The notes under the pieces were generated by a model, which saw only the letters and a list, made by a program, of their open reading frames with translations, made no database searches and was not told the DNA's origin. 64,000 nt of DNA from Gillisia sp. (GTDB taxonomy: Bacteria > Bacteroidota > Bacteroidia > Flavobacteriales > Flavobacteriaceae), in contig JBDXGW010000001.1 in assembly GCA_039989915.1 (NCBI GenBank), forward strand, positions 193,527 through 257,526. The letters run 5' to 3'. Both the position numbers and the translations under genes were made by a program. Positions 1-64,000 of this stretch are shown here, piece by piece. Numbering within the stretch: position 1 is the stretch's first letter; each line of letters opens with the position of its first letter.

Positions 1-430
1 CAACGCGTTTCGGTCTTATATACATACCTGGGCCTATAAACATCCGCAGCCAAATGACTTCTTTAACCACATGGAAAATGTGGCCGGGGAGAATCTGGAT
101 TGGTTCTGGAAAGGATGGTTTTACGGGACAGGCAATATAGATCTTGCTGTTACTGGAGTAGAGGGAGCCCGTGGCAATAATATAGTAAGTCTTTCTAATA
201 TGGGAGAAATTCCTATGCCGGTACACATGAGGGTTACTTATAAAGACGGAAGCGTTGAAGATGTAAGGCTTCCTGTAGAGATCTGGCAAAGAGGTGATAA
301 CTGGAGGCATATGTTAAGAACTCAAAAAGATGTACAAAGTGTAGAGCTTGATCCTGAAAAATTACTGCCCGATGTAAATGCGACCAACGATAGCTGGCCT
401 CAAAATACTACTGAAACCGGGAAACAATAA
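1..430 (+). CDS. M1-family (aminopeptidase N-like) metallopeptidase, C-terminal fragment; the 5' end lies upstream of the window
   Basis: The frame is open from nt 2 to the stop at 428-430. The translation ...NAFRSYIHTWAYKHPQPNDFFNHMENVAGENLDWFWKGWFY... resembles the conserved post-catalytic segment of bacterial M1 peptidases. A hairpin terminator follows. Confidence 0.75.
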   Translation, partial: NAFRSYIHTWAYKHPQPNDFFNHMENVAGENLDWFWKGWFYGTGNIDLAVTGVEGARGNNIVSLSNMGEIPMPVHMRVTYKDGSVEDVRLPVEIWQRGDNWRHMLRTQKDVQSVELDPEKLLPDVNATNDSWPQNTTETGKQ

Positions 431-464
431 ACCTATTGATTCAGCTTAATTTGCATTAATTACA

Positions 465-503
465 AGATCCCGGTTTGAAAATTCCGGGATCTTTTATTTT
501 TTA
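465..503 (+). terminator. Rho-independent terminator after the M1 peptidase gene
   Basis: Stem aagatcccgg / ccgggatctt followed by a T-run (ttttattttttatttt). Confidence 0.7.
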
Positions 504-571
504 TTTTCTTCTGATAAATTCAGTATTCCTGTAACAGAAAGCCGGTTGAGGCGTCTTAAATAAAACCTTTT

Positions 572-2089
572 TTGATGCGTCTCATTTTCATACTCCTTTT
601 ATTTCTTTCATTTTTTTCTTCCAGGGTAGAAGCCCAGGAATTTACCGCCCTGGTAATGGATTCCCAAAGCAGGCAACCCGTTCCATACGCCACCGTACAA
701 TATGGCATTAACAAGGGGGTTATTACAAATGATGAAGGCGTTTTCTCTTTTATAGCTTCCCTTAAAGATAGTGATACCATCACCGTTTCCTCTCTTGGCT
801 ACATTCCTTACCCATTGCTGGTAAAGGATTTAAAAGCATTGAAAGAGAAGGTGATCTATGTAAAGCCCGCCAATATTGAATTAAAGGATGTTTTTCTCAC
901 CAATAAGAATTTAAGCGGAAAACAAATTGTTGAACTTGTAAAGCAACGGGTGAAAACCAATTACAATTTTGACCTGAGCCATAAAAAGATATTTTACAGG
1001 GAATCCAGCGTGAATAACATTCGCCGGTTTGACCTTATTGTTGAAAAAAGCACCTTCCCGGATCTTGATCAGGAACTTATGACCAATATCTCCCAAAAGG
1101 TTCCCAAAATGTCCGATTCCTATAAAGAGGTGCTGGGAGATCTCTACGGGAATTACTCCTCCCAAAAACTTCAGGTGATCAAAGCCGCCAACCTTCATAA
1201 TCCGCAAAGTACAGCCGGTTTAACTGAGTTGACAGATAAACTTGAAAATATTATTAAGGACAATGTAAAAAGCAACTCCTTTTTAAAGATCAAAACGGGT
1301 CTTCTGGGCGTAAAAGTGGATGCTAAGGAACTTGAGAAAGAAATGAAGGAGGAGAAAAAAACCGATGAGAAGACCGAGGAGCAAAAGGAAAAGGATAAAA
1401 AATCGCGTTTGGACAATTTAAAGAATTCTACTACATCAAACATAAAAGGCCTGCTGAATAGCATGTTCTGGAATGAAGATATACCACTGGATGTTTTTGA
1501 AAGTTCAGGGAAGTATAAATTTGAGGTAGAAGGTTATACCCAAATGGAAAATTCTATTGTGTACATTATTTCTTTCCAACCAAAACGGGGTGCGAATTTT
1601 AAAGGAAAAATGTATGTTAATACGGCAGATTACGGGATCCACCGGCTGGATTACCAGAATTTAAAGCCGCTTAAAAAATTCAGGTTGCTGGGCATAAGTA
1701 CGGCCAGCGATGTGTACCGGGGAAAAATGATCTTCTCACGTGGCGAAAACGGAAAATATGAAACCCGGTATGTAGAACGGGAAAAAGGGGAAAGCTTTGG
1801 AATTGACCGCCCGCTAACAATTATTGAAAAAAATAAATTTGTTGCCGGCCGCAGGAAGCAGAATGAACTGGACATGGAAATAAAGATAAATGCGGGGCAA
1901 ACTACCAAACACCAGCTGGTAGTGTATGAAACCGCATTTCTTAATGACAATGAGTTTAAAGCTCAAAAGACATCTGAGCCTTTTGAATACAAAACCTTTA
2001 AACTTTATAACCCCGATTATTGGAACGGGTATAACATTATTGAACCCAACGCTGCCATTAGGTCCTTTACCGCAACAGGGGAGGAGTAA
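572..2089 (+). CDS. Secreted carboxypeptidase-regulatory-like (CarboxypepD_reg) domain protein of unknown function
   Basis: 505-aa ORF with an N-terminal signal peptide (LIFILLLFLSFFSSRVEAQ). It continues with the ALVMDSQSRQPVPYATVQY...TNDEGVFSF pattern typical of the Bacteroidota CarboxypepD_reg fold, and has a K/E-rich low-complexity insert. Confidence 0.7.
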   Translation: MMRLIFILLLFLSFFSSRVEAQEFTALVMDSQSRQPVPYATVQYGINKGVITNDEGVFSFIASLKDSDTITVSSLGYIPYPLLVKDLKALKEKVIYVKPANIELKDVFLTNKNLSGKQIVELVKQRVKTNYNFDLSHKKIFYRESSVNNIRRFDLIVEKSTFPDLDQELMTNISQKVPKMSDSYKEVLGDLYGNYSSQKLQVIKAANLHNPQSTAGLTELTDKLENIIKDNVKSNSFLKIKTGLLGVKVDAKELEKEMKEEKKTDEKTEEQKEKDKKSRLDNLKNSTTSNIKGLLNSMFWNEDIPLDVFESSGKYKFEVEGYTQMENSIVYIISFQPKRGANFKGKMYVNTADYGIHRLDYQNLKPLKKFRLLGISTASDVYRGKMIFSRGENGKYETRYVEREKGESFGIDRPLTIIEKNKFVAGRRKQNELDMEIKINAGQTTKHQLVVYETAFLNDNEFKAQKTSEPFEYKTFKLYNPDYWNGYNIIEPNAAIRSFTATGEE

Positions 2090-2105
2090 GATCCCTATAA
2101 AATAA

Positions 2106-2140
2106 AATATCCCGGTCCTGTTTGACAAGACCGGGATATT
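2106..2140. terminator. Bidirectional hairpin terminator between convergent genes
   Basis: aatatcccggtc ... gaccgggatatt, a 12-bp perfect stem flanked by A- and T-rich runs. Confidence 0.7.
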
Positions 2141-2158
2141 TGTTTTATGCTTTCCGGG

Positions 2159-3604
2159 TTACGAGCTGTGCTCAGGAACTTTCATGAACATATTCTTTTC
2201 TTTGATCATTGCAGTGGTAGTTTCCGGCAACATGGTTTCCCACCCCGGAATACCTTCCTGTATCATCCTGAATACCTCCCTGGAATAAATATCCAGGATC
2301 TCAGGGTCGTAATCTGTAATATCTACCACCCTTCCGTTATCCTTAAAGAACTTATACAGCTCTTTCATACGCGGATGCACCTTGAGGTTTTCACTTGTTG
2401 TGATCTCTCCTGTTTCAGGATTTTTAAGCGGGTAAAGGTAGATCTTGAGATCGCGGAAAAATAATTTTCCAAAAGCTTCCAGGATTCCGCCGCTTAAATG
2501 GCGGTAGTACTTCTCATCAAAGATCTCAATAAAAGTATTTACTCCCATGGTGAGCCCCATACGTTCCTTGGTGTGTACAGAGAAATATTCTACCACTTTG
2601 TAATATTCCTGGAAATTGGAGATCATTACTGTTTGTCCCAAAGAACAGAGAAGATCTGCCCGGGCAAGAAAATCGCGTTCATCTATTTCTCCCTCTGCCC
2701 TTAAATTGGATAAGGTCATTTCAAAGATCACAATGACTTTTTCCTTGTCCACCTTTTTTTCCTTTAAGAAAAGTTCCAGGGATTTTTCATACATACTCAT
2801 ATTGACCTTTGTAACCGGCCTGAAACTCCCTCTTAGGGTAAGTATGTTTTTCTTGTAAAGGATACTTGCGGGAAGCACCATATTTCCATCTGGTGCAAAC
2901 ATCACCGCCTGGGTCATATCATTTTTAACCAGTTGCAGGCTTATAAGCCGGTTATCTACTTCTTTAAAAAGAGGTCCTGAAAAGTTGATAAGATCTATTT
3001 CAATTTTATCCTTGCTTATATTGTCATAAAGGCTCTTTAGAAGCGCTTTGGGGTTATCATAATTATAGAAGGCCCCATATATAAGATTTACCCCCATTAT
3101 ACCAAGGGTGATCTGTTGCATCGAGGCATTGGTCTCGTGAAACTGAACGTGAATGATTATCTCACTATATTCCTGCCGTGGTTCTGCCTGGAATCGTATT
3201 CCCAACCAACCATGTCCCTTATATCTTTTAGCAAAATCAATGGTTGCTACCGTATTGGCATAACTAAAGAAAAGTTTATTGGGATGTTTATCGCGGGAAA
3301 TTCGTTGCTCAATAAGTGCAGTTTCATAGGAAAGCATTGCCTTGAGCCGTGCTTCGGTCACATAACGACCCTGGGGTTCAAGCCCGTAGATCGCATCGCT
3401 GAAATCCTTGTCATAGGCACTTATTGTTTTTGCAATAGTTCCCGAGGCTCCACCCGCACGAAAAAAGTTGCGCACAGTTTCCTGTCCCGCCCCAATTTCG
3501 GCAAATGTTCCGTAGATATTCTCATTTAAATTTATTCGAAGGGTTTTATTTTTTACAGACAATTCACTTGCAAAGTCCTTGTCTCCCATTATCGTCGTAG
3601 GCAT
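2159..3604 (-). CDS. Conserved hypothetical cytoplasmic protein (481 aa); I cannot name a family
   Basis: Long uninterrupted ORF with no signal peptide or TM segment. It has conserved-looking blocks (GTFAEIGAGQETVRNFFRAGGASGTIAKTISAYDK). Hairpin terminators on both sides suggest a monocistronic unit. Confidence 0.8.
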   Translation of the reverse strand: MPTTIMGDKDFASELSVKNKTLRINLNENIYGTFAEIGAGQETVRNFFRAGGASGTIAKTISAYDKDFSDAIYGLEPQGRYVTEARLKAMLSYETALIEQRISRDKHPNKLFFSYANTVATIDFAKRYKGHGWLGIRFQAEPRQEYSEIIIHVQFHETNASMQQITLGIMGVNLIYGAFYNYDNPKALLKSLYDNISKDKIEIDLINFSGPLFKEVDNRLISLQLVKNDMTQAVMFAPDGNMVLPASILYKKNILTLRGSFRPVTKVNMSMYEKSLELFLKEKKVDKEKVIVIFEMTLSNLRAEGEIDERDFLARADLLCSLGQTVMISNFQEYYKVVEYFSVHTKERMGLTMGVNTFIEIFDEKYYRHLSGGILEAFGKLFFRDLKIYLYPLKNPETGEITTSENLKVHPRMKELYKFFKDNGRVVDITDYDPEILDIYSREVFRMIQEGIPGWETMLPETTTAMIKEKNMFMKVPEHSS

Positions 3605-3717
3605 AAGCTGGCTTTTTTTGTTTAACGATATAAATTTAAGGAATTTAAATTCCTTATTGATAAACGCTCAAAACGTATGTTCCAAAATATGAGAACAATC
3701 AGAAATTTACTAAAAAA

Positions 3718-3753
3718 ATGAGCGACCCGTGGTGGGATCGCTCATAATTTTTT
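3718..3753. terminator. Hairpin terminator downstream of the SulP gene
   Basis: atgagcga-cccgtggtggga-tcgctcat, with an A-run before and a T-run after. Confidence 0.6.
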
Positions 3754-3816
3754 AAATCTGAATTTAAAAAGGTCTTTTTTAAAATGCCTGAATTTTATGA
3801 AGCCTGTTAAACAAAC

Positions 3817-5358
3817 CTAAAATCTGTCTACTACCACTTTATAGGTTGGATCTTCCATAATGTTCACCTCTATGATGGCATCGGCATTGCTAAGAAGTTT
3901 CCGGCAATCTGTACTTAGGTGTCTTAAGTGCAGCTTCTTGCCCTGCTTGTGGTATCGTTCAGTGAGTTTGTTTACCGCTTCAATACCGCTCATATCTACG
4001 ATCCTGCTTTCAGAAAAATCTATGATCACTTCTTCAGGATCACCCAACACATCAAATTTATCATTAAATGCCTGAACCGATCCAAAAAAGAGAGGGCCAT
4101 ACATCTCGTAATATTTTCTTCCAAGATCATCCATGCTCTTTCTCGCCCTGATCATTTTAGCATTGTCCCAGGCAAACACCAATGCCGAAATTATTACTCC
4201 TACAAGAACTGCAAGGGCCAGGTTATGAAGGAAAACTGTAATTAGGGTTACAATAACCATCACCAATACGTCGCTTTTTGGCATTCTGCGGAAGGTTCTT
4301 AAGCTCGCCCATTCAAATGTTCCAACGGCTACCATGATCATTACCCCGGTAAGGGCAGCCATAGGGAGTAATTCGATAATATCTGCACCAAACATAATGA
4401 ACACGAGTAAACTTACCGCAGCTACGATCCCCGATAATCTTGCCCGGGCCCCTGAAGAAACGTTGATCAAACTTTGTCCAATCATAGCACAACCCCCCAT
4501 CCCTGAAAAGAATCCGGATAAAACATTGGCGGTTCCCTGGGCCACACATTCTTTATTACTTCTTCCCCTGGTCTCGGTGATCTCATCTACGATGTTCAGG
4601 GTTAATAAACTTTCTATTAATCCAACCCCTGCAACAATTGCAGCGTAAGGAAAAATAAGTGCCAGGGTCTCAAAACTAACGGGGATCACAGGGATATGAA
4701 AAGGTGGAAATCCCCCGTTAATGGAAGCGATATCTCCAACTGTTTTAGTGTCTATTCCCAGGAAAACCACCAGCCCAAACACTACAAGTATAGCCACAAG
4801 AGAGGAGGGGACTACTTTGGTTAATCTTGGGAGCCCCCAGATTATAAGCATAGTGAGAACAACAAGGCCAAGAAGGATATATAGCGAATTCCCTGTCATC
4901 CAGATCATTTCTCCAGCTTCATTTACTGTTTTGAACTGGTCCAGCTGAGACATAAAAATGATGATCGCCAACCCGTTTACAAAGCCAAAGATCACAGAAT
5001 GTGGTACCAGGCGTATTAATTTTCCCAATCTTAAAACCCCTGCAAGAACCTGTATAAGTCCGGCAAGTATTACCGTGGCAAAAATATATTCTACCCCATG
5101 CGATATGGCAAGAGCAGCTATCACAACTGCTACTGCTCCTGTTGCACCGGAGATCATCCCGGGACGGCCTCCAAGGATAGAAGTTACCAACCCCATCACA
5201 AATGCTGCATACAATCCGGTTAACGGCGATAAGCCCGCGATCATTGCAAATGCAACCGCTTCTGGTATCAAAGCCAGGGCAACGGTCAAACCTGCCAGCA
5301 CTTCGGTTTTGTAATTTACTTTTTGTTGAAAATCGAATAAATTGAAAATCTTGTTCAT
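3817..5358 (-). CDS. SulP-family anion (sulfate/bicarbonate) permease with a C-terminal STAS domain
   Basis: Multi-TM body with SulP-like blocks (AGLTVALALIPEAVAFAMIAGLSP, GRSNKECVAQGTANVLSGFFSGMGG). The soluble C-terminus has an anti-sigma-antagonist-like STAS pattern (IIDFSESRIVDMSGIEAV). The start is set at MNKIFNLF (5358) rather than the ORF-track 5412. Confidence 0.9.
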   Translation of the reverse strand: MNKIFNLFDFQQKVNYKTEVLAGLTVALALIPEAVAFAMIAGLSPLTGLYAAFVMGLVTSILGGRPGMISGATGAVAVVIAALAISHGVEYIFATVILAGLIQVLAGVLRLGKLIRLVPHSVIFGFVNGLAIIIFMSQLDQFKTVNEAGEMIWMTGNSLYILLGLVVLTMLIIWGLPRLTKVVPSSLVAILVVFGLVVFLGIDTKTVGDIASINGGFPPFHIPVIPVSFETLALIFPYAAIVAGVGLIESLLTLNIVDEITETRGRSNKECVAQGTANVLSGFFSGMGGCAMIGQSLINVSSGARARLSGIVAAVSLLVFIMFGADIIELLPMAALTGVMIMVAVGTFEWASLRTFRRMPKSDVLVMVIVTLITVFLHNLALAVLVGVIISALVFAWDNAKMIRARKSMDDLGRKYYEMYGPLFFGSVQAFNDKFDVLGDPEEVIIDFSESRIVDMSGIEAVNKLTERYHKQGKKLHLRHLSTDCRKLLSNADAIIEVNIMEDPTYKVVVDRF

Positions 5359-5630
5359 GCAATGCGTATTTGAAATGGAATATATGTTGGAAGAAAAAAG
5401 AACTTCCTGCAATAAAATTATAGGTATGGGGAATTATGAAAGGGGCCGGATAGACCTTATTAGGGCGGAGTAACGGGAGCAGTATATATTTTAGTTACCT
5501 TTTTCATAAGAACCGGCAAAAGTACTGGTTTTTATTAAAAAACCAAGCCTGTTTTACCGCAGTCTTTATCAAGCCGTGCCAAGGTCTCTTATTTATCGCG
5601 TAAATCTTAGGCAGGCCTTTCTAAATGAAA

Positions 5631-5638
5631 TATCTTTG
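5631..5638 (+). promoter_or_regulatory. Candidate Bacteroidota -7 promoter box (TAnnTTTG) for era
   Basis: TATCTTTG lies 16 nt upstream of the era ATG. The -33 element is weak. Confidence 0.3.
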
Positions 5639-5653
5639 TAAAAATTTTTTGTT

Positions 5654-6535
5654 ATGGAACATAAGGCCGGGTTTGTAAATATAATTGGGAATCCCAATGT
5701 GGGAAAATCTACTTTGATGAATGCTTTTGTGGGGGAAAAACTCTCCATTATCACCTCCAAAGCCCAAACTACCCGTCACCGTATTCTTGGAATTGTGAAC
5801 GGGGATGATTTCCAGGTGATCCTTAGCGATACCCCGGGAATTATTAAACCTGCCTATGACTTGCAGCAGTCGATGATGGACTTCGTGAAATCTGCTTTTG
5901 AGGATGCAGATATCCTTATCTATATGGTTGAAATAGGCGAAAGGGAATTAAAAGATGAAGCCTTTTTTAACAAGATAGTGCATTCGAAAATTCCTGTTTT
6001 GTTATTGCTGAATAAAATTGATACCTCCAACCAGGAACAACTGGAAGAGCAGGTAGGCCTGTGGACAGAAAAAGTTCCCAATGCCGAAATTTATCCAATC
6101 TCGGCCCTTCAGGGATTCAACGTTGCCGAAGTTTTTAACCGTGTAGTTGAATTGCTTCCTGTATCACCACCCTTTTACCCCAAAGACACCCTTACAGATA
6201 AACCTGAACGGTTTTTTGTAAACGAGATCATAAGGGAGAAGATCCTGATGCACTATAAAAAGGAAATTCCTTATAGTGTTGAGATTGATACCGAGGAATT
6301 CTTTGAAGAGGAGGCTATCATAAGAATGCGAAGCGTGATCATGGTAGAACGCGAAACGCAGAAAGGAATTATAATTGGCCACAAAGGGGCAGCCCTTAAA
6401 AGAGTAGGCGTTGAAGCCCGAAAGGATCTTGAAAAATTCTTCGGCAAACAAGTCCACCTTGAACTATATGTAAAAGTGAACAAAAACTGGCGTAATGATG
6501 CCCGGCAGTTAAAAAGGTTTGGGTATAATAATTAG
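5654..6535 (+). CDS. era: GTPase Era
   Basis: G1 GNPNVGKST, G3 DTPG and G4 NKID are present, plus a C-terminal KH domain (VIMVERETQKGIIIGHKGAALKRVG). Length is 293 aa. Confidence 0.95.
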   Translation: MEHKAGFVNIIGNPNVGKSTLMNAFVGEKLSIITSKAQTTRHRILGIVNGDDFQVILSDTPGIIKPAYDLQQSMMDFVKSAFEDADILIYMVEIGERELKDEAFFNKIVHSKIPVLLLLNKIDTSNQEQLEEQVGLWTEKVPNAEIYPISALQGFNVAEVFNRVVELLPVSPPFYPKDTLTDKPERFFVNEIIREKILMHYKKEIPYSVEIDTEEFFEEEAIIRMRSVIMVERETQKGIIIGHKGAALKRVGVEARKDLEKFFGKQVHLELYVKVNKNWRNDARQLKRFGYNN

Positions 6536-6925
6536 GGAATAGTGATTGGTGAATAGTGATTAGGAGTTCAAAGTTCAAAGTTTGGAGTTCAAAATTTAAG
6601 GTTTAAAGTTCAAGATTTCCACTATTTCAACCTACAACCTGCCTGCGGTAGGTAGGCCTACAACCTACAACCTACAACTGATAACCAATAACCGAAAACC
6701 GACAACCTGCCTACGGCAGGCAGGCTAACAACCGATAACTCCGCCCAGACTATCCACTTTTCTCTCTCCACTTTCTACTTCGGGTTCAAAGTTCAAGGTT
6801 CCAGGTTAAATTAACTTACAACTGAAAACAGACAACTCACAACCTACAACTGAAAACCTGCCTACGGCAGGCAGGCCCACAACCTACAACCCACAACCCA
6901 CAACTCACAACCCACAACTCACAAC
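6536..6925. repeat. Repeat-only convergent intergenic spacer of tandem 6-9 nt words plus three CCTGCC-N3-GGYAGGYAGG hairpins
   Basis: Runs include gaatagtga, ttcaaag, ctacaacc and c(a/t)cacaac. Hairpins lie at 6638-6656, 6706-6724 and 6857-6875. No ORF is present. Confidence 0.85.
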
Positions 6926-8434
6926 TCACAACTCCAGCAACTCCTCCAAGTAATCCCGCGAATTTGAAAGCCGGGGGATCTTGTGTTGTCCTCCCAGTTT
7001 ATCCTTCTTTTTAAGCCAGTCATAAAATAATCCTTCCCTGGCCTGGTGCAACACCGGCATATTCAGGGTCATATTGTTATAACGCTTGGCCTCATAATCG
7101 CTGTTTATCTCCTGAAGTGCAAGATCCAGTTGCGTGGTAAAGATCTCGAGGTCTTTTGGCGGATTTTTAAATTCAATGATCCATTCATGGGCTCCCTTTT
7201 CTTTGCCTTGCATAAAAACCGGCGCCACCGTATAATCCACAATCTCGCAGTTTGTTACCAGGGAAGCCTTTTTCAAGGCGTTTTCAGCATTTTCAATAAT
7301 TAATTCTTCTCCGAAAACATTAATATGATGTTTGGTGCGGCCCGATACTTTTATCCTGTAAGGTTTTGTTGAGGTAAACCTTACGGTATCCCCAATCCTG
7401 TACCTCCAAAGGCCTGCATTGGTGGTGATAATTATTGCATAATTCACCCCTGTTTTTACCTCAGATAATGGGATAATGGTTTGTTCAGGGCTATTGTACG
7501 TGTCCATAGGGATGAATTCGTAAAAGATCCCGTAATCCAGCATCAACAGCATTTCTTTGGAATCATTCTGGTCCTGGCAGGCAAAAAAACCTTCAGAAGC
7601 ATTGTAGATCTCATAAAATCTAAAATCCTCCTTGGGCAGGATCTTCTGGTATTGAGGGGCGTATGGATCAAAGCTTACCCCACCATGAAAATAAACTTCC
7701 AGGTTGGGCCATACTTCAAATAAATTCTGTTTTTCGGTTGACTCGAGTACATTGTTGAGCAAAACCAGCATCCAGGAAGGAACTCCCGCCAGGCTGGTCA
7801 CTTTTTCCTTTTTGGTCTCATTGACAATTGCCTGCATTTTCACTTCCCAGTCGTGCATAAGCGATACCTCATTGCTGGGGGTACTGCTGAATTCTGCCCA
7901 AAATGGCATATTATCTATCAAAATAGCCGATAGATCGCCATAGGAAGTTCCGTTGTTCTTATAGATCTCCTTACTGCCTCCAAGCCTTAAACTCTTTCCC
8001 GTGAACAATTGCGACTGCGGATTGTTGTTCAAATACATACAAAGAAGATCTTTCCCGGCAGCATAATGACAGGATTCCAGGGAATCGTCACTTACAGGGA
8101 TGAATTTGCTTTTGGCATTGGTGGTGCCGCTGGATTTTGCAAACCATTTAATAGGCGTGGGCCAGAAAATGTTGTTTTCTCCTAACCTGCTGCGCTCAAT
8201 ATTTGCCGTATAATCCTCATAGTCCTGCACGGGCACCCTTTCAGCAAAGGTTTTATAATTCTTTATCCCTGCAAAATCGTATTTCTTTCCTACCTCTGTA
8301 TTTTTTGCCTTGGAAACAAGATTCCTTAAAAGCTCATATTGTACCTCGTGCGGATATTTTATAAAGAGCTCCATTTGGTGGATTCGTTTTTTAAGAAACC
8401 AGGATGCAATGGAGTTTACTAATGGGATTGGCAT
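6926..8434 (-). CDS. GH3-family (auxin-responsive-promoter-like) acyl-adenylate-forming protein
   Basis: 502 aa. The N-terminus (SWFLKKRIHQMELFIKYPHEVQ) and body (FAKSSGTTNAKSKFIP, YNASEGFF) match the bacterial GH3 family pattern. Confidence 0.85.
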   Translation of the reverse strand: MPIPLVNSIASWFLKKRIHQMELFIKYPHEVQYELLRNLVSKAKNTEVGKKYDFAGIKNYKTFAERVPVQDYEDYTANIERSRLGENNIFWPTPIKWFAKSSGTTNAKSKFIPVSDDSLESCHYAAGKDLLCMYLNNNPQSQLFTGKSLRLGGSKEIYKNNGTSYGDLSAILIDNMPFWAEFSSTPSNEVSLMHDWEVKMQAIVNETKKEKVTSLAGVPSWMLVLLNNVLESTEKQNLFEVWPNLEVYFHGGVSFDPYAPQYQKILPKEDFRFYEIYNASEGFFACQDQNDSKEMLLMLDYGIFYEFIPMDTYNSPEQTIIPLSEVKTGVNYAIIITTNAGLWRYRIGDTVRFTSTKPYRIKVSGRTKHHINVFGEELIIENAENALKKASLVTNCEIVDYTVAPVFMQGKEKGAHEWIIEFKNPPKDLEIFTTQLDLALQEINSDYEAKRYNNMTLNMPVLHQAREGLFYDWLKKKDKLGGQHKIPRLSNSRDYLEELLEL

Positions 8435-8554
8435 TTTTTCTTTTTATATTTAGGCGCTGATAAATAGCTACGGGGGTCAGGTTAATTCGGCTAAATTTAA
8501 AATTATTCCTGAACCTTGCAAGGCTTAGATCTCATTAAAATTAAGCAATATATT

Positions 8555-9349
8555 ATGAAGTATGAAGGCGTGCTCACAAAAATGAGAACCGAGCTTACCA
8601 ATACCGTTGAGTATTACCTCATTTTTGAAACCGATTTTATAAATGTCAACCAGCTTCTCAATAAAAGGATCAGTTTTAATTTCCTGAGGTTTCAATGTTT
8701 ACATTGCGGCCTTCAGAAAAAAATATTTGCGCAGGGATATTGCTATAATTGTTTTTCTACCCTGCCGCAAGCGGGGGAATGGATACGAAGTCCCGAGCGC
8801 AGTACGGCTCACCTGGATATAGAAGACCGGGACCTGGAATTTGAAAAAGAAGCGCAGCTGCAGCCACATATTGTGTATCTGGCAAATTCCAGCGACGTAA
8901 AGGTGGGGGTCACCCGCAAAAGCCAGATCCCAACCCGGTGGATAGACCAGGGGGCGCACGAAGCTATAGAAATTGTTGAGGTGCCCAACCGCTACCTTGC
9001 GGGTATTACTGAGGTTGCTCTAAAAAGCCATGTTTCAGATAAGACCAACTGGCGCAAAATGCTCACCAATGAAGTGAAAGATCTCAACCTGGAAGAGGTA
9101 AGGGAAAAACTAAAGCAGTATATCCCTGCTGAAGCCAAGGAGTATTATCTTGAAAACAATAAGGAGACCGAGATCCATTTTCCCGTGCTGCAATTCCCCA
9201 AAAAAGTAAAAACCCTGAATCTTTTTAAACAACCTTATTTTGAAGGTGTTTTAAAGGGAATTAAAGGGCAGTACCTCCTGTTTGAAGATGGCACAGCATT
9301 CAATGTGCGCAGCCATGAGGGTTATGTGGTAGAGCTGGGAATATTATAA
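8555..9349 (+). CDS. DUF2797-like protein with a zinc-ribbon motif
   Basis: CLHCG...CYNCF four-Cys motif. The body is typical of DUF2797, which is commonly next to GH3 in flavobacteria. The start is set at MKYEGVL (8555). Confidence 0.8.
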   Translation: MKYEGVLTKMRTELTNTVEYYLIFETDFINVNQLLNKRISFNFLRFQCLHCGLQKKIFAQGYCYNCFSTLPQAGEWIRSPERSTAHLDIEDRDLEFEKEAQLQPHIVYLANSSDVKVGVTRKSQIPTRWIDQGAHEAIEIVEVPNRYLAGITEVALKSHVSDKTNWRKMLTNEVKDLNLEEVREKLKQYIPAEAKEYYLENNKETEIHFPVLQFPKKVKTLNLFKQPYFEGVLKGIKGQYLLFEDGTAFNVRSHEGYVVELGIL

Positions 9350-9450
9350 TTGATTTCTTTATAAATTCCAATAAGATGATGGTTCCATCGTTGGAGGCGG
9401 GAGTATAATGAGTTGTGGGAGTCGGTTGCAAAACCGGAAAACAAAAAAAA

Positions 9451-9476
9451 CCCGCAGATCATTCAGGAACTGCGGG
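9451..9476. terminator. Bidirectional hairpin terminator
   Basis: A8-cccgcag...ctgcggg-attatatttt between convergent genes. Confidence 0.6.
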
Positions 9477-9494
9477 ATTATATTTTGAAATTCC

Positions 9495-12170
9495 CTAATT
9501 ATTTTGCTTTGTAGTATCTGCAGGTTTTTTCTTGCCTCCAAGGAGCCCGCCCAATATTGAGCGCGCTGCATCTTTAACCTGGGTTTCACTTGGCTGGGTA
9601 ACCGGTGGGGTTCTTATGCTGTCTTTTGTAGCTGTGGTATCAGTCCTGGTTGGCTGGCCGGTCTTAGGAACTCCTTTGGTTAAAATTTCCCTTATAGCGT
9701 CTACTCCTTTTTGTTCCAGGGCCGCTTTTTGTTTTTCCACGATCTTTTGGGTAAGGCTGCTTACCGCCTGTTCCATATTAATATTTATCTGCGGATTCTG
9801 GAACTGTCCTCTTAAGCCTATAGGCACTGCTACCACCATACTTTCCATATCCTCCCCGCTCAAACGGCCCAGAGCATTACCTACTTCACTTCCCAGCATC
9901 TTAGCAGGAACATCCAGGCTAAGGTTATAGTTCATATTCATATCAAAACCGTGACTTCCCGCTACATTGATTTTTATTCCCTTTACATTAAAACTGAAGG
10001 GTTGCACCTCAACATTTCCCTGGTTGAATTTTAAATATCCCTTTAAATTGGAGAGGTTTATATCCTTTAAGTTGAGAAAGCTAAGCTGCTCATCCAATCT
10101 TGAGAAAAGGGCAAGTTTTTCTGGGTGCAGCTCGGCGGTGAGCAATTGCGCAAGCGCGTCTCCAACCAGCGTATTCAACTGCGGAGTAAGATCTTCATTT
10201 AAATTCCCCCGCAGGCTAATAGCCGACTGCAATTTCCCTTCCATCGCTTTTGCAATAGGCGCCAATCCCTGTAACATTTCCAGGCCGTTAAAGGACTGGG
10301 CAATATCCAAGGAGTTTAAGTTGAGTTTCATATTAAAGGTGGGCACTGCTCCCTTTGTAGAAACATTCCCGTCCAGGGCGATAGAACCACCAAAAATATT
10401 TGCTGAAATATTCTGCAATGTTGCAGTTTCATCTCTTAACAATAATTTTCCTTTCGCATTATTTAAAACAAGGTCATCATAGAGCACCCTGTTGGCAACG
10501 AAATTAATTTCGGTATCCAGGAAGGAAGGGATCTTTACGGCCTCTTTTCCGGTGGCAACTGTTTTGGGCTTATCTGCAGGGGTGGCTCCATCTACCGGGG
10601 CTTTGGTAGTTTCAGCAACCATAAAATCATTCACCGAAAAATTGCCGGAGTTAACATTGAAAGTCCCTTTAAGTTTTTGATCTGTAAAAAGGAATCCCAT
10701 GAAGTTCTGAATATTACCGGAAGCCTGAATATCTGTTTGCCCGGTGGTTAAATTAAGGTTCGGAACCTGTACGTTCCCCTGGTTGAAATTAAAACTGGCA
10801 TTGGCCACTTTTACCTCATTTGGAATTTCGGGAGAACTGTATCTAAAATCTTTAATATTGGCGGTCCCGCTGCTATTTACGTTTTGATATTGTTCTTTCT
10901 CAATAGATTCCATATCAAAACTGGTAACCACATCGGCAGTAAGGATCCCGTTGAGGTCCTGCTCCAGTTCCAGCGGATAAGCCTTTTCAAGATTTTCAAG
11001 GTTAATGGTTCCTTTCAGGGCCATATCTACCAGCATATTTCCCGTAAGGTTGCGCACCTTACCATTGGTGGCAAAAGCATCCTGATCTATCCTGAAAGTT
11101 ACTTTGTCAAAAGTAAGATAGGTATCATCTGCAAGCCCGGTGGCATTCAATACGCGAACGTCCAGGTTGATGTCCTGCACGCTTTTTGGAAGGTCAGGGT
11201 ATTTAAAGGAAGCGTTATTGGAGGTCACCCGAATGTCCATTTGCGGGATATAGGTGTCATCTACAATTCCTTTGATCATCCCGTTCACCACAAAGTCCCC
11301 GTTGGTTTGAACATTTTCAATATTCTTAGCGTACACTTCGGGGATCACAGCAAGGAAATTCTTAAAGTCGGAAGAAGGGGTCTTGAATTTAAGGTCCAGT
11401 TCATTGTAATCTTCATTTACCTGTACCCAACCTTCAAAAGTGAGCGGTAATTGATTTACGGTTGCCTGGTTTTCCAGGAAAGTATAACGCAGGTTCTCCA
11501 GGTCCATTTGAATAACGGCATCCAGGGCAACTTTGTTTCGGTTCAAATAATTAACCCCATCATAATTAAGGGTTACAAGCGAGGTGGTGTTGGTTTCCAG
11601 TTCAGATTCCGCCAAAGAAAAGTCACCTGTTCCCTGGTGGTTGAGTTCCTCGAGATACATATTTATTTTTGAACCTGCATCTGCATACCGCAGCCTGGAA
11701 TTGTTGATCTCATAATGTTTCAGGTCCAGTTTAAAGGGGATTCCAGCGGTATCAACCAACGTAGTATCCTTAATGGCAATGTCATAATTGTTATTGCCCA
11801 GGGAATCTACTTTAATATTCACGTAGGCATTATTTATTTTTAGTTCATCTACTTTTTTAGGCTCATCGCGGCCTTTAAAAAGTTCTTTTATAGACATTTC
11901 CAGCAAAACTTCATCGCCCATTGCAAGGGTATCTCCTTCAAAGGGGGCGTGGTTTATAATGCTAAGATCTTTAAGAACAAGGGTTGCCTGCGGAAAGTTC
12001 CTGAACAGCGACAAATCCAGGTCACTGAATTCTACCGTTGCATCCACATTCTTATTCATGCTCTTCTTAACCATATCCTTGATCTGGGACTCAAAAACAA
12101 AGGGTGCAGCCACGAGAAGGATCACAAAGACCAGCACCACAATACCGATAATTTTTAAAGCTTTTTTCAT
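9495..12170 (-). CDS. AsmA-family outer-membrane biogenesis protein
   Basis: 891 aa with a single N-terminal TM anchor (IIGIVVLVFVILLVAAPFVF). The long beta-rich repetitive body and S/T/P-rich tail are typical of AsmA-like proteins. Confidence 0.8.
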   Translation of the reverse strand: MKKALKIIGIVVLVFVILLVAAPFVFESQIKDMVKKSMNKNVDATVEFSDLDLSLFRNFPQATLVLKDLSIINHAPFEGDTLAMGDEVLLEMSIKELFKGRDEPKKVDELKINNAYVNIKVDSLGNNNYDIAIKDTTLVDTAGIPFKLDLKHYEINNSRLRYADAGSKINMYLEELNHQGTGDFSLAESELETNTTSLVTLNYDGVNYLNRNKVALDAVIQMDLENLRYTFLENQATVNQLPLTFEGWVQVNEDYNELDLKFKTPSSDFKNFLAVIPEVYAKNIENVQTNGDFVVNGMIKGIVDDTYIPQMDIRVTSNNASFKYPDLPKSVQDINLDVRVLNATGLADDTYLTFDKVTFRIDQDAFATNGKVRNLTGNMLVDMALKGTINLENLEKAYPLELEQDLNGILTADVVTSFDMESIEKEQYQNVNSSGTANIKDFRYSSPEIPNEVKVANASFNFNQGNVQVPNLNLTTGQTDIQASGNIQNFMGFLFTDQKLKGTFNVNSGNFSVNDFMVAETTKAPVDGATPADKPKTVATGKEAVKIPSFLDTEINFVANRVLYDDLVLNNAKGKLLLRDETATLQNISANIFGGSIALDGNVSTKGAVPTFNMKLNLNSLDIAQSFNGLEMLQGLAPIAKAMEGKLQSAISLRGNLNEDLTPQLNTLVGDALAQLLTAELHPEKLALFSRLDEQLSFLNLKDINLSNLKGYLKFNQGNVEVQPFSFNVKGIKINVAGSHGFDMNMNYNLSLDVPAKMLGSEVGNALGRLSGEDMESMVVAVPIGLRGQFQNPQININMEQAVSSLTQKIVEKQKAALEQKGVDAIREILTKGVPKTGQPTRTDTTATKDSIRTPPVTQPSETQVKDAARSILGGLLGGKKKPADTTKQNN

Positions 12171-12177
12171 TTTATAT

Positions 12178-12942
12178 TTATTTAGTTGCCGGTAGTTTCC
12201 TCACGGCATAATAATATTTTTCAAAATCCAGTTCGCCGGCCGGTTCCAGGTCAAATCTTTTCCTGAACCAGTACACCGCGATATACAGGAACGGGGTGTC
12301 ACAGGCCGCTACCAGCACCTTGAACAGGAACCCGCTAAGGAGCAAGGGGCCAAAGAGCGCCCAGTCAATTTTGTTAAAGGTACAAAGCAAAAATAAGACC
12401 GAAAAGGTATCTACAAATTGTGACAGGAATGTGGAGAAATTATTCCGAAGCCAGAGGTGCTTTCCCCGGGTGAGCCTTTTCCAGAAGTGGAAGAGCTGAA
12501 TGTCTATATATTGTGCCAGGATGTAGGCGCTCATAGATGCAAACACCGCAATTCCTGTTGCCCCGAATACCCGGTTAAACAAGGGGTCATCAATGGGAGA
12601 CCAGGAGGTAGCGGGAACATAATCTGCAGTGGAAATAATGAGCAGGGAAAAAAGAGAGGCAAAGATCCCCGCGGTAACTACCTGGTTGGCTTTGTTCTTT
12701 CCGTAGACTTCGCTTATTATATCTGTGATCAAAAAGGTAAGTGGGTAAGGCAGGATACCTACAGAGATCTCAAAAGTATACAGACCAAAAAAATCCCAGT
12801 AAAAAAATTTCTGAAAGATAAGATTGGATACCACAAGGGAAGCTATAAACAAGGCACCCAGAATAATATAAATTCTCTGGGCCAGCAAAAGGTCTTTTAA
12901 TGAATGATCTCTCAATTTATTTTTATAAACACTTCTTAACAA
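12178..12942 (-). CDS. Queuosine-precursor transporter (YhhQ/VUT family, DUF165)
   Basis: Polytopic membrane protein with the family block YPLTFLITDIISEVYGKNKANQVV. The start codon is uncertain (TTG at 12942 or 12915). Confidence 0.8.
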   Translation of the reverse strand: MLRSVYKNKLRDHSLKDLLLAQRIYIILGALFIASLVVSNLIFQKFFYWDFFGLYTFEISVGILPYPLTFLITDIISEVYGKNKANQVVTAGIFASLFSLLIISTADYVPATSWSPIDDPLFNRVFGATGIAVFASMSAYILAQYIDIQLFHFWKRLTRGKHLWLRNNFSTFLSQFVDTFSVLFLLCTFNKIDWALFGPLLLSGFLFKVLVAACDTPFLYIAVYWFRKRFDLEPAGELDFEKYYYAVRKLPATK

Positions 12943-12960
12943 AGTTAAGTCTATGTTACT

Positions 12961-14160
12961 TTGTTTTATTTAATTTGCTGTGAAATTTATGGAATCCCCG
13001 GCAAAACAATTCTTAATACTATCTTGAAATCTCCTAAAACATTTTACATCGCCCTTGGAAGTAATGAAGGGAACCGGCTGGAGCTTATGCAAACTGCGGT
13101 TACCAGGATTTACAGGGAGATTGGTGAAATAACCGCAATTTCCAGGGTATATGAAACCCCCGCCTGGGGCTTTGAAGGAAATCCTTTTTTGAATGCCTGC
13201 ATAGGGGTAAGCAGCAGGTTTACAGCCCAAAAGATCCTGCGGAAACTTTTAAAGATAGAAACATCTTTAGGCCGATCCCGGGGAGCCGCTAAAACCTATC
13301 AAAACCGAAGCATCGACCTTGATATTATATTAGGGGAAGGAGAATTGATCACCCATGAGGATCTGCAGCTTCCGCATCCCCAAATGCAGAACCGGAAATT
13401 TGTTTTGTTCCCGTTGGCCGATATTGCAGCCACCGAAATTCACCCTGTATTAAACCGAAGCATTGCGCAACTGCTAGAGGAAACTAAAGATACCAGCAGT
13501 ATTGAGATCTTTACGGGAAAACTGGAACAACCCGCCAAAAAATTCGGATTTACAAATTGCCAGTACATCGCCATAGAGGGAAATATAGGAGCCGGAAAAA
13601 CCAGTCTTTCCACGATGATCTCCCAGGATTTTAATGCAAAACTTATCCTTGAACGATTTAAGGACAATCCATTTCTGCCAAAATTCTATGAGGATCAACA
13701 CCGCTATGCATTTCCGCTGGAAATGTCTTTCCTGGCTGACAGGTACCAGCAGCTATCTGATGATCTCGCACAGTTCGACCTTTTTAAAGACTTTGTGGTT
13801 TCAGATTATGATGTGTTCAAATCGCTCATATTTGCCAAGATAACCCTGCAGGAGGATGAATATGCTTTGTACGACAAACTATTCCGCATTATGTACAAGG
13901 AAATGGTAAAACCTGAGCTTTACATTTATTTGTACCAGAATACGGAACGTTTGCTGGAAAACATTAAGAACAGGGGAAGGGATTATGAGCAGAACATCCA
14001 ACCGGAATATTTAATTGAGATCAATAAGAGCTACCTTTCTTTTATTAAATCCCGTACAGAAATGAATGTGCGCATTATTGAGATTTCAGATCTGGACTTT
14101 GTGAACAAACGGGAAGATTACCTGTATGTGCTGGATCAAATAGACAGGATGCAATCATAA
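12961..14160 (+). CDS. folK: Fusion of 2-amino-4-hydroxy-6-hydroxymethyldihydropteridine diphosphokinase (HPPK) and a deoxynucleoside kinase
   Basis: The N-terminal half has HPPK blocks (FYIALGSNEGNRL, YETPAWG, DLDIIL, LQLPHPQMQNRKFVLFPL). The C-terminal half has the dNK P-loop YIAIEGNIGAGKTS and the ERF...NPFLPKFY, FPLEMSFLADRY blocks. No stop separates them. The start is ambiguous (TTG 12961 or TTG 13024). Confidence 0.8.
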   Translation: MFYLICCEIYGIPGKTILNTILKSPKTFYIALGSNEGNRLELMQTAVTRIYREIGEITAISRVYETPAWGFEGNPFLNACIGVSSRFTAQKILRKLLKIETSLGRSRGAAKTYQNRSIDLDIILGEGELITHEDLQLPHPQMQNRKFVLFPLADIAATEIHPVLNRSIAQLLEETKDTSSIEIFTGKLEQPAKKFGFTNCQYIAIEGNIGAGKTSLSTMISQDFNAKLILERFKDNPFLPKFYEDQHRYAFPLEMSFLADRYQQLSDDLAQFDLFKDFVVSDYDVFKSLIFAKITLQEDEYALYDKLFRIMYKEMVKPELYIYLYQNTERLLENIKNRGRDYEQNIQPEYLIEINKSYLSFIKSRTEMNVRIIEISDLDFVNKREDYLYVLDQIDRMQS

Positions 14161-14165
14161 AAAAA

Positions 14166-14195
14166 ATGACGAAGGTGGGGGCTTCGTCATTTTTC
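14166..14195. terminator. Bidirectional hairpin terminator
   Basis: atgacgaag-gtggggg-cttcgtcat flanked by A7 and T5. Confidence 0.7.
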
Positions 14196-14214
14196 CAACT
14201 ACTTCAAACTTTCT

Positions 14215-15852
14215 TTATAATTCGTGGGCACCTATGTCCTGGGTGGAATCCCGCAGGGGCGATCCGCCAAAATAATCTCTGTCTCCAATTTCCTTATCCA
14301 GATTGACACCAAAATTTTTGGCCGGAGATTCATTTTTAAGTTTATAGGAGGTTAATGAGGAAAGATCCTTTCCATGACCTACAATTATCCCGGTTCCCGG
14401 TGCGGTTAACAAGGGGTCTCCCTCAAATCCCAGATTAAGGTCGTTTAATTTTTCATTGCCCGTAGCCCTGAAATTTTCAAGGGAATTGTAGGCTATGCCT
14501 TGAAATGCAATATTAAAAGTATCGGGGCTGTAGTATAGATTTCCTTTTAATGTGGCAGAGTATCCTTTGGGAACGCTTACCAGATCTGCCCCGTTGCTTG
14601 CATATAAAATATTGTTGTTGAACTGGATATTCCCTTTAATAAGCTTCCATTCCAGCATTTTTATGGCTGCAGAAGAACGATTTCCCGCCTGCTCTTTTAT
14701 GTAAAAGGTGTTGTTGTAAACGTAGATATTGTCCATTTGGGTGGCACCATTGAAGAGATAAACACTACCCCCGTTGGTCGCGGCATCGTTCTCGCTAATA
14801 TTATATCTTACAATAATATTGTTCATAGGCCTTGCCCCTCCAAACTGACCCACAAGATAACCCGCACCGTCATTGTCGTGGGAATAATTATACTGCATAA
14901 TCCCGTTGGTAACCCCGCCATCAAGGTCAAATCCACCGCCGTCACACCCCGTGCCGGAGCTAATGTTGTAAGCTTCATTGTGCTGAATGGTAACCTGGTC
15001 TGCATCCCAGTACCAGATGCCAACAGGGCCGCCGCAATTTGTATTGCCTTTGCCGCAGTCATAAACCGTGCTGTATTCAATAAGGGATTTTTGAACATCG
15101 GCAAGTACAATACCATTTCCTGAATGGCTTTTTTTGCTGTATCCCGGAATATTGAAGACCTCGCAGTTTCTCACGGTAATATTGGAATGAGCATAACCCG
15201 TTTTGGTGGATGAAAAATACCCATAAGAGGAAATTCCCACATCGAGGATGCCGTGAACTTTGTTGTTTTCCAGCAATACGTTGTTAAATCCTGAATTGCC
15301 ATTATAGGCTCCTATCACTATTCCAAAATTCCTGAACCCTGTAACTTCGGTATTGGTTATCTCAACTTTTTCCAGCTTCACGTTCCCTGGAAGATCGTTG
15401 TAAAAATTGATCCCCGATGCATTATTGGAATACATTCCGCTGCCTGAAACTATAATGTTGTCAATGATTATTCCGGCAGTATTATACACGTAAATGCCAT
15501 CTTTATCACCCGCTTTAATGGTCGCCCTGCCGGTACCATATGAAGTTATTTTTACAGGATTGCCGCCTTCATTTGCATCACCCACGGTAAAATAAAGATT
15601 TCCCGCAAAGGATTTTCCGCCTTCAAAAAGGATCTTGCTGCCCGGTTCAAACTGCATTTGATTAACTTTCTCTATTGTTTGCCAGGCATCATCGGGAGAA
15701 TTGCCACTATTGGCATCGTTCCCGGTCGGGCTTATATAATAGGTGTTTTTTGCTTCAGAAATGATTTGTTCGAGTTCGCCCTGCATTTCGGGGGTACAGG
15801 AAGTTAAAAAAAGGATAGTGAATAAACTTAACCAGGAGTAGATTTGCTTCAT
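14215..15852 (-). CDS. Right-handed parallel beta-helix repeat lipoprotein (pectate-lyase-fold, possible polysaccharide-active enzyme)
   Basis: Lipobox LFLTSC. Periodic G/N-rich beta-helix coils are present (NIxxxN, GIxxxxxxNxxxxNN repeats). Confidence 0.75.
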   Translation of the reverse strand: MKQIYSWLSLFTILFLTSCTPEMQGELEQIISEAKNTYYISPTGNDANSGNSPDDAWQTIEKVNQMQFEPGSKILFEGGKSFAGNLYFTVGDANEGGNPVKITSYGTGRATIKAGDKDGIYVYNTAGIIIDNIIVSGSGMYSNNASGINFYNDLPGNVKLEKVEITNTEVTGFRNFGIVIGAYNGNSGFNNVLLENNKVHGILDVGISSYGYFSSTKTGYAHSNITVRNCEVFNIPGYSKKSHSGNGIVLADVQKSLIEYSTVYDCGKGNTNCGGPVGIWYWDADQVTIQHNEAYNISSGTGCDGGGFDLDGGVTNGIMQYNYSHDNDGAGYLVGQFGGARPMNNIIVRYNISENDAATNGGSVYLFNGATQMDNIYVYNNTFYIKEQAGNRSSAAIKMLEWKLIKGNIQFNNNILYASNGADLVSVPKGYSATLKGNLYYSPDTFNIAFQGIAYNSLENFRATGNEKLNDLNLGFEGDPLLTAPGTGIIVGHGKDLSSLTSYKLKNESPAKNFGVNLDKEIGDRDYFGGSPLRDSTQDIGAHEL

Positions 15853-16170
15853 AGGATCATTTTCATTTTATTAAACCGGGAAAAAATTTCAAGAACTTTA
15901 AACAATTGGGTTCCTGTGATTTAAGAAAACAAATAAAGGGGTAAATCCGATAAGAAGCAAATAAAATCGATGAACGACACGTTTTTTCTTAATTATATCT
16001 AAAAATTGCCTTTTTATAGGGTTTTAGAGGAGTAAAAAGGCTACCCTACCTAAAGATTGGTAAGTGTTTTTATTTGAAAATTGGGAAAATTTTACGAGGA
16101 AAGACTGGAAGAGGCAAGTTTAGAATCTAGACTTGTAGGTTGTTTCCTACAGTGTAATAGCTTTTAAGGA

Positions 16171-16713
16171 TTACAGTTTCATTTTTTTAAAAATGTCCCA
16201 GATAACTATGCCGGCGCTTACCGCAATATTCAGCGAATGTTTACTCCCGTGCTGCGGGATCTCTATAACCCCGTTGCAGGCATTAACTACTGCCTGTTGT
16301 ACTCCCTTTACTTCATTGCCAAAGATCACCGCAATGGTTTTTCCCGAAGAGGGGGTGAACTCCTGCAGCATAACAGCATTTTCAGCCTGTTCCACTGCGA
16401 AAACCTCAATTTCTTCCTGTTGTAATTCCCTCACCACCTCCCCGGTATTGGCATTAAATTCCCAGGTAACAGTTTCGGTTGCACCGAGGGCGGTTTTATG
16501 GATATCCTTATGGGGTGGGGTGGCGGTGATCCCGCAGAGATACACCTTTTTAACAAGAAATGCATCGCAGGTGCGAAAAACCGACCCTATATTGTTCAGG
16601 CTGCGCACATTGTCAAGAATTACTATAAGAGGAGTCTTTTCTGCATCCCTGAATTCCTCCACCGTTTTTCTTTCGAGTTCGCTGTTCTTTAGTTTTCGCT
16701 TTTCCATCCTCAA
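16171..16713 (-). CDS. TrmH/SpoU-family RNA 2'-O-methyltransferase
   Basis: SpoU motifs LIVILDNVRSLNNIGSVFRTCDAF, VIFGNEVKGV and IPQHGSKHSLNIAVSAGIVIW. Confidence 0.85.
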   Translation of the reverse strand: MRMEKRKLKNSELERKTVEEFRDAEKTPLIVILDNVRSLNNIGSVFRTCDAFLVKKVYLCGITATPPHKDIHKTALGATETVTWEFNANTGEVVRELQQEEIEVFAVEQAENAVMLQEFTPSSGKTIAVIFGNEVKGVQQAVVNACNGVIEIPQHGSKHSLNIAVSAGIVIWDIFKKMKL

Positions 16714-16910
16714 AAATACATATTATAAAATGGCATCAAAAATAAACCTCTTTCTTACCGGAATTTCCTTAAGTTTCCTGAAGTAAAGAGTGCTGGGGGT
16801 TCTTACAGCACGTATAGAATAAATTAAATTGACTGCTAATTTTAATTTATCTTAGGAGTAATTTAACAGGGGAGACCTGGACTACGGTTTCCTGATCAAA
16901 AATTATTTCT

Positions 16911-19900
16911 ATGAGACTTTCATATTTACATCATTTATTGGCGGTTTTTTTCTGTACCACTCTTTCGGTTTTCTCACAGGGTATAAATATCCAGGATACA
17001 AGATTGCTCTCATCACCTGCTATAAGCGACAACCAGATCGCATTTATTTATGCTGAAGATCTTTGGGTCGCCAATAAAGATGGTTCCTTCCCAAAACGTC
17101 TCACGGTAGACGATGGGATAGAATCCAATCCTGTTTTTTCACCTGATGGAAGCCTTATTGCATTTAATGCAGAATATGATGGTAATATTGATGTTTACGT
17201 AGTTCCTTCAAAAGGAGGTGTTCCCAAACGTCTTACCTGGCACCCCGGGAACGACCAGGTTCGCGGCTTTACACCAGATGGGTCTGCAGTTCTTTTTGCA
17301 TCCCAGCGCAGTGTATTTACCAACAGGTTTACCAAACTATTCGAAGTCTCAGTAAGCGGGGGCCAGGTTAACGAACTCGAGATCCCTAATGCATTTTGGG
17401 CAGATTATTCTCAGGACGGGAAATACATTGCCTACACCCCGCTATACGAAGTCTTCAACCAGTGGAAGTACTACCGGGGAGGTACAGCTTCCCGTATCTG
17501 GATCTATGATACAAATGATCATTCCGTTCGGGAAATCCCAAAGCCTGAAAGCGGAAGCAACGACACCAAACCCCAGTGGCTGGGAAATAAAATATACTTC
17601 AGGAGTGACAGGAATGGAGAATTCAATCTTTACAGTTATGATATGAACTCTCAGCAGGTTACCCAACATACAACTTATAAAGATTTCCCGGTGCTAAATC
17701 TTTCCGCAGGAAATAACGAGATTATTTTTGAACAGGCTGGTTACCTGCATACCTTTAATCCTGTAAATGGTTCTACCACCAAACTTAAAATAGGAATTGC
17801 GACCGATCTTCTTGAATTACGGCCACGATTTGTCAAAGGAGATAATTATATACGCAGCGCCTCTGTTTCACCTACCGGTGCCAGGGTGGTGATGGATTTT
17901 AGGGGAGAAGTGGTAACAGTGCCCGGTGAGAAAGGTGATGTAATGAATATCACATCAACCGCCGGGGTACACGAAAAAGATCCTGTATGGTCCCCTAATG
18001 GAAAATTCATTGCATATTTTAGTGATGAAAGTGGGGAATACGCCCTTCATGTCCATGATCAAAGTGAACAAAAAGACCCGCGAAAATACAAATTGGATGG
18101 CACCGGCTTTTACGCCCATCCCCGCTGGTCGCCTGATAGTAAAAAAATTAGTTTCGTTGACAACGGCCGCAACCTGTATGTGTTGAACACAGACTCCGGT
18201 CGGGTTACAAAAGTATCTGAAGATGAGCGATATATGCCCGGGATATTCCGTGATTTATTTGGCAGCTGGTCTCATGACTCCAGCTGGATAAGTTATACGG
18301 TAGTTACCGGAACTAGTTTTGAGCAGGCTTTTGTTTATTCGCTTTCTGAAAACAGATCATATCCTATTTCCGACGGGTTCTCGAGTGTTTCAAACCCTGT
18401 GTTTGATCCAAGCGGGAAATACCTTTATATGCTGGCTTCTACCGATGCAGGTCCTGTAGTTAATTGGTTTGACCAGTCTAACCAGGATATGGAAATGACC
18501 AGTTCAATCTACCTGGTAACCTTGCAGAAGGGGGTGGAATCTCCCTTTGCCAGAGAAAATGATGTAGAAAAGATCCAGCAGGAAGAAATAGAGGATGATA
18601 AAAAGAAGAAAGCAGAAGAGGAAGATAAAAAGATTAAAGTGCCTGCCCTGAAAATTGATTTTGACGGGATAGAGAACAGGATAGTAGATATTCCGGTTCC
18701 GGCGGGGAATTATGCGTTTCTTAGTGCTCCCGCGGAGGGAAAGTTGTATTATTTGTCCTATGCACCGCGGCAACAGGACAAAGCAACCTTGAATATGTAT
18801 GATCTTAAAGAAAGAGAGAATAAAGATATCATGCCTGCTACTTTTTATGAGATCTCTGCCAATGCTAAAATGATACTTTACCAGGCAGAAGGAAAATGGG
18901 GAATAGCTGAAATTGACAAGATCCAGGAGAAGCGAATTTTAAACACCGGAGATATTCAGGTTAAAATAGATCCCCTGGCAGAGTGGCCAAATATTTTCAA
19001 TGAAGCCTGGAGGGTAAACAGAGACTATTTTTATGATCCGGGGATGCACGGGGTAAACTGGAATGCAATGAAGAAAAAATATGAACCCTTCATTTACCAT
19101 GTTACTTCGCGCAGTGATCTTTACAGGGTTATGGAATGGATGTTCAGCGAACTTGGAGTAGGGCATCACCGGTTTTCAAGCCGGGGTGACAGGCTTCATT
19201 CCAAAGAATCTGTAAAGGGCGGACTTCTGGGAGCCGATTACAGTATTGAAAACAACAGGTATAGGTTTAAAAAGATCTATGGAGGGCTCAACTGGAATCC
19301 CAATTTAAGATCCCCGCTTACTGAACCGGGGGTAGATGTAAAGGTGGGAGAATACATTCTGGAAGTAAATGGCAGGGAATTAAAGGCTGACGATAATATT
19401 TACGAATTTTTTGAAAATACCGCCGGCAGGATCGTAATGCTCACCGTGGGACCAAACCCTGATATGAAAAATTCCAGAAAAGTAAAAGTAACCCCGGTAG
19501 AGAATGAAGGAGCTTTGAGAAACCGCGATTGGGTAGAAGGCAATATTAAAAAAGTTGATAAGGCCACCAACGGCCGGGTTGCTTATGTTTATGTGCCAAA
19601 TACGGCTGTCGCGGGACATGAATATTTTAAGCGCTATTTCTTCCCGCAGGCAAACAAGCAAGCTATTATAGTAGATGAGCGTTTTAATGGCGGGGGGCAG
19701 CTGGCAGATTATGTGATAGATATTCTTAAAAAACCCGAGCAGGCGCATTGGAGATTCCGCTATGGTAAAGATCTTAAATCGCCAAGTGCCTCAATACAGG
19801 GGCCAAAAGTGATGATAACCGATGAAACTGCAGGTTCGGGTGGGGATTACCTTCCCTGGATGTTCAGGAAATTTGAATTGGGCACCATCGTGGGTAAAAC

Positions 19901-20174
19901 AACCTGGGGAGGCCTGGTAGGAGTACTTGGATATCCCGAATTTATAGATGGTGGATCTGTCACGGCGCCAAATGTGGCTTTTTATACTGAAGACGGTTTT
20001 CGTGTGGAGAATGAAGGAGTTGCTCCAGATGTGGAGGTGGAACAATGGCCGGCAGATGTTATAGCAGGCAGGGATCCTCAACTGCAAAAAGCGATTGAGA
20101 TCGTGTTGAAGCAACTTGAGGAAAATCTGCCCCGCGAAATGGCTTCCCCTGTTTATCCCAAAAAAGGGGAATAA
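16911..20174 (+). CDS. Tricorn-protease-like S41 peptidase (TolB-like propellers, PDZ and S41 domains)
   Basis: 1087 aa. Repeated xPxFSPDG/WSPNG propeller signatures (NPVFSPDGSLIAF, DPVWSPNGKFIAYF, HPRWSPDSKKISF). C-terminal S41 blocks (VDERFNGGG, TDETAGSGGDY, TWGGLVG). Confidence 0.9.
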   Translation: MRLSYLHHLLAVFFCTTLSVFSQGINIQDTRLLSSPAISDNQIAFIYAEDLWVANKDGSFPKRLTVDDGIESNPVFSPDGSLIAFNAEYDGNIDVYVVPSKGGVPKRLTWHPGNDQVRGFTPDGSAVLFASQRSVFTNRFTKLFEVSVSGGQVNELEIPNAFWADYSQDGKYIAYTPLYEVFNQWKYYRGGTASRIWIYDTNDHSVREIPKPESGSNDTKPQWLGNKIYFRSDRNGEFNLYSYDMNSQQVTQHTTYKDFPVLNLSAGNNEIIFEQAGYLHTFNPVNGSTTKLKIGIATDLLELRPRFVKGDNYIRSASVSPTGARVVMDFRGEVVTVPGEKGDVMNITSTAGVHEKDPVWSPNGKFIAYFSDESGEYALHVHDQSEQKDPRKYKLDGTGFYAHPRWSPDSKKISFVDNGRNLYVLNTDSGRVTKVSEDERYMPGIFRDLFGSWSHDSSWISYTVVTGTSFEQAFVYSLSENRSYPISDGFSSVSNPVFDPSGKYLYMLASTDAGPVVNWFDQSNQDMEMTSSIYLVTLQKGVESPFARENDVEKIQQEEIEDDKKKKAEEEDKKIKVPALKIDFDGIENRIVDIPVPAGNYAFLSAPAEGKLYYLSYAPRQQDKATLNMYDLKERENKDIMPATFYEISANAKMILYQAEGKWGIAEIDKIQEKRILNTGDIQVKIDPLAEWPNIFNEAWRVNRDYFYDPGMHGVNWNAMKKKYEPFIYHVTSRSDLYRVMEWMFSELGVGHHRFSSRGDRLHSKESVKGGLLGADYSIENNRYRFKKIYGGLNWNPNLRSPLTEPGVDVKVGEYILEVNGRELKADDNIYEFFENTAGRIVMLTVGPNPDMKNSRKVKVTPVENEGALRNRDWVEGNIKKVDKATNGRVAYVYVPNTAVAGHEYFKRYFFPQANKQAIIVDERFNGGGQLADYVIDILKKPEQAHWRFRYGKDLKSPSASIQGPKVMITDETAGSGGDYLPWMFRKFELGTIVGKTTWGGLVGVLGYPEFIDGGSVTAPNVAFYTEDGFRVENEGVAPDVEVEQWPADVIAGRDPQLQKAIEIVLKQLEENLPREMASPVYPKKGE

Positions 20175-20262
20175 TTAGAAAAATTCGGCTTTCATTCCCG
20201 CTCAAAAGGATAATTAAAAGTTCAGGTTAAGTAAATTTCACCACCCATTTAAATATTAAATA

Positions 20263-21660
20263 ATGACAAAAATTTTTCTTTTTCTCTTTACAGTCTTGCT
20301 TTTTTTATCCTGTAAGAAAAGTGATAAAGGGTCATATGACATCCTCATATCCAATGTAAAGATCGTAGATGTAGAATATGGAAAAGTTACCACGGGAAAG
20401 CTTATCTTAATTGAAGGTGATACTATTAGAAGAATAGTAGATGAGAAGGAAATAAACAATTTCGTTGCAAAGGAGACTTTAGATGCCGGGGGAGGATTCA
20501 TTATGCCCGGGTTGTGGGATATGCATGTGCATTTTAGAGGGGGAGATACCCTCATCGCTGAAAATAAAGATCTTTTGCCCTTGTTTCTTGCCTATGGAAT
20601 TACCTCAATTAGAGATGCAGGTGGAGATATTACTCCCGCTTTACTGGAATGGCGCGATCAAATAACCCAAGGGGATTTGGATGGCCCGAGGATTTTCACT
20701 CCCGGGCCTAAACTCGATGGAACCAACCCTGCCTGGCCCGGCTCTATAAGGGTGACCACTGTAGAAGAAATCGAAAAAGCTTTGGATTCGCTGGAATCCT
20801 TAGGGGTAGATTATGTAAAGATGTATGATGGAAACCTTACGAAAGAGGCTTTTTACGAGATCATTAAAGCAGCTGGAAAACGCGGACTCAAAACTACGGG
20901 GCATATGCCGCTTACTGCAAATTTTATGGAGGCTATTGATCACGGCCTGGACGGCTCAGAACATATGTATTATCCACTGAAGGCCTGTTCTCCAATTTCA
21001 GATAGTCTTACAGATCTCAACAGGGGGTATGGAATTGTGGAACAGCTTATAGATTCTTATGATCCGGAACTTGCCGATGAGGTTTTTAAGGAAATGAGTG
21101 CTAAAAATGTGTTTGTAACCCCAACCTTATATATAGGTACTACCCTGGCAGAAATTCTGGAAAAAGATCACAGCAGGGATAGCCTTCTTAATTTTGTAGG
21201 GCGCGGAATACAGGAGACTTACAAAGGTAGGGTTGAAGGGGCAAAGCGGGCCCAGGCCTCCGGTAGCGAAATGAGGCAAAAAATGGAGGCTATAAGCGCC
21301 AGGATGATAAGGCCTATGTATGATGCGGGAGTATCTATTCTGGCCGGGTCAGATTGTGGTGCTTTCAATTCTTATGTGTATCCCGGGGAGTCTTTGCTGG
21401 GAGAATTGAAATCCCTGGTAGGAGCGGGACTTACTCCCCGGGAGGCTCTGGAAACATCTGTGATCAACGGACCAAAATTCTTTGATCTGCTGGAATTTTT
21501 TGGAAGTGTGGGTCAAGGAAAGGTTGCTCATTTAGTTCTGCTTGATGAGAATCCGCTGGAAGATCTGGCAAACCTTGGAAATCCGGCAGCTGTTATAAAA
21601 TCCGGTAAGGTCTATACCCGGAAGAAACTTTCAGCATTGATGGAAGAAATAAAAAATTAA
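20263..21660 (+). CDS. Amidohydrolase-family metal-dependent hydrolase (secreted or lipoprotein)
   Basis: Lipobox LLFLSC. HxH metal motif in MPGLWDMHVHF. AGSDCG near the C-terminus. Confidence 0.85.
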   Translation: MTKIFLFLFTVLLFLSCKKSDKGSYDILISNVKIVDVEYGKVTTGKLILIEGDTIRRIVDEKEINNFVAKETLDAGGGFIMPGLWDMHVHFRGGDTLIAENKDLLPLFLAYGITSIRDAGGDITPALLEWRDQITQGDLDGPRIFTPGPKLDGTNPAWPGSIRVTTVEEIEKALDSLESLGVDYVKMYDGNLTKEAFYEIIKAAGKRGLKTTGHMPLTANFMEAIDHGLDGSEHMYYPLKACSPISDSLTDLNRGYGIVEQLIDSYDPELADEVFKEMSAKNVFVTPTLYIGTTLAEILEKDHSRDSLLNFVGRGIQETYKGRVEGAKRAQASGSEMRQKMEAISARMIRPMYDAGVSILAGSDCGAFNSYVYPGESLLGELKSLVGAGLTPREALETSVINGPKFFDLLEFFGSVGQGKVAHLVLLDENPLEDLANLGNPAAVIKSGKVYTRKKLSALMEEIKN

Positions 21661-21874
21661 ATTATTTGATAATGTGCTGTATTATCCAGGCCACAAGTCT
21701 GTGATAAGGTTGTTAATTAAACTATTCCCATTTTTCCAAACCTGCAAAATTAAAGTTAATTAACAGTATTTGGGGTTTGTCAAGAGCCTAAAATCCTAAT
21801 TTAATGCTGGGAAATATATTTTCCTGAAGCATAATAGCTTTAAGGGAAGGATTTTAATTTCATAGAACTTAGGA

Positions 21875-22822
21875 ATGACTAAAATTGAAGATTTTGATGT
21901 GATCATTATAGGGGGGAGTTACGCGGGCCTCTCTGCCGCACTTAGCCTTGGCAGGGCGTTACGAAAAACCCTGGTCATAGATAGCGGCACTCCCTGTAAC
22001 GAGCAAACCCCGCATTCCCATAACTTTTTGACGCGGGATGGGGAAACTCCCGGCGAACTTTCCGGAAAGGCAAAAAAAGAAGTGATGCAATATCCATCAG
22101 TGCATTTTGAGGAAGATAGAGTAGTGGCCGCCTCCAAAAACCAGGATCATTTTAAGATCCAGACCGAAGAGAAAAAACTGTATAAGGCCAAAAAACTGAT
22201 TTTTGCTACCGGTCTTATTGATATTATACCTGAAATAGCAGGGTTTGCCGAATGCTGGGGCATCTCTATCCTGCACTGTCCCTACTGTCACGGTTTTGAA
22301 AACAAAAATGTAAAGACCGGGGTATTTGCCAATGGGCAGGCAGCGTATGACCAGGCGAAATTTCTTTCCAACTGGACCAAAGAACTAACGGTTTTTACCG
22401 ATGGTAAATCTACACTTACAGCAGCGCAAACCGCGAACTTAAAGGACCGTAATATACCGCTTGAGGAAAAAGAAATTGAGGGTTTTGAACACAACGATGG
22501 GCATATAACCAACATTGTCTTTAAAGATGGTTCCAAAGAACCACTCAAAGCCCTGTATGCCACTCCCGAGGTAAAGCAACAAACCGAACTGCCGGAAGAA
22601 CTGGGATGCGAGTTCACTGAGCATGGAAGGATCGAGGTAGATATATTTCAAAAAACCAATGTAGAAGGCGTATACGCCGCAGGTGATAATTCCTCAATGG
22701 GAAGATCTGTGGCGGTTGCCGTCGCGGCGGGCTCGGTTGCAGGGATGCTTATCAATAAGGAGATCATAGAAGACGAATTTTCCATAGGGGAGGAAATAGG
22801 AAATCCTGAAGAAGTAAAATAA
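21875..22822 (+). CDS. NAD(P)/FAD-dependent oxidoreductase (thioredoxin-reductase-like)
   Basis: FAD GxGxxG motif DVIIIGGSYAGLSAA. CxxC redox pair in HCPYCHG. C-terminal GD motif VYAAGDN. Confidence 0.85.
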   Translation: MTKIEDFDVIIIGGSYAGLSAALSLGRALRKTLVIDSGTPCNEQTPHSHNFLTRDGETPGELSGKAKKEVMQYPSVHFEEDRVVAASKNQDHFKIQTEEKKLYKAKKLIFATGLIDIIPEIAGFAECWGISILHCPYCHGFENKNVKTGVFANGQAAYDQAKFLSNWTKELTVFTDGKSTLTAAQTANLKDRNIPLEEKEIEGFEHNDGHITNIVFKDGSKEPLKALYATPEVKQQTELPEELGCEFTEHGRIEVDIFQKTNVEGVYAAGDNSSMGRSVAVAVAAGSVAGMLINKEIIEDEFSIGEEIGNPEEVK

Positions 22823-22906
22823 ACCCTTTCATTGCTCATAAATTATAAAGAGAAATTTTTTCCCGGTGCTGAAAGTTTGGATTTAGACATAGTTCTTTAA
22901 ATTAAA

Positions 22907-23251
22907 ATGAATATTATGAAATACTTCCTGGTTATTATAAATATTATGCTCTTTTCCGGTTGTGATCTCGAGGGTAACAACGGAGAAGAGATTAAGATGC
23001 GCGTGAACAGCTTTTCGGTAGAATGCGTTGGGGAAATGGAAGGAACCTGTTTGCTGGTGCAGGAAGGGGATAAAATAGGTACCGGAGAATGGGAATATTT
23101 TTATTATCATGACAGCATTATAGGTTTTGACTATGAACCCGGTTACATTTATGATCTCATTGTAAAGAGGAAAGAAATTGCCAATCTGCCGCAGGATGGT
23201 TCTGCTTTTGAATATGAACTTATAAAGATTGTTTCAAAGGAAAAAGTATAA
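22907..23251 (+). CDS. Small DUF4377-like lipoprotein
   Basis: Lipobox LFSGC. The pattern ...W..F...I.GF.YEPGY.Y.L.V matches what I recall of DUF4377. Confidence 0.7.
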   Translation: MNIMKYFLVIINIMLFSGCDLEGNNGEEIKMRVNSFSVECVGEMEGTCLLVQEGDKIGTGEWEYFYYHDSIIGFDYEPGYIYDLIVKRKEIANLPQDGSAFEYELIKIVSKEKV

Positions 23252-23345
23252 TTTAAAGGATATTTCCCGCATTAAGTGGCGTAAAAAATATATATTATCT
23301 ACAGCCGGGGCTTAAAGCCCCTTTTCAATATTAAAAGATCATTCC

Positions 23346-25178
23346 TTGCCAAGACCAAAAACCACGCTTGAACCCAATAAGATAAATTTCAGGGAAAGCT
23401 TCGCTTCCTTAAAATTTGTTCCCCGCTTTTTTAAAGAGATACGCGACGTAAATCCGTTGCTGTTCTATACCAACCTTGTACTGCGATTGTTGAATGCCAT
23501 CTTACCGGTGGTGATGCTGTATATAGGAAAGCTCATAATAGATGAGGTGGTGCTTCAAATCGCGGCAGATCTTCAGGATCTGGACAGGCTCTGGATCCTC
23601 GTGGGCACCGAGTTTGCCCTGGCAATAATTTCAGATCTTTTGAGCCGTGGGATAAGTTTGAGCGATGCCCTGTTGGGAGACCAGTATTCTATAAATACCT
23701 CTGTGAAGATCATTAAGAAGACATCAGAGCTGAACCTTGACCAATTGGAGGATTCCGAATTCTACGACAAGCTGGAACGCGCCCGGCAGCAAACTACGGG
23801 CAGGGTAGGGCTTATGTCCAATATACTTACCCAGGGAGAAGATATCATCGTAATAGTTTCCCTGCTGGCGGGGGTGGTGACCTTTGAACCCTGGCTTATC
23901 ATCCTGTTGGTGGTTTCCATAATTCCCACCATCATAAATGAGATAAAATTCAGCGGCACCAGTTATTCCCTGGCACGCAGCTGGACACAGGAACGCCGGG
24001 AACTGGATTATTTACGGTATGCCGGGGCAAGTGATGTAACTGCCAAAGAGGTGAAGCTTTTTGGCTTGTCAGACTATCTGGCTGCCCGGTTCAAAAACCT
24101 GTCAGACCAATATTATTCCCAAAGCAAGAAGCTGGCTAAACAGCGTGCCGCCTGGGGTTCGGTTTTTAACGTGATTGGGACCGCGGCTTATTACGGGGCC
24201 TATGTTTTTATAATCTTCAGAACAGTGGCGGGCATATTTTCCCTGGGAGACCTTACATTTTTGTCCGGCGCCTTTAACCGGCTTCGGTCTAAATTACAGG
24301 GGTTTTTCACCAGGTTTACGGCTATTACAGAGAGTGCCCTCTACCTGCAGGATTATTTCGAGTTTATGGATATGAAATATTCTGAAGAAGAAAAAGAGGA
24401 AAAACTGCCGTTGCCCGAAAAACTTCAGAAAGGTTTTGAGTTTAAAAATGTGGGATTCAAATATCCGAAATCTGATATTTGGGTAGTACGGCATATAAAT
24501 TTTGAATTGCGGGCCGGTGAAAAACTTGCGTTTGTAGGGGAGAACGGCGCAGGGAAAACCACGCTTATAAAATTGTTGCTAAGGTTCTATGAGCCTACAG
24601 AGGGTGAGATCCTCCTGGATGGCATTCCGGTGAGGGAATACGATCAAACCCGGTATCAGCAATATTTTGGGGTGATCTTCCAGGATTTCGTAAAATTTGA
24701 ACTCACCCTGCGGGAGAACATTGCAATGGGGGAGATTGGGGAAATTGGGAATCAGCCCCGCATTGACAGCGCGGCTGAAAAAAGCCTTGCCAACGAAGTA
24801 ATATCTGCCCTGCCAAAAGGCTATGACCAGCAATTGGGGAAAAGGTTCAAACAGGGCAAAGACCTTTCGGGCGGGCAATGGCAAAAGATCGCAATAGCCC
24901 GGGCCTATATGAAAGACGCGGAGGTTTTGATCCTGGATGAGCCAACTTCAGCCCTGGATGCTAGGGCAGAGACTGAAGCTTTTCAGCGCTTTATAAAACT
25001 CACCGAAGGCAAGACCGCTGTGATCATTTCCCACCGCTTCAGCACCGTGCGAATTGCCGACAGGATCATGGTGCTTAAGGACGGGGCGGTACTTGAGATA
25101 GGCACCCACGAGGAATTGATGCAAAATAACAAGCTGTATGCCGAGCTTTTTAATCTGCAGGCGGCGGGGTATCAGTAA
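23346..25178 (+). CDS. ABC transporter, fused permease/ATPase (exporter type)
   Basis: Six-TM N-terminal half. Walker A GENGAGKTT, signature LSGGQWQKIAIARA and Walker B ILDEPTS. TTG start in the ORF track. Confidence 0.9.
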   Translation: MPRPKTTLEPNKINFRESFASLKFVPRFFKEIRDVNPLLFYTNLVLRLLNAILPVVMLYIGKLIIDEVVLQIAADLQDLDRLWILVGTEFALAIISDLLSRGISLSDALLGDQYSINTSVKIIKKTSELNLDQLEDSEFYDKLERARQQTTGRVGLMSNILTQGEDIIVIVSLLAGVVTFEPWLIILLVVSIIPTIINEIKFSGTSYSLARSWTQERRELDYLRYAGASDVTAKEVKLFGLSDYLAARFKNLSDQYYSQSKKLAKQRAAWGSVFNVIGTAAYYGAYVFIIFRTVAGIFSLGDLTFLSGAFNRLRSKLQGFFTRFTAITESALYLQDYFEFMDMKYSEEEKEEKLPLPEKLQKGFEFKNVGFKYPKSDIWVVRHINFELRAGEKLAFVGENGAGKTTLIKLLLRFYEPTEGEILLDGIPVREYDQTRYQQYFGVIFQDFVKFELTLRENIAMGEIGEIGNQPRIDSAAEKSLANEVISALPKGYDQQLGKRFKQGKDLSGGQWQKIAIARAYMKDAEVLILDEPTSALDARAETEAFQRFIKLTEGKTAVIISHRFSTVRIADRIMVLKDGAVLEIGTHEELMQNNKLYAELFNLQAAGYQ

Positions 25179-25303
25179 AAATTCGGGAGGTTAAACATGA
25201 ACAGGCTGTGAATAATTTTGGATAAAAGCCGTATCTTATCTTGTAAATAAAATACAGGAATAAGTACATTAGCAGGAATTTAATTTACTAAAATCTCAAG
25301 ATC

Positions 25304-27928
25304 TTGGCCTCCAAAAAATCAAAAGAAACCACTCCGTTAATGAAGCAGTACAATGCGATCAAGGATAAATATCCAGATGCGTTGCTGTTGTTCAGGGTGG
25401 GCGATTTTTATGAGACCTTTGGGGAGGATGCGGTGAGAACCGCGCGCATCTTAAATATAGTGCTCACCAAACGCGGCAATGGCAGCGAGGTAGATACTGC
25501 CCTGGCAGGTTTCCCGCATCATGCGCTCAATACCTATTTGCCCAAGCTGGTGAAAGCCGGGTTGCGGGTTGCGATCTGCGACCAGCTGGAAGATCCCAAG
25601 ATGACCAAGACCATCGTAAAACGGGGGGTAACAGAGTTGGTAACACCCGGGGTTTCTATGAATGATGAGGTGCGGCAAAGCAAATCCAACAATTTTTTAT
25701 GTGCAGTTCACTTCGGAAAGAATACCCTTGGGGTTTCATTTCTGGATGTTTCAACGGGCGAATTTCTTACCGCGCAGGGTTCTTCAGAATATATAGATAA
25801 ATTACTTCAGAATTTTAGCCCAAGTGAGGTGCTTATTCAGAAAAACCAGCGCAAGGAATTCTCAGGAACCTTTGGCGATTCCTATCATTGCTTTTATCTG
25901 GAAGACTGGGTCTTTCGCCATGACTATGCCTATGAGTCGCTCAACGCGCATTTCAGGACCAAATCCCTTAAAGGTTTTGGGGTAGATCATCTGGCCGAAG
26001 GGATTATTTCTGCCGGGGCAATACTCTTCTATCTTGGAGAGACCCAGCACCACAGGCTGCAGCATATAAGTTCTTTAAACCGAATAGCAGAAGAGGAATA
26101 TGTCTGGATGGACAGGTTCACCATAAGGAACCTGGAATTGTATCATTCAAATGCCCAGAATGCTGTTACCCTGCTCGATATTATAGACAAGACAATTTCC
26201 CCTATGGGAGGCAGGTTACTCAAGCGCTGGCTGGCCCTGCCACTCAAAAATGCCGAAAAGATTATGAACCGGCATAAGGTGGTTTCTTATTTTATAGAGA
26301 ACCGGGAAGAGCTTGCAAAAATTCAGCAGCAAATTAAAAGGATAAGCGACCTTGAACGGCTTATTTCCAAGGTTGCCACGGGGAAGATCTGCCCCCGGGA
26401 GGTACTGCATCTCAACAATTCCCTGGAGGCCATTGTGCCAATCAAGGCCTTTGCAATGGATTCTTCAGAAGAAGCCTTAAAAATTATTGGAGATCAACTC
26501 CAGAACTGCGATGTGCTTAGGGCCAAGATCAGGGAAACCCTGCATGAGGATGCGCCGGTGAACATTCTAAAGGGAAATGCGATTGCCCCGGGCTTTAATC
26601 CGGAGCTGGATGAATTGCGGGGGTTGGCGTTCTCGGGAAAAGAATATCTGGAAGGAATGCTGGAACGGGAAACAAAAGCCACGGGGATCTCCTCGCTTAA
26701 AATTGGCAGCAACAACGTATACGGATATTATATTGAAGTGCGCAATACGCATAAGGACAAGGTGCCCGAAACCTGGATACGCAAGCAAACCCTTGTAAAT
26801 GCTGAAAGATATATTACAGAAGAATTAAAGGAATACGAAGGAAAGATCCTGGGAGCCGAGGAAAAGATACAGCAGCTGGAGCAAAATATCTTTCTCAACC
26901 TTGTAAACTGGCTGGGAGATTACATACAACCCGTGCAGCAAAATGCCAGGCTCATAGCCCAGCTGGACTGCCTGTGCTCCTTTGCAAGCCACGCGATAGC
27001 GGAAAATTACACCCAACCCATAATTGACGATTCCCTGGAACTGGAAATAAAGGATGGCCGCCATCCTGTGATAGAGAAACAACTGGCAATGGGAGAATCC
27101 TATGTGACCAACGATCTTTTCCTGGATCGCGAAGCCCAGCAAATAATTATGATCACCGGTCCCAACATGAGCGGGAAGTCGGCAATTTTAAGGCAAACCG
27201 CCCTAATAGTATTGCTGGCCCAAATGGGAAGTTTTGTGCCGGCGGCTTCGGCAAGGATCGGGTTGGTGGATAAGATCTTTACCAGGGTGGGGGCAAGCGA
27301 TAACATTTCTATGGGCGAGTCTACTTTTATGGTAGAGATGAATGAGACGGCCAGTATTTTGAACAATATCTCCAACAGGAGTCTTGTGCTGCTGGACGAG
27401 ATAGGAAGGGGTACAAGCACCTATGACGGGATCTCCATTGCCTGGGCAATAACAGAATATTTGCACGAGCATCCTGCCCGTCCCAAAACCCTGTTTGCAA
27501 CCCACTACCACGAGCTCAACGATATGGGGGAGACCTTTAAGCGTATAAAAAATTACAATGTATCGGTCAAGGAATTAAAGGATACGGTGCTGTTCCTTAG
27601 AAAACTGGTTCCCGGCGGGAGCGCGCACAGCTTCGGGATCCACGTAGCCAGGATGGCGGGAATGCCGCAAATGGTGATCTCGAGGGCAAATAAGATCCTG
27701 AAGAAGCTTGAAAAATCTCATCAAATGGAAGAGACCGGCGAGGTTTTAAGGAACTCGGCCGAAAAGGATATGCAGCTTAGCTTCTTTAATCTGGATGATC
27801 CTTTGTTGCAGGAGTTGAAGGAGGAACTGATGCATATTGATATAGATACGCTTACTCCCATAGAGGCCTTGATGAAGTTAAGCGAAATAAAACGAATGCT
27901 TGCCGGCAAACAGAAGGCCAGGGTATAG
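25304..27928 (+). CDS. mutS: DNA mismatch repair protein MutS
   Basis: N-terminus [34 protein letters not shown]. Walker [21 protein letters not shown] and THYHEL are present. TTG start. Confidence 0.95.
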
Positions 27929-28097
27929 AAGGCAGCCGAGGTTTATTATAGCAGTATTTGAGGAGCAGAAATATTGAAAAATATCCGGTTAAGCTGAAAA
28001 ACAGCCAGTTATGAAAGAGCTGAAATTTCTCACTGAAAATGCTTGATTGAAGGGTTCAAATTTTCAGAAAAAACCTTTGGTATTATAAGAATTGTAT

Positions 28098-28105
28098 TAA
28101 ATTTG
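28098..28105 (+). promoter_or_regulatory. Candidate -7 box (TAAATTTG) for the tRNA pair
   Basis: TAnnTTTG match about 57 nt upstream of tRNA-Gly, with a TTTG about 20 nt further upstream. Confidence 0.35.
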
Positions 28106-28161
28106 CAACCGCAATTAATACCTGCGCTTGTGCCTTTGGTGCAAAAAGTTCATTAAAAATC

Positions 28162-28237
28162 GCGAAAATAGCTCAGTTGGTAGAGCGCCACCTTGCCAAG
28201 GTGGAGGTCGCGGGTTCGAATCCCGTTTTTCGCTCCA
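28162..28237 (+). tRNA. tRNA-Gly (anticodon GCC), CCA encoded
   Basis: Cloverleaf traced by hand: acceptor gcgaaaa/ttttcgc, D-arm agctcagttggtagagc, anticodon stem ccacc/ggtgg with loop ttGCCaa, and T-arm gcggg-ttcgaat-cccgt. Confidence 0.95.
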
Positions 28238-28249
28238 CTTAAGATCCTT

Positions 28250-28335
28250 GCTCGGATGGTGGAATTGGTAGACACGTTGGACTTAAAATCCAATGATCAG
28301 CAACGGTCGTGCGGGTTCAAGTCCCGCTCCGAGTA
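28250..28335 (+). tRNA. tRNA-Leu (anticodon TAA), long variable arm
   Basis: Acceptor gctcgga/tccgagt, anticodon loop ctTAAaa, long variable arm tgatcagcaacggtcgt, and T-arm gcggg-ttcaagt-cccgc. Confidence 0.9.
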
Positions 28336-28340
28336 CTTTA

Positions 28341-28375
28341 AACCCTGTTAATCGCTTGATTAACAGGGTTTTTTG
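28341..28375 (+). terminator. Rho-independent terminator after the tRNA pair
   Basis: 13-bp perfect stem aaccctgttaatc/gattaacagggtt, loop gctt, then TTTTTG. Confidence 0.85.
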
Positions 28376-28564
28376 TTATGAATGGATTTGAATTTCCCCA
28401 CATTATCCTATATAAGTATCTGATAGTACTAAAAAAAACGGAGGTTTTTTGGAGTATAAATTTCTATATATTGCATCAACGTTACTTTCTGCTGCTTTTA
28501 AAGCTTTATGCCCCTAACCATTCAATGCAGAATTTTTAGTATCATTTTTAAAAATTCCTCAGCT

Positions 28565-29041
28565 ATGAAAACAATTTTATTTTTAATATCTTTTTTCATT
28601 ATCATCCTTTCAGCTAATACACAGGCTCTCGATATGGTGGACTCAGATAAACTTCTTGTTAACAACATCCTCACTTATCAAACTTCTAAATCTGAAATAA
28701 TAAGTGCGATGGGAGATCCTGCTTCTGTTACAACCGAATATTGGGAGATGGATGAGGAGGATGTTGAGAAGTTAAATTATCCCGGAGCTGTTCTTTATTT
28801 AAAGAATGGTACGATGGAAAGCTTTTGTTTGACCGGTCCTGAGCATTCATTAAAACTTAACAATACAGTGGTTAAAACCGGAAATAATATCTTAACCCTG
28901 CAGCGTGCTTTTCCTGCTTCTTATAATAACAGAGGGCGGGATGGTTTATCGATTAATGTAGCGCCAGGGGATTATAAATTCATACTTGTTCACTTTGATT
29001 CAGGAAATATCATCACCAAAATTGAACAACGTTATTATTAG
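28565..29041 (+). CDS. Hypothetical secreted protein (158 aa)
   Basis: ORF with signal peptide MKTILFLISFFIIILSANTQA. I recognise no motif. The context is AT-rich, next to tRNA genes. Confidence 0.55.
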   Translation: MKTILFLISFFIIILSANTQALDMVDSDKLLVNNILTYQTSKSEIISAMGDPASVTTEYWEMDEEDVEKLNYPGAVLYLKNGTMESFCLTGPEHSLKLNNTVVKTGNNILTLQRAFPASYNNRGRDGLSINVAPGDYKFILVHFDSGNIITKIEQRYY

Positions 29042-29117
29042 GGATTTCTCTAATTCCTTTTTATTTTAATTATTGAATGTCTTCTTATTTGACGTGGCTT
29101 AAAGTTGATAAAAGGTT

Positions 29118-29402
29118 AGCCCTGAAGGGGTGTCATATTGGAACGATGGGTTCAACCCATCGTATAAAGAGCGTACTAGTCCAATTAGCCCCGAAGGGGT
29201 GGAATATATAATACCCCCGGAAAAACATACCTTATTAATGTCGCCCCGTCAGGGCTGGAGGGTAAGAGCTATGCTGTTTTACATCACGTTTCACGGGATG
29301 TTTGTTAATTGCGCCCTTTTAGGGCTTTAATTATGTGGGTTTAAAATACCCTCTAAGGGGTGTAATATAAGAACGATGGGTTGAGCCCACCATATAAAAA
29401 GC
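29118..29402. repeat. Cluster of REP-like hairpin repeats
   Basis: Two copies of about 55 bp (29118-29172 and 29347-29402, about 80% identical). Each carries GCCCY-loop-RGGGGT and cgatggg-ttcaa-cccatcg hairpins. Three more GCCC(C/T)...(A/G)GGGC hairpins lie at 29188, 29243 and 29313. Confidence 0.75.
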
Positions 29403-29432
29403 AGATTTATTCTTAAAGCCAATTAAATAAAA

Positions 29433-29456
29433 AAAGCCCCTGATTTCAGGGGCTTT
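29433..29456 (-). terminator. Rho-independent terminator of the M16 peptidase gene
   Basis: On the minus strand, aaagcccctga-aa-tcaggggcttt is followed by T7. Confidence 0.8.
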
Positions 29457-29478
29457 GGCTTACATAAAAATTTAAAAA

Positions 29479-32328
29479 TTAATTTCCTGCAGTGTTGTCT
29501 ACCGGGTTTCCGTCCATATCAAGTTCTACCACTTCATACTTTAATTCCTTAAGTTTAGGAAGCACGGTCTTTTTATCTCCAACCACTACAATGTGCATGT
29601 TTTCTACCGGGAGGTTTTTCCTTGCCAGTTCGCTAAGTTCCTTAGCGGTGATCTTATTAAGGATTTCGGTTTGTTTTTGCACATAGTCACTTTTTAGATC
29701 GTATTCCAGCAAGCGTCCAAGGAAACCGGCTTTTTGATTTGGAGTCTCGTACTGTCGGGCATCAGATTGTCCAATGGAGCTTTTCATAAAGGCTACCTCA
29801 TCTTCGCGTAAACCTTTATCGCGGTAGCTTGTAAGTTCATTCATGAATTCTGTAACAGACTCGGCAGTGGCATCGGCTCTTACTCCGGCAGAAGCCGTAA
29901 AGGTTCCACCATATTTGCTGCCTCTGTACCCTGAACGTGCCCCGTAGGTATATCCTTTGTCCTCGCGCAGGTTAAGGTTGATCCTGCTGTTGAACGCACC
30001 ACCAAGGGTGTAATTCATAAGTCCGGACTTATAATAATCTCCAAGAGCATCATACGGCATTGCTACGTATCCAATGCGGATCTCAGACTGGGCCGCATCG
30101 GGCTTGTCTACAAAATAAATACGGGTCTTGTCAATTTTTGGGGTAGCGGCATCGGGGGCTAACTTTATGTCCTTCTTTTGCCATTTTTCCAAAAATCCAA
30201 GTTTTGAGGTGATCTCATTCTCGCTGATATCTCCCACTACTACCAAATGTGCCAGGGAAGGGGAGAAACTGTTTTTATAAAACTGTTTTACATCATCTAT
30301 GGTCAGGCTTTCAACAGTTTCAGTAGTTCCTGAAGATGGCAGGGAAAGGAAATGACCTTCACCATACAACAACTTGCTGTAAACCTGATTTGCTATAACC
30401 GTAGGTTGAGTTGCGCTGTTGGCGATTCCTTCCAGCTGTTGTTTTTTAAGACGGTCAAAATCATCTTCATTGAATTTAGGCCTGAACATTCTTTCTTCCA
30501 GCAATTTCAATGTTGGTTCAAGATTCTTCTTTAAGGACTGTACGTAGATCTCAATTGCATCTGAACCACCAAAAACCCTGATGGAACTTCCCAGCATTTC
30601 CAGTTCATTTGAAAACTCTTCGGCAGTATAATTTTCGGTATCCTCATTCCACATGGAAGCGGTAAGGGAGCTTATCCCTGCTTTTTCAGGAGTGTCCATA
30701 GATAACCTGTGGCCTCCCTGCATGGTCAACTGTAAGGTTACCGTTGGGATCTCATCACTTTCAGTCCCTATTACTTTTAATCCGTTCTTAAAATTGGCGG
30801 TCCATAATTCAGGTACCATTACAACAGGGTTTTTCCCGGCTGTTGGGCGTTTGCTTCGGTCAAAATTGTCTACCGCTTTGTTATATGTGAGTCCGCTGTA
30901 TTGATCTTCAGCAGCGACAAAACCTTCCGTAGAAATGGTATAATTATCGGCTTTTGCAACCAATTCAGGTTTTCCCTTTGGGACTACGCTCAGGATCACA
31001 CTGTTCTTACCCTTGATATACTGGTTGTAAACCCTATTCACATCATCTTTGGTTACTGCCTGAATGCGTCTAAGTTCTTCCTGAATATTATTTGGGTTGC
31101 CGGTGAAGGTCTCGTTGTAGGCAAGTTGTGATACTTTCCCGCTTACGCTTGCAAGGCGGTTAATAAGCCGGGACTCGGCAGTGGCTTTGTATTGTTTAAG
31201 GTCCTGATCTGTCACCCCGCGGGTTTCAAATTCGGCCAATGATTTTCTTAGTAAAGTTTCGCTTTCTTCAAGGCCCATATTTGGGTAAGCCATAATGGAA
31301 ATGGTAAATTCCCCTGCAAGTTCAGAACCGGAATTAAAGGCATTGGCAGAAAGGGCTTTCTGGTCCTTTATAAAATTCTTATATAGAATAGAACTCTTTC
31401 CCTGCCCAATTACAGAGGCCAGCACATTAAGCGCATGTTCATCCTTATGACCGGATTCTACTACCGGAAAGGTCATATTAAGCATTGCGGTACGTATGTT
31501 ATCTTCATAAGAAACATAACGATCCTTATCCAGGACAGGTAGCGAGGGTTTCATGTTCTCTACTGCAGGGCCTGCAGGAATAGAACCAAAATATTGTTCG
31601 GCAAGTTTTACCACTTCAGCAGGGTTAACATCTCCACCTACGGTAAGCACGGCATTGTTTGGGCCGTACCAGCGAAGGAAGAAATTCTTAAGATCTTCTA
31701 CATTTACGCGGTCCAGGTCCTCAAGGTAACCAATGGTCAACCAGGAATAGGGGTGACCGTATTCGTATAAATTTTTGGCGGTCATTTCACGCGCAAGTCC
31801 GTAAGGGCGGTTGTCATAATTTTGCCCGCGTTCGTTCTTTACGGTTTCGCGCTGTACTTCAAACTTTTGTTGGGTAACGGCATCCAAAAGAAATCCCATT
31901 CTGTCTGCCTCCAGCCAAAGTGCTGTTGCCAGCTGATTGTTGGGCAGGGTTTCAAAATAATTGGTACGGTCACGGTTGGTTGTTCCGTTAAGCGTTCCTC
32001 CGGCTTCAGAAATGATCTTAAAATGCTCTTCATCTGCAACATTGTCTGATCCCTGGAACATCATATGTTCAAAGAAATGCGCAAAACCCGATTTTCCAAT
32101 CTCTTCGCGTGCAGATCCCACGTGGTAGGTTACATCTACATGTACAACCGGATCTGAATGATCTTCGTGCACTATTAAGGTAAGACCATTTGAAAGTTTA
32201 TACTTTTCATAGGGAATTACAAGTTCATCACCTTTTTTGGTGACCTTTTCTACGAGTACTGTTTGCGCCTCTGCTAAACTGAGCATTCCGGCCATAAGCA
32301 CCATACTTAAACCAAATTTCTTAAGCAT
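29479..32328 (-). CDS. M16-family (insulinase/pitrilysin-like) zinc peptidase, double-length fused form
   Basis: Inverted zinc motif HFFEH in GFAHFFEHMMFQG. A second inactive M16 half follows. Signal peptide present. The start is set at MLKKFGL (32328). Confidence 0.9.
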   Translation of the reverse strand: MLKKFGLSMVLMAGMLSLAEAQTVLVEKVTKKGDELVIPYEKYKLSNGLTLIVHEDHSDPVVHVDVTYHVGSAREEIGKSGFAHFFEHMMFQGSDNVADEEHFKIISEAGGTLNGTTNRDRTNYFETLPNNQLATALWLEADRMGFLLDAVTQQKFEVQRETVKNERGQNYDNRPYGLAREMTAKNLYEYGHPYSWLTIGYLEDLDRVNVEDLKNFFLRWYGPNNAVLTVGGDVNPAEVVKLAEQYFGSIPAGPAVENMKPSLPVLDKDRYVSYEDNIRTAMLNMTFPVVESGHKDEHALNVLASVIGQGKSSILYKNFIKDQKALSANAFNSGSELAGEFTISIMAYPNMGLEESETLLRKSLAEFETRGVTDQDLKQYKATAESRLINRLASVSGKVSQLAYNETFTGNPNNIQEELRRIQAVTKDDVNRVYNQYIKGKNSVILSVVPKGKPELVAKADNYTISTEGFVAAEDQYSGLTYNKAVDNFDRSKRPTAGKNPVVMVPELWTANFKNGLKVIGTESDEIPTVTLQLTMQGGHRLSMDTPEKAGISSLTASMWNEDTENYTAEEFSNELEMLGSSIRVFGGSDAIEIYVQSLKKNLEPTLKLLEERMFRPKFNEDDFDRLKKQQLEGIANSATQPTVIANQVYSKLLYGEGHFLSLPSSGTTETVESLTIDDVKQFYKNSFSPSLAHLVVVGDISENEITSKLGFLEKWQKKDIKLAPDAATPKIDKTRIYFVDKPDAAQSEIRIGYVAMPYDALGDYYKSGLMNYTLGGAFNSRINLNLREDKGYTYGARSGYRGSKYGGTFTASAGVRADATAESVTEFMNELTSYRDKGLREDEVAFMKSSIGQSDARQYETPNQKAGFLGRLLEYDLKSDYVQKQTEILNKITAKELSELARKNLPVENMHIVVVGDKKTVLPKLKELKYEVVELDMDGNPVDNTAGN

Positions 32329-32599
32329 ATTTATTTGTTTTAGGAGAATAATGATATTGAATAAGACCAAGATAACAATTAATGGTTTAATCTTATCTAA
32401 AATATTGTTGTGTAAGCCTTTATAATGGAAGTATAATTGTTCAAAATTTCAAAATATAGTTATAAGAGAAAATTTTCAAAAATTAATTAATAGATGAAAA
32501 ACAGAGTCTTTATTTAAAGATTACGGAATTTTTTTTAAAATTTCCTTTTAATAAATACTAACTTTATCACTTCATTTAGATTTGTTTATCCCCGGCATA

Positions 32600-33496
32600 A
32601 TGGAATTTATCAGGCAACATTTCAGCATTAAAGACCTTGAGTATTTAACGGGGGTAAAAGCTCATACCATAAGAATTTGGGAAAAAAGACACGGGATCCT
32701 GAACCCTGCAAGAACGGGTACCAATATAAGGACCTATGATGTCAATGATTTACAGAAGATCCTAAACGTAACATTTTTAAACGGGCAGGGGTATAAGATC
32801 TCCCGGATATCAAAATTATCTGATGTTGAAATTACAGACCTTGTGAAAAGCGTGATGGCCAGAGATAGTGTGCAACACAGGGCATTGAATTCATTTAAGC
32901 TTGCAATGATCAATTTTGATGAATCTTTATTTCATAAAACCTTTAAAAGTTTGGAGGCGAAAAAGGATTTCAGGTCAATTTTTCATCAAATTTTTATGCC
33001 CTTATTGGATGAAATTGGCCTTCTCTGGCAAACCGGTACCATTAACCCCGTTCATGAACATTTTCTAGCAGCATTGATCAAGCAGAAGTTATATGAAAAT
33101 ATCGCCCTGCTTGAAAATGAGAACGAATTTAAAGAAGACGAACTTTTTGTCCTGTTTCTGCCGGAAAATGAGATCCATGACATAGGGCTGCTGTTCCTTA
33201 ATTATGAGCTTAATTTCCACGGAAGAAAAACCATATTTCTTGGTCCCAGCCTTCCTTTAAATAACATGAAATATCTCCTCGAGATCCATCCCAACCCCAG
33301 GTTTATAAGTTACCTCACGGTGGCACCCAGGGAAGTTTCAGAATTTATCGCCGATTTTGAACGGGAACTTTGCGGGGACAGGACCCGGGAATTAAATTTA
33401 TTTGGTGCCCGCGTGCAATCAATGGATCCTGCCCCTCAACCTTCACATATTAAGATCTTTAAATCTATTCCTGAATTTGTAAACGATCTGGGTTAG
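32600..33496 (+). CDS. MerR-family regulator with a B12-binding domain (CarH/LitR-type candidate photoregulator)
   Basis: MerR HTH FSIKDLEYLTGVKAHTIRIWEKRHG. W-x9-E-H (WQTGTINPVHEH). E-x-H-x-x-G (EIHDIG) followed about 40 residues later by S-x-L (SYL). Confidence 0.8.
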   Translation: MEFIRQHFSIKDLEYLTGVKAHTIRIWEKRHGILNPARTGTNIRTYDVNDLQKILNVTFLNGQGYKISRISKLSDVEITDLVKSVMARDSVQHRALNSFKLAMINFDESLFHKTFKSLEAKKDFRSIFHQIFMPLLDEIGLLWQTGTINPVHEHFLAALIKQKLYENIALLENENEFKEDELFVLFLPENEIHDIGLLFLNYELNFHGRKTIFLGPSLPLNNMKYLLEIHPNPRFISYLTVAPREVSEFIADFERELCGDRTRELNLFGARVQSMDPAPQPSHIKIFKSIPEFVNDLG

Positions 33497-33841
33497 GATT
33501 TTTGATTATTACCAGGTTCCTTGGGTTTTAAAGAATTGAATTGAAGGTAGGTAGTTGGGATTTTTATTCTTCTGAAGGTCTCACCTCCTCAAGAAAAGCA
33601 AGGTCCTTTTCCATTATATATTGCAGGTTAATTGGGGGTCTTGGAACTCAATCCTTTAATACCATTTTAGGAGTATCTGCCAACCACGGGATATAGGACA
33701 TCTTATAGGAAACCTCAGAGCCGTTACTGTTAATTTAACTCCGGTTTAAAAATACTTTAACCTGAAAAAGGAATTTAAATTAAAACATTTTCTTTTATTA
33801 AAATCAATTTTACTTTTAAAGCATTATTTAATTTAGATAGA

Positions 33842-34381
33842 ATGGAAATGGAAGAGGAAGCAAAAGAATTTGCCAGGGAAGCTCATAAGGATCAATTCAG
33901 AAAATACAAGAATGAGGCCTATATAGAACATCCCATAAGGGTCGCAGCCCTTGTAAAGACGGCACCCCATACTCAGGAAATGCTGTGTGCAGCCTATTTG
34001 CACGATGTAGTGGAAGATACCGGGGTAACTCTGGAGGAGATAGAAGAGAGATTTGGACGGAAGGTCGCGGCCCTTGTTGGGGAGTTGACAGATGAATTTG
34101 TAAAGGAGAATTACAGGCATCTTAACCGAAGTAAAAGAAAGGAAAAAGAGGTAGAAAGGCAGTTAAAAATAAGCAGGGAAGCGAAAACTGTAAAACTGGC
34201 AGATGTTATTGATAACACTCGCGATATTGTTGAAAATGACCGGAATTTTGCCCGCAGGTACGTGCCCGAAATGGAGGCCCTTGTAGAAGCACTGCAGGGG
34301 GGAGATTTTAAATTACTAATGAAGGCCTGTTATGAAGTTGAAAATGGAAAGAAGATCTTAAAACAGGATAGGAGCTCCTGA
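33842..34381 (+). CDS. Small HD-domain phosphohydrolase (RelA/SpoT-hydrolase-like)
   Basis: H...HD pattern (IEHPIRVA ... AAYLHDVVEDT) typical of HD_4 / (p)ppGpp-hydrolase-like proteins. Confidence 0.75.
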   Translation: MEMEEEAKEFAREAHKDQFRKYKNEAYIEHPIRVAALVKTAPHTQEMLCAAYLHDVVEDTGVTLEEIEERFGRKVAALVGELTDEFVKENYRHLNRSKRKEKEVERQLKISREAKTVKLADVIDNTRDIVENDRNFARRYVPEMEALVEALQGGDFKLLMKACYEVENGKKILKQDRSS

Positions 34382-34589
34382 AATTTTGCTGCTTTTCCTT
34401 GTTTTCTTTTATGCGGTCGCAGAAAATGCAGTTTAAGACCGACCAGTGCCTTCACTTCCCATTAGATATTTTTTGTGCAATTATGATTATTTTTCTATTT
34501 CCCATAATAATGTTAAAAAAATATTAAATAAAAGTTTTACATTTAGCCAAAAATAGGAATAATTGGTTAATAAAATTGCGTTCCTTTAA

Positions 34590-35333
34590 ATGTGCTATAT
34601 GCGTAACTGTGGTTTTCTATTCCTATTCTTTCTTTTTTCTCACACTTCAGAGGTCGCTCTGGCTCAGGCAATACAGGAAGAAAAAAATCTCTATTCATGG
34701 TTTGATAAAGAGCTGGGTATTGAGAATACACGCCTTTTAAATGGGGTAGAATATATTGAAAGACATAGAACTGTCAATGAAAAAAATTCCTTTTTTCTAA
34801 GTGGAGCACCCATCACCGGCTCAGTACTTTATGATGAGGAATGGTTTCATGGGGTGCAAATAAAATATAACGTGTATGAAGATATTCTTATAGCCCAGGT
34901 AGAGAGTAATTTAGGTATCAACATCCTTCAGCTTAGAAAGGAAAATCTAAAACGCTTTGAATTTGATCAATTCAGGTTTATAAATATCAACGACGCAGGG
35001 TCCATCTTTAATGGAATTAATGAAGTTTTATTGGAAAATGCACAATTCATTCTTCTTAAAAAACACTCCCTTAAATTATCTGAGAAAACAGACCAACCCA
35101 TAAAATATTACGAATTTCTCCCCCGGCGCATCAGGTATGGATATGCTTATAAAAACGATTATTTTGAATTTAACTCCAGGAGAGAGCTTGCCTCCCTGTT
35201 CCCGGAATTTAAAGAGTTAATTACTGAATTTTTTAAGAACAACAACAATTTATATAAAAACCAACGAGATACCTTTATGGTCAACCTTTTTACAGAAATT
35301 ACCGAAAGTCTTACAAATGAAGAATTCCTGTAA
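34590..35333 (+). CDS. Hypothetical secreted protein, first gene of a four-gene outer-membrane cluster
   Basis: 247-aa ORF with a signal peptide (FLFLFFLFSHTSEVALAQA). It ends 5 nt before the next gene. No motif recognised. Confidence 0.65.
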   Translation: MCYMRNCGFLFLFFLFSHTSEVALAQAIQEEKNLYSWFDKELGIENTRLLNGVEYIERHRTVNEKNSFFLSGAPITGSVLYDEEWFHGVQIKYNVYEDILIAQVESNLGINILQLRKENLKRFEFDQFRFININDAGSIFNGINEVLLENAQFILLKKHSLKLSEKTDQPIKYYEFLPRRIRYGYAYKNDYFEFNSRRELASLFPEFKELITEFFKNNNNLYKNQRDTFMVNLFTEITESLTNEEFL

Positions 35334-35338
35334 AGAAA

Positions 35339-38086
35339 ATGAGGTTTACAATTTTTATAATCCTGCTACTGTTTTCTTTTCTTTCTTTTTCACAGGAAGC
35401 CCTACCTAAAATTTCTGTAAATTTTCAGGATGTCCCCCTTGAAGAGGTTATTGAACAACTTGAAGACAAAAGCAGACTTAAATTTTATTTTATTGAAGAT
35501 TGGTTAGCAGACTATCGTTTTACAGGTGCCTTTGAAAACACCTCTCTGGAAGTAATTTTGGAGGAGATCTTTAAAGAAACCCTTTTGAACTTCTATCGTA
35601 TGGAAGGCAATAAAATTATTCTTACCAGGAACAATGTAATTTATGATCAATTTCCCCGGGATGTCTTTAAAAATCCTGCAGAAAGTACTGTGGAAAGCAG
35701 TGAGGCTCAGCCTGTATTTATAGCTGCAGCGCAAGGGCAAAGCAATATAAAAACCGTTTATATTGGAAAGGAGGATAAAACCAATAAAACCCGAAACTTT
35801 TTACTTAGTGGGTATGCAGTAGAAGCGGAGTCCAACCGTCCGCTTCCCAGTTTAACGGTAATGATCAGGGATAGGAATATTGGAACTGTAACCAACGAGC
35901 AGGGGTACTATGAACTTCTTGTTCCTGTAGGTTCTCACCTTTTGGAAACCAGCTCTCTGGATACCAGGCCTATAAAGGTAAGACTGGTTATTTACAACAA
36001 TGGGGAATTGGATATGCAACTGGAAGAAAATTTTGAGCAATTGGGAGAAATTCTCCTTGCCGCAAAATCCAATCAAAATGTTAGACAAGCCATCACAGGT
36101 CTGGAGCAAATAAATGTAAAGGAGATCAAAACAATTCCCCTGGTCCTGGGTGAACGGGACATTCTAAAAGTGGCTACCACCTTACCCGGGATAAGTACCG
36201 CAGGAGAAGGTGCAGCAGGGTTTAATGTGAGAGGAGGCAGGGCAGATCAAAATTTAATTCTCCTGGATGATGCTGTTTTATATAACCCGGCGCATTTCTT
36301 TGGGATATTTTCAGCTTTAAATCCCTTCACCTCTGGAGAAGTGAACATTTATAAAGGAAGCATTCCTGCGGAGTATGGAGGCAGGCTGTCTTCGGTTTTT
36401 GATATCAAAACCAGGAAAGCAAATACACAAAAATTTGCGGGGGAAGCATCCATTGGTCCTGTGACCAGCAGCCTTGCCCTTGAAATTCCTGTGGTAAAGG
36501 AAAAATCGGCCCTGTTACTGGGAGGAAGAAGTACTTATTCGGACTGGATCCTTCAAAACCTGGATGAGCCCTCCCTCAAAAATACAAGAGCCTCCTTTTA
36601 TGATATCATAGCTAAATATCACCATGTAATAAACGAAAACCATGATGTTGAGGTTACCGGCTATTTTAGCAAAGATGTTTTTAGTATCACCTCAGATTCC
36701 CTGTTTAGTTATGACAACAGGTTGGGATCTTTGCGGTACAACCACAGGTTCAATTCCAAAAACAGGGGAAGTTTGATCGTAAGCAACAGCAATTACAATT
36801 TCAATATAGATTACCAGGGGGGAAATGCAAACGATTTCAAATCTGGTTACCGCATAAGCGAGACAGAAATTAAATACAACCTTAATTACTTATACAGTGA
36901 TAAACACAACTTTAATTATGGGGTGTCCAGTAAACTTTATGTTGTAAAACCGGGAAGAATTGAACCCCTTGGAGAGGAGTCATTGGTAGAGCCCTTAAAC
37001 ATTTCGAGTGAAAAAGGCCTGGAGTCCTCACTGTACGTGGCAGATAATTTTAAGATCAATGAACGCCTGCTTATTACTGCAGGGTTGCGGTTCTCCCTTT
37101 ACAATTCCCTGGGGCCGGGAATACAAAACACTTATGAACAGGGAATTCCAAGAAGTGAATTTACGATAATAGAGGTGGAGGAATTTGGATCTAATGAGGT
37201 AATGCACACCTACGCGGGGCCCGAGATGCGATTTTCTGCCAGGTATTTTCTTGCTCCGGAGCTTTCTTTAAAAGGCAGTTATAATACTACCTACCAGTAC
37301 ATTCACACGCTGTCTAACAACACTACCGTTTCTCCTACAGATACTTATAAATTGAGTGACAACAATATCAAACCCCAAAGTGCCTCCCAGTATACCCTTG
37401 GATTATATAAAAACTTTGGCAATGATATGTACGAGACCAGTGTTGAAGGTTATTATAGAGAATCAAAAGACATCCTGGATTTTAAAGTAGGTGCCCAGCT
37501 CTTTTTAAATGAAAATATTGAAACCGAAGTCCTTCAGGGAGAAGGCGAGGCCTATGGGGTAGAATTCTTAATTAGAAAATCCCTGGGAAATTTAAACGGT
37601 TGGATAGGGTACAGCTATTCCAGATCTTTTTTGAAACTGGATAGTGAATTTAGAGAAGAGCGGGTAAACAACGGGGAATTTTTCCCTGCCAATTTTGACA
37701 AGCCACACGATTTTAGTTTTGTGGGAAATTATAAGTTGACCCAAAGATTTAGTTTGTCGGCCAATTTTGTGTATCAAACAGGGAGGCCCGTGACTTTCCC
37801 CATTGGAAAATACACATTTAATGGGGCAGATTATGTTTTTTACAGTGATCGTAATAAGTTTAGAATTCCGGATTATTACAGGCTGGACGTGAGTTTTAAT
37901 GTGGAAGGGAACCACCGGATCAAAAAATTTGCCCATAGTTTTTGGAATGTTTCAGTTTATAATGTGTTGGGAAGAAACAATCCCTACTCGGTATTCTTTG
38001 TTACCGAAAATGGCGAGGTGAAGGCATACCAAAGCTCAATTTTCTCTATACCCATTCCCACCATTACATATAATTTCAGATTTTAA
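35339..38086 (+). CDS. TonB-dependent receptor-like outer-membrane protein (STN, CarboxypepD_reg, plug and barrel domains)
   Basis: STN-like N-terminus (ISVNFQDVPLEEVIEQLEDKSRLKFYF). CarboxypepD_reg segment (LSGYAVEAESNRPLPSLTVMI...TNEQGYYEL). Plug (LPGISTAGEGAAGFNVRGGRADQNLILLDDAVLYNP). C-terminal aromatic barrel end ...ITYNFRF. Confidence 0.9.
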   Translation: MRFTIFIILLLFSFLSFSQEALPKISVNFQDVPLEEVIEQLEDKSRLKFYFIEDWLADYRFTGAFENTSLEVILEEIFKETLLNFYRMEGNKIILTRNNVIYDQFPRDVFKNPAESTVESSEAQPVFIAAAQGQSNIKTVYIGKEDKTNKTRNFLLSGYAVEAESNRPLPSLTVMIRDRNIGTVTNEQGYYELLVPVGSHLLETSSLDTRPIKVRLVIYNNGELDMQLEENFEQLGEILLAAKSNQNVRQAITGLEQINVKEIKTIPLVLGERDILKVATTLPGISTAGEGAAGFNVRGGRADQNLILLDDAVLYNPAHFFGIFSALNPFTSGEVNIYKGSIPAEYGGRLSSVFDIKTRKANTQKFAGEASIGPVTSSLALEIPVVKEKSALLLGGRSTYSDWILQNLDEPSLKNTRASFYDIIAKYHHVINENHDVEVTGYFSKDVFSITSDSLFSYDNRLGSLRYNHRFNSKNRGSLIVSNSNYNFNIDYQGGNANDFKSGYRISETEIKYNLNYLYSDKHNFNYGVSSKLYVVKPGRIEPLGEESLVEPLNISSEKGLESSLYVADNFKINERLLITAGLRFSLYNSLGPGIQNTYEQGIPRSEFTIIEVEEFGSNEVMHTYAGPEMRFSARYFLAPELSLKGSYNTTYQYIHTLSNNTTVSPTDTYKLSDNNIKPQSASQYTLGLYKNFGNDMYETSVEGYYRESKDILDFKVGAQLFLNENIETEVLQGEGEAYGVEFLIRKSLGNLNGWIGYSYSRSFLKLDSEFREERVNNGEFFPANFDKPHDFSFVGNYKLTQRFSLSANFVYQTGRPVTFPIGKYTFNGADYVFYSDRNKFRIPDYYRLDVSFNVEGNHRIKKFAHSFWNVSVYNVLGRNNPYSVFFVTENGEVKAYQSSIFSIPIPTITYNFRF

Positions 38087-38090
38087 TCCT

Positions 38091-39272
38091 ATGGGTTCAA
38101 AAAATACTCCATACCTATACCTTCTCCTTTGTTTTCTGTTTTTGCAGGGCTGTGTGGAGCCCATTGAATTTGAAAATGAAGGTTTTGAAAATGCACTGGT
38201 AGTTGAAGCTACCATAACCAATGAAGAGAAACTCCAGGAAGTTCTTCTTAGCCGCTCTTTTCCACTGGATTTTACCGGAGCTTTTCCTGAACAGGGTGCC
38301 AGGGTAAGCATACTGGATAATACGGGGAATCAATTTTTTTTCAATGAAACTACTCCCGGGAGATATGTGTCGTTAAATACCTTTAATGCAGTTGAGGGCA
38401 GGTTGTATACTTTGGAGATCACAACAAGTGACGGTAAAAATTACACCTCAGATGCTTCAGGATTTAAAGGTACTACCAGTATTGAAAGTGTCTATGGTGT
38501 ACTCACCCAAAATCAGGAAGGGGTGCAGGGAGTTGACATTCGCGTTAACAGTACCGGGTCTCAGGAAAACACGGGTTATTACAGGTATGAATATATTGAA
38601 ACTTACAAAATTCTATCCCGCTATTTCAGGTATAGGGAGGCAGTGCTGATTACAAATAACAATAATAGTCCTGAGGTTGTAGTAGTGGAAAAGACCATTC
38701 AGGACAACACCTGCTATAACAGCGCAGAGTCCAATGAAATTCTATTGAGTAATTCTACTTCCATGAACCAGGATAGGGTTGTAGGAAGTTTTCTAAGGTT
38801 CATAAGGCAGGACAATCCTATTTTTGCAAACCGCTACAGCATCCTCGTAAAACAATATGGAATTTCCAGGGAAGCATTTTCCTATTACCAAAGCTTAAAA
38901 GAACTTTCAGAATCTGAGAGTTTGTTCTCCCAGATTCAGCCAGGGTTACTTGCAGGTAATATGGTTTCCCTTGACAATCCCTCAGAATACGTACTAGGCT
39001 TCTTTAGCGTAGCCTCAGTAACAGAGCGGCGGGTCTATTTTAATTATGTAGATTTCTATGACCCGTTTGAACAACCAAAACCGCATTTTACAGATTCCTG
39101 CCCCCTGGAATATCCCACACAGCTATTGGAAATACAATTTTTTGCACAAAGCGAGCAATATAGATTATACAGTTATGATCCGCCAAGTGGTGAGTTCATT
39201 TTTGTAAGTGCACCTTGTGTAGATTGCACACTGCTGGGGACCAATGTAGTTCCCGAATTTTGGGAAGATTAA
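38091..39272 (+). CDS. DUF4249-like lipoprotein (usual partner of this receptor class)
   Basis: Lipobox FLFLQGC. It starts 4 nt after the receptor stop. Size and N-terminal pattern (LVVEATITNE...V.LSRS) fit DUF4249. Confidence 0.75.
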   Translation: MGSKNTPYLYLLLCFLFLQGCVEPIEFENEGFENALVVEATITNEEKLQEVLLSRSFPLDFTGAFPEQGARVSILDNTGNQFFFNETTPGRYVSLNTFNAVEGRLYTLEITTSDGKNYTSDASGFKGTTSIESVYGVLTQNQEGVQGVDIRVNSTGSQENTGYYRYEYIETYKILSRYFRYREAVLITNNNNSPEVVVVEKTIQDNTCYNSAESNEILLSNSTSMNQDRVVGSFLRFIRQDNPIFANRYSILVKQYGISREAFSYYQSLKELSESESLFSQIQPGLLAGNMVSLDNPSEYVLGFFSVASVTERRVYFNYVDFYDPFEQPKPHFTDSCPLEYPTQLLEIQFFAQSEQYRLYSYDPPSGEFIFVSAPCVDCTLLGTNVVPEFWED

Positions 39273-39280
39273 TTGAGAAT

Positions 39281-41041
39281 ATGATGAGGAAAATAATCAT
39301 ACTTACTTTAGCTTTTCTTGGATCTATTCCAGGGGTAATTGGGCAAAATTCTAAGGAGATCAACGGAGTGCGCATTGATCCTGAAGAAGTTTTTGTGCAT
39401 TACAACAGCAGCTTTTTAATGCCGGGGGAAACTTTGTATTACAAGTTCTATTGCAGAAATTCCCGTACAAAACAACTTAGTACCTTAAGTAAAGTAGGAT
39501 ATCTGGAACTGGTTGATGCTGCTAAAAATATAGTTTTTAAGCATAAAATTGCCCTGCACAATGGCCATGGCCAGGGAGATTTTTTTGTTCCTACTTCCAT
39601 TTTATCCGGTAATTACAAGGTGATTGCTTATACCCGAACTATGATAGGCGGTGCTGAAGAAACCTTCTTTGAAGGGGATCTAAGTATTGTAAATCCCTTT
39701 CAAAATGAGCAACAAAATATTTTCTCTTCAGGCCCTTCAGCAGTAGAAATTGGCTCAGATAATTATGGCCCCACACCTACTGCTCAAAAAAGCCAGGCAG
39801 CAGCGGCCAATTTAGAAATACAATTGAGGACCCGCCTTTATAAAAAAAGGAGTAAGGTGAATTTTTTGATTAATCAAAAGGGAAGGGATCTGGCTTCGGC
39901 AGGGGCATTTTCCATCTCCATTAGAAAGCTTGAAGATCTTGAAGTACTGCCCCGGTATACTGCTCAAAATTTCCCTACGGTCAATACAAAAGGCTCTGGA
40001 GTTTCCCCTGTTTACCTTCCGGAATTAAGAGGCCAACTTATCTCTGGAAGGATTCTAAAGAATCCTGATTTTGATGGAAATTTGGGATTGGCCAATAAGA
40101 TTGTAGCCCTTTCAATTCCAGGGGATTCCTTCTTTTTAAGGCTTGTGAAAACTGATGCCAGAGGCAGGTTCACTTTAAATTTGGAAAATAATGATTTTGG
40201 GCCGCGTACTTTTCTACAAGTGCTGGGAGAAGATAGGGGTAAGTTTACAATTGTTCTGGATCCTGATCCTTCAATAAATTATTCCTCGCTCCTATTTGAG
40301 TCCTTACATCTTCCAATGTCATTTGAAGATAAGATTATGGAGCGCAGCATTTACAGTCAAATAGAGAACAGCTATCTTGAGATGAAGCAGGATTCTCTGT
40401 TGTGGAACGGCAAACCCTATCCTTTTTATGGGGTCCTGCCAGAGGTGTATGATCTGGATGAATTTACAAGATTTAAAAGTTTAAACGAAGTCTTAATAGA
40501 GATTGTGAAATTAGTGAGTATACGTAGAATGGGAGGTAACCAGCAATTGGACATAGTGGGAGGTTTTATTGAACCCGAAGGCGGAAATTATGGGCCTCTC
40601 GTATTGGTAGATGGAGTTCTATTGCAGGATCATTCAGAAATTATTGCTTACGATGCCAGGAAAATTAAAAAAATTCATGTTCTGCGGGAAAAATATTTTC
40701 TGGGCCCTCAGGTTTACAAGGGGATAATTTCTTTTGAAACCATTGGAGGAGATTTCTTTGATGTAATGAAGAAAGATTTTATAAGTGAGATAGAAATGGT
40801 AAGGCCCCAACAAGATAAAATGTTTTTCAATCCTTCCTACCAGGATTTGGATTCTTCACAAAACCGTATACCGGATTATAGGTTGCAATTGCTTTGGAAC
40901 CCAAATTTTTCAATAACAAATAGGGCCACTAATGTAGAATTTTACACTTCAGATGTTCCAGGGGAGTATGAAATAAGTATAGAGGGGTTTACTGAAGATG
41001 GCACCGCTGTATCACTGAAAGAAATACTCAGGGTTCAGTAG
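39281..41041 (+). CDS. Hypothetical secreted protein with an MG2-like (alpha-2-macroglobulin-type) N-terminal domain and a plug-like C-terminal segment
   Basis: Signal peptide MMRKIIILTLAFLGSIPGVIG. GETLYYKFYC...VGYLELVDAAKNIVFKH...GQGDFFVPTSILSGNYKVIAYT resembles an MG2 fold. PLVLVDGVLL resembles a plug motif. The start is set at ATG 39281. Confidence 0.7.
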   Translation: MMRKIIILTLAFLGSIPGVIGQNSKEINGVRIDPEEVFVHYNSSFLMPGETLYYKFYCRNSRTKQLSTLSKVGYLELVDAAKNIVFKHKIALHNGHGQGDFFVPTSILSGNYKVIAYTRTMIGGAEETFFEGDLSIVNPFQNEQQNIFSSGPSAVEIGSDNYGPTPTAQKSQAAAANLEIQLRTRLYKKRSKVNFLINQKGRDLASAGAFSISIRKLEDLEVLPRYTAQNFPTVNTKGSGVSPVYLPELRGQLISGRILKNPDFDGNLGLANKIVALSIPGDSFFLRLVKTDARGRFTLNLENNDFGPRTFLQVLGEDRGKFTIVLDPDPSINYSSLLFESLHLPMSFEDKIMERSIYSQIENSYLEMKQDSLLWNGKPYPFYGVLPEVYDLDEFTRFKSLNEVLIEIVKLVSIRRMGGNQQLDIVGGFIEPEGGNYGPLVLVDGVLLQDHSEIIAYDARKIKKIHVLREKYFLGPQVYKGIISFETIGGDFFDVMKKDFISEIEMVRPQQDKMFFNPSYQDLDSSQNRIPDYRLQLLWNPNFSITNRATNVEFYTSDVPGEYEISIEGFTEDGTAVSLKEILRVQ

Positions 41042-41716
41042 CTATTCCACCAAAAAATCAAAATAGGTATTAGGAAAAGGTTCCGGTTGGTAGGTGTAAT
41101 GCCACCATTCCTGGGAATAGGGTTGAAAGCCGTATTTCATCATCACCTTCTTAAGCAGGGTTCTGTTATTTTTTTGTTCGGGGGTAATTTGTGAAAATGC
41201 GTGATGGGAGACTTCTCCAAAAAGATCATAACTGCCTCCCATATCAACTTCTTCCCCCGTAGCGTAATCTACCATAGTCAGATCTAAAGTGCTGCCACGG
41301 GAATGCCCTGATCTTGTTGAGATATAACCCAGCGAAAAAAGGTCTTTTTTGTCTACTTCAGGATAAAATTCGGTTTTTTTTAAAGTATCTGCCGGGTTGC
41401 GGGCCCAGGAAATAAAATGGTCTACAGCCCTTTGCGGCCTGTAGGCATCAAAGATCTTCAAACAATAACCCTTCTCTTTCAGTTCCTGCTGAACTTTCAC
41501 AAGGGCCAGTGCGGCAGGCCTGGAAAGTATTGCTACAGGACTTTTATACCCTTCAACAGCCACCCCAAGAAAGTTGTTTTCCCCGGTATACCGCATTTCC
41601 AGAACAATATCTGGGATCAGATCCTCCACATAAACAAAATTGGGGGGTAAACTGCTTTCCTGTGCGTTGAGCAGGTTGAGGAAAAGTAGAAACAACATTT
41701 GAAAAATGGTTTTCAT
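41042..41716 (-). CDS. M15-family D-alanyl-D-alanine dipeptidase (VanX/DdpX-like), secreted
   Basis: Blocks FDAYRPQRAVDHF, SGHSRGSTLDLT and WWHYTY match VanX-type zinc dipeptidases. Signal peptide MKTIFQMLFLLFLNLLNAQ. Confidence 0.85.
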   Translation of the reverse strand: MKTIFQMLFLLFLNLLNAQESSLPPNFVYVEDLIPDIVLEMRYTGENNFLGVAVEGYKSPVAILSRPAALALVKVQQELKEKGYCLKIFDAYRPQRAVDHFISWARNPADTLKKTEFYPEVDKKDLFSLGYISTRSGHSRGSTLDLTMVDYATGEEVDMGGSYDLFGEVSHHAFSQITPEQKNNRTLLKKVMMKYGFQPYSQEWWHYTYQPEPFPNTYFDFLVE

Positions 41717-41833
41717 TGAGGGTTTATAATTTGCAGGTAAGTTAAATAAAAAAGAATTCATTGCAGGTTAAACAGGCAATCCCTAATTTTAAGAAAATGA
41801 GGTTTCAGGAATTTAATTAAAACACCAGTTATT

Positions 41834-42580
41834 ATGGAATTAGAAGGTAAAGTGGCGCTTATAACGGGCGCAGGATCGGGTATTGGAGAGAGTACAGCAT
41901 TATTGTTTGCTAAAGAAGGAGCAAAAGTGGTCCTAAGCGATATAAATGAGGAAGAGGGAAAAAGGGTATTGGAGGAAATAAAGAAAAACAATGGTAAAGG
42001 TGTTTTCATAAAAGCCGATACCTCTAAACCCGTTGATTCCCAAAAAAGTGTGGAAATGGCGGTGGGAAAATTCGGCCGACTCGATATAGCAGTGAACAAT
42101 GCGGGGATTGGAGGGGCAATGGCCCCGGTAGGCGAATATGAAATTGAGGAATGGAACAAGGTTATAGCCATCAACCTTTCCGGTGTTTTCTACGGAATGA
42201 GATATCAGATCCCGGCAATGCTTAAAAATGTGAGCGGTTCTATTATCAATGTTGCGTCCATTTTAGGAAGCGCGGGGTTTGCCAAAAGTTCTGCCTATGT
42301 AGCAGCAAAACACGGGGTGGTGGGACTTACCAAAAGCGCGGCCCTTGAATATTCCTCACAGGGAATAAGGGTAAATTCTGTAGGCCCGGGCTTTATAAAA
42401 ACCCCGCTAATTGAGGCCCTGGAGAAGGAGCAACTCGACCAGATCGTGGCAATGCACCCCATTGGCCGTCTTGGTGAAGCCGGAGAGGTAGCACAGCTTT
42501 TCCTTTGGCTCGCCAGTGAGAGATCTTCTTTTGCAACCGGGGCATATTATCCGGTTGACGGGGGTTATCTGGCGAGATAA
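41834..42580 (+). CDS. SDR-family oxidoreductase
   Basis: TGAGSGIGE cofactor motif, NNAG, and catalytic YxxxK (YVAAKHG). Confidence 0.9.
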   Translation: MELEGKVALITGAGSGIGESTALLFAKEGAKVVLSDINEEEGKRVLEEIKKNNGKGVFIKADTSKPVDSQKSVEMAVGKFGRLDIAVNNAGIGGAMAPVGEYEIEEWNKVIAINLSGVFYGMRYQIPAMLKNVSGSIINVASILGSAGFAKSSAYVAAKHGVVGLTKSAALEYSSQGIRVNSVGPGFIKTPLIEALEKEQLDQIVAMHPIGRLGEAGEVAQLFLWLASERSSFATGAYYPVDGGYLAR

Positions 42581-42671
42581 TCTTAAAATTAAATTTTCAG
42601 GGTAGGTCTGCTTTTCCCGCCTGATTTTTTAATCCTTTTCTTATCTTGGAAACCTTAAAACCAGGAAAGTT

Positions 42672-45122
42672 ATGATTAAAAGATTATCGGTTATTGGATT
42701 GGTAGCGGTACTAAGTTTAAGTTGTCAAACCCAGGGCAAAGTTGCAGGAACACAAACAACACCTCCTGCTACCCCAAAAAAAAGTAATGACGATCTCAAA
42801 GCCTATAAGGATGTAATAACACCCCAGGCGAAAAGCGATGAAGGTTTATTTACCACACACTTCGTTGGAGATAAGCTCTATTTTGAAATTCCCACAGATC
42901 TTTTTGAGAAAGACCTGCTGCTGGTGAGCCGTATTGCCAGGGTGCCCTCGGGTTTTGGGGGTGGCTATGTAAATGCGGGCTCCAAGGTAAATGAGCAGGT
43001 TGTGCGCTGGAGCAGAAGGGGCAATAATGTTGATGTAAGGGTAATAAGCTTTGAAAACCAGAGCGAAGAGGGTTCTCCTATTTATCAATCTGTAATTGCA
43101 AATAACTTTTTCCCTATTCTTTACAGCACGAAAGTGGTTGCCATCAACCCCGATACCAATGCTGTATTGGTTGAGGTAAACAGCCTTTTTGAAAATGATA
43201 TTGAAGCCATCAACGGGATCTCCTCTTCACTAAAAAAGCAGTATAAGGTTAAAAAATTGGATCAAAGCCGATCCTATATTGAATCTGCTCACTCATTTCC
43301 GAAGAATATAGAGGTGAAACACCTTATGACCTATGAAGCTGAAGAACCACCCGAAAGAGGTCAGGCCGGTACCATTTCACTTTTAATGAACCAGTCTATG
43401 GTGTTACTGCCCGATGATAAGATGCAGCCAAGGCTTGCCGATGACCGGGTAGGTTGGTTCAGTATAAAAAAATACAATTATGATTCAGAAGAACTAAAGG
43501 CCGATGATTACAGGATCATACGCAGGTGGAAACTGGAGCCAAAGGATGTTGAAGCTTACCGTCGCGGCGAACTCGTAGAACCGGTGAAGCCTATTGTGTA
43601 TTATCTTGATCCCGCCACCCCCGAAAAATGGAGGCCTTATTTTAAGCAGGGAATTGAAGACTGGAATGTGGCTTTTGAAGCAGCAGGATTTAAAAATGCC
43701 ATCATTGCAAAAGACCCGCCAACCAAAGAGGAGGACCCCGATTTTAGTCCGGAAGATGTTAGGTATTCCATGGTAAGGTATGTTGCCAGTACTACCCGAA
43801 ACGCCGTAGGCCCTTCGGTTACAGATCCACGCACGGGTGAGATCATAGGCAGCAGCATCATCTGGTATCACAATCATTTGCGTTCATACCGCAACCGCTA
43901 TATGATAGAGGCCGGGGCCCAGAATCCTTCTGCCCGAACCTTAAACACCCCGGAAGCTGAAATTGGCGAAATGATGCGAATGGTAATTGCCCATGAAATA
44001 GGCCACGCGCTTGGGCTGCCTCATAATATGAAAGCAAGTGCCGCGTATCCTACAGATTCATTACGATCGGCCGAATTTACTCAAAAATACGGCTTAACCC
44101 CGTCAATAATGGATTATGCCCGTGTGAATTATGTGGCACAGCCCGAAGATAAGAACGTGCGTTATATCAGGATGATGGGACCTTATGACCTTTATTCCAT
44201 AAACTGGGGGTATCGTTACCTGCCGGAAGCGAAAAGTCCTCAGGCCGAAAAAGCAACCCTTGATTCCTGGGTACTTGAAAAAGCCGGCGATCCCATTTAT
44301 GAATTCGGGGGAGGTTATGATGGGGTAGACCCGCAGTCGCAGCGTGAAAGCCTGGGAGATGACCAGGTGAAAGCCAGTGAATATGGTCTTGCAAACCTTA
44401 AGAAGGTGGTTCCAAATCTGGTTTCCTGGACCTCAAAAGATGGATATAACTATGATGAACTGGGGGAAGTCTATGGAGAACTTACCAATTTATGGAGAGG
44501 TTATATTACCCACGTGATCACCAATGTGGGCGGGGTTTATGAAACCTATAAAACTGCCAATCAGGAAGGGGCGGTTTATGACCCCGTGCCTAAGGCAAAA
44601 CAAAAACAGGCGGTAAACTTCTTGAACACACATGCTTTTACAACACCTGAGTGGTTATTGAACCAGGACCTGCTTACCCGTATTGAAGCAACAGGTGCAA
44701 TAGAAAGAATACAGGCATTGCAAACCCGCTCCCTGAATTCCCTGCTGGATGAAAAGAGGTTAAAGCGAATGGTAAGCAACGAAGAGGTATCAGGTAAGAA
44801 TGCATATAGTGTGGTGGAGATGATGGACGACCTGCGGAAAGGTATTTTCAGCGAGTTGTATGCAGGGGCCAAAGCCGATGCTTACCGGAGGAATTTACAA
44901 CGCTCTTTTGTAGATGCGGCTTCAGGGTATGTTCAGAAATTAAAGGCCATAGATAGCGATGCTATCCTGAAATCTGATATTATTGCCCTTATGCGAGGGG
45001 AAATGGAGCGCCTGAAACGCGATATCAACCAGCGCAGGAATAATTCCAATGATGTTTTAACCAGGTATCACTGGAACGATCTTATTGCAAGAATAGATAC
45101 AGGTCTTAGGGTTGACCTGTAA
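42672..45122 (+). CDS. Secreted zinc metalloprotease (DUF5117/DUF4953-type lipoprotein)
   Basis: Lipobox LSLSC. HEIGHALGLPHN zincin motif. Large flanking domains typical of this Bacteroidota family. Confidence 0.85.
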   Translation: MIKRLSVIGLVAVLSLSCQTQGKVAGTQTTPPATPKKSNDDLKAYKDVITPQAKSDEGLFTTHFVGDKLYFEIPTDLFEKDLLLVSRIARVPSGFGGGYVNAGSKVNEQVVRWSRRGNNVDVRVISFENQSEEGSPIYQSVIANNFFPILYSTKVVAINPDTNAVLVEVNSLFENDIEAINGISSSLKKQYKVKKLDQSRSYIESAHSFPKNIEVKHLMTYEAEEPPERGQAGTISLLMNQSMVLLPDDKMQPRLADDRVGWFSIKKYNYDSEELKADDYRIIRRWKLEPKDVEAYRRGELVEPVKPIVYYLDPATPEKWRPYFKQGIEDWNVAFEAAGFKNAIIAKDPPTKEEDPDFSPEDVRYSMVRYVASTTRNAVGPSVTDPRTGEIIGSSIIWYHNHLRSYRNRYMIEAGAQNPSARTLNTPEAEIGEMMRMVIAHEIGHALGLPHNMKASAAYPTDSLRSAEFTQKYGLTPSIMDYARVNYVAQPEDKNVRYIRMMGPYDLYSINWGYRYLPEAKSPQAEKATLDSWVLEKAGDPIYEFGGGYDGVDPQSQRESLGDDQVKASEYGLANLKKVVPNLVSWTSKDGYNYDELGEVYGELTNLWRGYITHVITNVGGVYETYKTANQEGAVYDPVPKAKQKQAVNFLNTHAFTTPEWLLNQDLLTRIEATGAIERIQALQTRSLNSLLDEKRLKRMVSNEEVSGKNAYSVVEMMDDLRKGIFSELYAGAKADAYRRNLQRSFVDAASGYVQKLKAIDSDAILKSDIIALMRGEMERLKRDINQRRNNSNDVLTRYHWNDLIARIDTGLRVDL

Positions 45123-45144
45123 AAGAAATTATCCGGAAAGGTTA

Positions 45145-45169
45145 AAGGGATCGCTCTGCGCGATCCCTT
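45145..45169. terminator. Bidirectional hairpin terminator between convergent genes
   Basis: aagggatcgc-tctgc-gcgatccctt followed by T-rich sequence. Confidence 0.7.
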
Positions 45170-45189
45170 TTCTATTTTATCCCATAGGG

Positions 45190-47646
45190 TTAATTAATCC
45201 TTCCCATAGTATTTCGCTGCAAGGGGCCAGCGGCATCGTTGGATTGGAACCAGGTTTTTAACCTGTTATAATCCAGAAAATAGCTCACGCGAAGGGAAAG
45301 GTTGTTTACCTGGGGCTGGTCAAAGAGGTAATTAAAATTTTGCCTCAGGGGTTGTCGTGCATCCTGCAAATAGCTGTCCACCGCATTGCGGTATAGAATG
45401 CTTATCTGGCTTCCCGGGGCAAACCACCACGAAAACCTTAGGTCTATATTCCAGCTGTTATAGGTGGTGTCATAATTATTTGGGTGATTGGGTTCAGGAA
45501 TTACCGTCCCGTCTTCCACCAGCTTGTAAAAGCTTTCATATTCAACTTCCGAATAATAGTGCCTGAAGGCAAGATTCAGGGCGATCTTGTTATTGAAAAT
45601 GTAATTCCCTCCCAGGGAATTTATTATGGTATTTCTGTCACGCTTCCCCATTATAATTCCGTTTTCCAAGCGATTCACGAATCCAATTTCTTTGTCAGAC
45701 AGGTTCAGGCTGGTTTGATAAGAGAGTTTAAACTTATCTGACACCCTGTAATTTGGCCTGAAATTAATATTGAGGGTACCACGACCTTTTTCGTCAAATT
45801 TATACCAGTCGGCCACCATATTCACGTTCAGCTTCTTCCGGTAATCTGTATCAAACCAAAGCCATGAATTATAATAGGTAGGAATTTCAACATGCCATCC
45901 ATGAACTCTTGGTTCATAAATATCGTTTGTCCCAAGGGGAGTAGTTTCAAATCCGCCGCCAAAATTATGGAAATCGGTGGTTGTGAAACTGGAGTTAAAG
46001 TTGAACACGAAATTGCTGTAGAGATCAGGTTCAAGGCGGCGGAGGTGATTCAGGTTGAAATTAAGGGACATATGATTTAAGAATCCCTTGGGCTGCAGGA
46101 GCCTGTAGCCATAATAGCTCATATACTGTATATAGTTGGTTTGCCCGGTATATCCCAGATCATTTATATCATACTCGTTTGTTCTAAAATTTACTCCTGC
46201 CTGTACCCGGTGTTTCCCGCTTATTTTAGCAATCCCGGCCTGTCCTTCCATTCCAAATTTGGTATCGTCCTCCATTACCCAGCTACCCTCGGCACTGGCA
46301 CGTAAGTTCCAGGTATTTTTCTTATTGGTTAACTGGGTGTATAAGCCTGTGGCATTGGCATCCCGGTAGCCATCTGCACGGGTGGTATTGGTATTTACCA
46401 GGGATACAGAGGAATTGTCTCCAAACCGCTGGTCGAGTACCAGAATGTTATAATTGGTAAGGGGTTCAACTACGGTTTTGCGGGTAGTACCGGTTTGGGT
46501 GTTTTCAATTTCAGCATAGGTTTTTTTAGTAATTGCATTGAAAAATCCAATTCCCAGTCCCTTGTCTGTCCTGCCCGAGATTTTTACAGCGTTTATGAGA
46601 TCAACCGTAGCAGGTTGATAAGTGACCACCTCATTTTCATCCAGCACCGCCCTTCCGGAAGGGTAACCTCCTATGCGGCGGGAATAAAACAGATTACCAA
46701 TGGTAAACAGCTCGGTACCTTCGGTAAAGAACTGCCGCTGTTCATTATACATCACCTCAAAGGCAGAAAGGTTGAGTACGGTTTCATCAAATTTTGTCTG
46801 GCCAAAATCGGGTATAAGAACCATGTCCAGGGTAAATGCGTCATTGAGTCCATATTTAAGGTCCATTCCGCCGTTAAAATTAACATGAGTTTCCCCATCA
46901 TAATTATTAAGATAGGTGGATATGTAGGGTTGAAATGATAGCCTGGTGGAGGTTTGGATATTTTCAATACCATAGATCTCCCCATCATAGATGGAATAGG
47001 AACCTTTAGAATTGTCTATGGGGCTCCAGCTGTAGCGGGTCCCTTCCCTGCGAAACTCCCTCTCCATTTGAAGCCCCCACTCTTGCACACTTTTTTTAGG
47101 AAATCGCAATTCTGAATAAGGGATAAATATTTCGGCCACCCAACCCGTTTCGGTGATCTTAACGGCACTGTACCACACCGCGTTCCAGGAAGAATCTTCC
47201 ATCATATTGGTCATTTTGGCATCGTATTGTACCCCGGCCGCAGTAACAATAAACTGCATGCTTTGTTGCCTGTCATTATATCCATTTAGGAGGATGAAGA
47301 AAAAATCATCGGCACCAATCTGGTCTCTCTCAGTGAGCTCCTTCATTATCTTTTCAGGTTGGGGGTCGTTCATTGTTGCGCCAAAATAGATTCCCAGGTC
47401 ATCATAGATGATCTTAACCTCGGTATGTAAGCTATCGGGAATTGGCCGGCCATTGTTGGGTTGGCGTTCTACAAACCCCGTCGCGATCCCGGCATTTTCC
47501 CAGGCAACTTCGTCCAGGATCCCGTCTATCTTAGGAGCTTCGGCAATACGGGGAATAGTTACTTTTTTTCTAGGAATGCTGTCATTTTCCTGGGAAAGCA
47601 TGGTAATAGGGAAAATGAGAAGCATTGTGATGATAATGATCTTCAT
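45190..47646 (-). CDS. DUF5916 / CBM9-like domain outer-membrane protein
   Basis: 818 aa with a signal peptide. N-terminal carbohydrate-binding-family-9-like segment (IDGILDEVAWENA). The beta-barrel-like remainder ends in an aromatic-rich region. Confidence 0.7.
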   Translation of the reverse strand: MKIIIITMLLIFPITMLSQENDSIPRKKVTIPRIAEAPKIDGILDEVAWENAGIATGFVERQPNNGRPIPDSLHTEVKIIYDDLGIYFGATMNDPQPEKIMKELTERDQIGADDFFFILLNGYNDRQQSMQFIVTAAGVQYDAKMTNMMEDSSWNAVWYSAVKITETGWVAEIFIPYSELRFPKKSVQEWGLQMEREFRREGTRYSWSPIDNSKGSYSIYDGEIYGIENIQTSTRLSFQPYISTYLNNYDGETHVNFNGGMDLKYGLNDAFTLDMVLIPDFGQTKFDETVLNLSAFEVMYNEQRQFFTEGTELFTIGNLFYSRRIGGYPSGRAVLDENEVVTYQPATVDLINAVKISGRTDKGLGIGFFNAITKKTYAEIENTQTGTTRKTVVEPLTNYNILVLDQRFGDNSSVSLVNTNTTRADGYRDANATGLYTQLTNKKNTWNLRASAEGSWVMEDDTKFGMEGQAGIAKISGKHRVQAGVNFRTNEYDINDLGYTGQTNYIQYMSYYGYRLLQPKGFLNHMSLNFNLNHLRRLEPDLYSNFVFNFNSSFTTTDFHNFGGGFETTPLGTNDIYEPRVHGWHVEIPTYYNSWLWFDTDYRKKLNVNMVADWYKFDEKGRGTLNINFRPNYRVSDKFKLSYQTSLNLSDKEIGFVNRLENGIIMGKRDRNTIINSLGGNYIFNNKIALNLAFRHYYSEVEYESFYKLVEDGTVIPEPNHPNNYDTTYNSWNIDLRFSWWFAPGSQISILYRNAVDSYLQDARQPLRQNFNYLFDQPQVNNLSLRVSYFLDYNRLKTWFQSNDAAGPLQRNTMGRIN

Positions 47647-47867
47647 TGATTGACTTTAATAAAAGACAAATAGTTTTATGAATTGTTGCAGGAAATGAGA
47701 TCTTTTTTAACTAGGTCAAAAATAATTTCTTTAAAGCTCTTATTTTCAGATCTTTTTTCAGGTTTTTTTTAAAAGTTATATCCGTCTTAAAGGAGATTTT
47801 GAAATCAAAAATTATAATATCTTAGTCAATTTTAAAATATTTTGGAAATAAAGGTTTTTTATATAGA

Positions 47868-50513
47868 ATGAGTGAGGTAGGAGACAAGCAAAATGAAAAA
47901 ATTACAGACAATAGATCGGTTAATAATTTTGCGCAAACTATAGTTAATATTGTTAGGGAGCCCCTTGTAATTCTTGATGAAGGGCTTAAAATTTTGGGAT
48001 GGAATAAAAACTTCTCCAGGGAATTCAACTTGGATGAAACCCATTTTAAAGATCTTTCGTTTTTTGAATTTAATAATGGCCGGTTTGATGTAGAGGAGTT
48101 GCGACGGGTGTTGGTAGATATTATTAAATCCGGGAAACCGGTGAAAAATTTAAACATAAATATTTTCACTGAAATTACCGTAAAAAGGCCATTCCGTATT
48201 AATGCCAGTAAGCTGGAAACTCCGGCCGGCGATAATGTGATCCTGCTTTCCTTTAAAAAGCAAAAAGCGGCCTCTCCTCTTGCAAAAAAGGAAAAGAAAT
48301 TCCTGAGAATTTTTAATGATATCCTGTCCCAGGCACCTGCATACATTTGTACTCTAAGGGGTCCCCAACATGTGTTTGAAGTTGCCAATGAGAATTATAT
48401 GCAGTTGGTAGGAAGTCGCGAAATTGTGGGAAAAACGGTAAAAGAAGTACTGCCGGAAGTGGCTGGCCAGGGCTTTATCGATTTACTTGATAAGGTATAT
48501 ACTACAGGAGAACCCTTTATAGGCAATGAAATTCCTATTAATCTTATAACCGGGAGCGGGGAATTGAAAAATTCCTTTTTAAACTTTGTGTACCAACCCA
48601 CCAAAAATGCCAATGGAGAAGTGGAAGGCATCTTTGTTCATGCCATAAATGTCACAGAGCAGGTAGAAGCCAGAAAACTGCTTGAAAATAGTGAAGAACG
48701 ACTTCAAAACCTCATTGATACGGTGCCTGCAATCATATGGATCACCAACGAAAAAGGTGAAAGCGTTTATTTAAATGATAACTGGTACCGGTATACCGGC
48801 CAGGCTGCCAGGGAAGCTGAAGGTTTTGGTTGGTTAAAAGCTACGCATCCCGAGGATATGGAAATGGCAGAAAAAGCTTTTCTCACGGCTGTTAAAGATC
48901 AAAACGCTTATAGTGTTTCTTTTAGATTGAAGGACAAAAACGATAATTACCGTTGGGTAATTGACAGAGGAAGTCCAAAATATAATGCACAGGGAGAATT
49001 TGAAGGAATGGTAGGTACGGTAATGGATGTTCATGAGGAAAAACTGAAAGAACAACTGGTAAGGGAGAGTGAACACCGTATAAGAAATATTGTTCAGGAG
49101 GCTACTGTAGCTACAGGGATCTATGTGGGTAAGGAAATGAAAATTGAACTTGCCAATGAAGCTATGATCAAATTGTGGGGCAAGAATGAGGAAGTAATTG
49201 GGAAGACCATTAGGGAAGCACTACCGGAACTGGAAGGGCAGCCATTCCATGATTTATTGGAAGAAGTTTATTTAACGGGCAAAACCTACTGGGGTAAAGA
49301 AGATAAAGTAGACCTGGAGATCAATGGACGCATGCAAACCGGATATTATAATTTCACCTATAAACCCCTTCGGAATGAAAATGGGGAAATTTATGGGATC
49401 CTGAATATGGCGGTAGATGTAACCGAGTTGGTACGATCTAAAATGCAGGTGAAAGAGAGTGAAATGCACTTCCGGCAAATGGCAGATCTTATGCCCATTA
49501 AAGTCACTAATGCCGATGCTGCCGGAAATTTTATTTATTTTAATCAGGATTGGCTGGACTATACAGGTCTCAATTTTGAGGAATTAAAGCAAAAGGGCTG
49601 GATAGAGCTTATTCATCCTGCTGAAAGGGAATACTTCCGGGAAAGGTGGCAGGCTTCAATGGACTCAGGCGAAGCTTTTGAAATGGAACTGCGTTGTATA
49701 AATAAGAATGGCAAGTACAAATGGCATTTAAGCAGAGCCGAAGCCGTTAAGAATGAAGATGGTACTATCAAAATGTGGATAGGGACCAATACCGAGATCC
49801 AGAAACTTAAGGAAGAAGAAAAACGAAAGGGCGATTTCCTTAAAATGGTAAGCCATGAGTTGAAAACACCTGTAACTTCTATCAAAGGCTATGTGCAGTT
49901 ATTGCTAAGTTTGCTTAAACGGGATAATGTAGTTGTAGAGGGCCTTCCGCTGGAACCTTCCCTCCAAAGAATTGACCATCAAATAAAAAGATTAACAAGG
50001 TTAATTTCTGAAATGCTGGACCTTTCCCGCATTGAAGAAAACAAACTGGAACTTAAAAAAGAAATTTTTTCCATTAATGATCTGGTAAATGATACCGTGC
50101 AGGATATCATTTATACCAATACCCAACATAAAATTGAGATTCAGCAGGATTATAAATGCAATGTCCTGGCAGATAAGGACCGTATTGGGCAGGTGCTTAT
50201 AAATTTTATTACCAATGCCATCAAGTACTCACCAGATAGCCGTGATATTGTGGTGAAAGTTCAAAAGCATAAAAATAATCAGGTAGCCGTAGTTGTAAAG
50301 GATAAGGGGATAGGAATAGATAAAAAGAACCACCGGAATATTTTCAAGCGCTTTTACCGCATTGGAGGTAAAGGTGAAGATACATATTCAGGGTTTGGAA
50401 TTGGACTGTATCTGGCCAATGAGATAATTCAACGACATAACGGAACCATAACTGTAAAAAGCAAAAAGGGGAAGGGCTCTGATTTTTGTTTTGTTTTATC
50501 AACAGCCCAGTAA
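47868..50513 (+). CDS. Cytoplasmic multi-PAS sensor histidine kinase
   Basis: No TM segments and several PAS/PAC units. H-box MVSHELKTPVTS, N-box FITNAIKYS, and G-boxes DKGIGI and GFGIGLYL. Confidence 0.9.
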   Translation: MSEVGDKQNEKITDNRSVNNFAQTIVNIVREPLVILDEGLKILGWNKNFSREFNLDETHFKDLSFFEFNNGRFDVEELRRVLVDIIKSGKPVKNLNINIFTEITVKRPFRINASKLETPAGDNVILLSFKKQKAASPLAKKEKKFLRIFNDILSQAPAYICTLRGPQHVFEVANENYMQLVGSREIVGKTVKEVLPEVAGQGFIDLLDKVYTTGEPFIGNEIPINLITGSGELKNSFLNFVYQPTKNANGEVEGIFVHAINVTEQVEARKLLENSEERLQNLIDTVPAIIWITNEKGESVYLNDNWYRYTGQAAREAEGFGWLKATHPEDMEMAEKAFLTAVKDQNAYSVSFRLKDKNDNYRWVIDRGSPKYNAQGEFEGMVGTVMDVHEEKLKEQLVRESEHRIRNIVQEATVATGIYVGKEMKIELANEAMIKLWGKNEEVIGKTIREALPELEGQPFHDLLEEVYLTGKTYWGKEDKVDLEINGRMQTGYYNFTYKPLRNENGEIYGILNMAVDVTELVRSKMQVKESEMHFRQMADLMPIKVTNADAAGNFIYFNQDWLDYTGLNFEELKQKGWIELIHPAEREYFRERWQASMDSGEAFEMELRCINKNGKYKWHLSRAEAVKNEDGTIKMWIGTNTEIQKLKEEEKRKGDFLKMVSHELKTPVTSIKGYVQLLLSLLKRDNVVVEGLPLEPSLQRIDHQIKRLTRLISEMLDLSRIEENKLELKKEIFSINDLVNDTVQDIIYTNTQHKIEIQQDYKCNVLADKDRIGQVLINFITNAIKYSPDSRDIVVKVQKHKNNQVAVVVKDKGIGIDKKNHRNIFKRFYRIGGKGEDTYSGFGIGLYLANEIIQRHNGTITVKSKKGKGSDFCFVLSTAQ

Positions 50514-50522
50514 AATAAAGAA

Positions 50523-50906
50523 ATGACAAATAGCAAGAAAATATTGGTAGTAGATGATGATTCCGGGATTGGGGAGATGCTAAAGACCCTACTGGAATTT
50601 TATGGATATCAGGTCGAAGTGACTGAAAAACCTTATGAAACCGAGCAATTAATCCTGGATAAAAATATTGATCTGGTTCTTCTGGACATGTTGATCTCGG
50701 GCGTGAATGGCACCGATGTTTGTACCGCGATAAGGGAAAATGAGGCTACTGCCAACACCCCGGTAATTATGATGTCTGCCTTACACGATGCAGGACCAAA
50801 ATGCAAAAAAGCAGGAGCAAATGATTTTATAGCAAAACCTTTTGAAATGGAATTGCTTATAGGAAAGATCAATGGTGTATTTCCCGGGGAAGATCTACCT
50901 CAATAA
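50523..50906 (+). CDS. Stand-alone response-regulator receiver domain
   Basis: VVDDD acidic pocket, phospho-acceptor D in LVLLDMLISG, conserved K in IAKPF. No output domain. Confidence 0.9.
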   Translation: MTNSKKILVVDDDSGIGEMLKTLLEFYGYQVEVTEKPYETEQLILDKNIDLVLLDMLISGVNGTDVCTAIRENEATANTPVIMMSALHDAGPKCKKAGANDFIAKPFEMELLIGKINGVFPGEDLPQ

Positions 50907-50936
50907 CATGAATTACAGAGACCCGGATTCTTTTAC

Positions 50937-50972
50937 AAAAACAAACAACCGCCCAGGGCGGTTGTTTGTTTT
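50937..50972. terminator. Bidirectional hairpin terminator
   Basis: aaaacaaacaaccgcc-cag-ggcggttgtttgtttt, a near-perfect stem of about 16 bp. Confidence 0.85.
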
Positions 50973-50991
50973 AAAAGGAAATAACAGAGAC

Positions 50992-51237
50992 TTAATTTAG
51001 GTCATTATTTACTTCTTCACCATTCACATCATCTGTATTGTTGATCTCCTCTTTTACTTCTCTCGAAACTTTCTTAGCCCCTTCTTCAATTTTTTTACCG
51101 GCTTTTTTAGTGTTTTCCTCAATGTCTTCACCAATTGCTTCTACAGCTTCCTTGGTTTTTTCCTGAGTGGTTTCACGACAGGAGTAAAATGATGTAGCCA
51201 TCCCGGCAAGCATCAGCATTAAAAATAACTTTTTCAT
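50992..51237 (-). CDS. Small charged lipoprotein, SCRET-family paralog P1 (81 aa)
   Basis: Signal peptide plus lipobox SFYSC followed by RETTQEK. The mature part is K/E-rich with an acidic tail NTDDVNGEEVNNDLN. It has its own terminator. Confidence 0.7.
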   Translation of the reverse strand: MKKLFLMLMLAGMATSFYSCRETTQEKTKEAVEAIGEDIEENTKKAGKKIEEGAKKVSREVKEEINNTDDVNGEEVNNDLN

Positions 51238-51264
51238 ATATAAATATTTATTTGTTTTTTATTG

Positions 51265-51280
51265 GTCATACCTTCCTGCC
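51265..51280. repeat. Fourth copy of the CCTGCC/GGCAGGCAGG hairpin word
   Basis: cctgccggcaggcagg is the same word as at 6638, 6706 and 6857. Confidence 0.6.
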
Positions 51281-51372
51281 GGCAGGCAGGTAAAATTCGC
51301 ATATCCTTCCGGTTTTCCTTCAGGTTTCGCTTATGCTCATTTTATAAATCAGGATTTTGGTTAAAATTAAAA

Positions 51373-51404
51373 AAAGCCATCAAAAAATTAATTAAGATGG
51401 CTTT
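51373..51404 (-). terminator. Terminator of paralog P2
   Basis: aaagccatc...gatggcttt hairpin with flanking A/T runs. Confidence 0.6.
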
Positions 51405-51426
51405 CTAAAAAGATTAGTAATGAAGA

Positions 51427-51642
51427 CTATTGCATGTCGTCATCAGCATTCATATCGTCAGTTCCGTCAATTTCTTCCTGAACTTCAGTTTCTGCTTCTT
51501 CGTAAGTTTCTTCAGTAGTAGTTTCGATGTCGTTTCCTACTTCTTCGAAAGCATCTTCAGTTTTTTCTTCAGTAGTCTCTCTACAAGAGTAGATAGATAA
51601 TGTGAAAACTGAAGCTAATAAAATAAGGGATAATTTTTTCAT
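51427..51642 (-). CDS. Small highly acidic lipoprotein, SCRET-family paralog P2 (71 aa)
   Basis: Lipobox SIYSC followed by RETTEEK. By hand count the mature 51 aa hold 23 D/E and only 2 basic residues. Confidence 0.7.
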   Translation of the reverse strand: MKKLSLILLASVFTLSIYSCRETTEEKTEDAFEEVGNDIETTTEETYEEAETEVQEEIDGTDDMNADDDMQ

Positions 51643-51670
51643 CTTAAAAATGTTTAATTAGTTGAAGACG

Positions 51671-51678
51671 CAAATTTA
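51671..51678 (-). promoter_or_regulatory. Candidate -7 box (TAAATTTG on the minus strand) for paralog P2
   Basis: TAnnTTTG match 29 nt upstream of the P2 ATG, in the 45-nt gap after the DUF4130 gene. Confidence 0.35.
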
Positions 51679-51687
51679 AACTATTTT

Positions 51688-52470
51688 TTAATTATGCAAA
51701 GAACTCTTTTCAGTTAAATATTTCCAGTATCTTTTTGGCACATGTTGCTTGTGTAATTTCAGGTTTTTACGAGATTTAATATTTGTGCTTTTAAAATATT
51801 GTTGCCATAATTCCTTAAATTGAATCTCGGACACACTATAAATGCTGGATTGATAGTTTTTTTCAAAAACCCGTGTAGCAATATCCAGACTTATATAATT
51901 GGTTTCCTGCAGGTTATAAAACAACCCGAATTTTCGCTTCAAATCATAAATTATCCACTTTTGGTCAGCATACCGGCTTTCAAAATGCGGCAAAATAAGC
52001 GGGAGAACGTTAAAGTCGGGTTCAATATGAGCAAAGTAGATTTCATCTTTGGTAAGCATGAATCTCACAAATGCCTCCATCCTGTGTTTTTCCCTGCTCA
52101 CCATTTTTGAGGTTTGAGAAATCCTCAGAATTACAGGGTTCCCATAATCTCCTGTACTAAAATTATTAGTGTTAAAAACTAATTGTATGTACTGTAGTAA
52201 CTGGAGTTCTATACCCGGCAATTCGCTTAAAAAAGAAAAATATAATTGCCGCCTGCCACCACTGTCCAATTTGGTCTTCAGGGCTTGCTTTACCCGGGAA
52301 GCTTTTTTGAGATCTGTAATAACAGGCTCGGGGAGGGAGAAAAAATCCTGCTGAATATTGTCCTCTGTATAAATTGCAGTCACGTTAAGTTTCTGTTCGA
52401 ATGTTTGGAATACACAGGTTAAAAACCCTTCAAAGCTGCCATCATAGGCCAATATACTGTCTTTTTTCAT
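51688..52470 (-). CDS. TIGR03915/DUF4130-like putative DNA-metabolism protein (partner of the radical-SAM protein)
   Basis: N-terminus ILAYDGSFEGFLTCVF matches the family pattern. Its ATG overlaps the radical-SAM stop (TAATG). Confidence 0.8.
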   Translation of the reverse strand: MKKDSILAYDGSFEGFLTCVFQTFEQKLNVTAIYTEDNIQQDFFSLPEPVITDLKKASRVKQALKTKLDSGGRRQLYFSFLSELPGIELQLLQYIQLVFNTNNFSTGDYGNPVILRISQTSKMVSREKHRMEAFVRFMLTKDEIYFAHIEPDFNVLPLILPHFESRYADQKWIIYDLKRKFGLFYNLQETNYISLDIATRVFEKNYQSSIYSVSEIQFKELWQQYFKSTNIKSRKNLKLHKQHVPKRYWKYLTEKSSLHN

Positions 52471-53732
52471 TAGCTAAAGAGCATTAACTGGGTTCCATGG
52501 TCTTTTCGAAACTTTCCGCTCGAGTTCTGTAGGATCATTCCTTTAAGTCGCTCGCTGGAAAGTTCTCTTTTTTCCCAATGCGAGGAATCACAGGTTATAA
52601 AGTATTTTGCACGGTTAAGTGCCACCCCAATTTTCGCAAGGTGTTCCCAGTTGAGTTTTCTAAATCTTCTTGCCTGAATGATCTTGTGAACCGATTTCAT
52701 TCCTATTCCGGGAATTCTTGCCAGCAACCTTTTCTCGGCCCGGTTTATATCCAACGGGAAGAGATCCCTGTTGCGCAAAGCCCAGCTAAGTTTTGGATCT
52801 ACATCCAGGTCAAGGTTTGGATGCTGCTCATTTAATAGCTCCCTGATGTCAAAGCCGTAAAAACGCAGCAGCCAGTCTGTTTGATACAGGCGGTTTTCCC
52901 TGAGTAGTGGTACAGGGCTTCCCAGGGCCGGAAGTCGGGAATCATCTACCACGGGAATATATCCCGAATAATACACCCTTTTCATTTCGTATTTTTTATA
53001 GTAATAAGCGGCAGAGTACATTACATCCCGGTCGGTCTCGCCGGTGGCACCCACGATCATTTGTGTGCTTTGCCCTGCCGGTGCATATTTGGGAGTGCTC
53101 TTTATTATTTTTCGCTCGCTTTGATATTGGGTGATCCCTTCTTTCACCGCCTGCATAGGTTTTATGAAATCCTCATACTTCTTATCGGGCGCGAGGAGTT
53201 TTAATCCTGAAATGGTAGGGATCTCAATATTTACTGAAAGCCTGTCTGCATACAAACCCGCCTCCAGCATGAGTTCGTCGCTGGCCCCGGGAATTGATTT
53301 TAAATGAATATATCCGTTGAAGTTTTCTTCCAGCCTTAGCTTTTTGGCCACTGCCACCAGGCGTTCCATGGTGTGATCTGCACTTTTGAAGATCCCGGAG
53401 CTTAGGAACAATCCTTCTATATAATTACGCCGGTAAAAATTCATGGTGAGATCTACCACTTCCTGCACCTTAAAGGCAGCGCGTTTTATGTCATTGCTTT
53501 TTCGGGTCACACAATAGGCGCAATCAAAAATGCAGTGATTGGTAAGCAGGATCTTTAACAGGGAGACACATCTTCCATCTTCGGTATAGCTGTGGCATAT
53601 GCCTACACCATCGCTATTGCCCAGGCCTTTGTTCTTATTGGCTCTTTTGCTGCCGCTGCTGGAGCAGGAGATATCATACTTTGCAGCATCGGCCAAAATA
53701 TCCAGTTTTTCCTTTATTCGTTCAAATGACAT
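52470..53732 (-). CDS. TIGR03916-like putative DNA modification/repair radical-SAM protein
   Basis: N-terminal AAKYDISCSSSG block. CxxxCxxC cluster motif CIFDCAYC. C-terminal helix-hairpin-helix LLARIPGIGMKSVHKII. The start overlaps the dnaE2 3' end by 11 nt. Confidence 0.85.
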   Translation of the reverse strand: MSFERIKEKLDILADAAKYDISCSSSGSKRANKNKGLGNSDGVGICHSYTEDGRCVSLLKILLTNHCIFDCAYCVTRKSNDIKRAAFKVQEVVDLTMNFYRRNYIEGLFLSSGIFKSADHTMERLVAVAKKLRLEENFNGYIHLKSIPGASDELMLEAGLYADRLSVNIEIPTISGLKLLAPDKKYEDFIKPMQAVKEGITQYQSERKIIKSTPKYAPAGQSTQMIVGATGETDRDVMYSAAYYYKKYEMKRVYYSGYIPVVDDSRLPALGSPVPLLRENRLYQTDWLLRFYGFDIRELLNEQHPNLDLDVDPKLSWALRNRDLFPLDINRAEKRLLARIPGIGMKSVHKIIQARRFRKLNWEHLAKIGVALNRAKYFITCDSSHWEKRELSSERLKGMILQNSSGKFRKDHGTQLMLFS

Positions 53733-56700
53733 GTGGGTCTTGATTTTCTGTTCTTATTTCTTTTCGTTCCCCTATTTTTTTGATCTTTTCCAGTCTTTGC
53801 GCGGTAACAGGGTTCTCTTCTGAAAAACGGGGGTCTGTGATATATGCTTCCTTGCGCATTTTGTGTACTTCAAGGCTCAATACTTCAAATTCCTCACTTA
53901 CTTTCCCATAGAGGGCATATATTCCCAGGCCGTGAAAACTGTATTGTTGTGCCACGGGCGGGAAAAGTACCGCGTCAAAGAAATATCCCGCACGGTCCAG
54001 GAACGTTCCAAAATACATTACCTCCCCTTTAAAGGTTTTAGTGTATTTTATTGTTACCAGGTAGCCGTAGATAAGGATATTCCTGTTGATGAAAGCTTTA
54101 AAATCCTTTTCGCAATAGCGGGTCCTGGGTTCTTCCTTCAGTAGATCAAAATGGCTGCACAGGGGAAATCCCAGCAATTCAATTTGTTCAAAGGCAGCTT
54201 CCAGCCGGGTGGTGTGAAGATCGGGCAGGGAAAACTTTTTGTGCGTTGGCATGAACAGGGGCAGTTGCTCGGGTTTTCGGGGCGTTTTAGAAAGCTTGAA
54301 ATGGGCGTCCCACAACAGTTTGAATTTATCTATCCCCGTAAACCTAAAGGCATTGATCCTTATAAGAATGCTCAATTGTTCAATTCCAATGGATACCCGG
54401 TCTATGAAATTTTCAAAAGAGGTGAACTTTCCGTGAAAATTCCTGTTTTCAATAATTCGCTGTGCTGCCCGTTGCTCGAGTTCCTTTAAATTTCCAAATC
54501 CCAGATACAGGTGTTTCCCTTTGATGGTGTTATGAAAATCGCCCTCATTAATACAGGGCGGTTCTATAATGGCACCACACATTTTTGCCTCGTGCACATA
54601 AAGTTCGGGGGTATAGAATCCGCCACCGTTATTAAGCACGGCAACCATATATTCCAGGGGGAAATAAGTTTTGAGAAAGAGGCTCTGGTAACTCTCGGCC
54701 GCATAACTGGCAGAGTGGCCTTTTGCAAAGGTGTAGCCTGCAAAGCTCTTTATCTGCTCCCATACTTCAAAGATCATTTTCTCTTCAATATTTCTTTCGC
54801 GGCAGTTGGCAATGAATTTTTCCTCCACTTTTAGAAATTCAGCCCGGGAGCGAAATTTCCCGCTCATCCCTCGCCGCAATACATCGGCTTCGGCCAGGCT
54901 AAGTCCCGCAAAGAAATGGGCTACCTTGATCACATCTTCCTGGTACACCATGATCCCATAGGTATCTGGCATGATCTTTTCCAGTTCAGGATGGGCGAGC
55001 TTGCGGCGGGAAGGATCCCGATGGCGCATTATATATTCCCGCATCATTCCGCTTTTGGAAACGCCGGGCCGTATAATAGAACTGGCAGCTACAAGCCCCA
55101 GGTAGGTATCGGTTTTAAGTTTCCTCAACAGGTTTCTCATTCCCGGAGATTCTATATAGAAACATCCCATACAATTCCCTTCTTTGATAAGGTTATTGAT
55201 TTTAGGATCCTTCTTGAATTTCTTCAGGTCATGAATATCAAAAGGGGGTGCCTCGGGTTGATTTTCAGCAATTATGTCCAGGGTGTCCTTGATCTTTCCG
55301 AGTCCGCGTTGGGCAAGAATGTCAAATTTATAGAGCCCCACATCCTCGGCTATGATCATATCAAACTGTACCGTAGGGAAACCTTTGGGCGGCAGGTCCA
55401 GGGCAGAGAAGCAGGTGAGGGGTTTGGAGGAGATAAGAATACCTCCCGCGTGGATGCTGCGGTAATTGGGCATTCCCTCTATGAGTTTGCCGTATTTAAG
55501 CACGGTCCTGTGAATGGCATCCATATAATTCCCCGGCGCGCGGCCTTCACATAATAGATCTATGTCCTCTTTGGGCAATCCAAACACTTTTCCCAACTCG
55601 CGTATTACGGCACGGTATTGAAAGGTGTTATAAGTAGCCAGCAGGGCGGTGTGTTCAAACTCTTCAAAGATGAACCGGGTCATATCCTCGCGATCCTGCC
55701 AGGAGAAATCTATATCAAAGTCGGGCGGACTCGTACGAAACTCGTTTATAAATCGCTCAAAATAAAGGTCAAGTTCTATGGGGTCAACCTCGGTGATCTG
55801 GAGTAAATGAGCTACAATACTGTTGGCACCGCTGCCGCGGCCCACGTAGAAATAGCCTTTCTCCCGGGCATACCCGCAAATACGCCAGTTGATGAGAAAA
55901 TAAGACACAAAATTGAGTTTTTTTATCACCTTTAATTCTGTTGCTACCCGCTCGAGGATCTCTGGAGTTGGGTTGGGATATCTAAGGTTGATGCCTTCCC
56001 GGCAAAGTTCTTCCAGCAGTTTTTCATCTTCTTCCCTGCTGCCTTTGTATACCTGTTGATTCTGCGGTACCCTGGCTGCTGAAAAGTCAAAGTGAATGCT
56101 GCACTGGTCCAGAAGGTTGCGGGTATTATCAAGGATAAATGCAAAATCCCTGAATCTTTCTTCCAGTATTTCCTGCGGAAGCATTTTTTCATCTGTTCCC
56201 GCCTCTTCTTCGGGGGGGAGTTTACTAAGCAGGCAGTTGTTATCTATGGCTCGCAGAAGGCGGTGGGCATTGAAATCGCGTTTGTTCCTCACCGTAACCG
56301 GTTGTAGTACTACCAGCCGGGAGGTCATTTCCCTAAGTTTGGAAAAGCGCAGTTTTCGCAGTTCATTTATAGAAACCCCAATAAATTCATGGGGCAGGAA
56401 CCGGGTGGTTTCTGCAGCCATGATTTTTTCAAACGGGTAGATCACAAAAGCATTTTTAAAGGAGGGCGCTTTTTCAGGGATCATCAGTTTTTCCTGAAGA
56501 TGGCGTGATAAATACGCGTTTATTTCCTCAAAACCTTCATTGTTTTTTGCCAGCGCCACAAATTGTTGCTGTGCCCCGTTGCGAAAGTCAATTCCCAATA
56601 CCGGGGTGATCCCATACTCGGGAGCTTTTCTCACAAAATTCAGGCAGGCCGAGGTGTTGTTAATGTCGGTAAGGGCCAGTTTTTTCACCTGGTTTTCCCG

Positions 56701-56775
56701 CGCCAGTTCCAGCAATTCAATTTCTGAAAAGGTGCCAAAGCGCATGCTGTAATATGTATGGGTGTTCAGGTACAC
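53722..56775 (-). CDS. dnaE2: Error-prone DNA polymerase III alpha-subunit paralog (DnaE2-type)
   Basis: 1017 aa. N-terminal PHP domain (YLNTHTYYSMRFG) and pol III alpha core blocks (HAGGILIS, DFDIDFS, KFDILAQRGL). It sits downstream of a Y-family polymerase and opposite a LexA-like gene. GTG start. Confidence 0.9.
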   Translation of the reverse strand: MYLNTHTYYSMRFGTFSEIELLELARENQVKKLALTDINNTSACLNFVRKAPEYGITPVLGIDFRNGAQQQFVALAKNNEGFEEINAYLSRHLQEKLMIPEKAPSFKNAFVIYPFEKIMAAETTRFLPHEFIGVSINELRKLRFSKLREMTSRLVVLQPVTVRNKRDFNAHRLLRAIDNNCLLSKLPPEEEAGTDEKMLPQEILEERFRDFAFILDNTRNLLDQCSIHFDFSAARVPQNQQVYKGSREEDEKLLEELCREGINLRYPNPTPEILERVATELKVIKKLNFVSYFLINWRICGYAREKGYFYVGRGSGANSIVAHLLQITEVDPIELDLYFERFINEFRTSPPDFDIDFSWQDREDMTRFIFEEFEHTALLATYNTFQYRAVIRELGKVFGLPKEDIDLLCEGRAPGNYMDAIHRTVLKYGKLIEGMPNYRSIHAGGILISSKPLTCFSALDLPPKGFPTVQFDMIIAEDVGLYKFDILAQRGLGKIKDTLDIIAENQPEAPPFDIHDLKKFKKDPKINNLIKEGNCMGCFYIESPGMRNLLRKLKTDTYLGLVAASSIIRPGVSKSGMMREYIMRHRDPSRRKLAHPELEKIMPDTYGIMVYQEDVIKVAHFFAGLSLAEADVLRRGMSGKFRSRAEFLKVEEKFIANCRERNIEEKMIFEVWEQIKSFAGYTFAKGHSASYAAESYQSLFLKTYFPLEYMVAVLNNGGGFYTPELYVHEAKMCGAIIEPPCINEGDFHNTIKGKHLYLGFGNLKELEQRAAQRIIENRNFHGKFTSFENFIDRVSIGIEQLSILIRINAFRFTGIDKFKLLWDAHFKLSKTPRKPEQLPLFMPTHKKFSLPDLHTTRLEAAFEQIELLGFPLCSHFDLLKEEPRTRYCEKDFKAFINRNILIYGYLVTIKYTKTFKGEVMYFGTFLDRAGYFFDAVLFPPVAQQYSFHGLGIYALYGKVSEEFEVLSLEVHKMRKEAYITDPRFSEENPVTAQRLEKIKKIGERKEIRTENQDPHVI

Positions 56776-57033
56776 GGGGTTTAGTAGTTAGTTCTTAGTT
56801 CTTAGTAGTTAGAAGGATCTCTTGAGGCGCTTACTCCTGAGACGCTTACTCCTGAGACGCGAAGCATCTTTTGTGGCGTAAGGCATTACGCCTTTACTTT
56901 TTTTCTGAGACGCGAAGCATCTCTTGAGAGGCACAAGCATTGCGCCTTTACTTTCTTTTCCTGAGACACGAAGCATCGCGTCTTTACTCTCTTTTCCTCT
57001 TTGTCTTTTTTTCTCTTTCCCTCCCGTAGGGCC
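56776..57033. repeat. Intercistronic spacer of tandem degenerate units of about 45 bp, each with a stem-loop
   Basis: Hairpins at 56882-56899 (ggcgtaa/ttacgcc), 56937-56953 (ggcaca/tgcgcc) and 56965-56982 (gacacg/cgcgtc). Each is followed by tttact(y)t plus a pyrimidine run. Direct repeats cttactcctgagacg x2 and (t)tagt(t)agtt words are also present. Confidence 0.8.
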
Positions 57034-58248
57034 TTACTGCTTCCTGTGCGCCAGCACCACCGGTGGCTCCCCGTTAAAAGGATTGGTCATTCTTCCTATG
57101 GTCTTTGCGCCCAGAGAGGCGGCTCGCAACACACTGCGGTCGCCGTAACGGTTTCGTATCTTATCCATCGCATTGTATAATTGAAGTACTTCTTCATTGT
57201 CATCAAATAGATTTATCTGGTAATTCCCGCCGGCGAGGTGGCTAAAGCGTATGCCTATGAGCCTTACCAGCAGCCTGCGGTTGTAGAGTTTTTTAAAGAT
57301 CTCCTGGATCTTGGGGATGAGGATATGGTCGGCACTGGTGTACGGGATCTTGAGTTGCCGGGTATAGGTGTTGAAATCTGAATACCTGATCTTTACCGCG
57401 ATACAGGAGGTGAGTTTGTCTCCCCGGCGCAGCTGGTAAGCCAGATTCTCTGTCATGGCCAGCAGGATAGCCTGCAGTCTTGCCACATCAATAGTATCGC
57501 GGTCAAAAGTGCGCTCGGTAGAAATAGATTTTCGTTCAGAATAGGGGATCACCGGGGTGTTATCTACTCCCTGTGCGCGGTGCCAGATGGTGGTGCCGTT
57601 GCTGCCCAGCACCTTTTGCATCATTTCCAGCGGCATTTCCTGGATGGTCTTAATTTGTCTCACGCCCAGGTTGCGCAGGGTCTGGTAGGTTTTATCGCCT
57701 ACCATGGGGATCTTTCTTACAGATAGCGGCGCCAGGAATTCCTTCTCAAATCCTGAATCAATTTTTAACTGATTGTTGGGCTTAGCCTCATTGGTGGCTA
57801 CTTTGGATACTATTTTGTTTACTGAAAGTCCAAAGGAAATAGGCAGCCCGGTTTCCCGAATGATCCTTTTACGAAGTTCAGAAGCGTATTTATAGCAGCC
57901 AAAAAAGCGGTCCATCCCTGTAAGATCGGCATAGAATTCATCAATGCTGGATTTTTCAAAGAGGGGAACATCTGCCCGGATGATATCTGTGACATCTTTG
58001 GAATATTTGGTATATGTCCCCGCGTCGCCACGAATCACTGTAGCTTCGGGACAAAGCTGCCGCGCCAGTTTCATGGACATACCGGAGTGTACTCCAAAGG
58101 CCCGGGTCTCATAGCTGCACGCCGCAACCACCCCACGGTCGCTGATCCCGCCCACCAGTAACGGCCGGTGTAAAAGCCGGCTATCCAGCAGCCGTTCTAC
58201 AGAGACGTAGAAGGTATCAAGATCAAGATGTAATACTGTTTTTATCAT
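57034..58248 (-). CDS. Y-family DNA polymerase (DinB/ImuB-like) with intact catalytic residues
   Basis: HLDLDTFYVSVE and SIDEFYADLT align to the DinB catalytic D/D/E. Little-finger region present. The start is set at MIKTVLHLD (58248). Confidence 0.9.
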   Translation of the reverse strand: MIKTVLHLDLDTFYVSVERLLDSRLLHRPLLVGGISDRGVVAACSYETRAFGVHSGMSMKLARQLCPEATVIRGDAGTYTKYSKDVTDIIRADVPLFEKSSIDEFYADLTGMDRFFGCYKYASELRKRIIRETGLPISFGLSVNKIVSKVATNEAKPNNQLKIDSGFEKEFLAPLSVRKIPMVGDKTYQTLRNLGVRQIKTIQEMPLEMMQKVLGSNGTTIWHRAQGVDNTPVIPYSERKSISTERTFDRDTIDVARLQAILLAMTENLAYQLRRGDKLTSCIAVKIRYSDFNTYTRQLKIPYTSADHILIPKIQEIFKKLYNRRLLVRLIGIRFSHLAGGNYQINLFDDNEEVLQLYNAMDKIRNRYGDRSVLRAASLGAKTIGRMTNPFNGEPPVVLAHRKQ

Positions 58249-58266
58249 AATGTTCGCTGCGCTCAC

Positions 58267-58735
58267 GTTTGTAGTTTAGAGTTTATGGTTTAAAAAAGTA
58301 GTGAGTAGTGAGTGGGGAGTAGTGATTAGTGATCAGTCATTAATTCGCTTCGCTCACGTTCGGGGTTCAGGGTTTAGTTCAGGGTTAGTTTGTACTAATT
58401 ATCAACCTACACCTGACAACTCACAACTCACAATCCATAACTCCTAACTCATTTTTTAGTGATTAGGGAATAGTGAGTAGTGAGTGGTGAATAGTGAGTA
58501 GTGAGTGGTGAATAGTAAATAGTGAGTAGTGAGATATGAGAAAACTCCTTTATCCATTTACCTTTCCGCTTTTCCTCTTTGACTTTTTAACTCTTCCAAT
58601 CCACTTTCCACTCTTTTCCTCTTTAACTCTTTTCCTATTTATCTTTTTTAACCTACAACCTTACAACCTTACAACCTTACAACCCCTAACTTCTAACTTC
58701 TAACTTCTAACTCCTAACTCAACTTGGAATCTTTA
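58267..58735. repeat. Simple-repeat mosaic upstream of the polymerase operon
   Basis: C-free blocks at 58267-58333 and 58451-58544 ((a)gtgagt/gaatagtga words). G-free block at 58582-58725 (ccactttcc, ccttacaa x3, taacttc x3). No ORF. Confidence 0.85.
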
Positions 58736-58798
58736 CAAAATTATGGAATTATTCCATTAAATAGGAAATAATCCAATGTTAAAGTTGGACTTATTCCA
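58736..58798. promoter_or_regulatory. Candidate divergent promoter/operator of the LexA-like repressor
   Basis: Perfect 7-1-7 palindrome ATGGAATTATTCCAT (58743-58757). Two related sites follow: GGAAATAATCC (58764-58774) and TGGACTTATTCCA (58786-58798). A minus-strand TAATTTTG -7 box (58736-58743) abuts the palindrome. Confidence 0.4.
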
Positions 58799-58817
58799 AA
58801 AAAAATTATATTTGTGT

Positions 58818-59585
58818 ATGGGAACAGATGTAACAATAGAGGTTAAGCGATTTAAGGAAATTCGCGATGACCATAATTTCACCCAATCGGAATTTGCAGA
58901 GGTGTTGGGAATCAAGAATTCCACTGCCGATATTGAGCGGGGTCGCACCAAATTATCGGGTAAGATCGTAGCAGAACTCTTGCGGCAATTTGGGGTAAAT
59001 CCCCTTTGGTTGTTTGGAGACAGCAGCCAGAAATACCTCCCGGTGAACAAGGGGGATGTAAGTCCAAAAGTGGTGACCGTAAACAGCGGGGAAGAGGAGA
59101 ATATAGTTCTTGTAAATCAAAAAGCTGCTGCAGGTTATCCCTCCAATGTTCAGGATGTGGAATGGTACCAGCAACTGCCGGCATTTGATATACCGCTACC
59201 CGAATACCGCAATGCCACTTACCGTGGGTTTCAGGTAGAAGGAGATAGTATGATGCCCAATTTAAGACCGGGAGAGTGGGTCTTGGGAAAAGCGGTGCCC
59301 AGTATTGCAGAAGTAAGCTACAGCAAGATCTATGTGGTGGTATTGTATGATTCGGTTCTGGTCAAGAAGATCCAGAAAATGGAAGATCCCTATAAGATCC
59401 TTCTGGTTTCCATCAATGAAGAATATCCACCTGTACAGGTTCTGGTAAGTGAGATCCAGGAATTATGGCAGGTGAACAGCAAGCTCACTTTCAGTATTGA
59501 CGCAACTTCAGAAAACGGATTGCTGCGGCAGTTGCAACAGTCTATGGAAGAATTGAAAAGCGAGTTCAAAACCTTAAAGCACTAA
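58818..59585 (+). CDS. Non-canonical LexA-like repressor (XRE-type HTH plus S24 autopeptidase)
   Basis: HTH FTQSEFAEVLGIKNSTADIERGRTKLS. Cleavage-site-like KAAAGYP (compare LexA VAAGEP). Ser nucleophile in EGDSMMP. Lys in VLVKKIQ. It is divergent from the polymerase operon. The start is set at MGTDV (58818); TTG 58776 is also possible. Confidence 0.85.
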   Translation: MGTDVTIEVKRFKEIRDDHNFTQSEFAEVLGIKNSTADIERGRTKLSGKIVAELLRQFGVNPLWLFGDSSQKYLPVNKGDVSPKVVTVNSGEEENIVLVNQKAAAGYPSNVQDVEWYQQLPAFDIPLPEYRNATYRGFQVEGDSMMPNLRPGEWVLGKAVPSIAEVSYSKIYVVVLYDSVLVKKIQKMEDPYKILLVSINEEYPPVQVLVSEIQELWQVNSKLTFSIDATSENGLLRQLQQSMEELKSEFKTLKH

Positions 59586-59588
59586 AAA

Positions 59589-59611
59589 ATCCATTCTGGT
59601 TAGGAATGGAT
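59589..59611. terminator. Hairpin terminator shared by the LexA-like gene and paralog P3
   Basis: atccattc-tggttag-gaatggat with flanking A6 and T-rich runs. Confidence 0.6.
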
Positions 59612-59640
59612 CTTTAAAATTTTAAGTAATAACCGGATGG

Positions 59641-59784
59641 TTAATCCAGGTCATCTCCAATATCGTCTACTGCATCTTCAACATCATCTGCAGCTTTTTC
59701 AACACCAGACCTGTCATCTCTACAGGAAGTAAAAACTACACTGGTAGAAAAGGCAAGTGCCAGTACAAACATTAATTTTTTCAT
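59641..59784 (-). CDS. Small highly acidic lipoprotein, SCRET-family paralog P3 (47 aa; not in the ORF track)
   Basis: My translation of the minus strand is MKKLMFVLALAFSTSVVFTSCRDDRSGVEKAADDVEDAVDDIGDDLD*. The signal peptide, lipobox and VEKAADD segment are homologous to P4. Confidence 0.6.
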   Translation of the reverse strand: MKKLMFVLALAFSTSVVFTSCRDDRSGVEKAADDVEDAVDDIGDDLD

Positions 59785-59824
59785 AATTCAAGTTTTAGTG
59801 GTTGGAATATTAAATATAAAAAAA

Positions 59825-59858
59825 ATCGGGAGAAAACCTATTAAAGTTTTCTCCCGAT
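59825..59858 (-). terminator. Terminator of paralog P4
   Basis: atcgggagaaaac...gttttctcccgat, a 13-bp perfect stem with flanking A8 and T-rich runs. Confidence 0.8.
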
Positions 59859-59868
59859 TTCTTTATTA

Positions 59869-60114
59869 TTAAAGATCGTCGTTACCTTCAATCTCATCTT
59901 CCACATCCTGTGCAGCACGCTCAACAGCATTTCCTGCATCATCGGCGGCTCTTTCAACGTCGTTACCTACATCATCCAGGTCATCAACGTCATCAAGATC
60001 ATCCATGTCGTCATTTACTTCTATTTCATTTTTTTCTTCAGTTGTTTCTCTACAAGAAGTGAAAAATGCACTGAAAGTAAAAGCAGTCGCTAATATTAAA
60101 ATTGACTTTTTCAT
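59869..60114 (-). CDS. Small highly acidic lipoprotein, SCRET-family paralog P4 (81 aa)
   Basis: Lipobox FFTSC followed by RETTEEK. Internal repeats DDLDDV x2 and GN(D/A)VERAA x2. By hand count about 27 of 60 mature residues are D/E. Confidence 0.7.
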   Translation of the reverse strand: MKKSILILATAFTFSAFFTSCRETTEEKNEIEVNDDMDDLDDVDDLDDVGNDVERAADDAGNAVERAAQDVEDEIEGNDDL

Positions 60115-60181
60115 TGTTTCGTGTTTTAATTAATAGTTTTTGATTGGGTTAAGAATATTAAACTTGATTATGAAATACCAA

Positions 60182-60418
60182 CTAGTTATCGTCAATATCA
60201 TCTATTTTACGATCAATTTCTCTATTGATCTTGTCATCCACTTTTTTGGCACTTCTCTCGAAAACGCCTTCCCGCTCTTCAACTTTCACCTCAACCGGCT
60301 GGGTTCTTTCCACTTCAACTTCTCTTATTACCGTTTCCTTTTCAGCAGTTTCCCTGCAGGAAATTAAAGTTGTAGCCGATGCAAGAATTATTGCAGTACT
60401 TAAAATAATTCGTTTCAT
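60182..60418 (-). CDS. Small charged lipoprotein, SCRET-family paralog P5 (78 aa)
   Basis: Lipobox TLISC followed by RETAEKE. The mature part is E/V/R/K-rich with an acidic tail KIDDIDDN. The start is set at MKRIIL (60418). Confidence 0.7.
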   Translation of the reverse strand: MKRIILSTAIILASATTLISCRETAEKETVIREVEVERTQPVEVKVEEREGVFERSAKKVDDKINREIDRKIDDIDDN

Positions 60419-60533
60419 ATTATATATGATTAAATTTCTCTTGGTCGAAATTACCACATAAATTATTCGAGCACTCTTGTTTTTGGTAAATTTTAATATA
60501 AATTAAAAGAAATTTTAGCTTTTGCGAGGAAAT

Positions 60534-61784
60534 TTAAGGGTTTTTAACATTTGAAGCTTCTAAATAAGCCTCAACAATGCTTCCAGCCCCGGTGTTATCT
60601 TTAATAAATCGGTCGCCTATTGCTCCGCATTCTTTTCTGAGATCATCATTTGTCAACAATCGGGTGAAAATTTCCTGAAGTTCCTCTGGTGTGTTTACAG
60701 AGAAAAGCCCTCCAAGATCCCGGAGATTTGTTGCTTCAGGGAAATTCTTAAAATTCCTACCTATAACAATAGGAACACCAAAAGCTGCCGGTTCCAGGAT
60801 ATTATGAAGCCCGGTGTTCCCGGCGGCCCCTCCCACATAAGCAAGGTCTGCGTAACTATAAATACGGGTGAGCAGGCCAATAGTATCAATGATCACAACC
60901 TTAAATTCTGAAAGGTTACCTTTTTCCTTTTCTGAAAATAATATCACCGGGGGATTGATCTTTTTTCTGAAAGTTTCAATATCCTCCTTTTTGATTTGAT
61001 GCGGCGCAAGGATAAACTTTACTTCTTCAGGTGAATTATTAATAAATTCCAGCAACAGCTTTTCATCCTCCGGCCAGGTGCTTCCTGCCACTATGCAGGT
61101 CTTTCCGCCAAGAAAGACATCTATGAAATTCAGATGATTATCCATTTTGAGTTGGCGCGAAACCCGGTCAAACCGCGTGTCCCCGCTCACGGTTACATTG
61201 CTGAAGCCAATTGAATGGAGCAACTCTTTGGATTGTTCATTTTGAACAAAGAAGTGTTCAAAGGTTTGCAGCGATCTTTTCATCCAGCTGCCATACGATT
61301 TAAAGAAAACCTGATCCTTCCGGAAAGCACCGGAAATAAGTAGGGTGCGAATAGTATGGTCTTTGAGTACCTGTAAGTAATTTGGCCAGAACTCATATTT
61401 AATGAACAACGCCAGGTCCGGATGCATTATTTCTATAAAAGTTTTTGCATTTGCGGGAGTATCCAGCGGAAGATACACTACAACATCTGCCAGGGGGGTG
61501 TTCTTTTTATTCTCATAACCGGATGGGGAAAAAAAACTTACCACTATCTTGTGTTTAGGATAGATCCTTTTTACGATCTCAATTATAGGGACCCCCTGTT
61601 CAAACTCCCCAAGGGAAGCTGCATGGAACCAGATAACCTTATCTTCGGGCTTGATATTCTTCTCTAAAACTGAAAAAGTATCTTTTCTCCCATCAACAAA
61701 TTGCTTCATTTTAGGACTAAAAGCTGCAGGGATAGGAAGCAGCTTTTCTGCCGCGCGAATTAATGCATTATAAAGTTTGTTCAA
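60534..61784 (-). CDS. waaA: 3-deoxy-D-manno-octulosonic acid (Kdo) transferase
   Basis: IWFHAASLGEFEQGVPII block and a GT-B C-terminal half (VGGAAGNTGLHNILEPAAFGVPI). 416 aa, TTG start. Confidence 0.9.
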   Translation of the reverse strand: MNKLYNALIRAAEKLLPIPAAFSPKMKQFVDGRKDTFSVLEKNIKPEDKVIWFHAASLGEFEQGVPIIEIVKRIYPKHKIVVSFFSPSGYENKKNTPLADVVVYLPLDTPANAKTFIEIMHPDLALFIKYEFWPNYLQVLKDHTIRTLLISGAFRKDQVFFKSYGSWMKRSLQTFEHFFVQNEQSKELLHSIGFSNVTVSGDTRFDRVSRQLKMDNHLNFIDVFLGGKTCIVAGSTWPEDEKLLLEFINNSPEEVKFILAPHQIKKEDIETFRKKINPPVILFSEKEKGNLSEFKVVIIDTIGLLTRIYSYADLAYVGGAAGNTGLHNILEPAAFGVPIVIGRNFKNFPEATNLRDLGGLFSVNTPEELQEIFTRLLTNDDLRKECGAIGDRFIKDNTGAGSIVEAYLEASNVKNP

Positions 61785-61882
61785 GCCGTTGGGTTTTAAA
61801 TGCTAAAATACCTCTTTCTTAAAAATTGCATTGGTGATGGGGTCTATATTTTGTATTTTCGGGGGGTCTAATTACAAAGCAA

Positions 61883-63016
61883 ATGAAAAAGATTCAAATG
61901 GTTGACCTCCAGGGTCAATACCACACTATAAAAGATAAAATAAACGCATCTCTTCAGGAAATTATGGAAACCTCGGCCTTTATCAACGGCCCGGAGGTAC
62001 AAAAATTTCAGAAAGAACTCGAGGAGTATCTCCAGGTAAAGCACGTAATTCCTTGTGCCAATGGTACAGACGCCCTTCAAATTGCGATGATGGGTCTTGG
62101 GCTTCAGCCCGGGGATGAGGTGATCACTGCCGATTTCACATTTGCCGCCACCGTTGAGGTTATTGCGCTCCTGCAATTAACACCGGTACTTGTTGATGTT
62201 GAACCCAATACTTTTAATATAGATCCCCAGGCCATAAGAAAAGCCATCACCCCACGTACCCGTGCAATTGTGCCCGTACATTTATTTGGCCAAACTGCCA
62301 ATATGGATGCAGTCATGGAAATTGCAAGGGAAAACAACTTATATGTCATTGAAGATAACGCCCAGGCCATTGGTGCCAATTTCCATTCTAAGGAAGGGAA
62401 AACTCTTAAAGCCGGTGTGATAGGTGATGTTGCCTCTACCTCATTTTTTCCCTCTAAAAATCTTGGATGTTTTGGCGATGGGGGAGCGATCTTCACCAAT
62501 GATGATGAGCTGGCCCATATGATACGGGGGATAGTAAATCACGGAATGTATGAGCGTTACCATCATGATGTGGTAGGCGTTAATTCAAGACTGGACAGTT
62601 TCCAGGCGGCAGTATTACGGGCTAAACTTCCCCATCTGAATGAGTATAATGCCGCCAGGCAGGCAAGTGCTGCGAAGTACGATGCAGCTTTTAAAGGTCA
62701 GGAAAACATTCTTACCCCATTTCGGGCCGGAGAAGCGGATACGCATGTGTTTCATCAATATACCCTCAAGATCACCAACGGGAAAAGGGATGAATTGGTT
62801 AAACATTTAAATGAAAAGGGAATTCCTTGTGGGGTGTATTATCCAATCCCGCTTCATAGCCAGAAAGCTTATAAAAGTTCAAGATATAATGAAGCCGACT
62901 TCCCGGTGACGAATAAGTTAATAAAGGAAGTCATCTCACTTCCAATGCATACAGAACTTACAGACGATCAAATTCAGCTCATATCACAAACCGTGATTGA
63001 ATTTGTAAACAATTAG
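61883..63016 (+). CDS. DegT/DnrJ/EryC1/StrS-family PLP-dependent sugar aminotransferase
   Basis: N-terminus IQMVDLQGQY...IMETSAFINGPEVQKFEKE-like. CANGTDAL. The SFFPSKNLG lysine block. Confidence 0.9.
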   Translation: MKKIQMVDLQGQYHTIKDKINASLQEIMETSAFINGPEVQKFQKELEEYLQVKHVIPCANGTDALQIAMMGLGLQPGDEVITADFTFAATVEVIALLQLTPVLVDVEPNTFNIDPQAIRKAITPRTRAIVPVHLFGQTANMDAVMEIARENNLYVIEDNAQAIGANFHSKEGKTLKAGVIGDVASTSFFPSKNLGCFGDGGAIFTNDDELAHMIRGIVNHGMYERYHHDVVGVNSRLDSFQAAVLRAKLPHLNEYNAARQASAAKYDAAFKGQENILTPFRAGEADTHVFHQYTLKITNGKRDELVKHLNEKGIPCGVYYPIPLHSQKAYKSSRYNEADFPVTNKLIKEVISLPMHTELTDDQIQLISQTVIEFVNN

Positions 63017-63070
63017 AGATCTCTTGATGCGAATTGCAAATGCCTTATAAAAAACAATAAATATCAATTT

Positions 63071-64000
63071 ATGAAAAAACTACTGCTCACACTTTGCGGA
63101 ATATTCTATATCTCTGCAGCCTTTTCCCAGGATATTTATATACAGGCCGGAAAACTTATTGATACCAAAAACGGAAAGGTTCTTACTGAAAAGACCATCG
63201 TAATTTCAGGAAATAAGATAAAGAGTGTAGAGAATGGATACATTCAACCAAAAACACAGGCAGATAGTTTAATAGACCTTAGAAATATGACAGTGCTGCC
63301 GGGGCTTACAGATATGCACGTGCATTTGGAAAGCGAGACCAATCCGCAGAAATACCTGGAAAGTTTCACCTTTAATGAAGCCGATTTTGCGTTCAATTCG
63401 GTAGGATTTGCAAAAACCACTCTGTTGGCCGGATTTACAACCGTAAGAGAACTTGGCGGTAGCGGGGTAAATATTGCCTTAAGAAACGCTATCAACGCAG
63501 GAAAAGTAGATGGTCCCAGGGTTTTCACCGCGGGAAAATCGCTCGCAACTACCGGTGGGCATGCAGATCCTACAAATAGTTTTAACCGAAACCTGGTGGG
63601 AGATCCCGGGCCCAAAGAAGGCGTTGTCAATAATGCAGATGAAGCGGCTAAAGCGGTAAGGCAAAACTACAAGAACGGGAGTGACCTTATAAAGATCACC
63701 GCGACCGGCGGCGTATTAAGTGTGGCGAAGAGCAGTTCCAATCCGCAATTTACTGAAGAAGAAATAAAAGCCATCACTTCCACTGCAAAGGATTATGGTT
63801 TCCACGTTGCCGCCCATGCACATGGAGATGAAGGAATGCAACGGGCAATAAGGGGCGGAGTAACAACCATTGAGCATGGAACCTTAATGAGTGAAAAGAC
63901 AATGGACCTTATGAAAGAGTACGGGACATATTATGTACCTACCATCACCGCAGGAAAAGAGGTAAGTGAAAAGGCTGAAATTGAGAATTATTATCCCGCA
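63071..64000 (+). CDS. Amidohydrolase-family protein, 3'-truncated by the window end (not in the ORF track)
   Basis: ATG at 63071 with the frame open to nt 64000. Signal peptide MKKLLLTLCGIFYISAAFSQ. HxH in LPGLTDMHVHL. AAHAHGDEG. It is a paralog of the 20263-21660 product type. Confidence 0.85.
   Translation, partial: MKKLLLTLCGIFYISAAFSQDIYIQAGKLIDTKNGKVLTEKTIVISGNKIKSVENGYIQPKTQADSLIDLRNMTVLPGLTDMHVHLESETNPQKYLESFTFNEADFAFNSVGFAKTTLLAGFTTVRELGGSGVNIALRNAINAGKVDGPRVFTAGKSLATTGGHADPTNSFNRNLVGDPGPKEGVVNNADEAAKAVRQNYKNGSDLIKITATGGVLSVAKSSSNPQFTEEEIKAITSTAKDYGFHVAAHAHGDEGMQRAIRGGVTTIEHGTLMSEKTMDLMKEYGTYYVPTITAGKEVSEKAEIENYYPA

Follow-up and report, generated by a model that had tools for sequence, protein, structure and literature searches.

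The analysed window, a 64,000-nucleotide stretch of Gillisia sp. DNA, contains what is probably one LexA-repressed SOS operon formed by the fusion of two independent SOS units in the common ancestor of Gillisia and Antarcticibacterium. One unit would be the Bacteroidetes translesion module of DnaE2B and an active PolY, and the other the widespread pair of a TIGR03916 radical-SAM protein and a TIGR03915 (DUF4130) protein; their join seems to reflect shared regulation rather than an obligatory partnership of the pair with the polymerases. Five open reading frames lie where the sequence-only reading had placed them (Table 1), and according to the ORF listing and the profile scores their matches to the families named there are strong. 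The same reading had regarded the locus as the window's best candidate for an undescribed system, a claim that has to be withdrawn: the SOS control of the pair and its tie to UdgX-type glycosylases are published (PMC8565304; PMC3765255), and an AF3 model of the complex appeared in 2026. The polymerase unit, the radical-SAM unit and their SOS control are thus already described.

Table 1. Features of the SOS locus (positions are those of the window)
Feature	Position	Strand	Length or sequence	Remarks
DUF4130/TIGR03915 gene	51688-52470	-	260 aa	
Radical-SAM TIGR03916 gene	52470-53732	-	420 aa	C-terminal helix-hairpin-helix
Accessory C-family polymerase gene	53722-56775	-	1017 aa	DnaE paralog, DnaE2B-type
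Repeat spacer between Y-pol and DnaE	56776-57033	-		non-coding
Y-family polymerase gene (Pol IV/DinB-like PolY)	57034-58248/58266	-	404 aa	from ATG 58248
5' leader	58249-58735	-	about 470-490 nt	tandem repeats
Bacteroidetes-type -7 promoter element	58736-58743	-	TAATTTTG	of the four-gene operon; adjoins LexA box 1
Array of three GGA-N5-TCC LexA boxes	58745-58797			within the divergent promoter
LexA box 1	58745-58755		GGAATTATTCC	GGA-N5-TCC
LexA box 2	58764-58774		GGAAATAATCC	GGA-N5-TCC
LexA box 3	58787-58797		GGACTTATTCC	GGA-N5-TCC
Non-canonical LexA repressor gene	58818-59585	+	255 aa	CI-like, HTH_3 + S24

The repressor contains an HTH_3 domain (E = 7.6e-9) and a Peptidase_S24 domain (E = 3.8e-11) in Pfam, and it carries an Ala104-Gly105 site, Ser144 (in GDSM) and the lysine of a VKK motif at 182-184. 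Judged from the sequence, its start is most likely the ATG at 58818, giving 255 residues, rather than the mechanical ORF start at 58776. LexA box 3 falls within the longer ORF, and the 255-residue form matches the A. arcticum ortholog at every one of its residues (100% identity). The occurrence of three boxes within 60 nt has a probability of 0.007 under uniform placement of the 27 sites of the window. The three-box array, with its 23/19-nt spacing, is kept in loci L001, L083 and L086, and the same array also precedes the radical-SAM or the Y-polymerase gene in other genera. An S24 repressor with a cleavage site and the Ser/Lys residues, together with three GGA-N5-TCC boxes in the divergent promoter, bears out the earlier view that the locus is of the SOS type. 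The motif also occurs, with AT-only spacers, within coding sequence at 37675, 45037 and 52954; these sites were taken as chance occurrences.

In PMC8565304, GGA-N5-TCC is given as the Bacteroidetes LexA motif, validated by EMSA, and the non-canonical HTH_3 + S24 LexA family is described. The Gillisia locus shares with that regulon the repressor architecture and the operator, which is present in several copies and also stands before the repressor's own gene. According to the same paper, the GGA network already includes DinB-PolIII-alpha operons and a COG1573-COG4277 (UDG/radical-SAM) operon. In Gillisia, however, two such target operons are merged into a putative four-gene transcript divergent from lexA, with a long simple-repeat leader between the promoter and the first gene; the accessible text of the paper makes no mention of the merged four-gene arrangement.

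The -7 element reads into the four-gene string; the minus strand has only two others like it between 51.6 and 58.8 kb. The layout of a box followed by TAATTTTG is identical in loci L001, L083, L086 and L085, with TATTTTTG in its place in L084. On the minus strand from 55323 to 51671 no -7 element was found, and the region upstream of the radical-SAM gene contains no LexA box, minus-strand -7 element or terminator. Likewise, the intergenic gaps, including the spacer between the two polymerase genes, contain no minus-strand terminator-like site. The start of the radical-SAM gene overlaps the end of dnaE by 11 nt, and the ATG of the DUF4130 gene overlaps the radical-SAM stop codon by 1 nt (ATGA at 52470). 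Since the genes overlap and no internal promoter or terminator was found, a single damage-inducible transcript is the best reading. The pair had been proposed to form the distal half of the polymerases' transcript; from the overlapping genes and the gene order conserved in five loci, it very probably does share that transcript, and the search for an internal promoter or terminator that would uncouple it found nothing upstream of the radical-SAM gene. A non-consensus promoter internal to dnaE is possible.

The leader consists of simple 7-8-nt tandem repeats. In A. arcticum its equivalent is made of similar repeats over ~250 nt, and in Gillisia locus L083 it is only 113 nt long and free of such repeats. 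The leader looks like an expandable spacer. The distance of 258 nt between the Y-polymerase and DnaE genes is also made up of tandem repeats, and the matching gap in L083 is 36 nt. A hidden small gene in this gap was considered and rejected, as the only ORFs are repeat-derived and none is credible. The two repeat tracts, the leader of ~480 nt and the spacer of 258 nt, could harbour attenuation signals.

The Y-family polymerase contains the Pfam domains IMS and IMS_C, scores 261.4 bits with the Pol IV model NF002677 (cutoff 256) and has the Pol IV structure 7yll as its best PDB match (E = 1.4e-57), with the DxD (DLD) and SIDE catalytic residues aligned. It shows a QINLF clamp-type motif, and translation from the ATG at 58248 gives 404 residues, the length called in every ortholog. 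When the PolY C-terminus was searched for the RecA-NT motif, residues ~355-380 aligned with RecA 10-29 in the expected register, but at an E value (0.33) that is not significant. The DnaE paralog has PHP, DNA_pol3_alpha, finger and HHH_6 domains. TIGR00594, the superfamily model, is the only one that it passes; it stays under the cutoffs of the DnaE1 model and of the canonical error-prone DnaE2 model, the latter with 424 bits against 939. Its orthologs are ~1000 residues long, and a 404-residue PolY always directly precedes them.

No ImuA-like ORF is present within or between the genes of the locus. The description of the locus as a lexA/imuB/dnaE2 cassette therefore does not hold, as the catalytic residues of the Y-family polymerase are intact, the protein scores as Pol IV, and ImuA and ImuB are absent at the locus. 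With the ImuA-ImuB-DnaE2 cassette it shares an SOS-controlled operon of a Y-family protein and an accessory C-family polymerase; that cassette, however, combines a dead Y-family ImuB with a RecA-like ImuA, whereas here the Y-family protein appears active and has no ImuB-C domain match. By sequence, the polymerase pair fits the published DnaE2B-active PolY(-RecA) module of Bacteroidetes (PMC12926913, where the DnaE2B class of accessory DnaE is classified). As in that module, an accessory DnaE of ~1000 residues lies directly 3' of a catalytically intact Y-family polymerase, likewise with no ImuA or ImuB nearby; the difference is the addition of the radical-SAM and DUF4130 genes in the Gillisia/Antarcticibacterium clade.

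The radical-SAM protein scores 664.1 bits against TIGR03916 (cutoff 343.5) and contains Radical_SAM and HHH_3 domains. The CxxxCxxC motif is formed by C67, C71 and C74 and is kept in 30 of 31 diverse homologs, and the helix-hairpin-helix (HhH) region matches RuvA in a PDB sequence search (E = 3.7e-4); the earlier description of a radical-SAM protein with a cluster motif and a C-terminal HhH is thereby confirmed. A Foldseek search with the AF2 model (pLDDT 85.6) identified a generic radical-SAM barrel, matching the radical-SAM cores of HydE, LipA, BioB, MiaB and viperin. A further Cys triad, C23/C46/C55, is specific to the subfamily and lacks conservation across the wider family. A SplB-like photolyase was rejected, with no sequence match to spore photoproduct lyase (SPL) in the PDB and SPL outside the top 50 structural matches. 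SPL (SplB, COG1533) is also a DNA-acting radical-SAM enzyme that is SOS-regulated in several phyla, but it has neither an obligatory DUF4130 partner nor an HhH tail.

The partner protein scores 261.9 bits over profile positions 1-243 of TIGR03915 (cutoff 112.25) and matches PF13566 with E = 4.6e-51. It stands alone, without a UdgX domain, and its predicted fold, obtained from a shallower alignment of database matches only, is weakly DHH/RecJ-like. The DUF4130 gene directly follows the radical-SAM gene in 77 of 82 loci, and natural fusion proteins of the two occur. In Proteobacteria the partner is found fused to UdgX, with a C-terminal family-4-like UDG in loci L090 and L093; in contrast to this TIGR03914 fusion, the Gillisia protein has no glycosylase domain, as in all 77 partner-carrying loci (Bacteroidota, Moraxellaceae). 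We agree with the sequence-only reading that no chemistry has been demonstrated for the TIGR03915/TIGR03916 pair, and our literature search returned nothing on TIGR03916 or on UdgX together with radical SAM. In the AF3 complex of the two proteins reported in the 2026 preprint (bioRxiv 10.64898/2026.08.19.745780), DUF4130 sits where the substrate-recognition domain of MiaB does, and a single-stranded nucleic acid substrate is favoured.

The TIGR03916 and TIGR03915 (or TIGR03914) genes are adjacent and overlapping here as in 77 of 82 sampled loci, and under LexA control as in other phyla, but in Gillisia the pair has no promoter of its own. In the 87 loci sampled outside the clade it is solitary and mostly located right behind its own LexA boxes, with four box types preceding it across Bacteroidota, Alpha- and Betaproteobacteria. 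At least two GGA boxes at the conserved positions -80/-57/-39 precede the pair in 12 loci (background 0.22 sites per kb), CTAA-N5-TTAG in 14 loci (background 0.03 sites per kb), GAAC-N7-GAAC in all three alphaproteobacterial loci, and in Caballeronia a perfect CTGT-N8-ACAG. For Bacteroidetes, PMC8565304 describes the COG4277/COG1573 pair as SOS-regulated and also cites earlier reports from Verrucomicrobia and Alphaproteobacteria, and DUF4130 has been placed within an SOS/ImuB-C gene-neighbourhood network since 2013 (PMC3765255).

Among the loci sampled, the join of the polymerases and the radical-SAM pair was found in five, all with identical flanks and all in the Gillisia/Antarcticibacterium clade; since the flanks are shared, the join probably arose in one event. 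The DnaE proteins of the clade are 74-96% identical, and retention of the fusion across such a diverged clade could hint at a selective benefit. The outside-clade sample comprised 83 Bacteroidota/Moraxellaceae loci and four proteobacterial plasmid loci, and in none of these 87 does the pair share an operon with a translesion polymerase. Recurrent linkage to polymerases is possible in phyla beyond this sample. Croceivirga lutea has both units at separate loci, and PolY-DnaE stands alone behind two to three GGA boxes in Croceivirga, Flagellimonas and Leptobacterium. A cooperation of the pair with translesion synthesis thus finds no backing in the 87 loci or in the separate units of C. lutea. Two polymerase neighbours of the pair were dismissed: the one in L079 is a replicative DnaE1 (1273 bits) and so incidental, and in L046 a umuDC operon lies on the opposite strand at a distance of 3.6 kb.

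The following course of events may be proposed. The sequence shows three GGA-N5-TCC boxes that overlap the putative divergent promoters of the repressor gene and the operon, and the CI-like S24 repressor would bind them as dimers. By analogy with the family, DNA damage would lead to RecA-stimulated self-cleavage at Ala104-Gly105, and loss of the repressor would derepress one long mRNA with the ~480-nt repeat-rich leader. This mRNA would encode PolY, DnaE2B, the radical-SAM protein and DUF4130, the last three probably translationally coupled. PolY and DnaE2B would bypass lesions. Separately, the radical-SAM and DUF4130 proteins may form a heterodimer that grips DNA through the HhH and a degenerate DHH/RecJ-like nucleotide cleft, and its 5'-deoxyadenosyl radical could serve to repair or process a damaged nucleotide, probably pyrimidine- or uracil-derived. 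A link of the pair to damaged pyrimidines is suggested by the DUF4130-UdgX fusions of Proteobacteria.

A functional coupling, in which the pair is an accessory of the DnaE2B-PolY mutasome, appears unlikely. Such an accessory could, for example, pre-process a blocking lesion or DNA-protein adduct for bypass and so replace the missing ImuA/ImuB-type factors. The tight operon, the overlap of dnaE with the radical-SAM gene and the retention of both in five diverged loci count in its favour, and DnaE2B systems lack ImuA/ImuB and have diverse partners (PMC12926913). [quoted passage not shown] However, the zero count of operonic linkage outside the clade argues against coupling, as do the common flanks that reduce the five fused loci to one event, the orthologous PolY-DnaE operons that are stand-alone two-gene units, and a 2026 polymerase survey in which radical SAM goes unmentioned. 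It is also quite improbable that the pair is a stress-induced enzyme that modifies DNA (or RNA) rather than repairing it, for instance by radical methylation, thiolation or base hypermodification. This would suit the generic radical-SAM cores found as nearest structures, with SPL outside the top 50, the MiaB-like position of DUF4130 and the single-stranded substrate favoured in the preprint, and C23/C46/C55, which might bind an auxiliary cluster of the kind seen in sulfur-inserting enzymes. The triad, however, is not conserved family-wide, in Proteobacteria DUF4130 is joined to a UdgX-type uracil-DNA binding domain, and uvrA-like and umuDC genes lie near the pair in some loci. Moreover, at least four unrelated operator motifs place the pair under LexA control, a persistence that argues for a damage-handling role.

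Very doubtful, finally, is a transcriptional uncoupling in which the pair is expressed mainly from an unrecognised promoter in the 3' end of dnaE and the operon is mere packing. The pair does have its own promoter in other genera, a weak terminator-like hairpin lies inside dnaE at 54002-53986, and the site with an AT-only spacer at 52954 falls within the radical-SAM gene. Against this, terminator-like matches are near chance (14 found, 9.8 expected), the dnaE and radical-SAM genes share 11 nt at their junction, and the minus strand from 55323 to 51671 lacks a -7 element, as the region upstream of the radical-SAM gene lacks a LexA box. The evidence thus favours the single operon joining two independent SOS units.

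That fusion per se is a minor evolutionary observation. There is only a slim chance that the heterodimer both represents a new type of DNA repair enzyme induced by damage and serves as a clade-specific accessory of the DnaE2B-PolY mutasome, made from one mRNA in fixed proportion. If it were, it would bring radical chemistry to a replication-blocking uracil- or pyrimidine-derived lesion, an abasic site or a UdgX-type DNA adduct. UdgX, whose adduct with DNA is covalent, serves as a genomics reagent (PMC10359453), and TIGR03916/TIGR03915(-UdgX) is among the most persistently LexA-controlled gene pairs without a known reaction. The clade offers a natural construct in which one promoter and one repressor govern two polymerases and a radical-SAM pair, an arrangement well suited to the study of epistasis between translesion synthesis and a radical enzyme.

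All five open reading frames that the sequence-only reading had proposed for the locus were found where it had placed them, and their family assignments are strong. The plus-strand gene product contains HTH_3 and Peptidase_S24 domains, and the minus-strand genes encode a 404/410-aa protein with IMS and IMS_C domains, a 1017-aa protein with the DnaE domain set (PHP, DNA_pol3_alpha, finger and HHH_6), a radical-SAM protein (rSAM) with Radical_SAM and HHH_3 domains (664.1 bits versus a TIGR03916 cutoff of 343.5) and a DUF4130/TIGR03915 protein (261.9 bits versus a cutoff of 112 in the profile search). The end of dnaE overlaps the start of rSAM by 11 nt, and the rSAM stop is overlapped by the DUF4130 ATG. 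Judged by best hits, the organism belongs to the Flavobacteriaceae, with Antarcticibacterium and Gillisia as closest matches. The G+C content is 42-48% in the polymerase and rSAM genes (window 52000-58500) versus 33-38% in the DUF4130 gene and the flanks; this contrast could reflect fused parts with different histories.

Bacteroidetes LexA proteins are CI-like S24 repressors that bind GGA-N5-TCC or CTAA-N5-TTAG, as shown by Sanchez-Osuna et al. with EMSA and RT-qPCR (PMC8565304). Three GGA-N5-TCC boxes fall within 53 nt (P=0.007 for such a cluster, with uniform placement and 27 sites per 64-kb window). These boxes, the first of which adjoins a Bacteroidetes-type -7 element, together with the Ala-Gly site and Ser/Lys dyad present in the repressor, bear out the proposal that the locus is of the SOS type. 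Three boxes followed by TA..TTTG also precede the operon of A. arcticum, that of Gillisia and that of a metagenome contig; the layout is further seen before rSAM (Zobellia, Pseudozobellia, Pricia) and before the Y-family polymerase (Y-pol) gene (Leptobacterium). The rSAM and DUF4130 genes (the pair) had also been placed on the same damage-inducible transcript as the polymerases, and a single such transcript for the whole operon remains the best reading of the sequence, because the intergenic gaps contain no terminator-like site on the operon strand, no -7 element was found on that strand from 55323 to 51671 and no LexA box lies upstream of rSAM. The CTAA-N5-TTAG matches near or inside the DUF4130 gene are probably due to chance (three in the window versus 1.0 expected).

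Features of the locus and its surroundings (window coordinates)
Feature	Position	Strand	Remark
Small ORF	50992-51237	minus	one of four paralogs (71-91 aa) on both operon flanks
Small ORF	51427-51642	minus	paralog, as above
Small ORF	59869-60114	minus	paralog, as above
Small ORF	60182-60457	minus	paralog, as above
-7 element TAAATTTG	51671	minus	belongs to the small-ORF gene starting at 51642
-7 element TAATTTTG	58736-58743	minus	Bacteroidetes type; directly adjoins box 1
GGA-N5-TCC boxes	58745, 58764, 58787		
CTAA-N5-TTAG matches	51405-51417, 52157-52169		near/inside DUF4130 gene
Repressor gene	58818-59585	plus	
rSAM gene	52470-53732	minus	
Tandem-repeat spacers	58267-58735, 56776-57033, 6563-6941		

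The repressor most probably starts at the ATG at 58818, which corrects a longer ORF, since a LexA box falls within the latter and the 255-aa form is 100% identical to the A. arcticum protein. The copy in the contig locus L086 is also 100% identical, whereas the neighbouring operon proteins share just 79-96% identity. The window repressor is closer to rSAM-associated repressors (62-65% identity) than to a polymerase-associated one (55%), which hints that the rSAM pair became separated from the lexA promoter when the polymerase pair was inserted.

The leader that separates the start of Y-pol from the promoter (~480 nt) consists of simple 7-8-nt tandem repeats, and similar repeats fill the 258-nt gap between Y-pol and DnaE, in which no credible ORF was found. 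The tandem repeats appear to be a dispensable spacer, since the Gillisia counterpart has a leader of 113 nt and a gap of 36 nt. Repeat units include TAGTGAG, AACCTTAC, CTAACTT and CCCACAA, and one repeat-filled spacer separates convergent genes. A. arcticum (L001, 5330-5560 and 6800-6950) has repeats of the same kind but different sequence in equivalent places, and the short spacers of the Gillisia locus (L083) are repeat-free. Each of the small ORFs flanking the operon encodes a signal peptide that has a lipobox-like Cys, as well as a strongly acidic tail, and none matches a Pfam family; L001, L083, L086 and a further locus, L094, have small ORFs of like size in the corresponding places.

The polymerase module had been taken for a lexA/imuB/dnaE2 cassette, a label that does not hold. 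The Y-pol passes the Pol IV model, aligns with Pol IV 7yll over 375 residues (E 1.4e-57) and has intact catalytic DxD and SIDE motifs; a RecA-NT-like stretch at its C-terminus is in the expected register, with an alignment that is not significant. No ImuA is encoded at the locus, and the superfamily model is the only one that the DnaE paralog passes; with the model for canonical error-prone DnaE2 it scores 424 bits, versus a cutoff of 939. The two polymerases match the DnaE2B group of a 2026 survey, a group found in genomes that lack ImuA and ImuB (PMC12926913).

The linkage of polymerases and pair was examined in 80 species-level loci from a genome scan (rSAM identity 55-80%; Bacteroidota and Moraxellaceae), supplemented by targeted look-ups and by four proteobacterial plasmid loci with annotation. 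In 77 of 82 loci rSAM is followed by DUF4130, and in 16 it has a divergently oriented LexA-like gene just upstream; no further recurrent functional neighbour was found among the 82. Operonic polymerase linkage is limited to the window, A. arcticum, Gillisia sp. M10.2A and two contigs from metagenomes, five loci in all, and was seen in 0/87 of the remaining loci. Because the flanking genes are common to all five, the join is most simply explained by one evolutionary event. The suggested cooperation of the pair with translesion synthesis (TLS) lacks comparative support. In Croceivirga, Flagellimonas and Leptobacterium, orthologs of Y-pol and DnaE form stand-alone two-gene operons preceded by two or three GGA boxes, and Croceivirga lutea has the polymerase unit and the rSAM unit at separate loci. 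Two apparent polymerase neighbours were dismissed, one being replicative DnaE1 and the other a umuDC operon on the opposite strand at a distance of 3.6 kb.

In the region from -300 to +10 around the start of rSAM, two or more GGA-N5-TCC boxes occur at conserved positions in 12 loci and a CTAA-N5-TTAG box in 14 (background 0.22 and 0.03 sites per kb, respectively). A GAAC-N7-GAAC box is located at -17 to -39 in all three alphaproteobacterial plasmid loci, and a perfect CTGTATAAATATACAG at -29 in a Caballeronia plasmid locus; the proteobacterial plasmid partner is a 480-492-aa DUF4130-UdgX fusion matching TIGR03915 and TIGR03914. These boxes indicate that SOS control of the pair is retained under four unrelated predicted operators, in agreement with the SOS regulation of the COG1573-COG4277 operon in Bacteroidetes, Verrucomicrobia and Alphaproteobacteria described in PMC8565304. 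DUF4130 had also been assigned to an SOS neighbourhood network by Aravind's group (PMC3765255), so that the association, initially regarded as the best candidate in the window for an undescribed system, is of a kind already known. In Zobellia, Pseudozobellia and Pricia, a uvrA-like gene (~945-955 aa) lies immediately 3' of the pair on the same strand (L002 12265-15105, L084 10182-13013, L085 10329-13199), and a homolog is found further downstream in Flagellimonas and others (eight loci in total). A ~300-aa gene, by eye resembling an alpha/beta hydrolase, separates rSAM from DUF4130 in four Hymenobacter loci (L048, L049, L054, L057). The rSAM copies of Acinetobacter, Psychrobacter, Moraxella and Brachymonas (L040-L044, L047, L050, L051, L055, L060; plasmid hit H1) share 59-64% identity with flavobacterial rSAM, as near as Hymenobacter/Chitinophagaceae, a closeness that suggests inter-phylum transfer.

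The observation itself holds and its SOS reading is correct; the finding is lowered by the mislabelled polymerases, the unsupported cooperation with TLS and the precedent for the association. The interest lies in the chemistry of the pair, and all that the window adds is a natural setting convenient for studying it. No solved structure was found for homologs of either protein. The AF2 model of rSAM is confident (pLDDT 85.6) and matches generic radical-SAM barrels alone (such as HydE, ThiH, PFL-AE, LipA, viperin and BioB). The HhH region of the protein resembles RuvA. Spore photoproduct lyase is missing from the top 50 structural matches of the model, so the older "SplB-like" label was rejected as unsupported. 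The DUF4130 model (pLDDT 81) has a weakly DHH/RecJ-like fold (PAP phosphatase, E 1.5e-3, then RecJ2, Cdc45 and RecJ), in agreement with a 2026 preprint that describes a confident AF3 rSAM/DUF4130 heterodimer and missing DHH catalytic residues (bioRxiv 10.64898/2026.08.19.745780). Natural rSAM-DUF4130 fusion proteins of 666-729 aa exist (P0124-P0127 set). UdgX excises uracil and remains covalently attached to the abasic site (PMC4787834, PMC10359453); neither paper mentions a radical-SAM neighbour. Our best guess is that the pair may be a damage-induced, DNA-directed radical enzyme, in which DUF4130 would present a damaged nucleotide, probably pyrimidine-derived, to the radical enzyme.

A second N-terminal Cys triad of rSAM (C23/C46/C55) is invariant in 83/83 aligned Bacteroidota/Moraxellaceae locus copies. 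Its conservation is only partial in the broader family, where 7 of 31 diverse sequences have CCC; the triad may be an auxiliary metal or cluster site specific to the subfamily. In one representative, P0127 (582 aa), the rSAM domain is joined to a Peptidase_M16_C domain, either as a genuine chimera or through an error in gene calling.

What the first reader, a model, noticed from the sequence alone, without database searches (positions are those of the whole stretch)
59641..60418. Tandem trio of tiny poly-acidic 'SCRET' lipoprotein genes, one missed by the ORF track
Three consecutive minus-strand genes encode products of 47, 81 and 78 aa. Each has a near-identical architecture: MKK/MKR signal peptide, a lipobox ending in (T/I)SC, then RETTEEK, RETAEKE or RDDRSG, then a low-complexity acidic body and a C-terminal (G/I)(N/D)DD tail. 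P3 (59641-59784, MKKLMFVLALAFSTSVVFTSCRDDRSGVEKAADDVEDAVDDIGDDLD) is below the track's size cut-off, and I found it by translating the gap. P4 has the internal repeats DDLDDV x2 and GN(D/A)VERAA x2. By hand count P3 and P4 are about 45% D+E with no aromatic residues in the mature part. P3 and P4 each have a hairpin terminator; I found none after P5. In Bacteroidota, acidic residues just after the lipidated Cys have been linked to surface export of lipoproteins, so these could be surface-tethered polyanions. Roles could include cation binding, hydration or osmoprotection, or charge shielding. I know of no characterised family like this.
Basis: partly seen in the sequence, partly recalled or inferred. 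Interest (0 to 1): 0.62.

Follow-up and report, generated by a model that had tools for sequence, protein, structure and literature searches.

The report
Conserved family of tiny acidic lipoproteins
Three real, conserved genes for very small, strongly acidic, lipid-anchored envelope proteins sit just downstream of the LPS gene kdtA in a Gillisia-like flavobacterium; they belong to an uncurated multigene family found across Flavobacteriaceae, and their function is still untested.

Summary
P3 (59641-59784), P4 (59869-60114) and P5 (60182-60418) are minus-strand ORFs with the stated sequences. Each has a signal peptide ending in (T/I)SC. Mature parts are 33-44% D+E. P3 and P4 have terminator hairpins; P5 has none.

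All three are real genes. dN/dS against Gillisia orthologues is 0.05-0.14 with saturated dS. Small "SCR(E/D)" lipoprotein genes lie just downstream of kdtA in 61 of 80 related Flavobacteriaceae loci.

The trio is part of a larger array of five subfamilies:
- A: P5.
- B: P4.
- C: absent from the window.
- D: P3.
- E: P1 and P2 at 51427-51642 and 50992-51237.

P3, P4, P1 and P2 share an 11-residue amphipathic acidic repeat. The mature part of P5 is a separate family, with relatives in Fibrobacteria.

No Pfam or NCBIfam model covers any of them. Matches to Ag473, Lpp/OprI, YtxH and PG1828 are all sub-threshold. Arg at +2 and Glu/Asp at +3 after the Cys are near-invariant. This does not match the canonical Bacteroidota surface-export signal, except arguably in P3.

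The most likely role is a membrane-tethered, hydrophilin-like polyanion that binds cations and water in the envelope. That role is inferred, not shown.

The parts
60182..60418 (-). P5, a 78-aa prolipoprotein of subfamily A. It has a signal peptide ending LISC, then RE, a Thr/Glu/Lys/Val-rich linker, and a C-terminal helix EGVFERSAKKVDDKINREIDRKIDDIDDN.
   Evidence: ORF and translation. 32 close homologues, plus 542 found with a profile. 90 representative clusters at 50% identity, all 52-134 aa. dN/dS 0.08-0.11. AF2 predicts only helix 52-75, mean pLDDT 59.
59869..60114 (-). P4, an 81-aa prolipoprotein of subfamily B. It has a signal peptide ending FTSC, then RE, a (DD-hydrophobic)5 acidic tract, two 11-residue GNxVERAAxDx repeats, and a GNDDL tail.
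   Evidence: 36 homologues with copy-number variation in both repeat types. dN/dS 0.14. AF2: residues 20-46 disordered, helix 47-76, pLDDT 53. No promoter box and no terminator between P5 and P4, so it is probably co-transcribed with P5.
59641..59784 (-). P3, a 47-aa prolipoprotein of subfamily D. It has a signal peptide ending FTSC, then RDDRSG, and one acidic amphipathic unit VEKAADDVEDAVDDIGDDLD.
   Evidence: Orthologues of 43-50 aa in Gillisia-like, Autumnicola and Christiangramia loci. dN/dS 0.05-0.12 with dS above 1.2.
60446..60453 (-). Bacteroidota-type -7 promoter box candidate TAATTTCG (consensus TAnnTTTG). It starts 35 nt upstream of the P5 ATG.
   Evidence: The same position carries TAGATTTG or TAGCTTTG in Aequorivita subfamily-A genes and TAATTTCG in Gillisia loci.
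59811..59818 (-). -7 box candidate TATATTTA, starting 34 nt upstream of the P3 ATG.
   Evidence: This is a one-mismatch match and is inferred only.
59819..59864 (-). Intrinsic terminator after P4: a 20-bp stem followed by a T8 run.
   Evidence: -28.6 kcal/mol, z -8.6.
59585..59615 (-). Intrinsic terminator after P3: a stem of about 12 bp followed by a T5 run.
   Evidence: -15.6 kcal/mol, z -4.7.
51427..51642 (-). P1, a 71-aa subfamily-E paralogue (IYSC then RETTEEK, ending GTDDMNADDDMQ). It has a perfect -7 box TAAATTTG at 51671-51678 and its own terminator.
   Evidence: Orthologue in L049. dN/dS 0.36.
50992..51237 (-). P2, an 81-aa subfamily-E paralogue (FYSC then RETTQEK).
60534..61784 (-). 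kdtA/waaA (Kdo transferase, Glycos_transf_N). It is the conserved upstream neighbour on the same strand, 115 nt from P5.
   Evidence: Pfam label on the orthologous gene in L083.
58776..59585 (+). HTH_3 plus Peptidase_S24 (LexA-like) gene, convergent with P3. It is a conserved downstream neighbour of the array.

Best explanation
P5, P4 and P3 are three real, expressed-type genes for very small lipoproteins. They belong to a lineage-restricted multigene array in Flavobacteriaceae: kdtA, then A, B, C and/or D, then a convergent LexA-like gene, then E.

**Proposed architecture and action.**
1. Each precursor has a type-II signal peptide with lipobox (F/L)(T/G/S)SC. The Cys would be lipidated and become residue 1 of a 27-61-residue mature protein.
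2. Next comes a near-invariant Arg(+2)-Glu/Asp(+3), then a short disordered polar tether.
3. The body ends in one amphipathic, strongly acidic helix. In P4 and P3 (and in P1 and P2) this is an 11-residue repeat, G-D-A-(I/V)-E-x-A-A-(D/E)-(D/E)-(T/V), with a narrow Ala/Val stripe and a broad carboxylate face. In P5 it is a different, more conserved helix.
4. I propose that they act as abundant membrane-tethered polyanions of hydrophilin or LEA type at the outer-membrane/periplasm interface, or possibly on the cell surface. There they would bind divalent cations and water and so buffer or shield the envelope.

**Transcription.** P5 and P4 probably form one transcript from a promoter downstream of kdtA. 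P3 has its own promoter-like box and its own terminator.

**Shown here.** Coding status, purifying selection, lipoprotein-type signal, composition, periodicity, predicted disorder plus helix, synteny and terminators.

**Inferred.** Lipidation, localisation, abundance, cation or water binding, and any physiological role.
For: **Coding and conservation.**
- dN/dS is 0.05-0.14 with dS saturated.
- SCR(E/D) small lipoprotein genes lie downstream of kdtA in 61 of 80 loci spanning Gillisia, Aequorivita, Salegentibacter, Christiangramia, Altibacter, Ulvibacter, Leeuwenhoekiella and others.
- The same order appears on a 4.0-Mb chromosome record (CP016359.1, L083): DegT-type aminotransferase gene, kdtA-type (Glycos_transf_N) gene, a 79-aa subfamily-A gene, an unannotated 98-aa gene, then an HTH_3 plus Peptidase_S24 gene.

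**Signal peptide and motif.**
- Cys is invariant and Ser at -1 is found in 125 of 127 sequences.
- Arg at +2 is found in 121 of 127, always followed by D or E.
- None of about 9 larger lipoproteins in the same DNA carry C-R-(D/E).

**Body of the protein.**
- Net charge is -6 to -23, GRAVY is -1.0 to -1.5, and there are almost no aromatic residues.
- Autocorrelation peaks fall at lags 4, 7, 11, 18 and 22. The hendecad consensus has apolar residues at the a, d, e and h positions.
- AF2 gives a disordered linker plus a single helix.
- Recurrent sub-threshold matches go to 11-mer amphipathic families: YtxH, phasin, apolipoprotein, DUF948, sll1863 stress protein and HSP12.

**Transcription signals.** -7 boxes lie 34-36 nt upstream of the ATGs of P5, P3 and P1. 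Strong terminators follow P4 and P3.

**RNA.** Metatranscriptome contigs of close relatives (90-97% identity) cover P3, P4 and P5.
Against: - There is no experimental evidence for lipidation, location, abundance or ion binding.
- No isolate RNA-seq or proteome was available. The metatranscriptome contigs are low depth and may contain DNA.
- The hydrophilin criterion of more than 6% Gly is met only by P3 (7.4%). P4 has 4.9% and P5 has 1.7%.
- No canonical Ca2+-binding motif (EF-hand, DxDxDG) is present.
- P5-type proteins are only moderately acidic, with many Lys and Arg. Their conserved helix suggests a specific partner rather than bulk polyanion behaviour.
- The AF2 models are low confidence (pLDDT 53-59).
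- The linkage to kdtA could be inherited gene order with no functional meaning. P5 has its own promoter-like box.
Confidence: 0.4

Rival explanations
1. Surface-tethered polyanions. The acidic residues after the Cys act as the Bacteroidota lipoprotein export signal, so the proteins are flipped to the cell surface. There they form a negatively charged brush.
For: - P3 begins C-R-D-D, a basic or polar residue followed by two acidic ones. This is the same register as the F. johnsoniae SDDFE and B. fragilis SDDDD signals, which function in C. canimorsus (PMC5080379).
- All family members have D or E at +3.
- The Neisseria analogue Ag473 is described as a surface lipoprotein (PMC3402496).
Against: - The minimal signal needs two adjacent acidic residues. 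P4 (R-E-T-T-E-E), P5 (R-E-T-A-E-K) and the family consensus (R-E-T-K-T-E) have only one at +3/+4.
- In C. canimorsus, D and E are absent from +3, and KDD placed directly after the Cys exports poorly.
- Fibrobacteria relatives of P5 have C-G-K-(R/K) instead.
Confidence: 0.25
2. Accessory factors of outer-membrane or LPS biogenesis. The conserved position next to kdtA (and next to an Omp85-family gene in Fibrobacteria) reflects a functional partnership. For example, the conserved P5-type helix could dock onto an envelope-assembly protein or onto LPS through cation bridges.
For: - Subfamily A lies directly downstream of kdtA in 45 loci across many genera.
- Fibrobacteria relatives lie about 110-210 nt downstream of an Omp85-type gene in two MAGs.
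- The P5-type helix has invariant positions (E54, R55, D61, N65, I72, I75), which looks like a specific interface.
Against: - P5 has its own promoter-like box, so co-transcription with kdtA is not needed.
- About a quarter of kdtA loci lack the genes, including Aquimarina and Dokdonia.
- The two Fibrobacteria MAGs are closely related, so they count as one observation.
- Similarity to PG1828 disappears once the signal peptide is removed.
Confidence: 0.13
3. Lpp/OprI-like structural lipoproteins. The Ala-rich hendecad helices oligomerise into coiled coils that set periplasmic spacing or stiffen the outer membrane, in a phylum reported to lack a recognisable Braun lipoprotein.
For: - The mature size (52-62 aa) is comparable with the 90-position Lpp/OprI profile, which includes the signal peptide.
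- Core-type a, d, e and h positions are filled by Ala, Val or Ile.
- Sub-threshold Ala_zip_lipo matches occur in 11 of 23 E/B-type relatives, best E 3.4e-5. P4 itself gives 0.011.
- Bacteroides have no identifiable Lpp orthologue (PMC11573676).
Against: - Scores are below the curated cut-off (16 against 43 bits).
- C-termini are D, N, L or Q, with no Lys or Arg for peptidoglycan cross-linking.
- A net charge of -21 to -23 would strongly oppose self-association without cations.
- P3 has only one repeat unit.
- AF2 confidence is low.
Confidence: 0.1
4. Entericidin-like tandem small lipoproteins with membrane-active (toxin and antidote) behaviour.
For: - They are tandem paralogous genes for 40-50-aa lipoproteins.
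- UniRef labels some P3-type relatives 'Entericidin EcnAB'.
- Pfam Entericidin gives weak matches in 4 of 37 P4-type relatives.
Against: - Pfam Entericidin does not match P3 or any of nine P3-type relatives, even at E up to 10.
- The mature peptides are extremely acidic rather than near-neutral amphipathic. That is ill-suited to inserting into anionic membranes.
Confidence: 0.04
5. Chance ORFs in AT-rich spacer DNA, not genes.
For: The ORFs are very short, the sequence is low complexity, and no domain matches.
Against: - dN/dS is about 0.1 with saturated synonymous change.
- Reading frame, Cys and tails are conserved across genera.
- Promoter boxes and terminators are placed around the ORFs.
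Confidence: 0.01

Closest known systems
Ag473 (NMB1468) family lipoprotein of Neisseria meningitidis (NCBIfam NF047840)
   Same: It is a small lipoprotein of about 10 kDa. It is Ala/Glu-rich, has no aromatic residues, contains short tandem helical repeats, and has no known cellular function (PMC3402496). Weak matches persist after signal-peptide removal for Aequorivita E-type relatives (25 bits).
   Different: - Its repeat is 7 residues rather than 11, and it is far less acidic.
- Window proteins score at most 19 bits against a cut-off of 100. Their mature parts give no match except P2, at E 0.05.
- It comes from a different phylum.
Group-3 LEA proteins, hydrophilins and YtxH (PF12732): 11-mer amphipathic-helix stress proteins
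   Same: They share an 11-residue periodicity with a narrow apolar stripe, extreme hydrophilicity, and predicted disorder with helix propensity. YtxH, phasin and apolipoprotein appear as recurrent sub-threshold matches, and UniRef names some relatives 'YtxH domain-containing'.
   Different: - The window proteins are lipid-anchored and exported rather than cytoplasmic or anchored by a transmembrane helix.
- They are almost purely acidic, not mixed Lys/Glu.
- No Pfam match reaches threshold, and there are none at all for the window proteins.
- Gly content is below the hydrophilin criterion in P4 and P5.
Lpp/OprI alanine-zipper lipoproteins (NCBIfam NF040598)
   Same: They have a lipid-anchored N-terminus, are helical, and have small residues at core positions. 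The mature length of the window proteins (52-62 aa) is comparable with the 90-position profile, which includes the signal peptide.
   Different: - The window proteins lack a C-terminal Lys or Arg for peptidoglycan attachment.
- They are polyanionic.
- Their repeat is a hendecad, not a heptad.
- They score below the cut-off.
Entericidin EcnA/EcnB (PF08085)
   Same: These are tandem paralogous genes encoding 40-50-aa envelope lipoproteins that contain G-x-x-I-x-x-A-A-like units.
   Different: P3-type proteins give no Pfam match. Their charge is very different, and there is no evidence of toxin and antidote behaviour.
PG1828 family lipoprotein of Porphyromonas gingivalis (NCBIfam NF050142)
   Same: It is a small Bacteroidota outer-membrane lipoprotein. 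Every E/B/D-type relative tested gives a sub-threshold match, best E 1.6e-8.
   Different: The matches rest on the signal peptide and vanish for mature sequences. Window proteins score 12-22 bits against a cut-off of 50.

Membership tests
Bacterial lipoprotein (type-II signal peptide substrate) | N-terminal basic n-region, hydrophobic h-region and a lipobox ending in Cys within about 15-25 residues | tested here: met
   The precursors begin MKK or MKR, have 14-17 apolar residues, and end FTSC, FTSC or LISC. Cys is invariant and Ser at -1 occurs in 125 of 127 relatives.
Bacterial lipoprotein (type-II signal peptide substrate) | Actual diacylglyceryl modification and LspA cleavage at the Cys | not testable with these tools
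   This needs globomycin sensitivity, a Cys mutant, or mass spectrometry.
Bacteroidota surface lipoproteins carrying the lipoprotein export signal (LES) | A polar or basic residue followed by two adjacent acidic residues at +3 to +5: C-X-K-(D/E)2-X, or S-D-D-type | tested here: inconclusive
   P3 (C-R-D-D) fits the SDD register. P4 (C-R-E-T-T-E-E) and P5 (C-R-E-T-A-E-K) have a single acidic residue at +3/+4. Definition taken from PMC5080379.
Ag473 family lipoprotein (NF047840) | Whole-protein score at or above the curated cut-off of 100 bits | tested here: not met
   P1 scores 19 bits. The best mature-only relative scores 25 bits. P3, P4 and P5 give no match.
PG1828 family lipoprotein (NF050142) | Whole-protein score at or above 50 bits, with the match extending into the mature part | tested here: not met
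   P3 scores 21.3, P4 12.1, P5 13.4 and P1 22.3 bits. No match remains once the signal peptide is removed.
Lpp/OprI alanine-zipper lipoprotein (NF040598) | Score at or above 43 bits | tested here: not met
   P4 scores 16.3 bits. The mature-only relative scores 13.2 bits.
Lpp/OprI alanine-zipper lipoprotein (NF040598) | C-terminal Lys or Arg available for linkage to peptidoglycan | tested here: not met
   The C-termini are ...DDIDDN...GNDDL and ...GDDLD.
YtxH-like protein (PF12732) | Pfam match at the gathering threshold | tested here: not met
   No match for P3, P4 or P5 even at E up to 10. 12 of 37 P4 relatives match, with best E only 0.008.
Entericidin EcnA/B (PF08085) | Pfam match at the gathering threshold | tested here: not met
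   None for P3 or nine P3-type relatives. 4 of 37 P4-type relatives match, best E 0.025.
Hydrophilins (Garay-Arroyo criteria, from general knowledge) | Mean hydrophilicity above 1 and Gly above 6% | tested here: inconclusive
   GRAVY is -1.03 to -1.24 for all three. Gly is 7.4% in P3, 4.9% in P4 and 1.7% in P5, counted from the sequences.

The most novel reading that the evidence does not exclude
C-R-(E/D) directly after the lipidated Cys is a dedicated sorting code in Flavobacteriaceae, different from the known surface-export signal. It would direct a whole class of tiny polyanionic lipoproteins to one envelope compartment. There they would form a tethered fixed-anion layer, a protein counterpart of the anionic periplasmic glucans of Proteobacteria, which controls cation activity and hydration next to the LPS leaflet.
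Probability: 0.12. Interest if true: 0.7.

Novelty: new variant of a known kind. Interest (0 to 1): 0.45.

Why it matters
Lipoprotein sorting in Bacteroidota is only partly understood, and only the surface-export signal has been defined.

- **A possible sorting motif.** Five subfamilies share an almost invariant C-R-(E/D) start but have unrelated mature bodies. This makes a natural test set for a second sorting or retention rule.
- **An overlooked envelope component.** Tiny, very acidic, tethered helices encoded in 3-5 copies per genome and kept across many marine and polar genera could be abundant. They could matter for salt, cold or cation stress.
- **An annotation gap.** All are labelled 'hypothetical', and two automatic names (YtxH, Entericidin) do not hold up.

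If the proteins turn out to be only minor, redundant stress proteins, the finding is of modest, mainly curatorial value.

Tried and rejected
1. **Pfam and NCBIfam scans of the three proteins.** No family was found. The only matches were driven by the signal peptide.
2. **PG1828 membership.** Rejected, because the matches vanish without the signal peptide.
3. **YtxH and Entericidin labels used by UniRef.** They could not be reproduced at threshold.
4. **Solved structures.** No meaningful sequence match. The best was the Leishmania SHERP helix at E 0.04. Fold search was not run, because both AF2 models are a single low-confidence helix.
5. **Single-linkage BLAST clustering of the mature parts.** It collapsed everything into one cluster because of low complexity. 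It was replaced by motif classes and hhalign.
6. **Genome-wide frequency of C-R-(D/E) among lipoproteins.** Only about 9 other lipoproteins were available in the window and loci, none with the motif. This is suggestive, but the sample is small.
7. **Isolate RNA-seq.**
   - None was found for this organism.
   - Only low-depth metatranscriptome contigs of relatives were available.
8. **Literature searches.** Searches for acidic or hydrophilin-type lipoproteins, and for a Bacteroidota inner-membrane retention signal, found nothing specific to this family.
9. **Canonical Ca2+ motifs (EF-hand, DxDxDG).** Inspected by eye in P4 and in subfamily C, and not present.
Full report
**1. The observation**

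The ORF lister begins P5 at an upstream GTG (60457). All homologues begin MKR or MKK, so the 78-aa ATG start is correct.

The mature parts, counted from the Cys, are as follows:

| Protein | Mature length | D+E | Net charge | GRAVY | Aromatic residues |
|---|---|---|---|---|---|
| P3 | 27 aa | 44% | -9 | -1.03 | none |
| P4 | 61 aa | 44% | -23 | -1.22 | none |
| P5 | 58 aa | 33% | -6 | -1.24 | one Phe |

P4 contains (DD-hydrophobic)x5, which includes DDLDDV twice. It also contains GNDVERAA and GNAVERAA exactly 11 residues apart.

Folding confirms a very strong terminator after P4 (-28.6 kcal/mol, z -8.6, then U8). There is a good one after P3 (-15.6 kcal/mol, z -4.7, then U5). Nothing follows P5 (z +0.8).

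**2. They are genes**

Using the upstream Kdo transferase (KdtA, 60534-61784) as an anchor, I fetched 80 loci from other Flavobacteriaceae. The closest KdtA is only 65% identical and comes from a Gillisia MAG.

In 61 of the 80 loci, one to five small ORFs follow kdtA on the same strand. Each has a lipoprotein signal peptide, then C-R-(E/D), then an acidic body.

Nei-Gojobori estimates against Gillisia-type orthologues are:
- P3: dN/dS 0.05-0.12.
- P4: dN/dS 0.14.
- P5: dN/dS 0.08-0.11.
- Synonymous sites are saturated in all cases (dS above 1.2).

The protein sequence of all three, including the 47-aa P3, is therefore under purifying selection.

Database searches agree:
- P4 has 36 homologues.
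- P5 has 32 close homologues.
- A subfamily-A profile finds 542 clusters at 90% identity.
- An exhaustive profile search of 1.84 billion representatives returns only 90 clusters at 50% identity. All are stand-alone proteins of 52-134 aa.

This is a compact, lineage-restricted family and not a domain of larger proteins.

P3's exact sequence is already present in public protein sets. Close relatives are annotated 'hypothetical protein' or 'predicted small secreted protein'. It was therefore 'missed' only by the first stage's length cut-off.

**3. Anatomy of the array**

Sorting the 150 or so proteins by motif gives five subfamilies.

| Subfamily | Window member | Typical sequence | Loci |
|---|---|---|---|
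| A | P5 | ...TETKEVIREVEVE...EGILERTAKEVDKEVNEEIDKKIDEIGNDD | 45 |
| B | P4 | ...ADDVEDVADD...ENTGTGGTDD, or GNDDL | see note below table |
| C | none | ...EEMQDKGADIKVKDDGDKIKMETEDEKVKIKTDDDGNVKIK (beta-like alternation) | 36 |
| D | P3 | one acidic unit | 9, mostly Gillisia-like |
| E | P1, P2 | YSCRETT...GDAIDNAADATEDAMEDAGDAVE... | see note below table |

B and E together account for 67 proteins; my motif split gives 32 B and 34 E.

The usual gene order is kdtA, then A, then B and/or C and/or D, then a convergent HTH_3 plus Peptidase_S24 (LexA-like) gene, then E.

In the window and in Gillisia, a cassette lies between the LexA-like gene and the E-type genes. It comprises dinB/imuB-like, dnaE2-like, radical-SAM and DUF4130-like genes.

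Profile-profile comparison of the mature parts alone shows which subfamilies are related:
- B relates to E (96.5% probability, E 1e-9).
- B relates to D (75%).
- A and C are unrelated to these and to each other.

The 'near-identical architecture' is therefore real as architecture. But P5's body is a different family from those of P3 and P4.

Distant subfamily-A members occur in two Fibrobacteria MAGs:
- They keep the helix motif G(H)LERAGEKIDAKVNRKIDEAID.
- They begin ACGK(R/K) rather than SCRE.
- They lie downstream of an Omp85-family gene.

**4. Shared features**

*The start of the mature protein.* Across 127 proteins, residue -1 is Ser in 125 and +2 is Arg in 121. Every one of those 121 has Asp or Glu at +3. 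About nine larger lipoproteins in the same DNA start CKK, CQT, CTP, CSF, CNS and so on, and none has C-R-(D/E). The motif looks family-specific, although that control sample is small.

*The 11-residue repeat.* Subfamilies B, D and E show autocorrelation peaks at lags 4, 7, 11, 18 and 22, both for residue identity and for hydrophobicity. The derived unit is G-D-A-(I/V)-E-x-A-A-(D/E)-(D/E)-(T/V). Apolar residues fall at hendecad positions a, d, e and h, and carboxylates fall elsewhere. Copy number of both the DDx tract and the 11-mer varies between homologues.

*Predicted structure.* AlphaFold2, run with family alignments, predicts a disordered segment after the signal peptide followed by one helix. 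The helix spans residues 52-75 in P5 and 47-76 in P4. Confidence is low, with mean pLDDT 59 and 53.

*The C-terminus.* Many members end G-(N/T/D)-D-D-x, which looks like a Gly helix cap plus an acidic tail.

**5. Transcription signals**

A Bacteroidota-type -7 box (TAnnTTTG) starts 34-36 nt upstream of three start codons:
- P5: TAATTTCG.
- P3: TATATTTA.
- P1: TAAATTTG.

The same position holds TAGATTTG in Aequorivita A genes and TACTTTTG in E genes.

B and C genes follow A after 25-70 nt, with neither a box nor a terminator between them. The likely units in the window are therefore P5-P4 and then P3, with possible read-through.

No RNA-seq of the organism exists in the index. Low-depth contigs from four libraries labelled RNA (one a 'metagenomic RNA-Seq' library, three metatranscriptomic or transcriptomic) cover P3, P4 and P5 of 90-97% identical relatives. 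This is weak support for expression, because DNA carry-over cannot be excluded.

**6. Comparison with known families**

- Pfam has nothing for the three proteins, even at E up to 10.
- Among relatives, Pfam gives only sub-threshold matches. They recur to amphipathic 11-mer families: YtxH (12 of 37, best E 0.008), phasin, apolipoprotein and DUF948.
- NCBIfam gives PG1828-family and Ag473-family matches for most relatives, with best E values of 1.6e-8 and 5.2e-9, both below the curated cut-offs.
- When the signal peptide is removed, the PG1828 matches disappear. Only weak Ag473 matches remain (at most 25 bits against 100), for Aequorivita E-type proteins and not for P3, P4 or P5.
- Lpp/OprI alanine-zipper matches are also below cut-off, and the C-terminal Lys or Arg needed for peptidoglycan linkage is absent.
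- UniRef's 'Entericidin' and 'YtxH' names for some relatives are not reproduced.
- No solved structure is related by sequence.

The proteins therefore resemble a known kind, small helical-repeat envelope lipoproteins and hydrophilins, but belong to none of the curated families.

**7. Surface export**

The experimentally defined lipoprotein export signal is C-X-K-(D/E)2-X in C. canimorsus. There, D and E are absent from +3, and KDD placed directly after the Cys exports poorly. The consensus is SDDFE in F. johnsoniae and SDDDD in B. fragilis, and both work in C. canimorsus. The minimal rule is two acidic residues preceded by a polar or basic one (PMC5080379).

P3 (C-R-D-D) satisfies this in the F. 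johnsoniae register. P4, P5 and the family consensus C-R-E-T-K/T-T/E do not. The location of the proteins is therefore open. I rate surface exposure at about one in four, and consider attachment facing the periplasm more likely.

**8. Most likely mechanism**

*Shown here:*
- Conserved small genes with type-II signal peptides.
- A tether-plus-helix design.
- Extreme acidity and hydrophilicity.
- Hendecad amphipathic periodicity.
- Multiple tandem paralogues with their own promoter-like boxes and strong terminators.

*Inferred:*
- After lipidation, the proteins sit on a membrane face as flexible polyanions.
- Their carboxylate-rich helices bind Mg2+/Ca2+ and water, in the way LEA-type hydrophilins shield surfaces.
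- This would stabilise or buffer the envelope in marine, saline or cold habitats, where most host genera live. That habitat statement rests on general knowledge.

P5-type proteins are less acidic and have a sharply conserved helix. They sit next to kdtA, or next to an Omp85 gene in Fibrobacteria. They may instead have a specific partner in envelope biogenesis. I give the combined best explanation 0.4. The gene, lipoprotein and family part is near certain, and the function part is about one in three.

**9. Novelty and score**

I found no paper on this family and no curated model. I class it as a new variant of a known kind. The most interesting element is the invariant C-R-(E/D) shared by unrelated mature bodies, which may be a sorting code. 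Interest is 0.45.

Noticed in passing
window 58290-58720: The roughly 500-bp spacer between the divergent dinB-like and LexA-like genes is a patchwork of at least seven different 7-8-nt tandem arrays: AGTAGTG x5, GTTCAGG x4, ACAACTC x5, TAGTGAG x11, CTCTTTTC x4, AACCTTAC x4.5 and CTAACTT x5. The equivalent spacer in a Gillisia MAG (L004 6990-7770) also holds several 7-8-nt arrays, but with different units. The purpose is unknown.
   Followed up: partly
window 51688-59585: An SOS-type mutagenesis cassette lies here: an HTH_3 plus Peptidase_S24 LexA-like gene (58776-59585, +), a dinB/imuB-like gene (57034-58266, -), a dnaE2-like gene (53722-56775, -), a radical-SAM DNA-repair-type gene (52470-53732, -) and a DUF4130-like gene (51688-52470, -). 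It separates P3 from P1 and P2. In Aequorivita the E-type lipoprotein gene follows the LexA-like gene directly.
   Followed up: partly
L007 5635-5871 and 35 other loci: A fifth related subfamily (C) has a beta-strand-like alternation and D-(D/E)-D-G-(D/N)-x-K-I-K repeats, for example ...DGDKIKMETEDEKVKIKTDDDGNVKIK. It is common next to kdtA in Aequorivita, Altibacter and Ulvibacter but is absent from the window.
   Followed up: partly
L081 2908-3156; L082 3944-4207: Two Fibrobacteria MAGs encode relatives of the P5 subfamily. They start ACGK(R/K) instead of SCRE. Each lies about 110-210 nt downstream of a 680-716-aa Omp85-family gene and is convergent with a porin-like gene.
   Followed up: partly
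L039 4565-4693; L049 8807-8935; L059 8369-8491; L062 5010-5132; L073 6447-6569: A different, highly conserved 40-42-aa lipoprotein-like ORF, MKKLMFILA...ASCTPES...DEQQIDKDKYE(I/V)PPNG, recurs a few kb from kdtA in five loci.
   Followed up: no
window 22916-23251 (+): A 111-aa predicted lipoprotein begins C-D-L-E-G-N-N-G-E-E. It is a different and more typical acidic N-terminus than the C-R-E family.
   Followed up: no
window 47868-50906 (+): A large multi-PAS histidine kinase (881 aa) and an adjacent single-domain response regulator (127 aa) lie just beyond P2, on the opposite strand and convergent with it.
   Followed up: no
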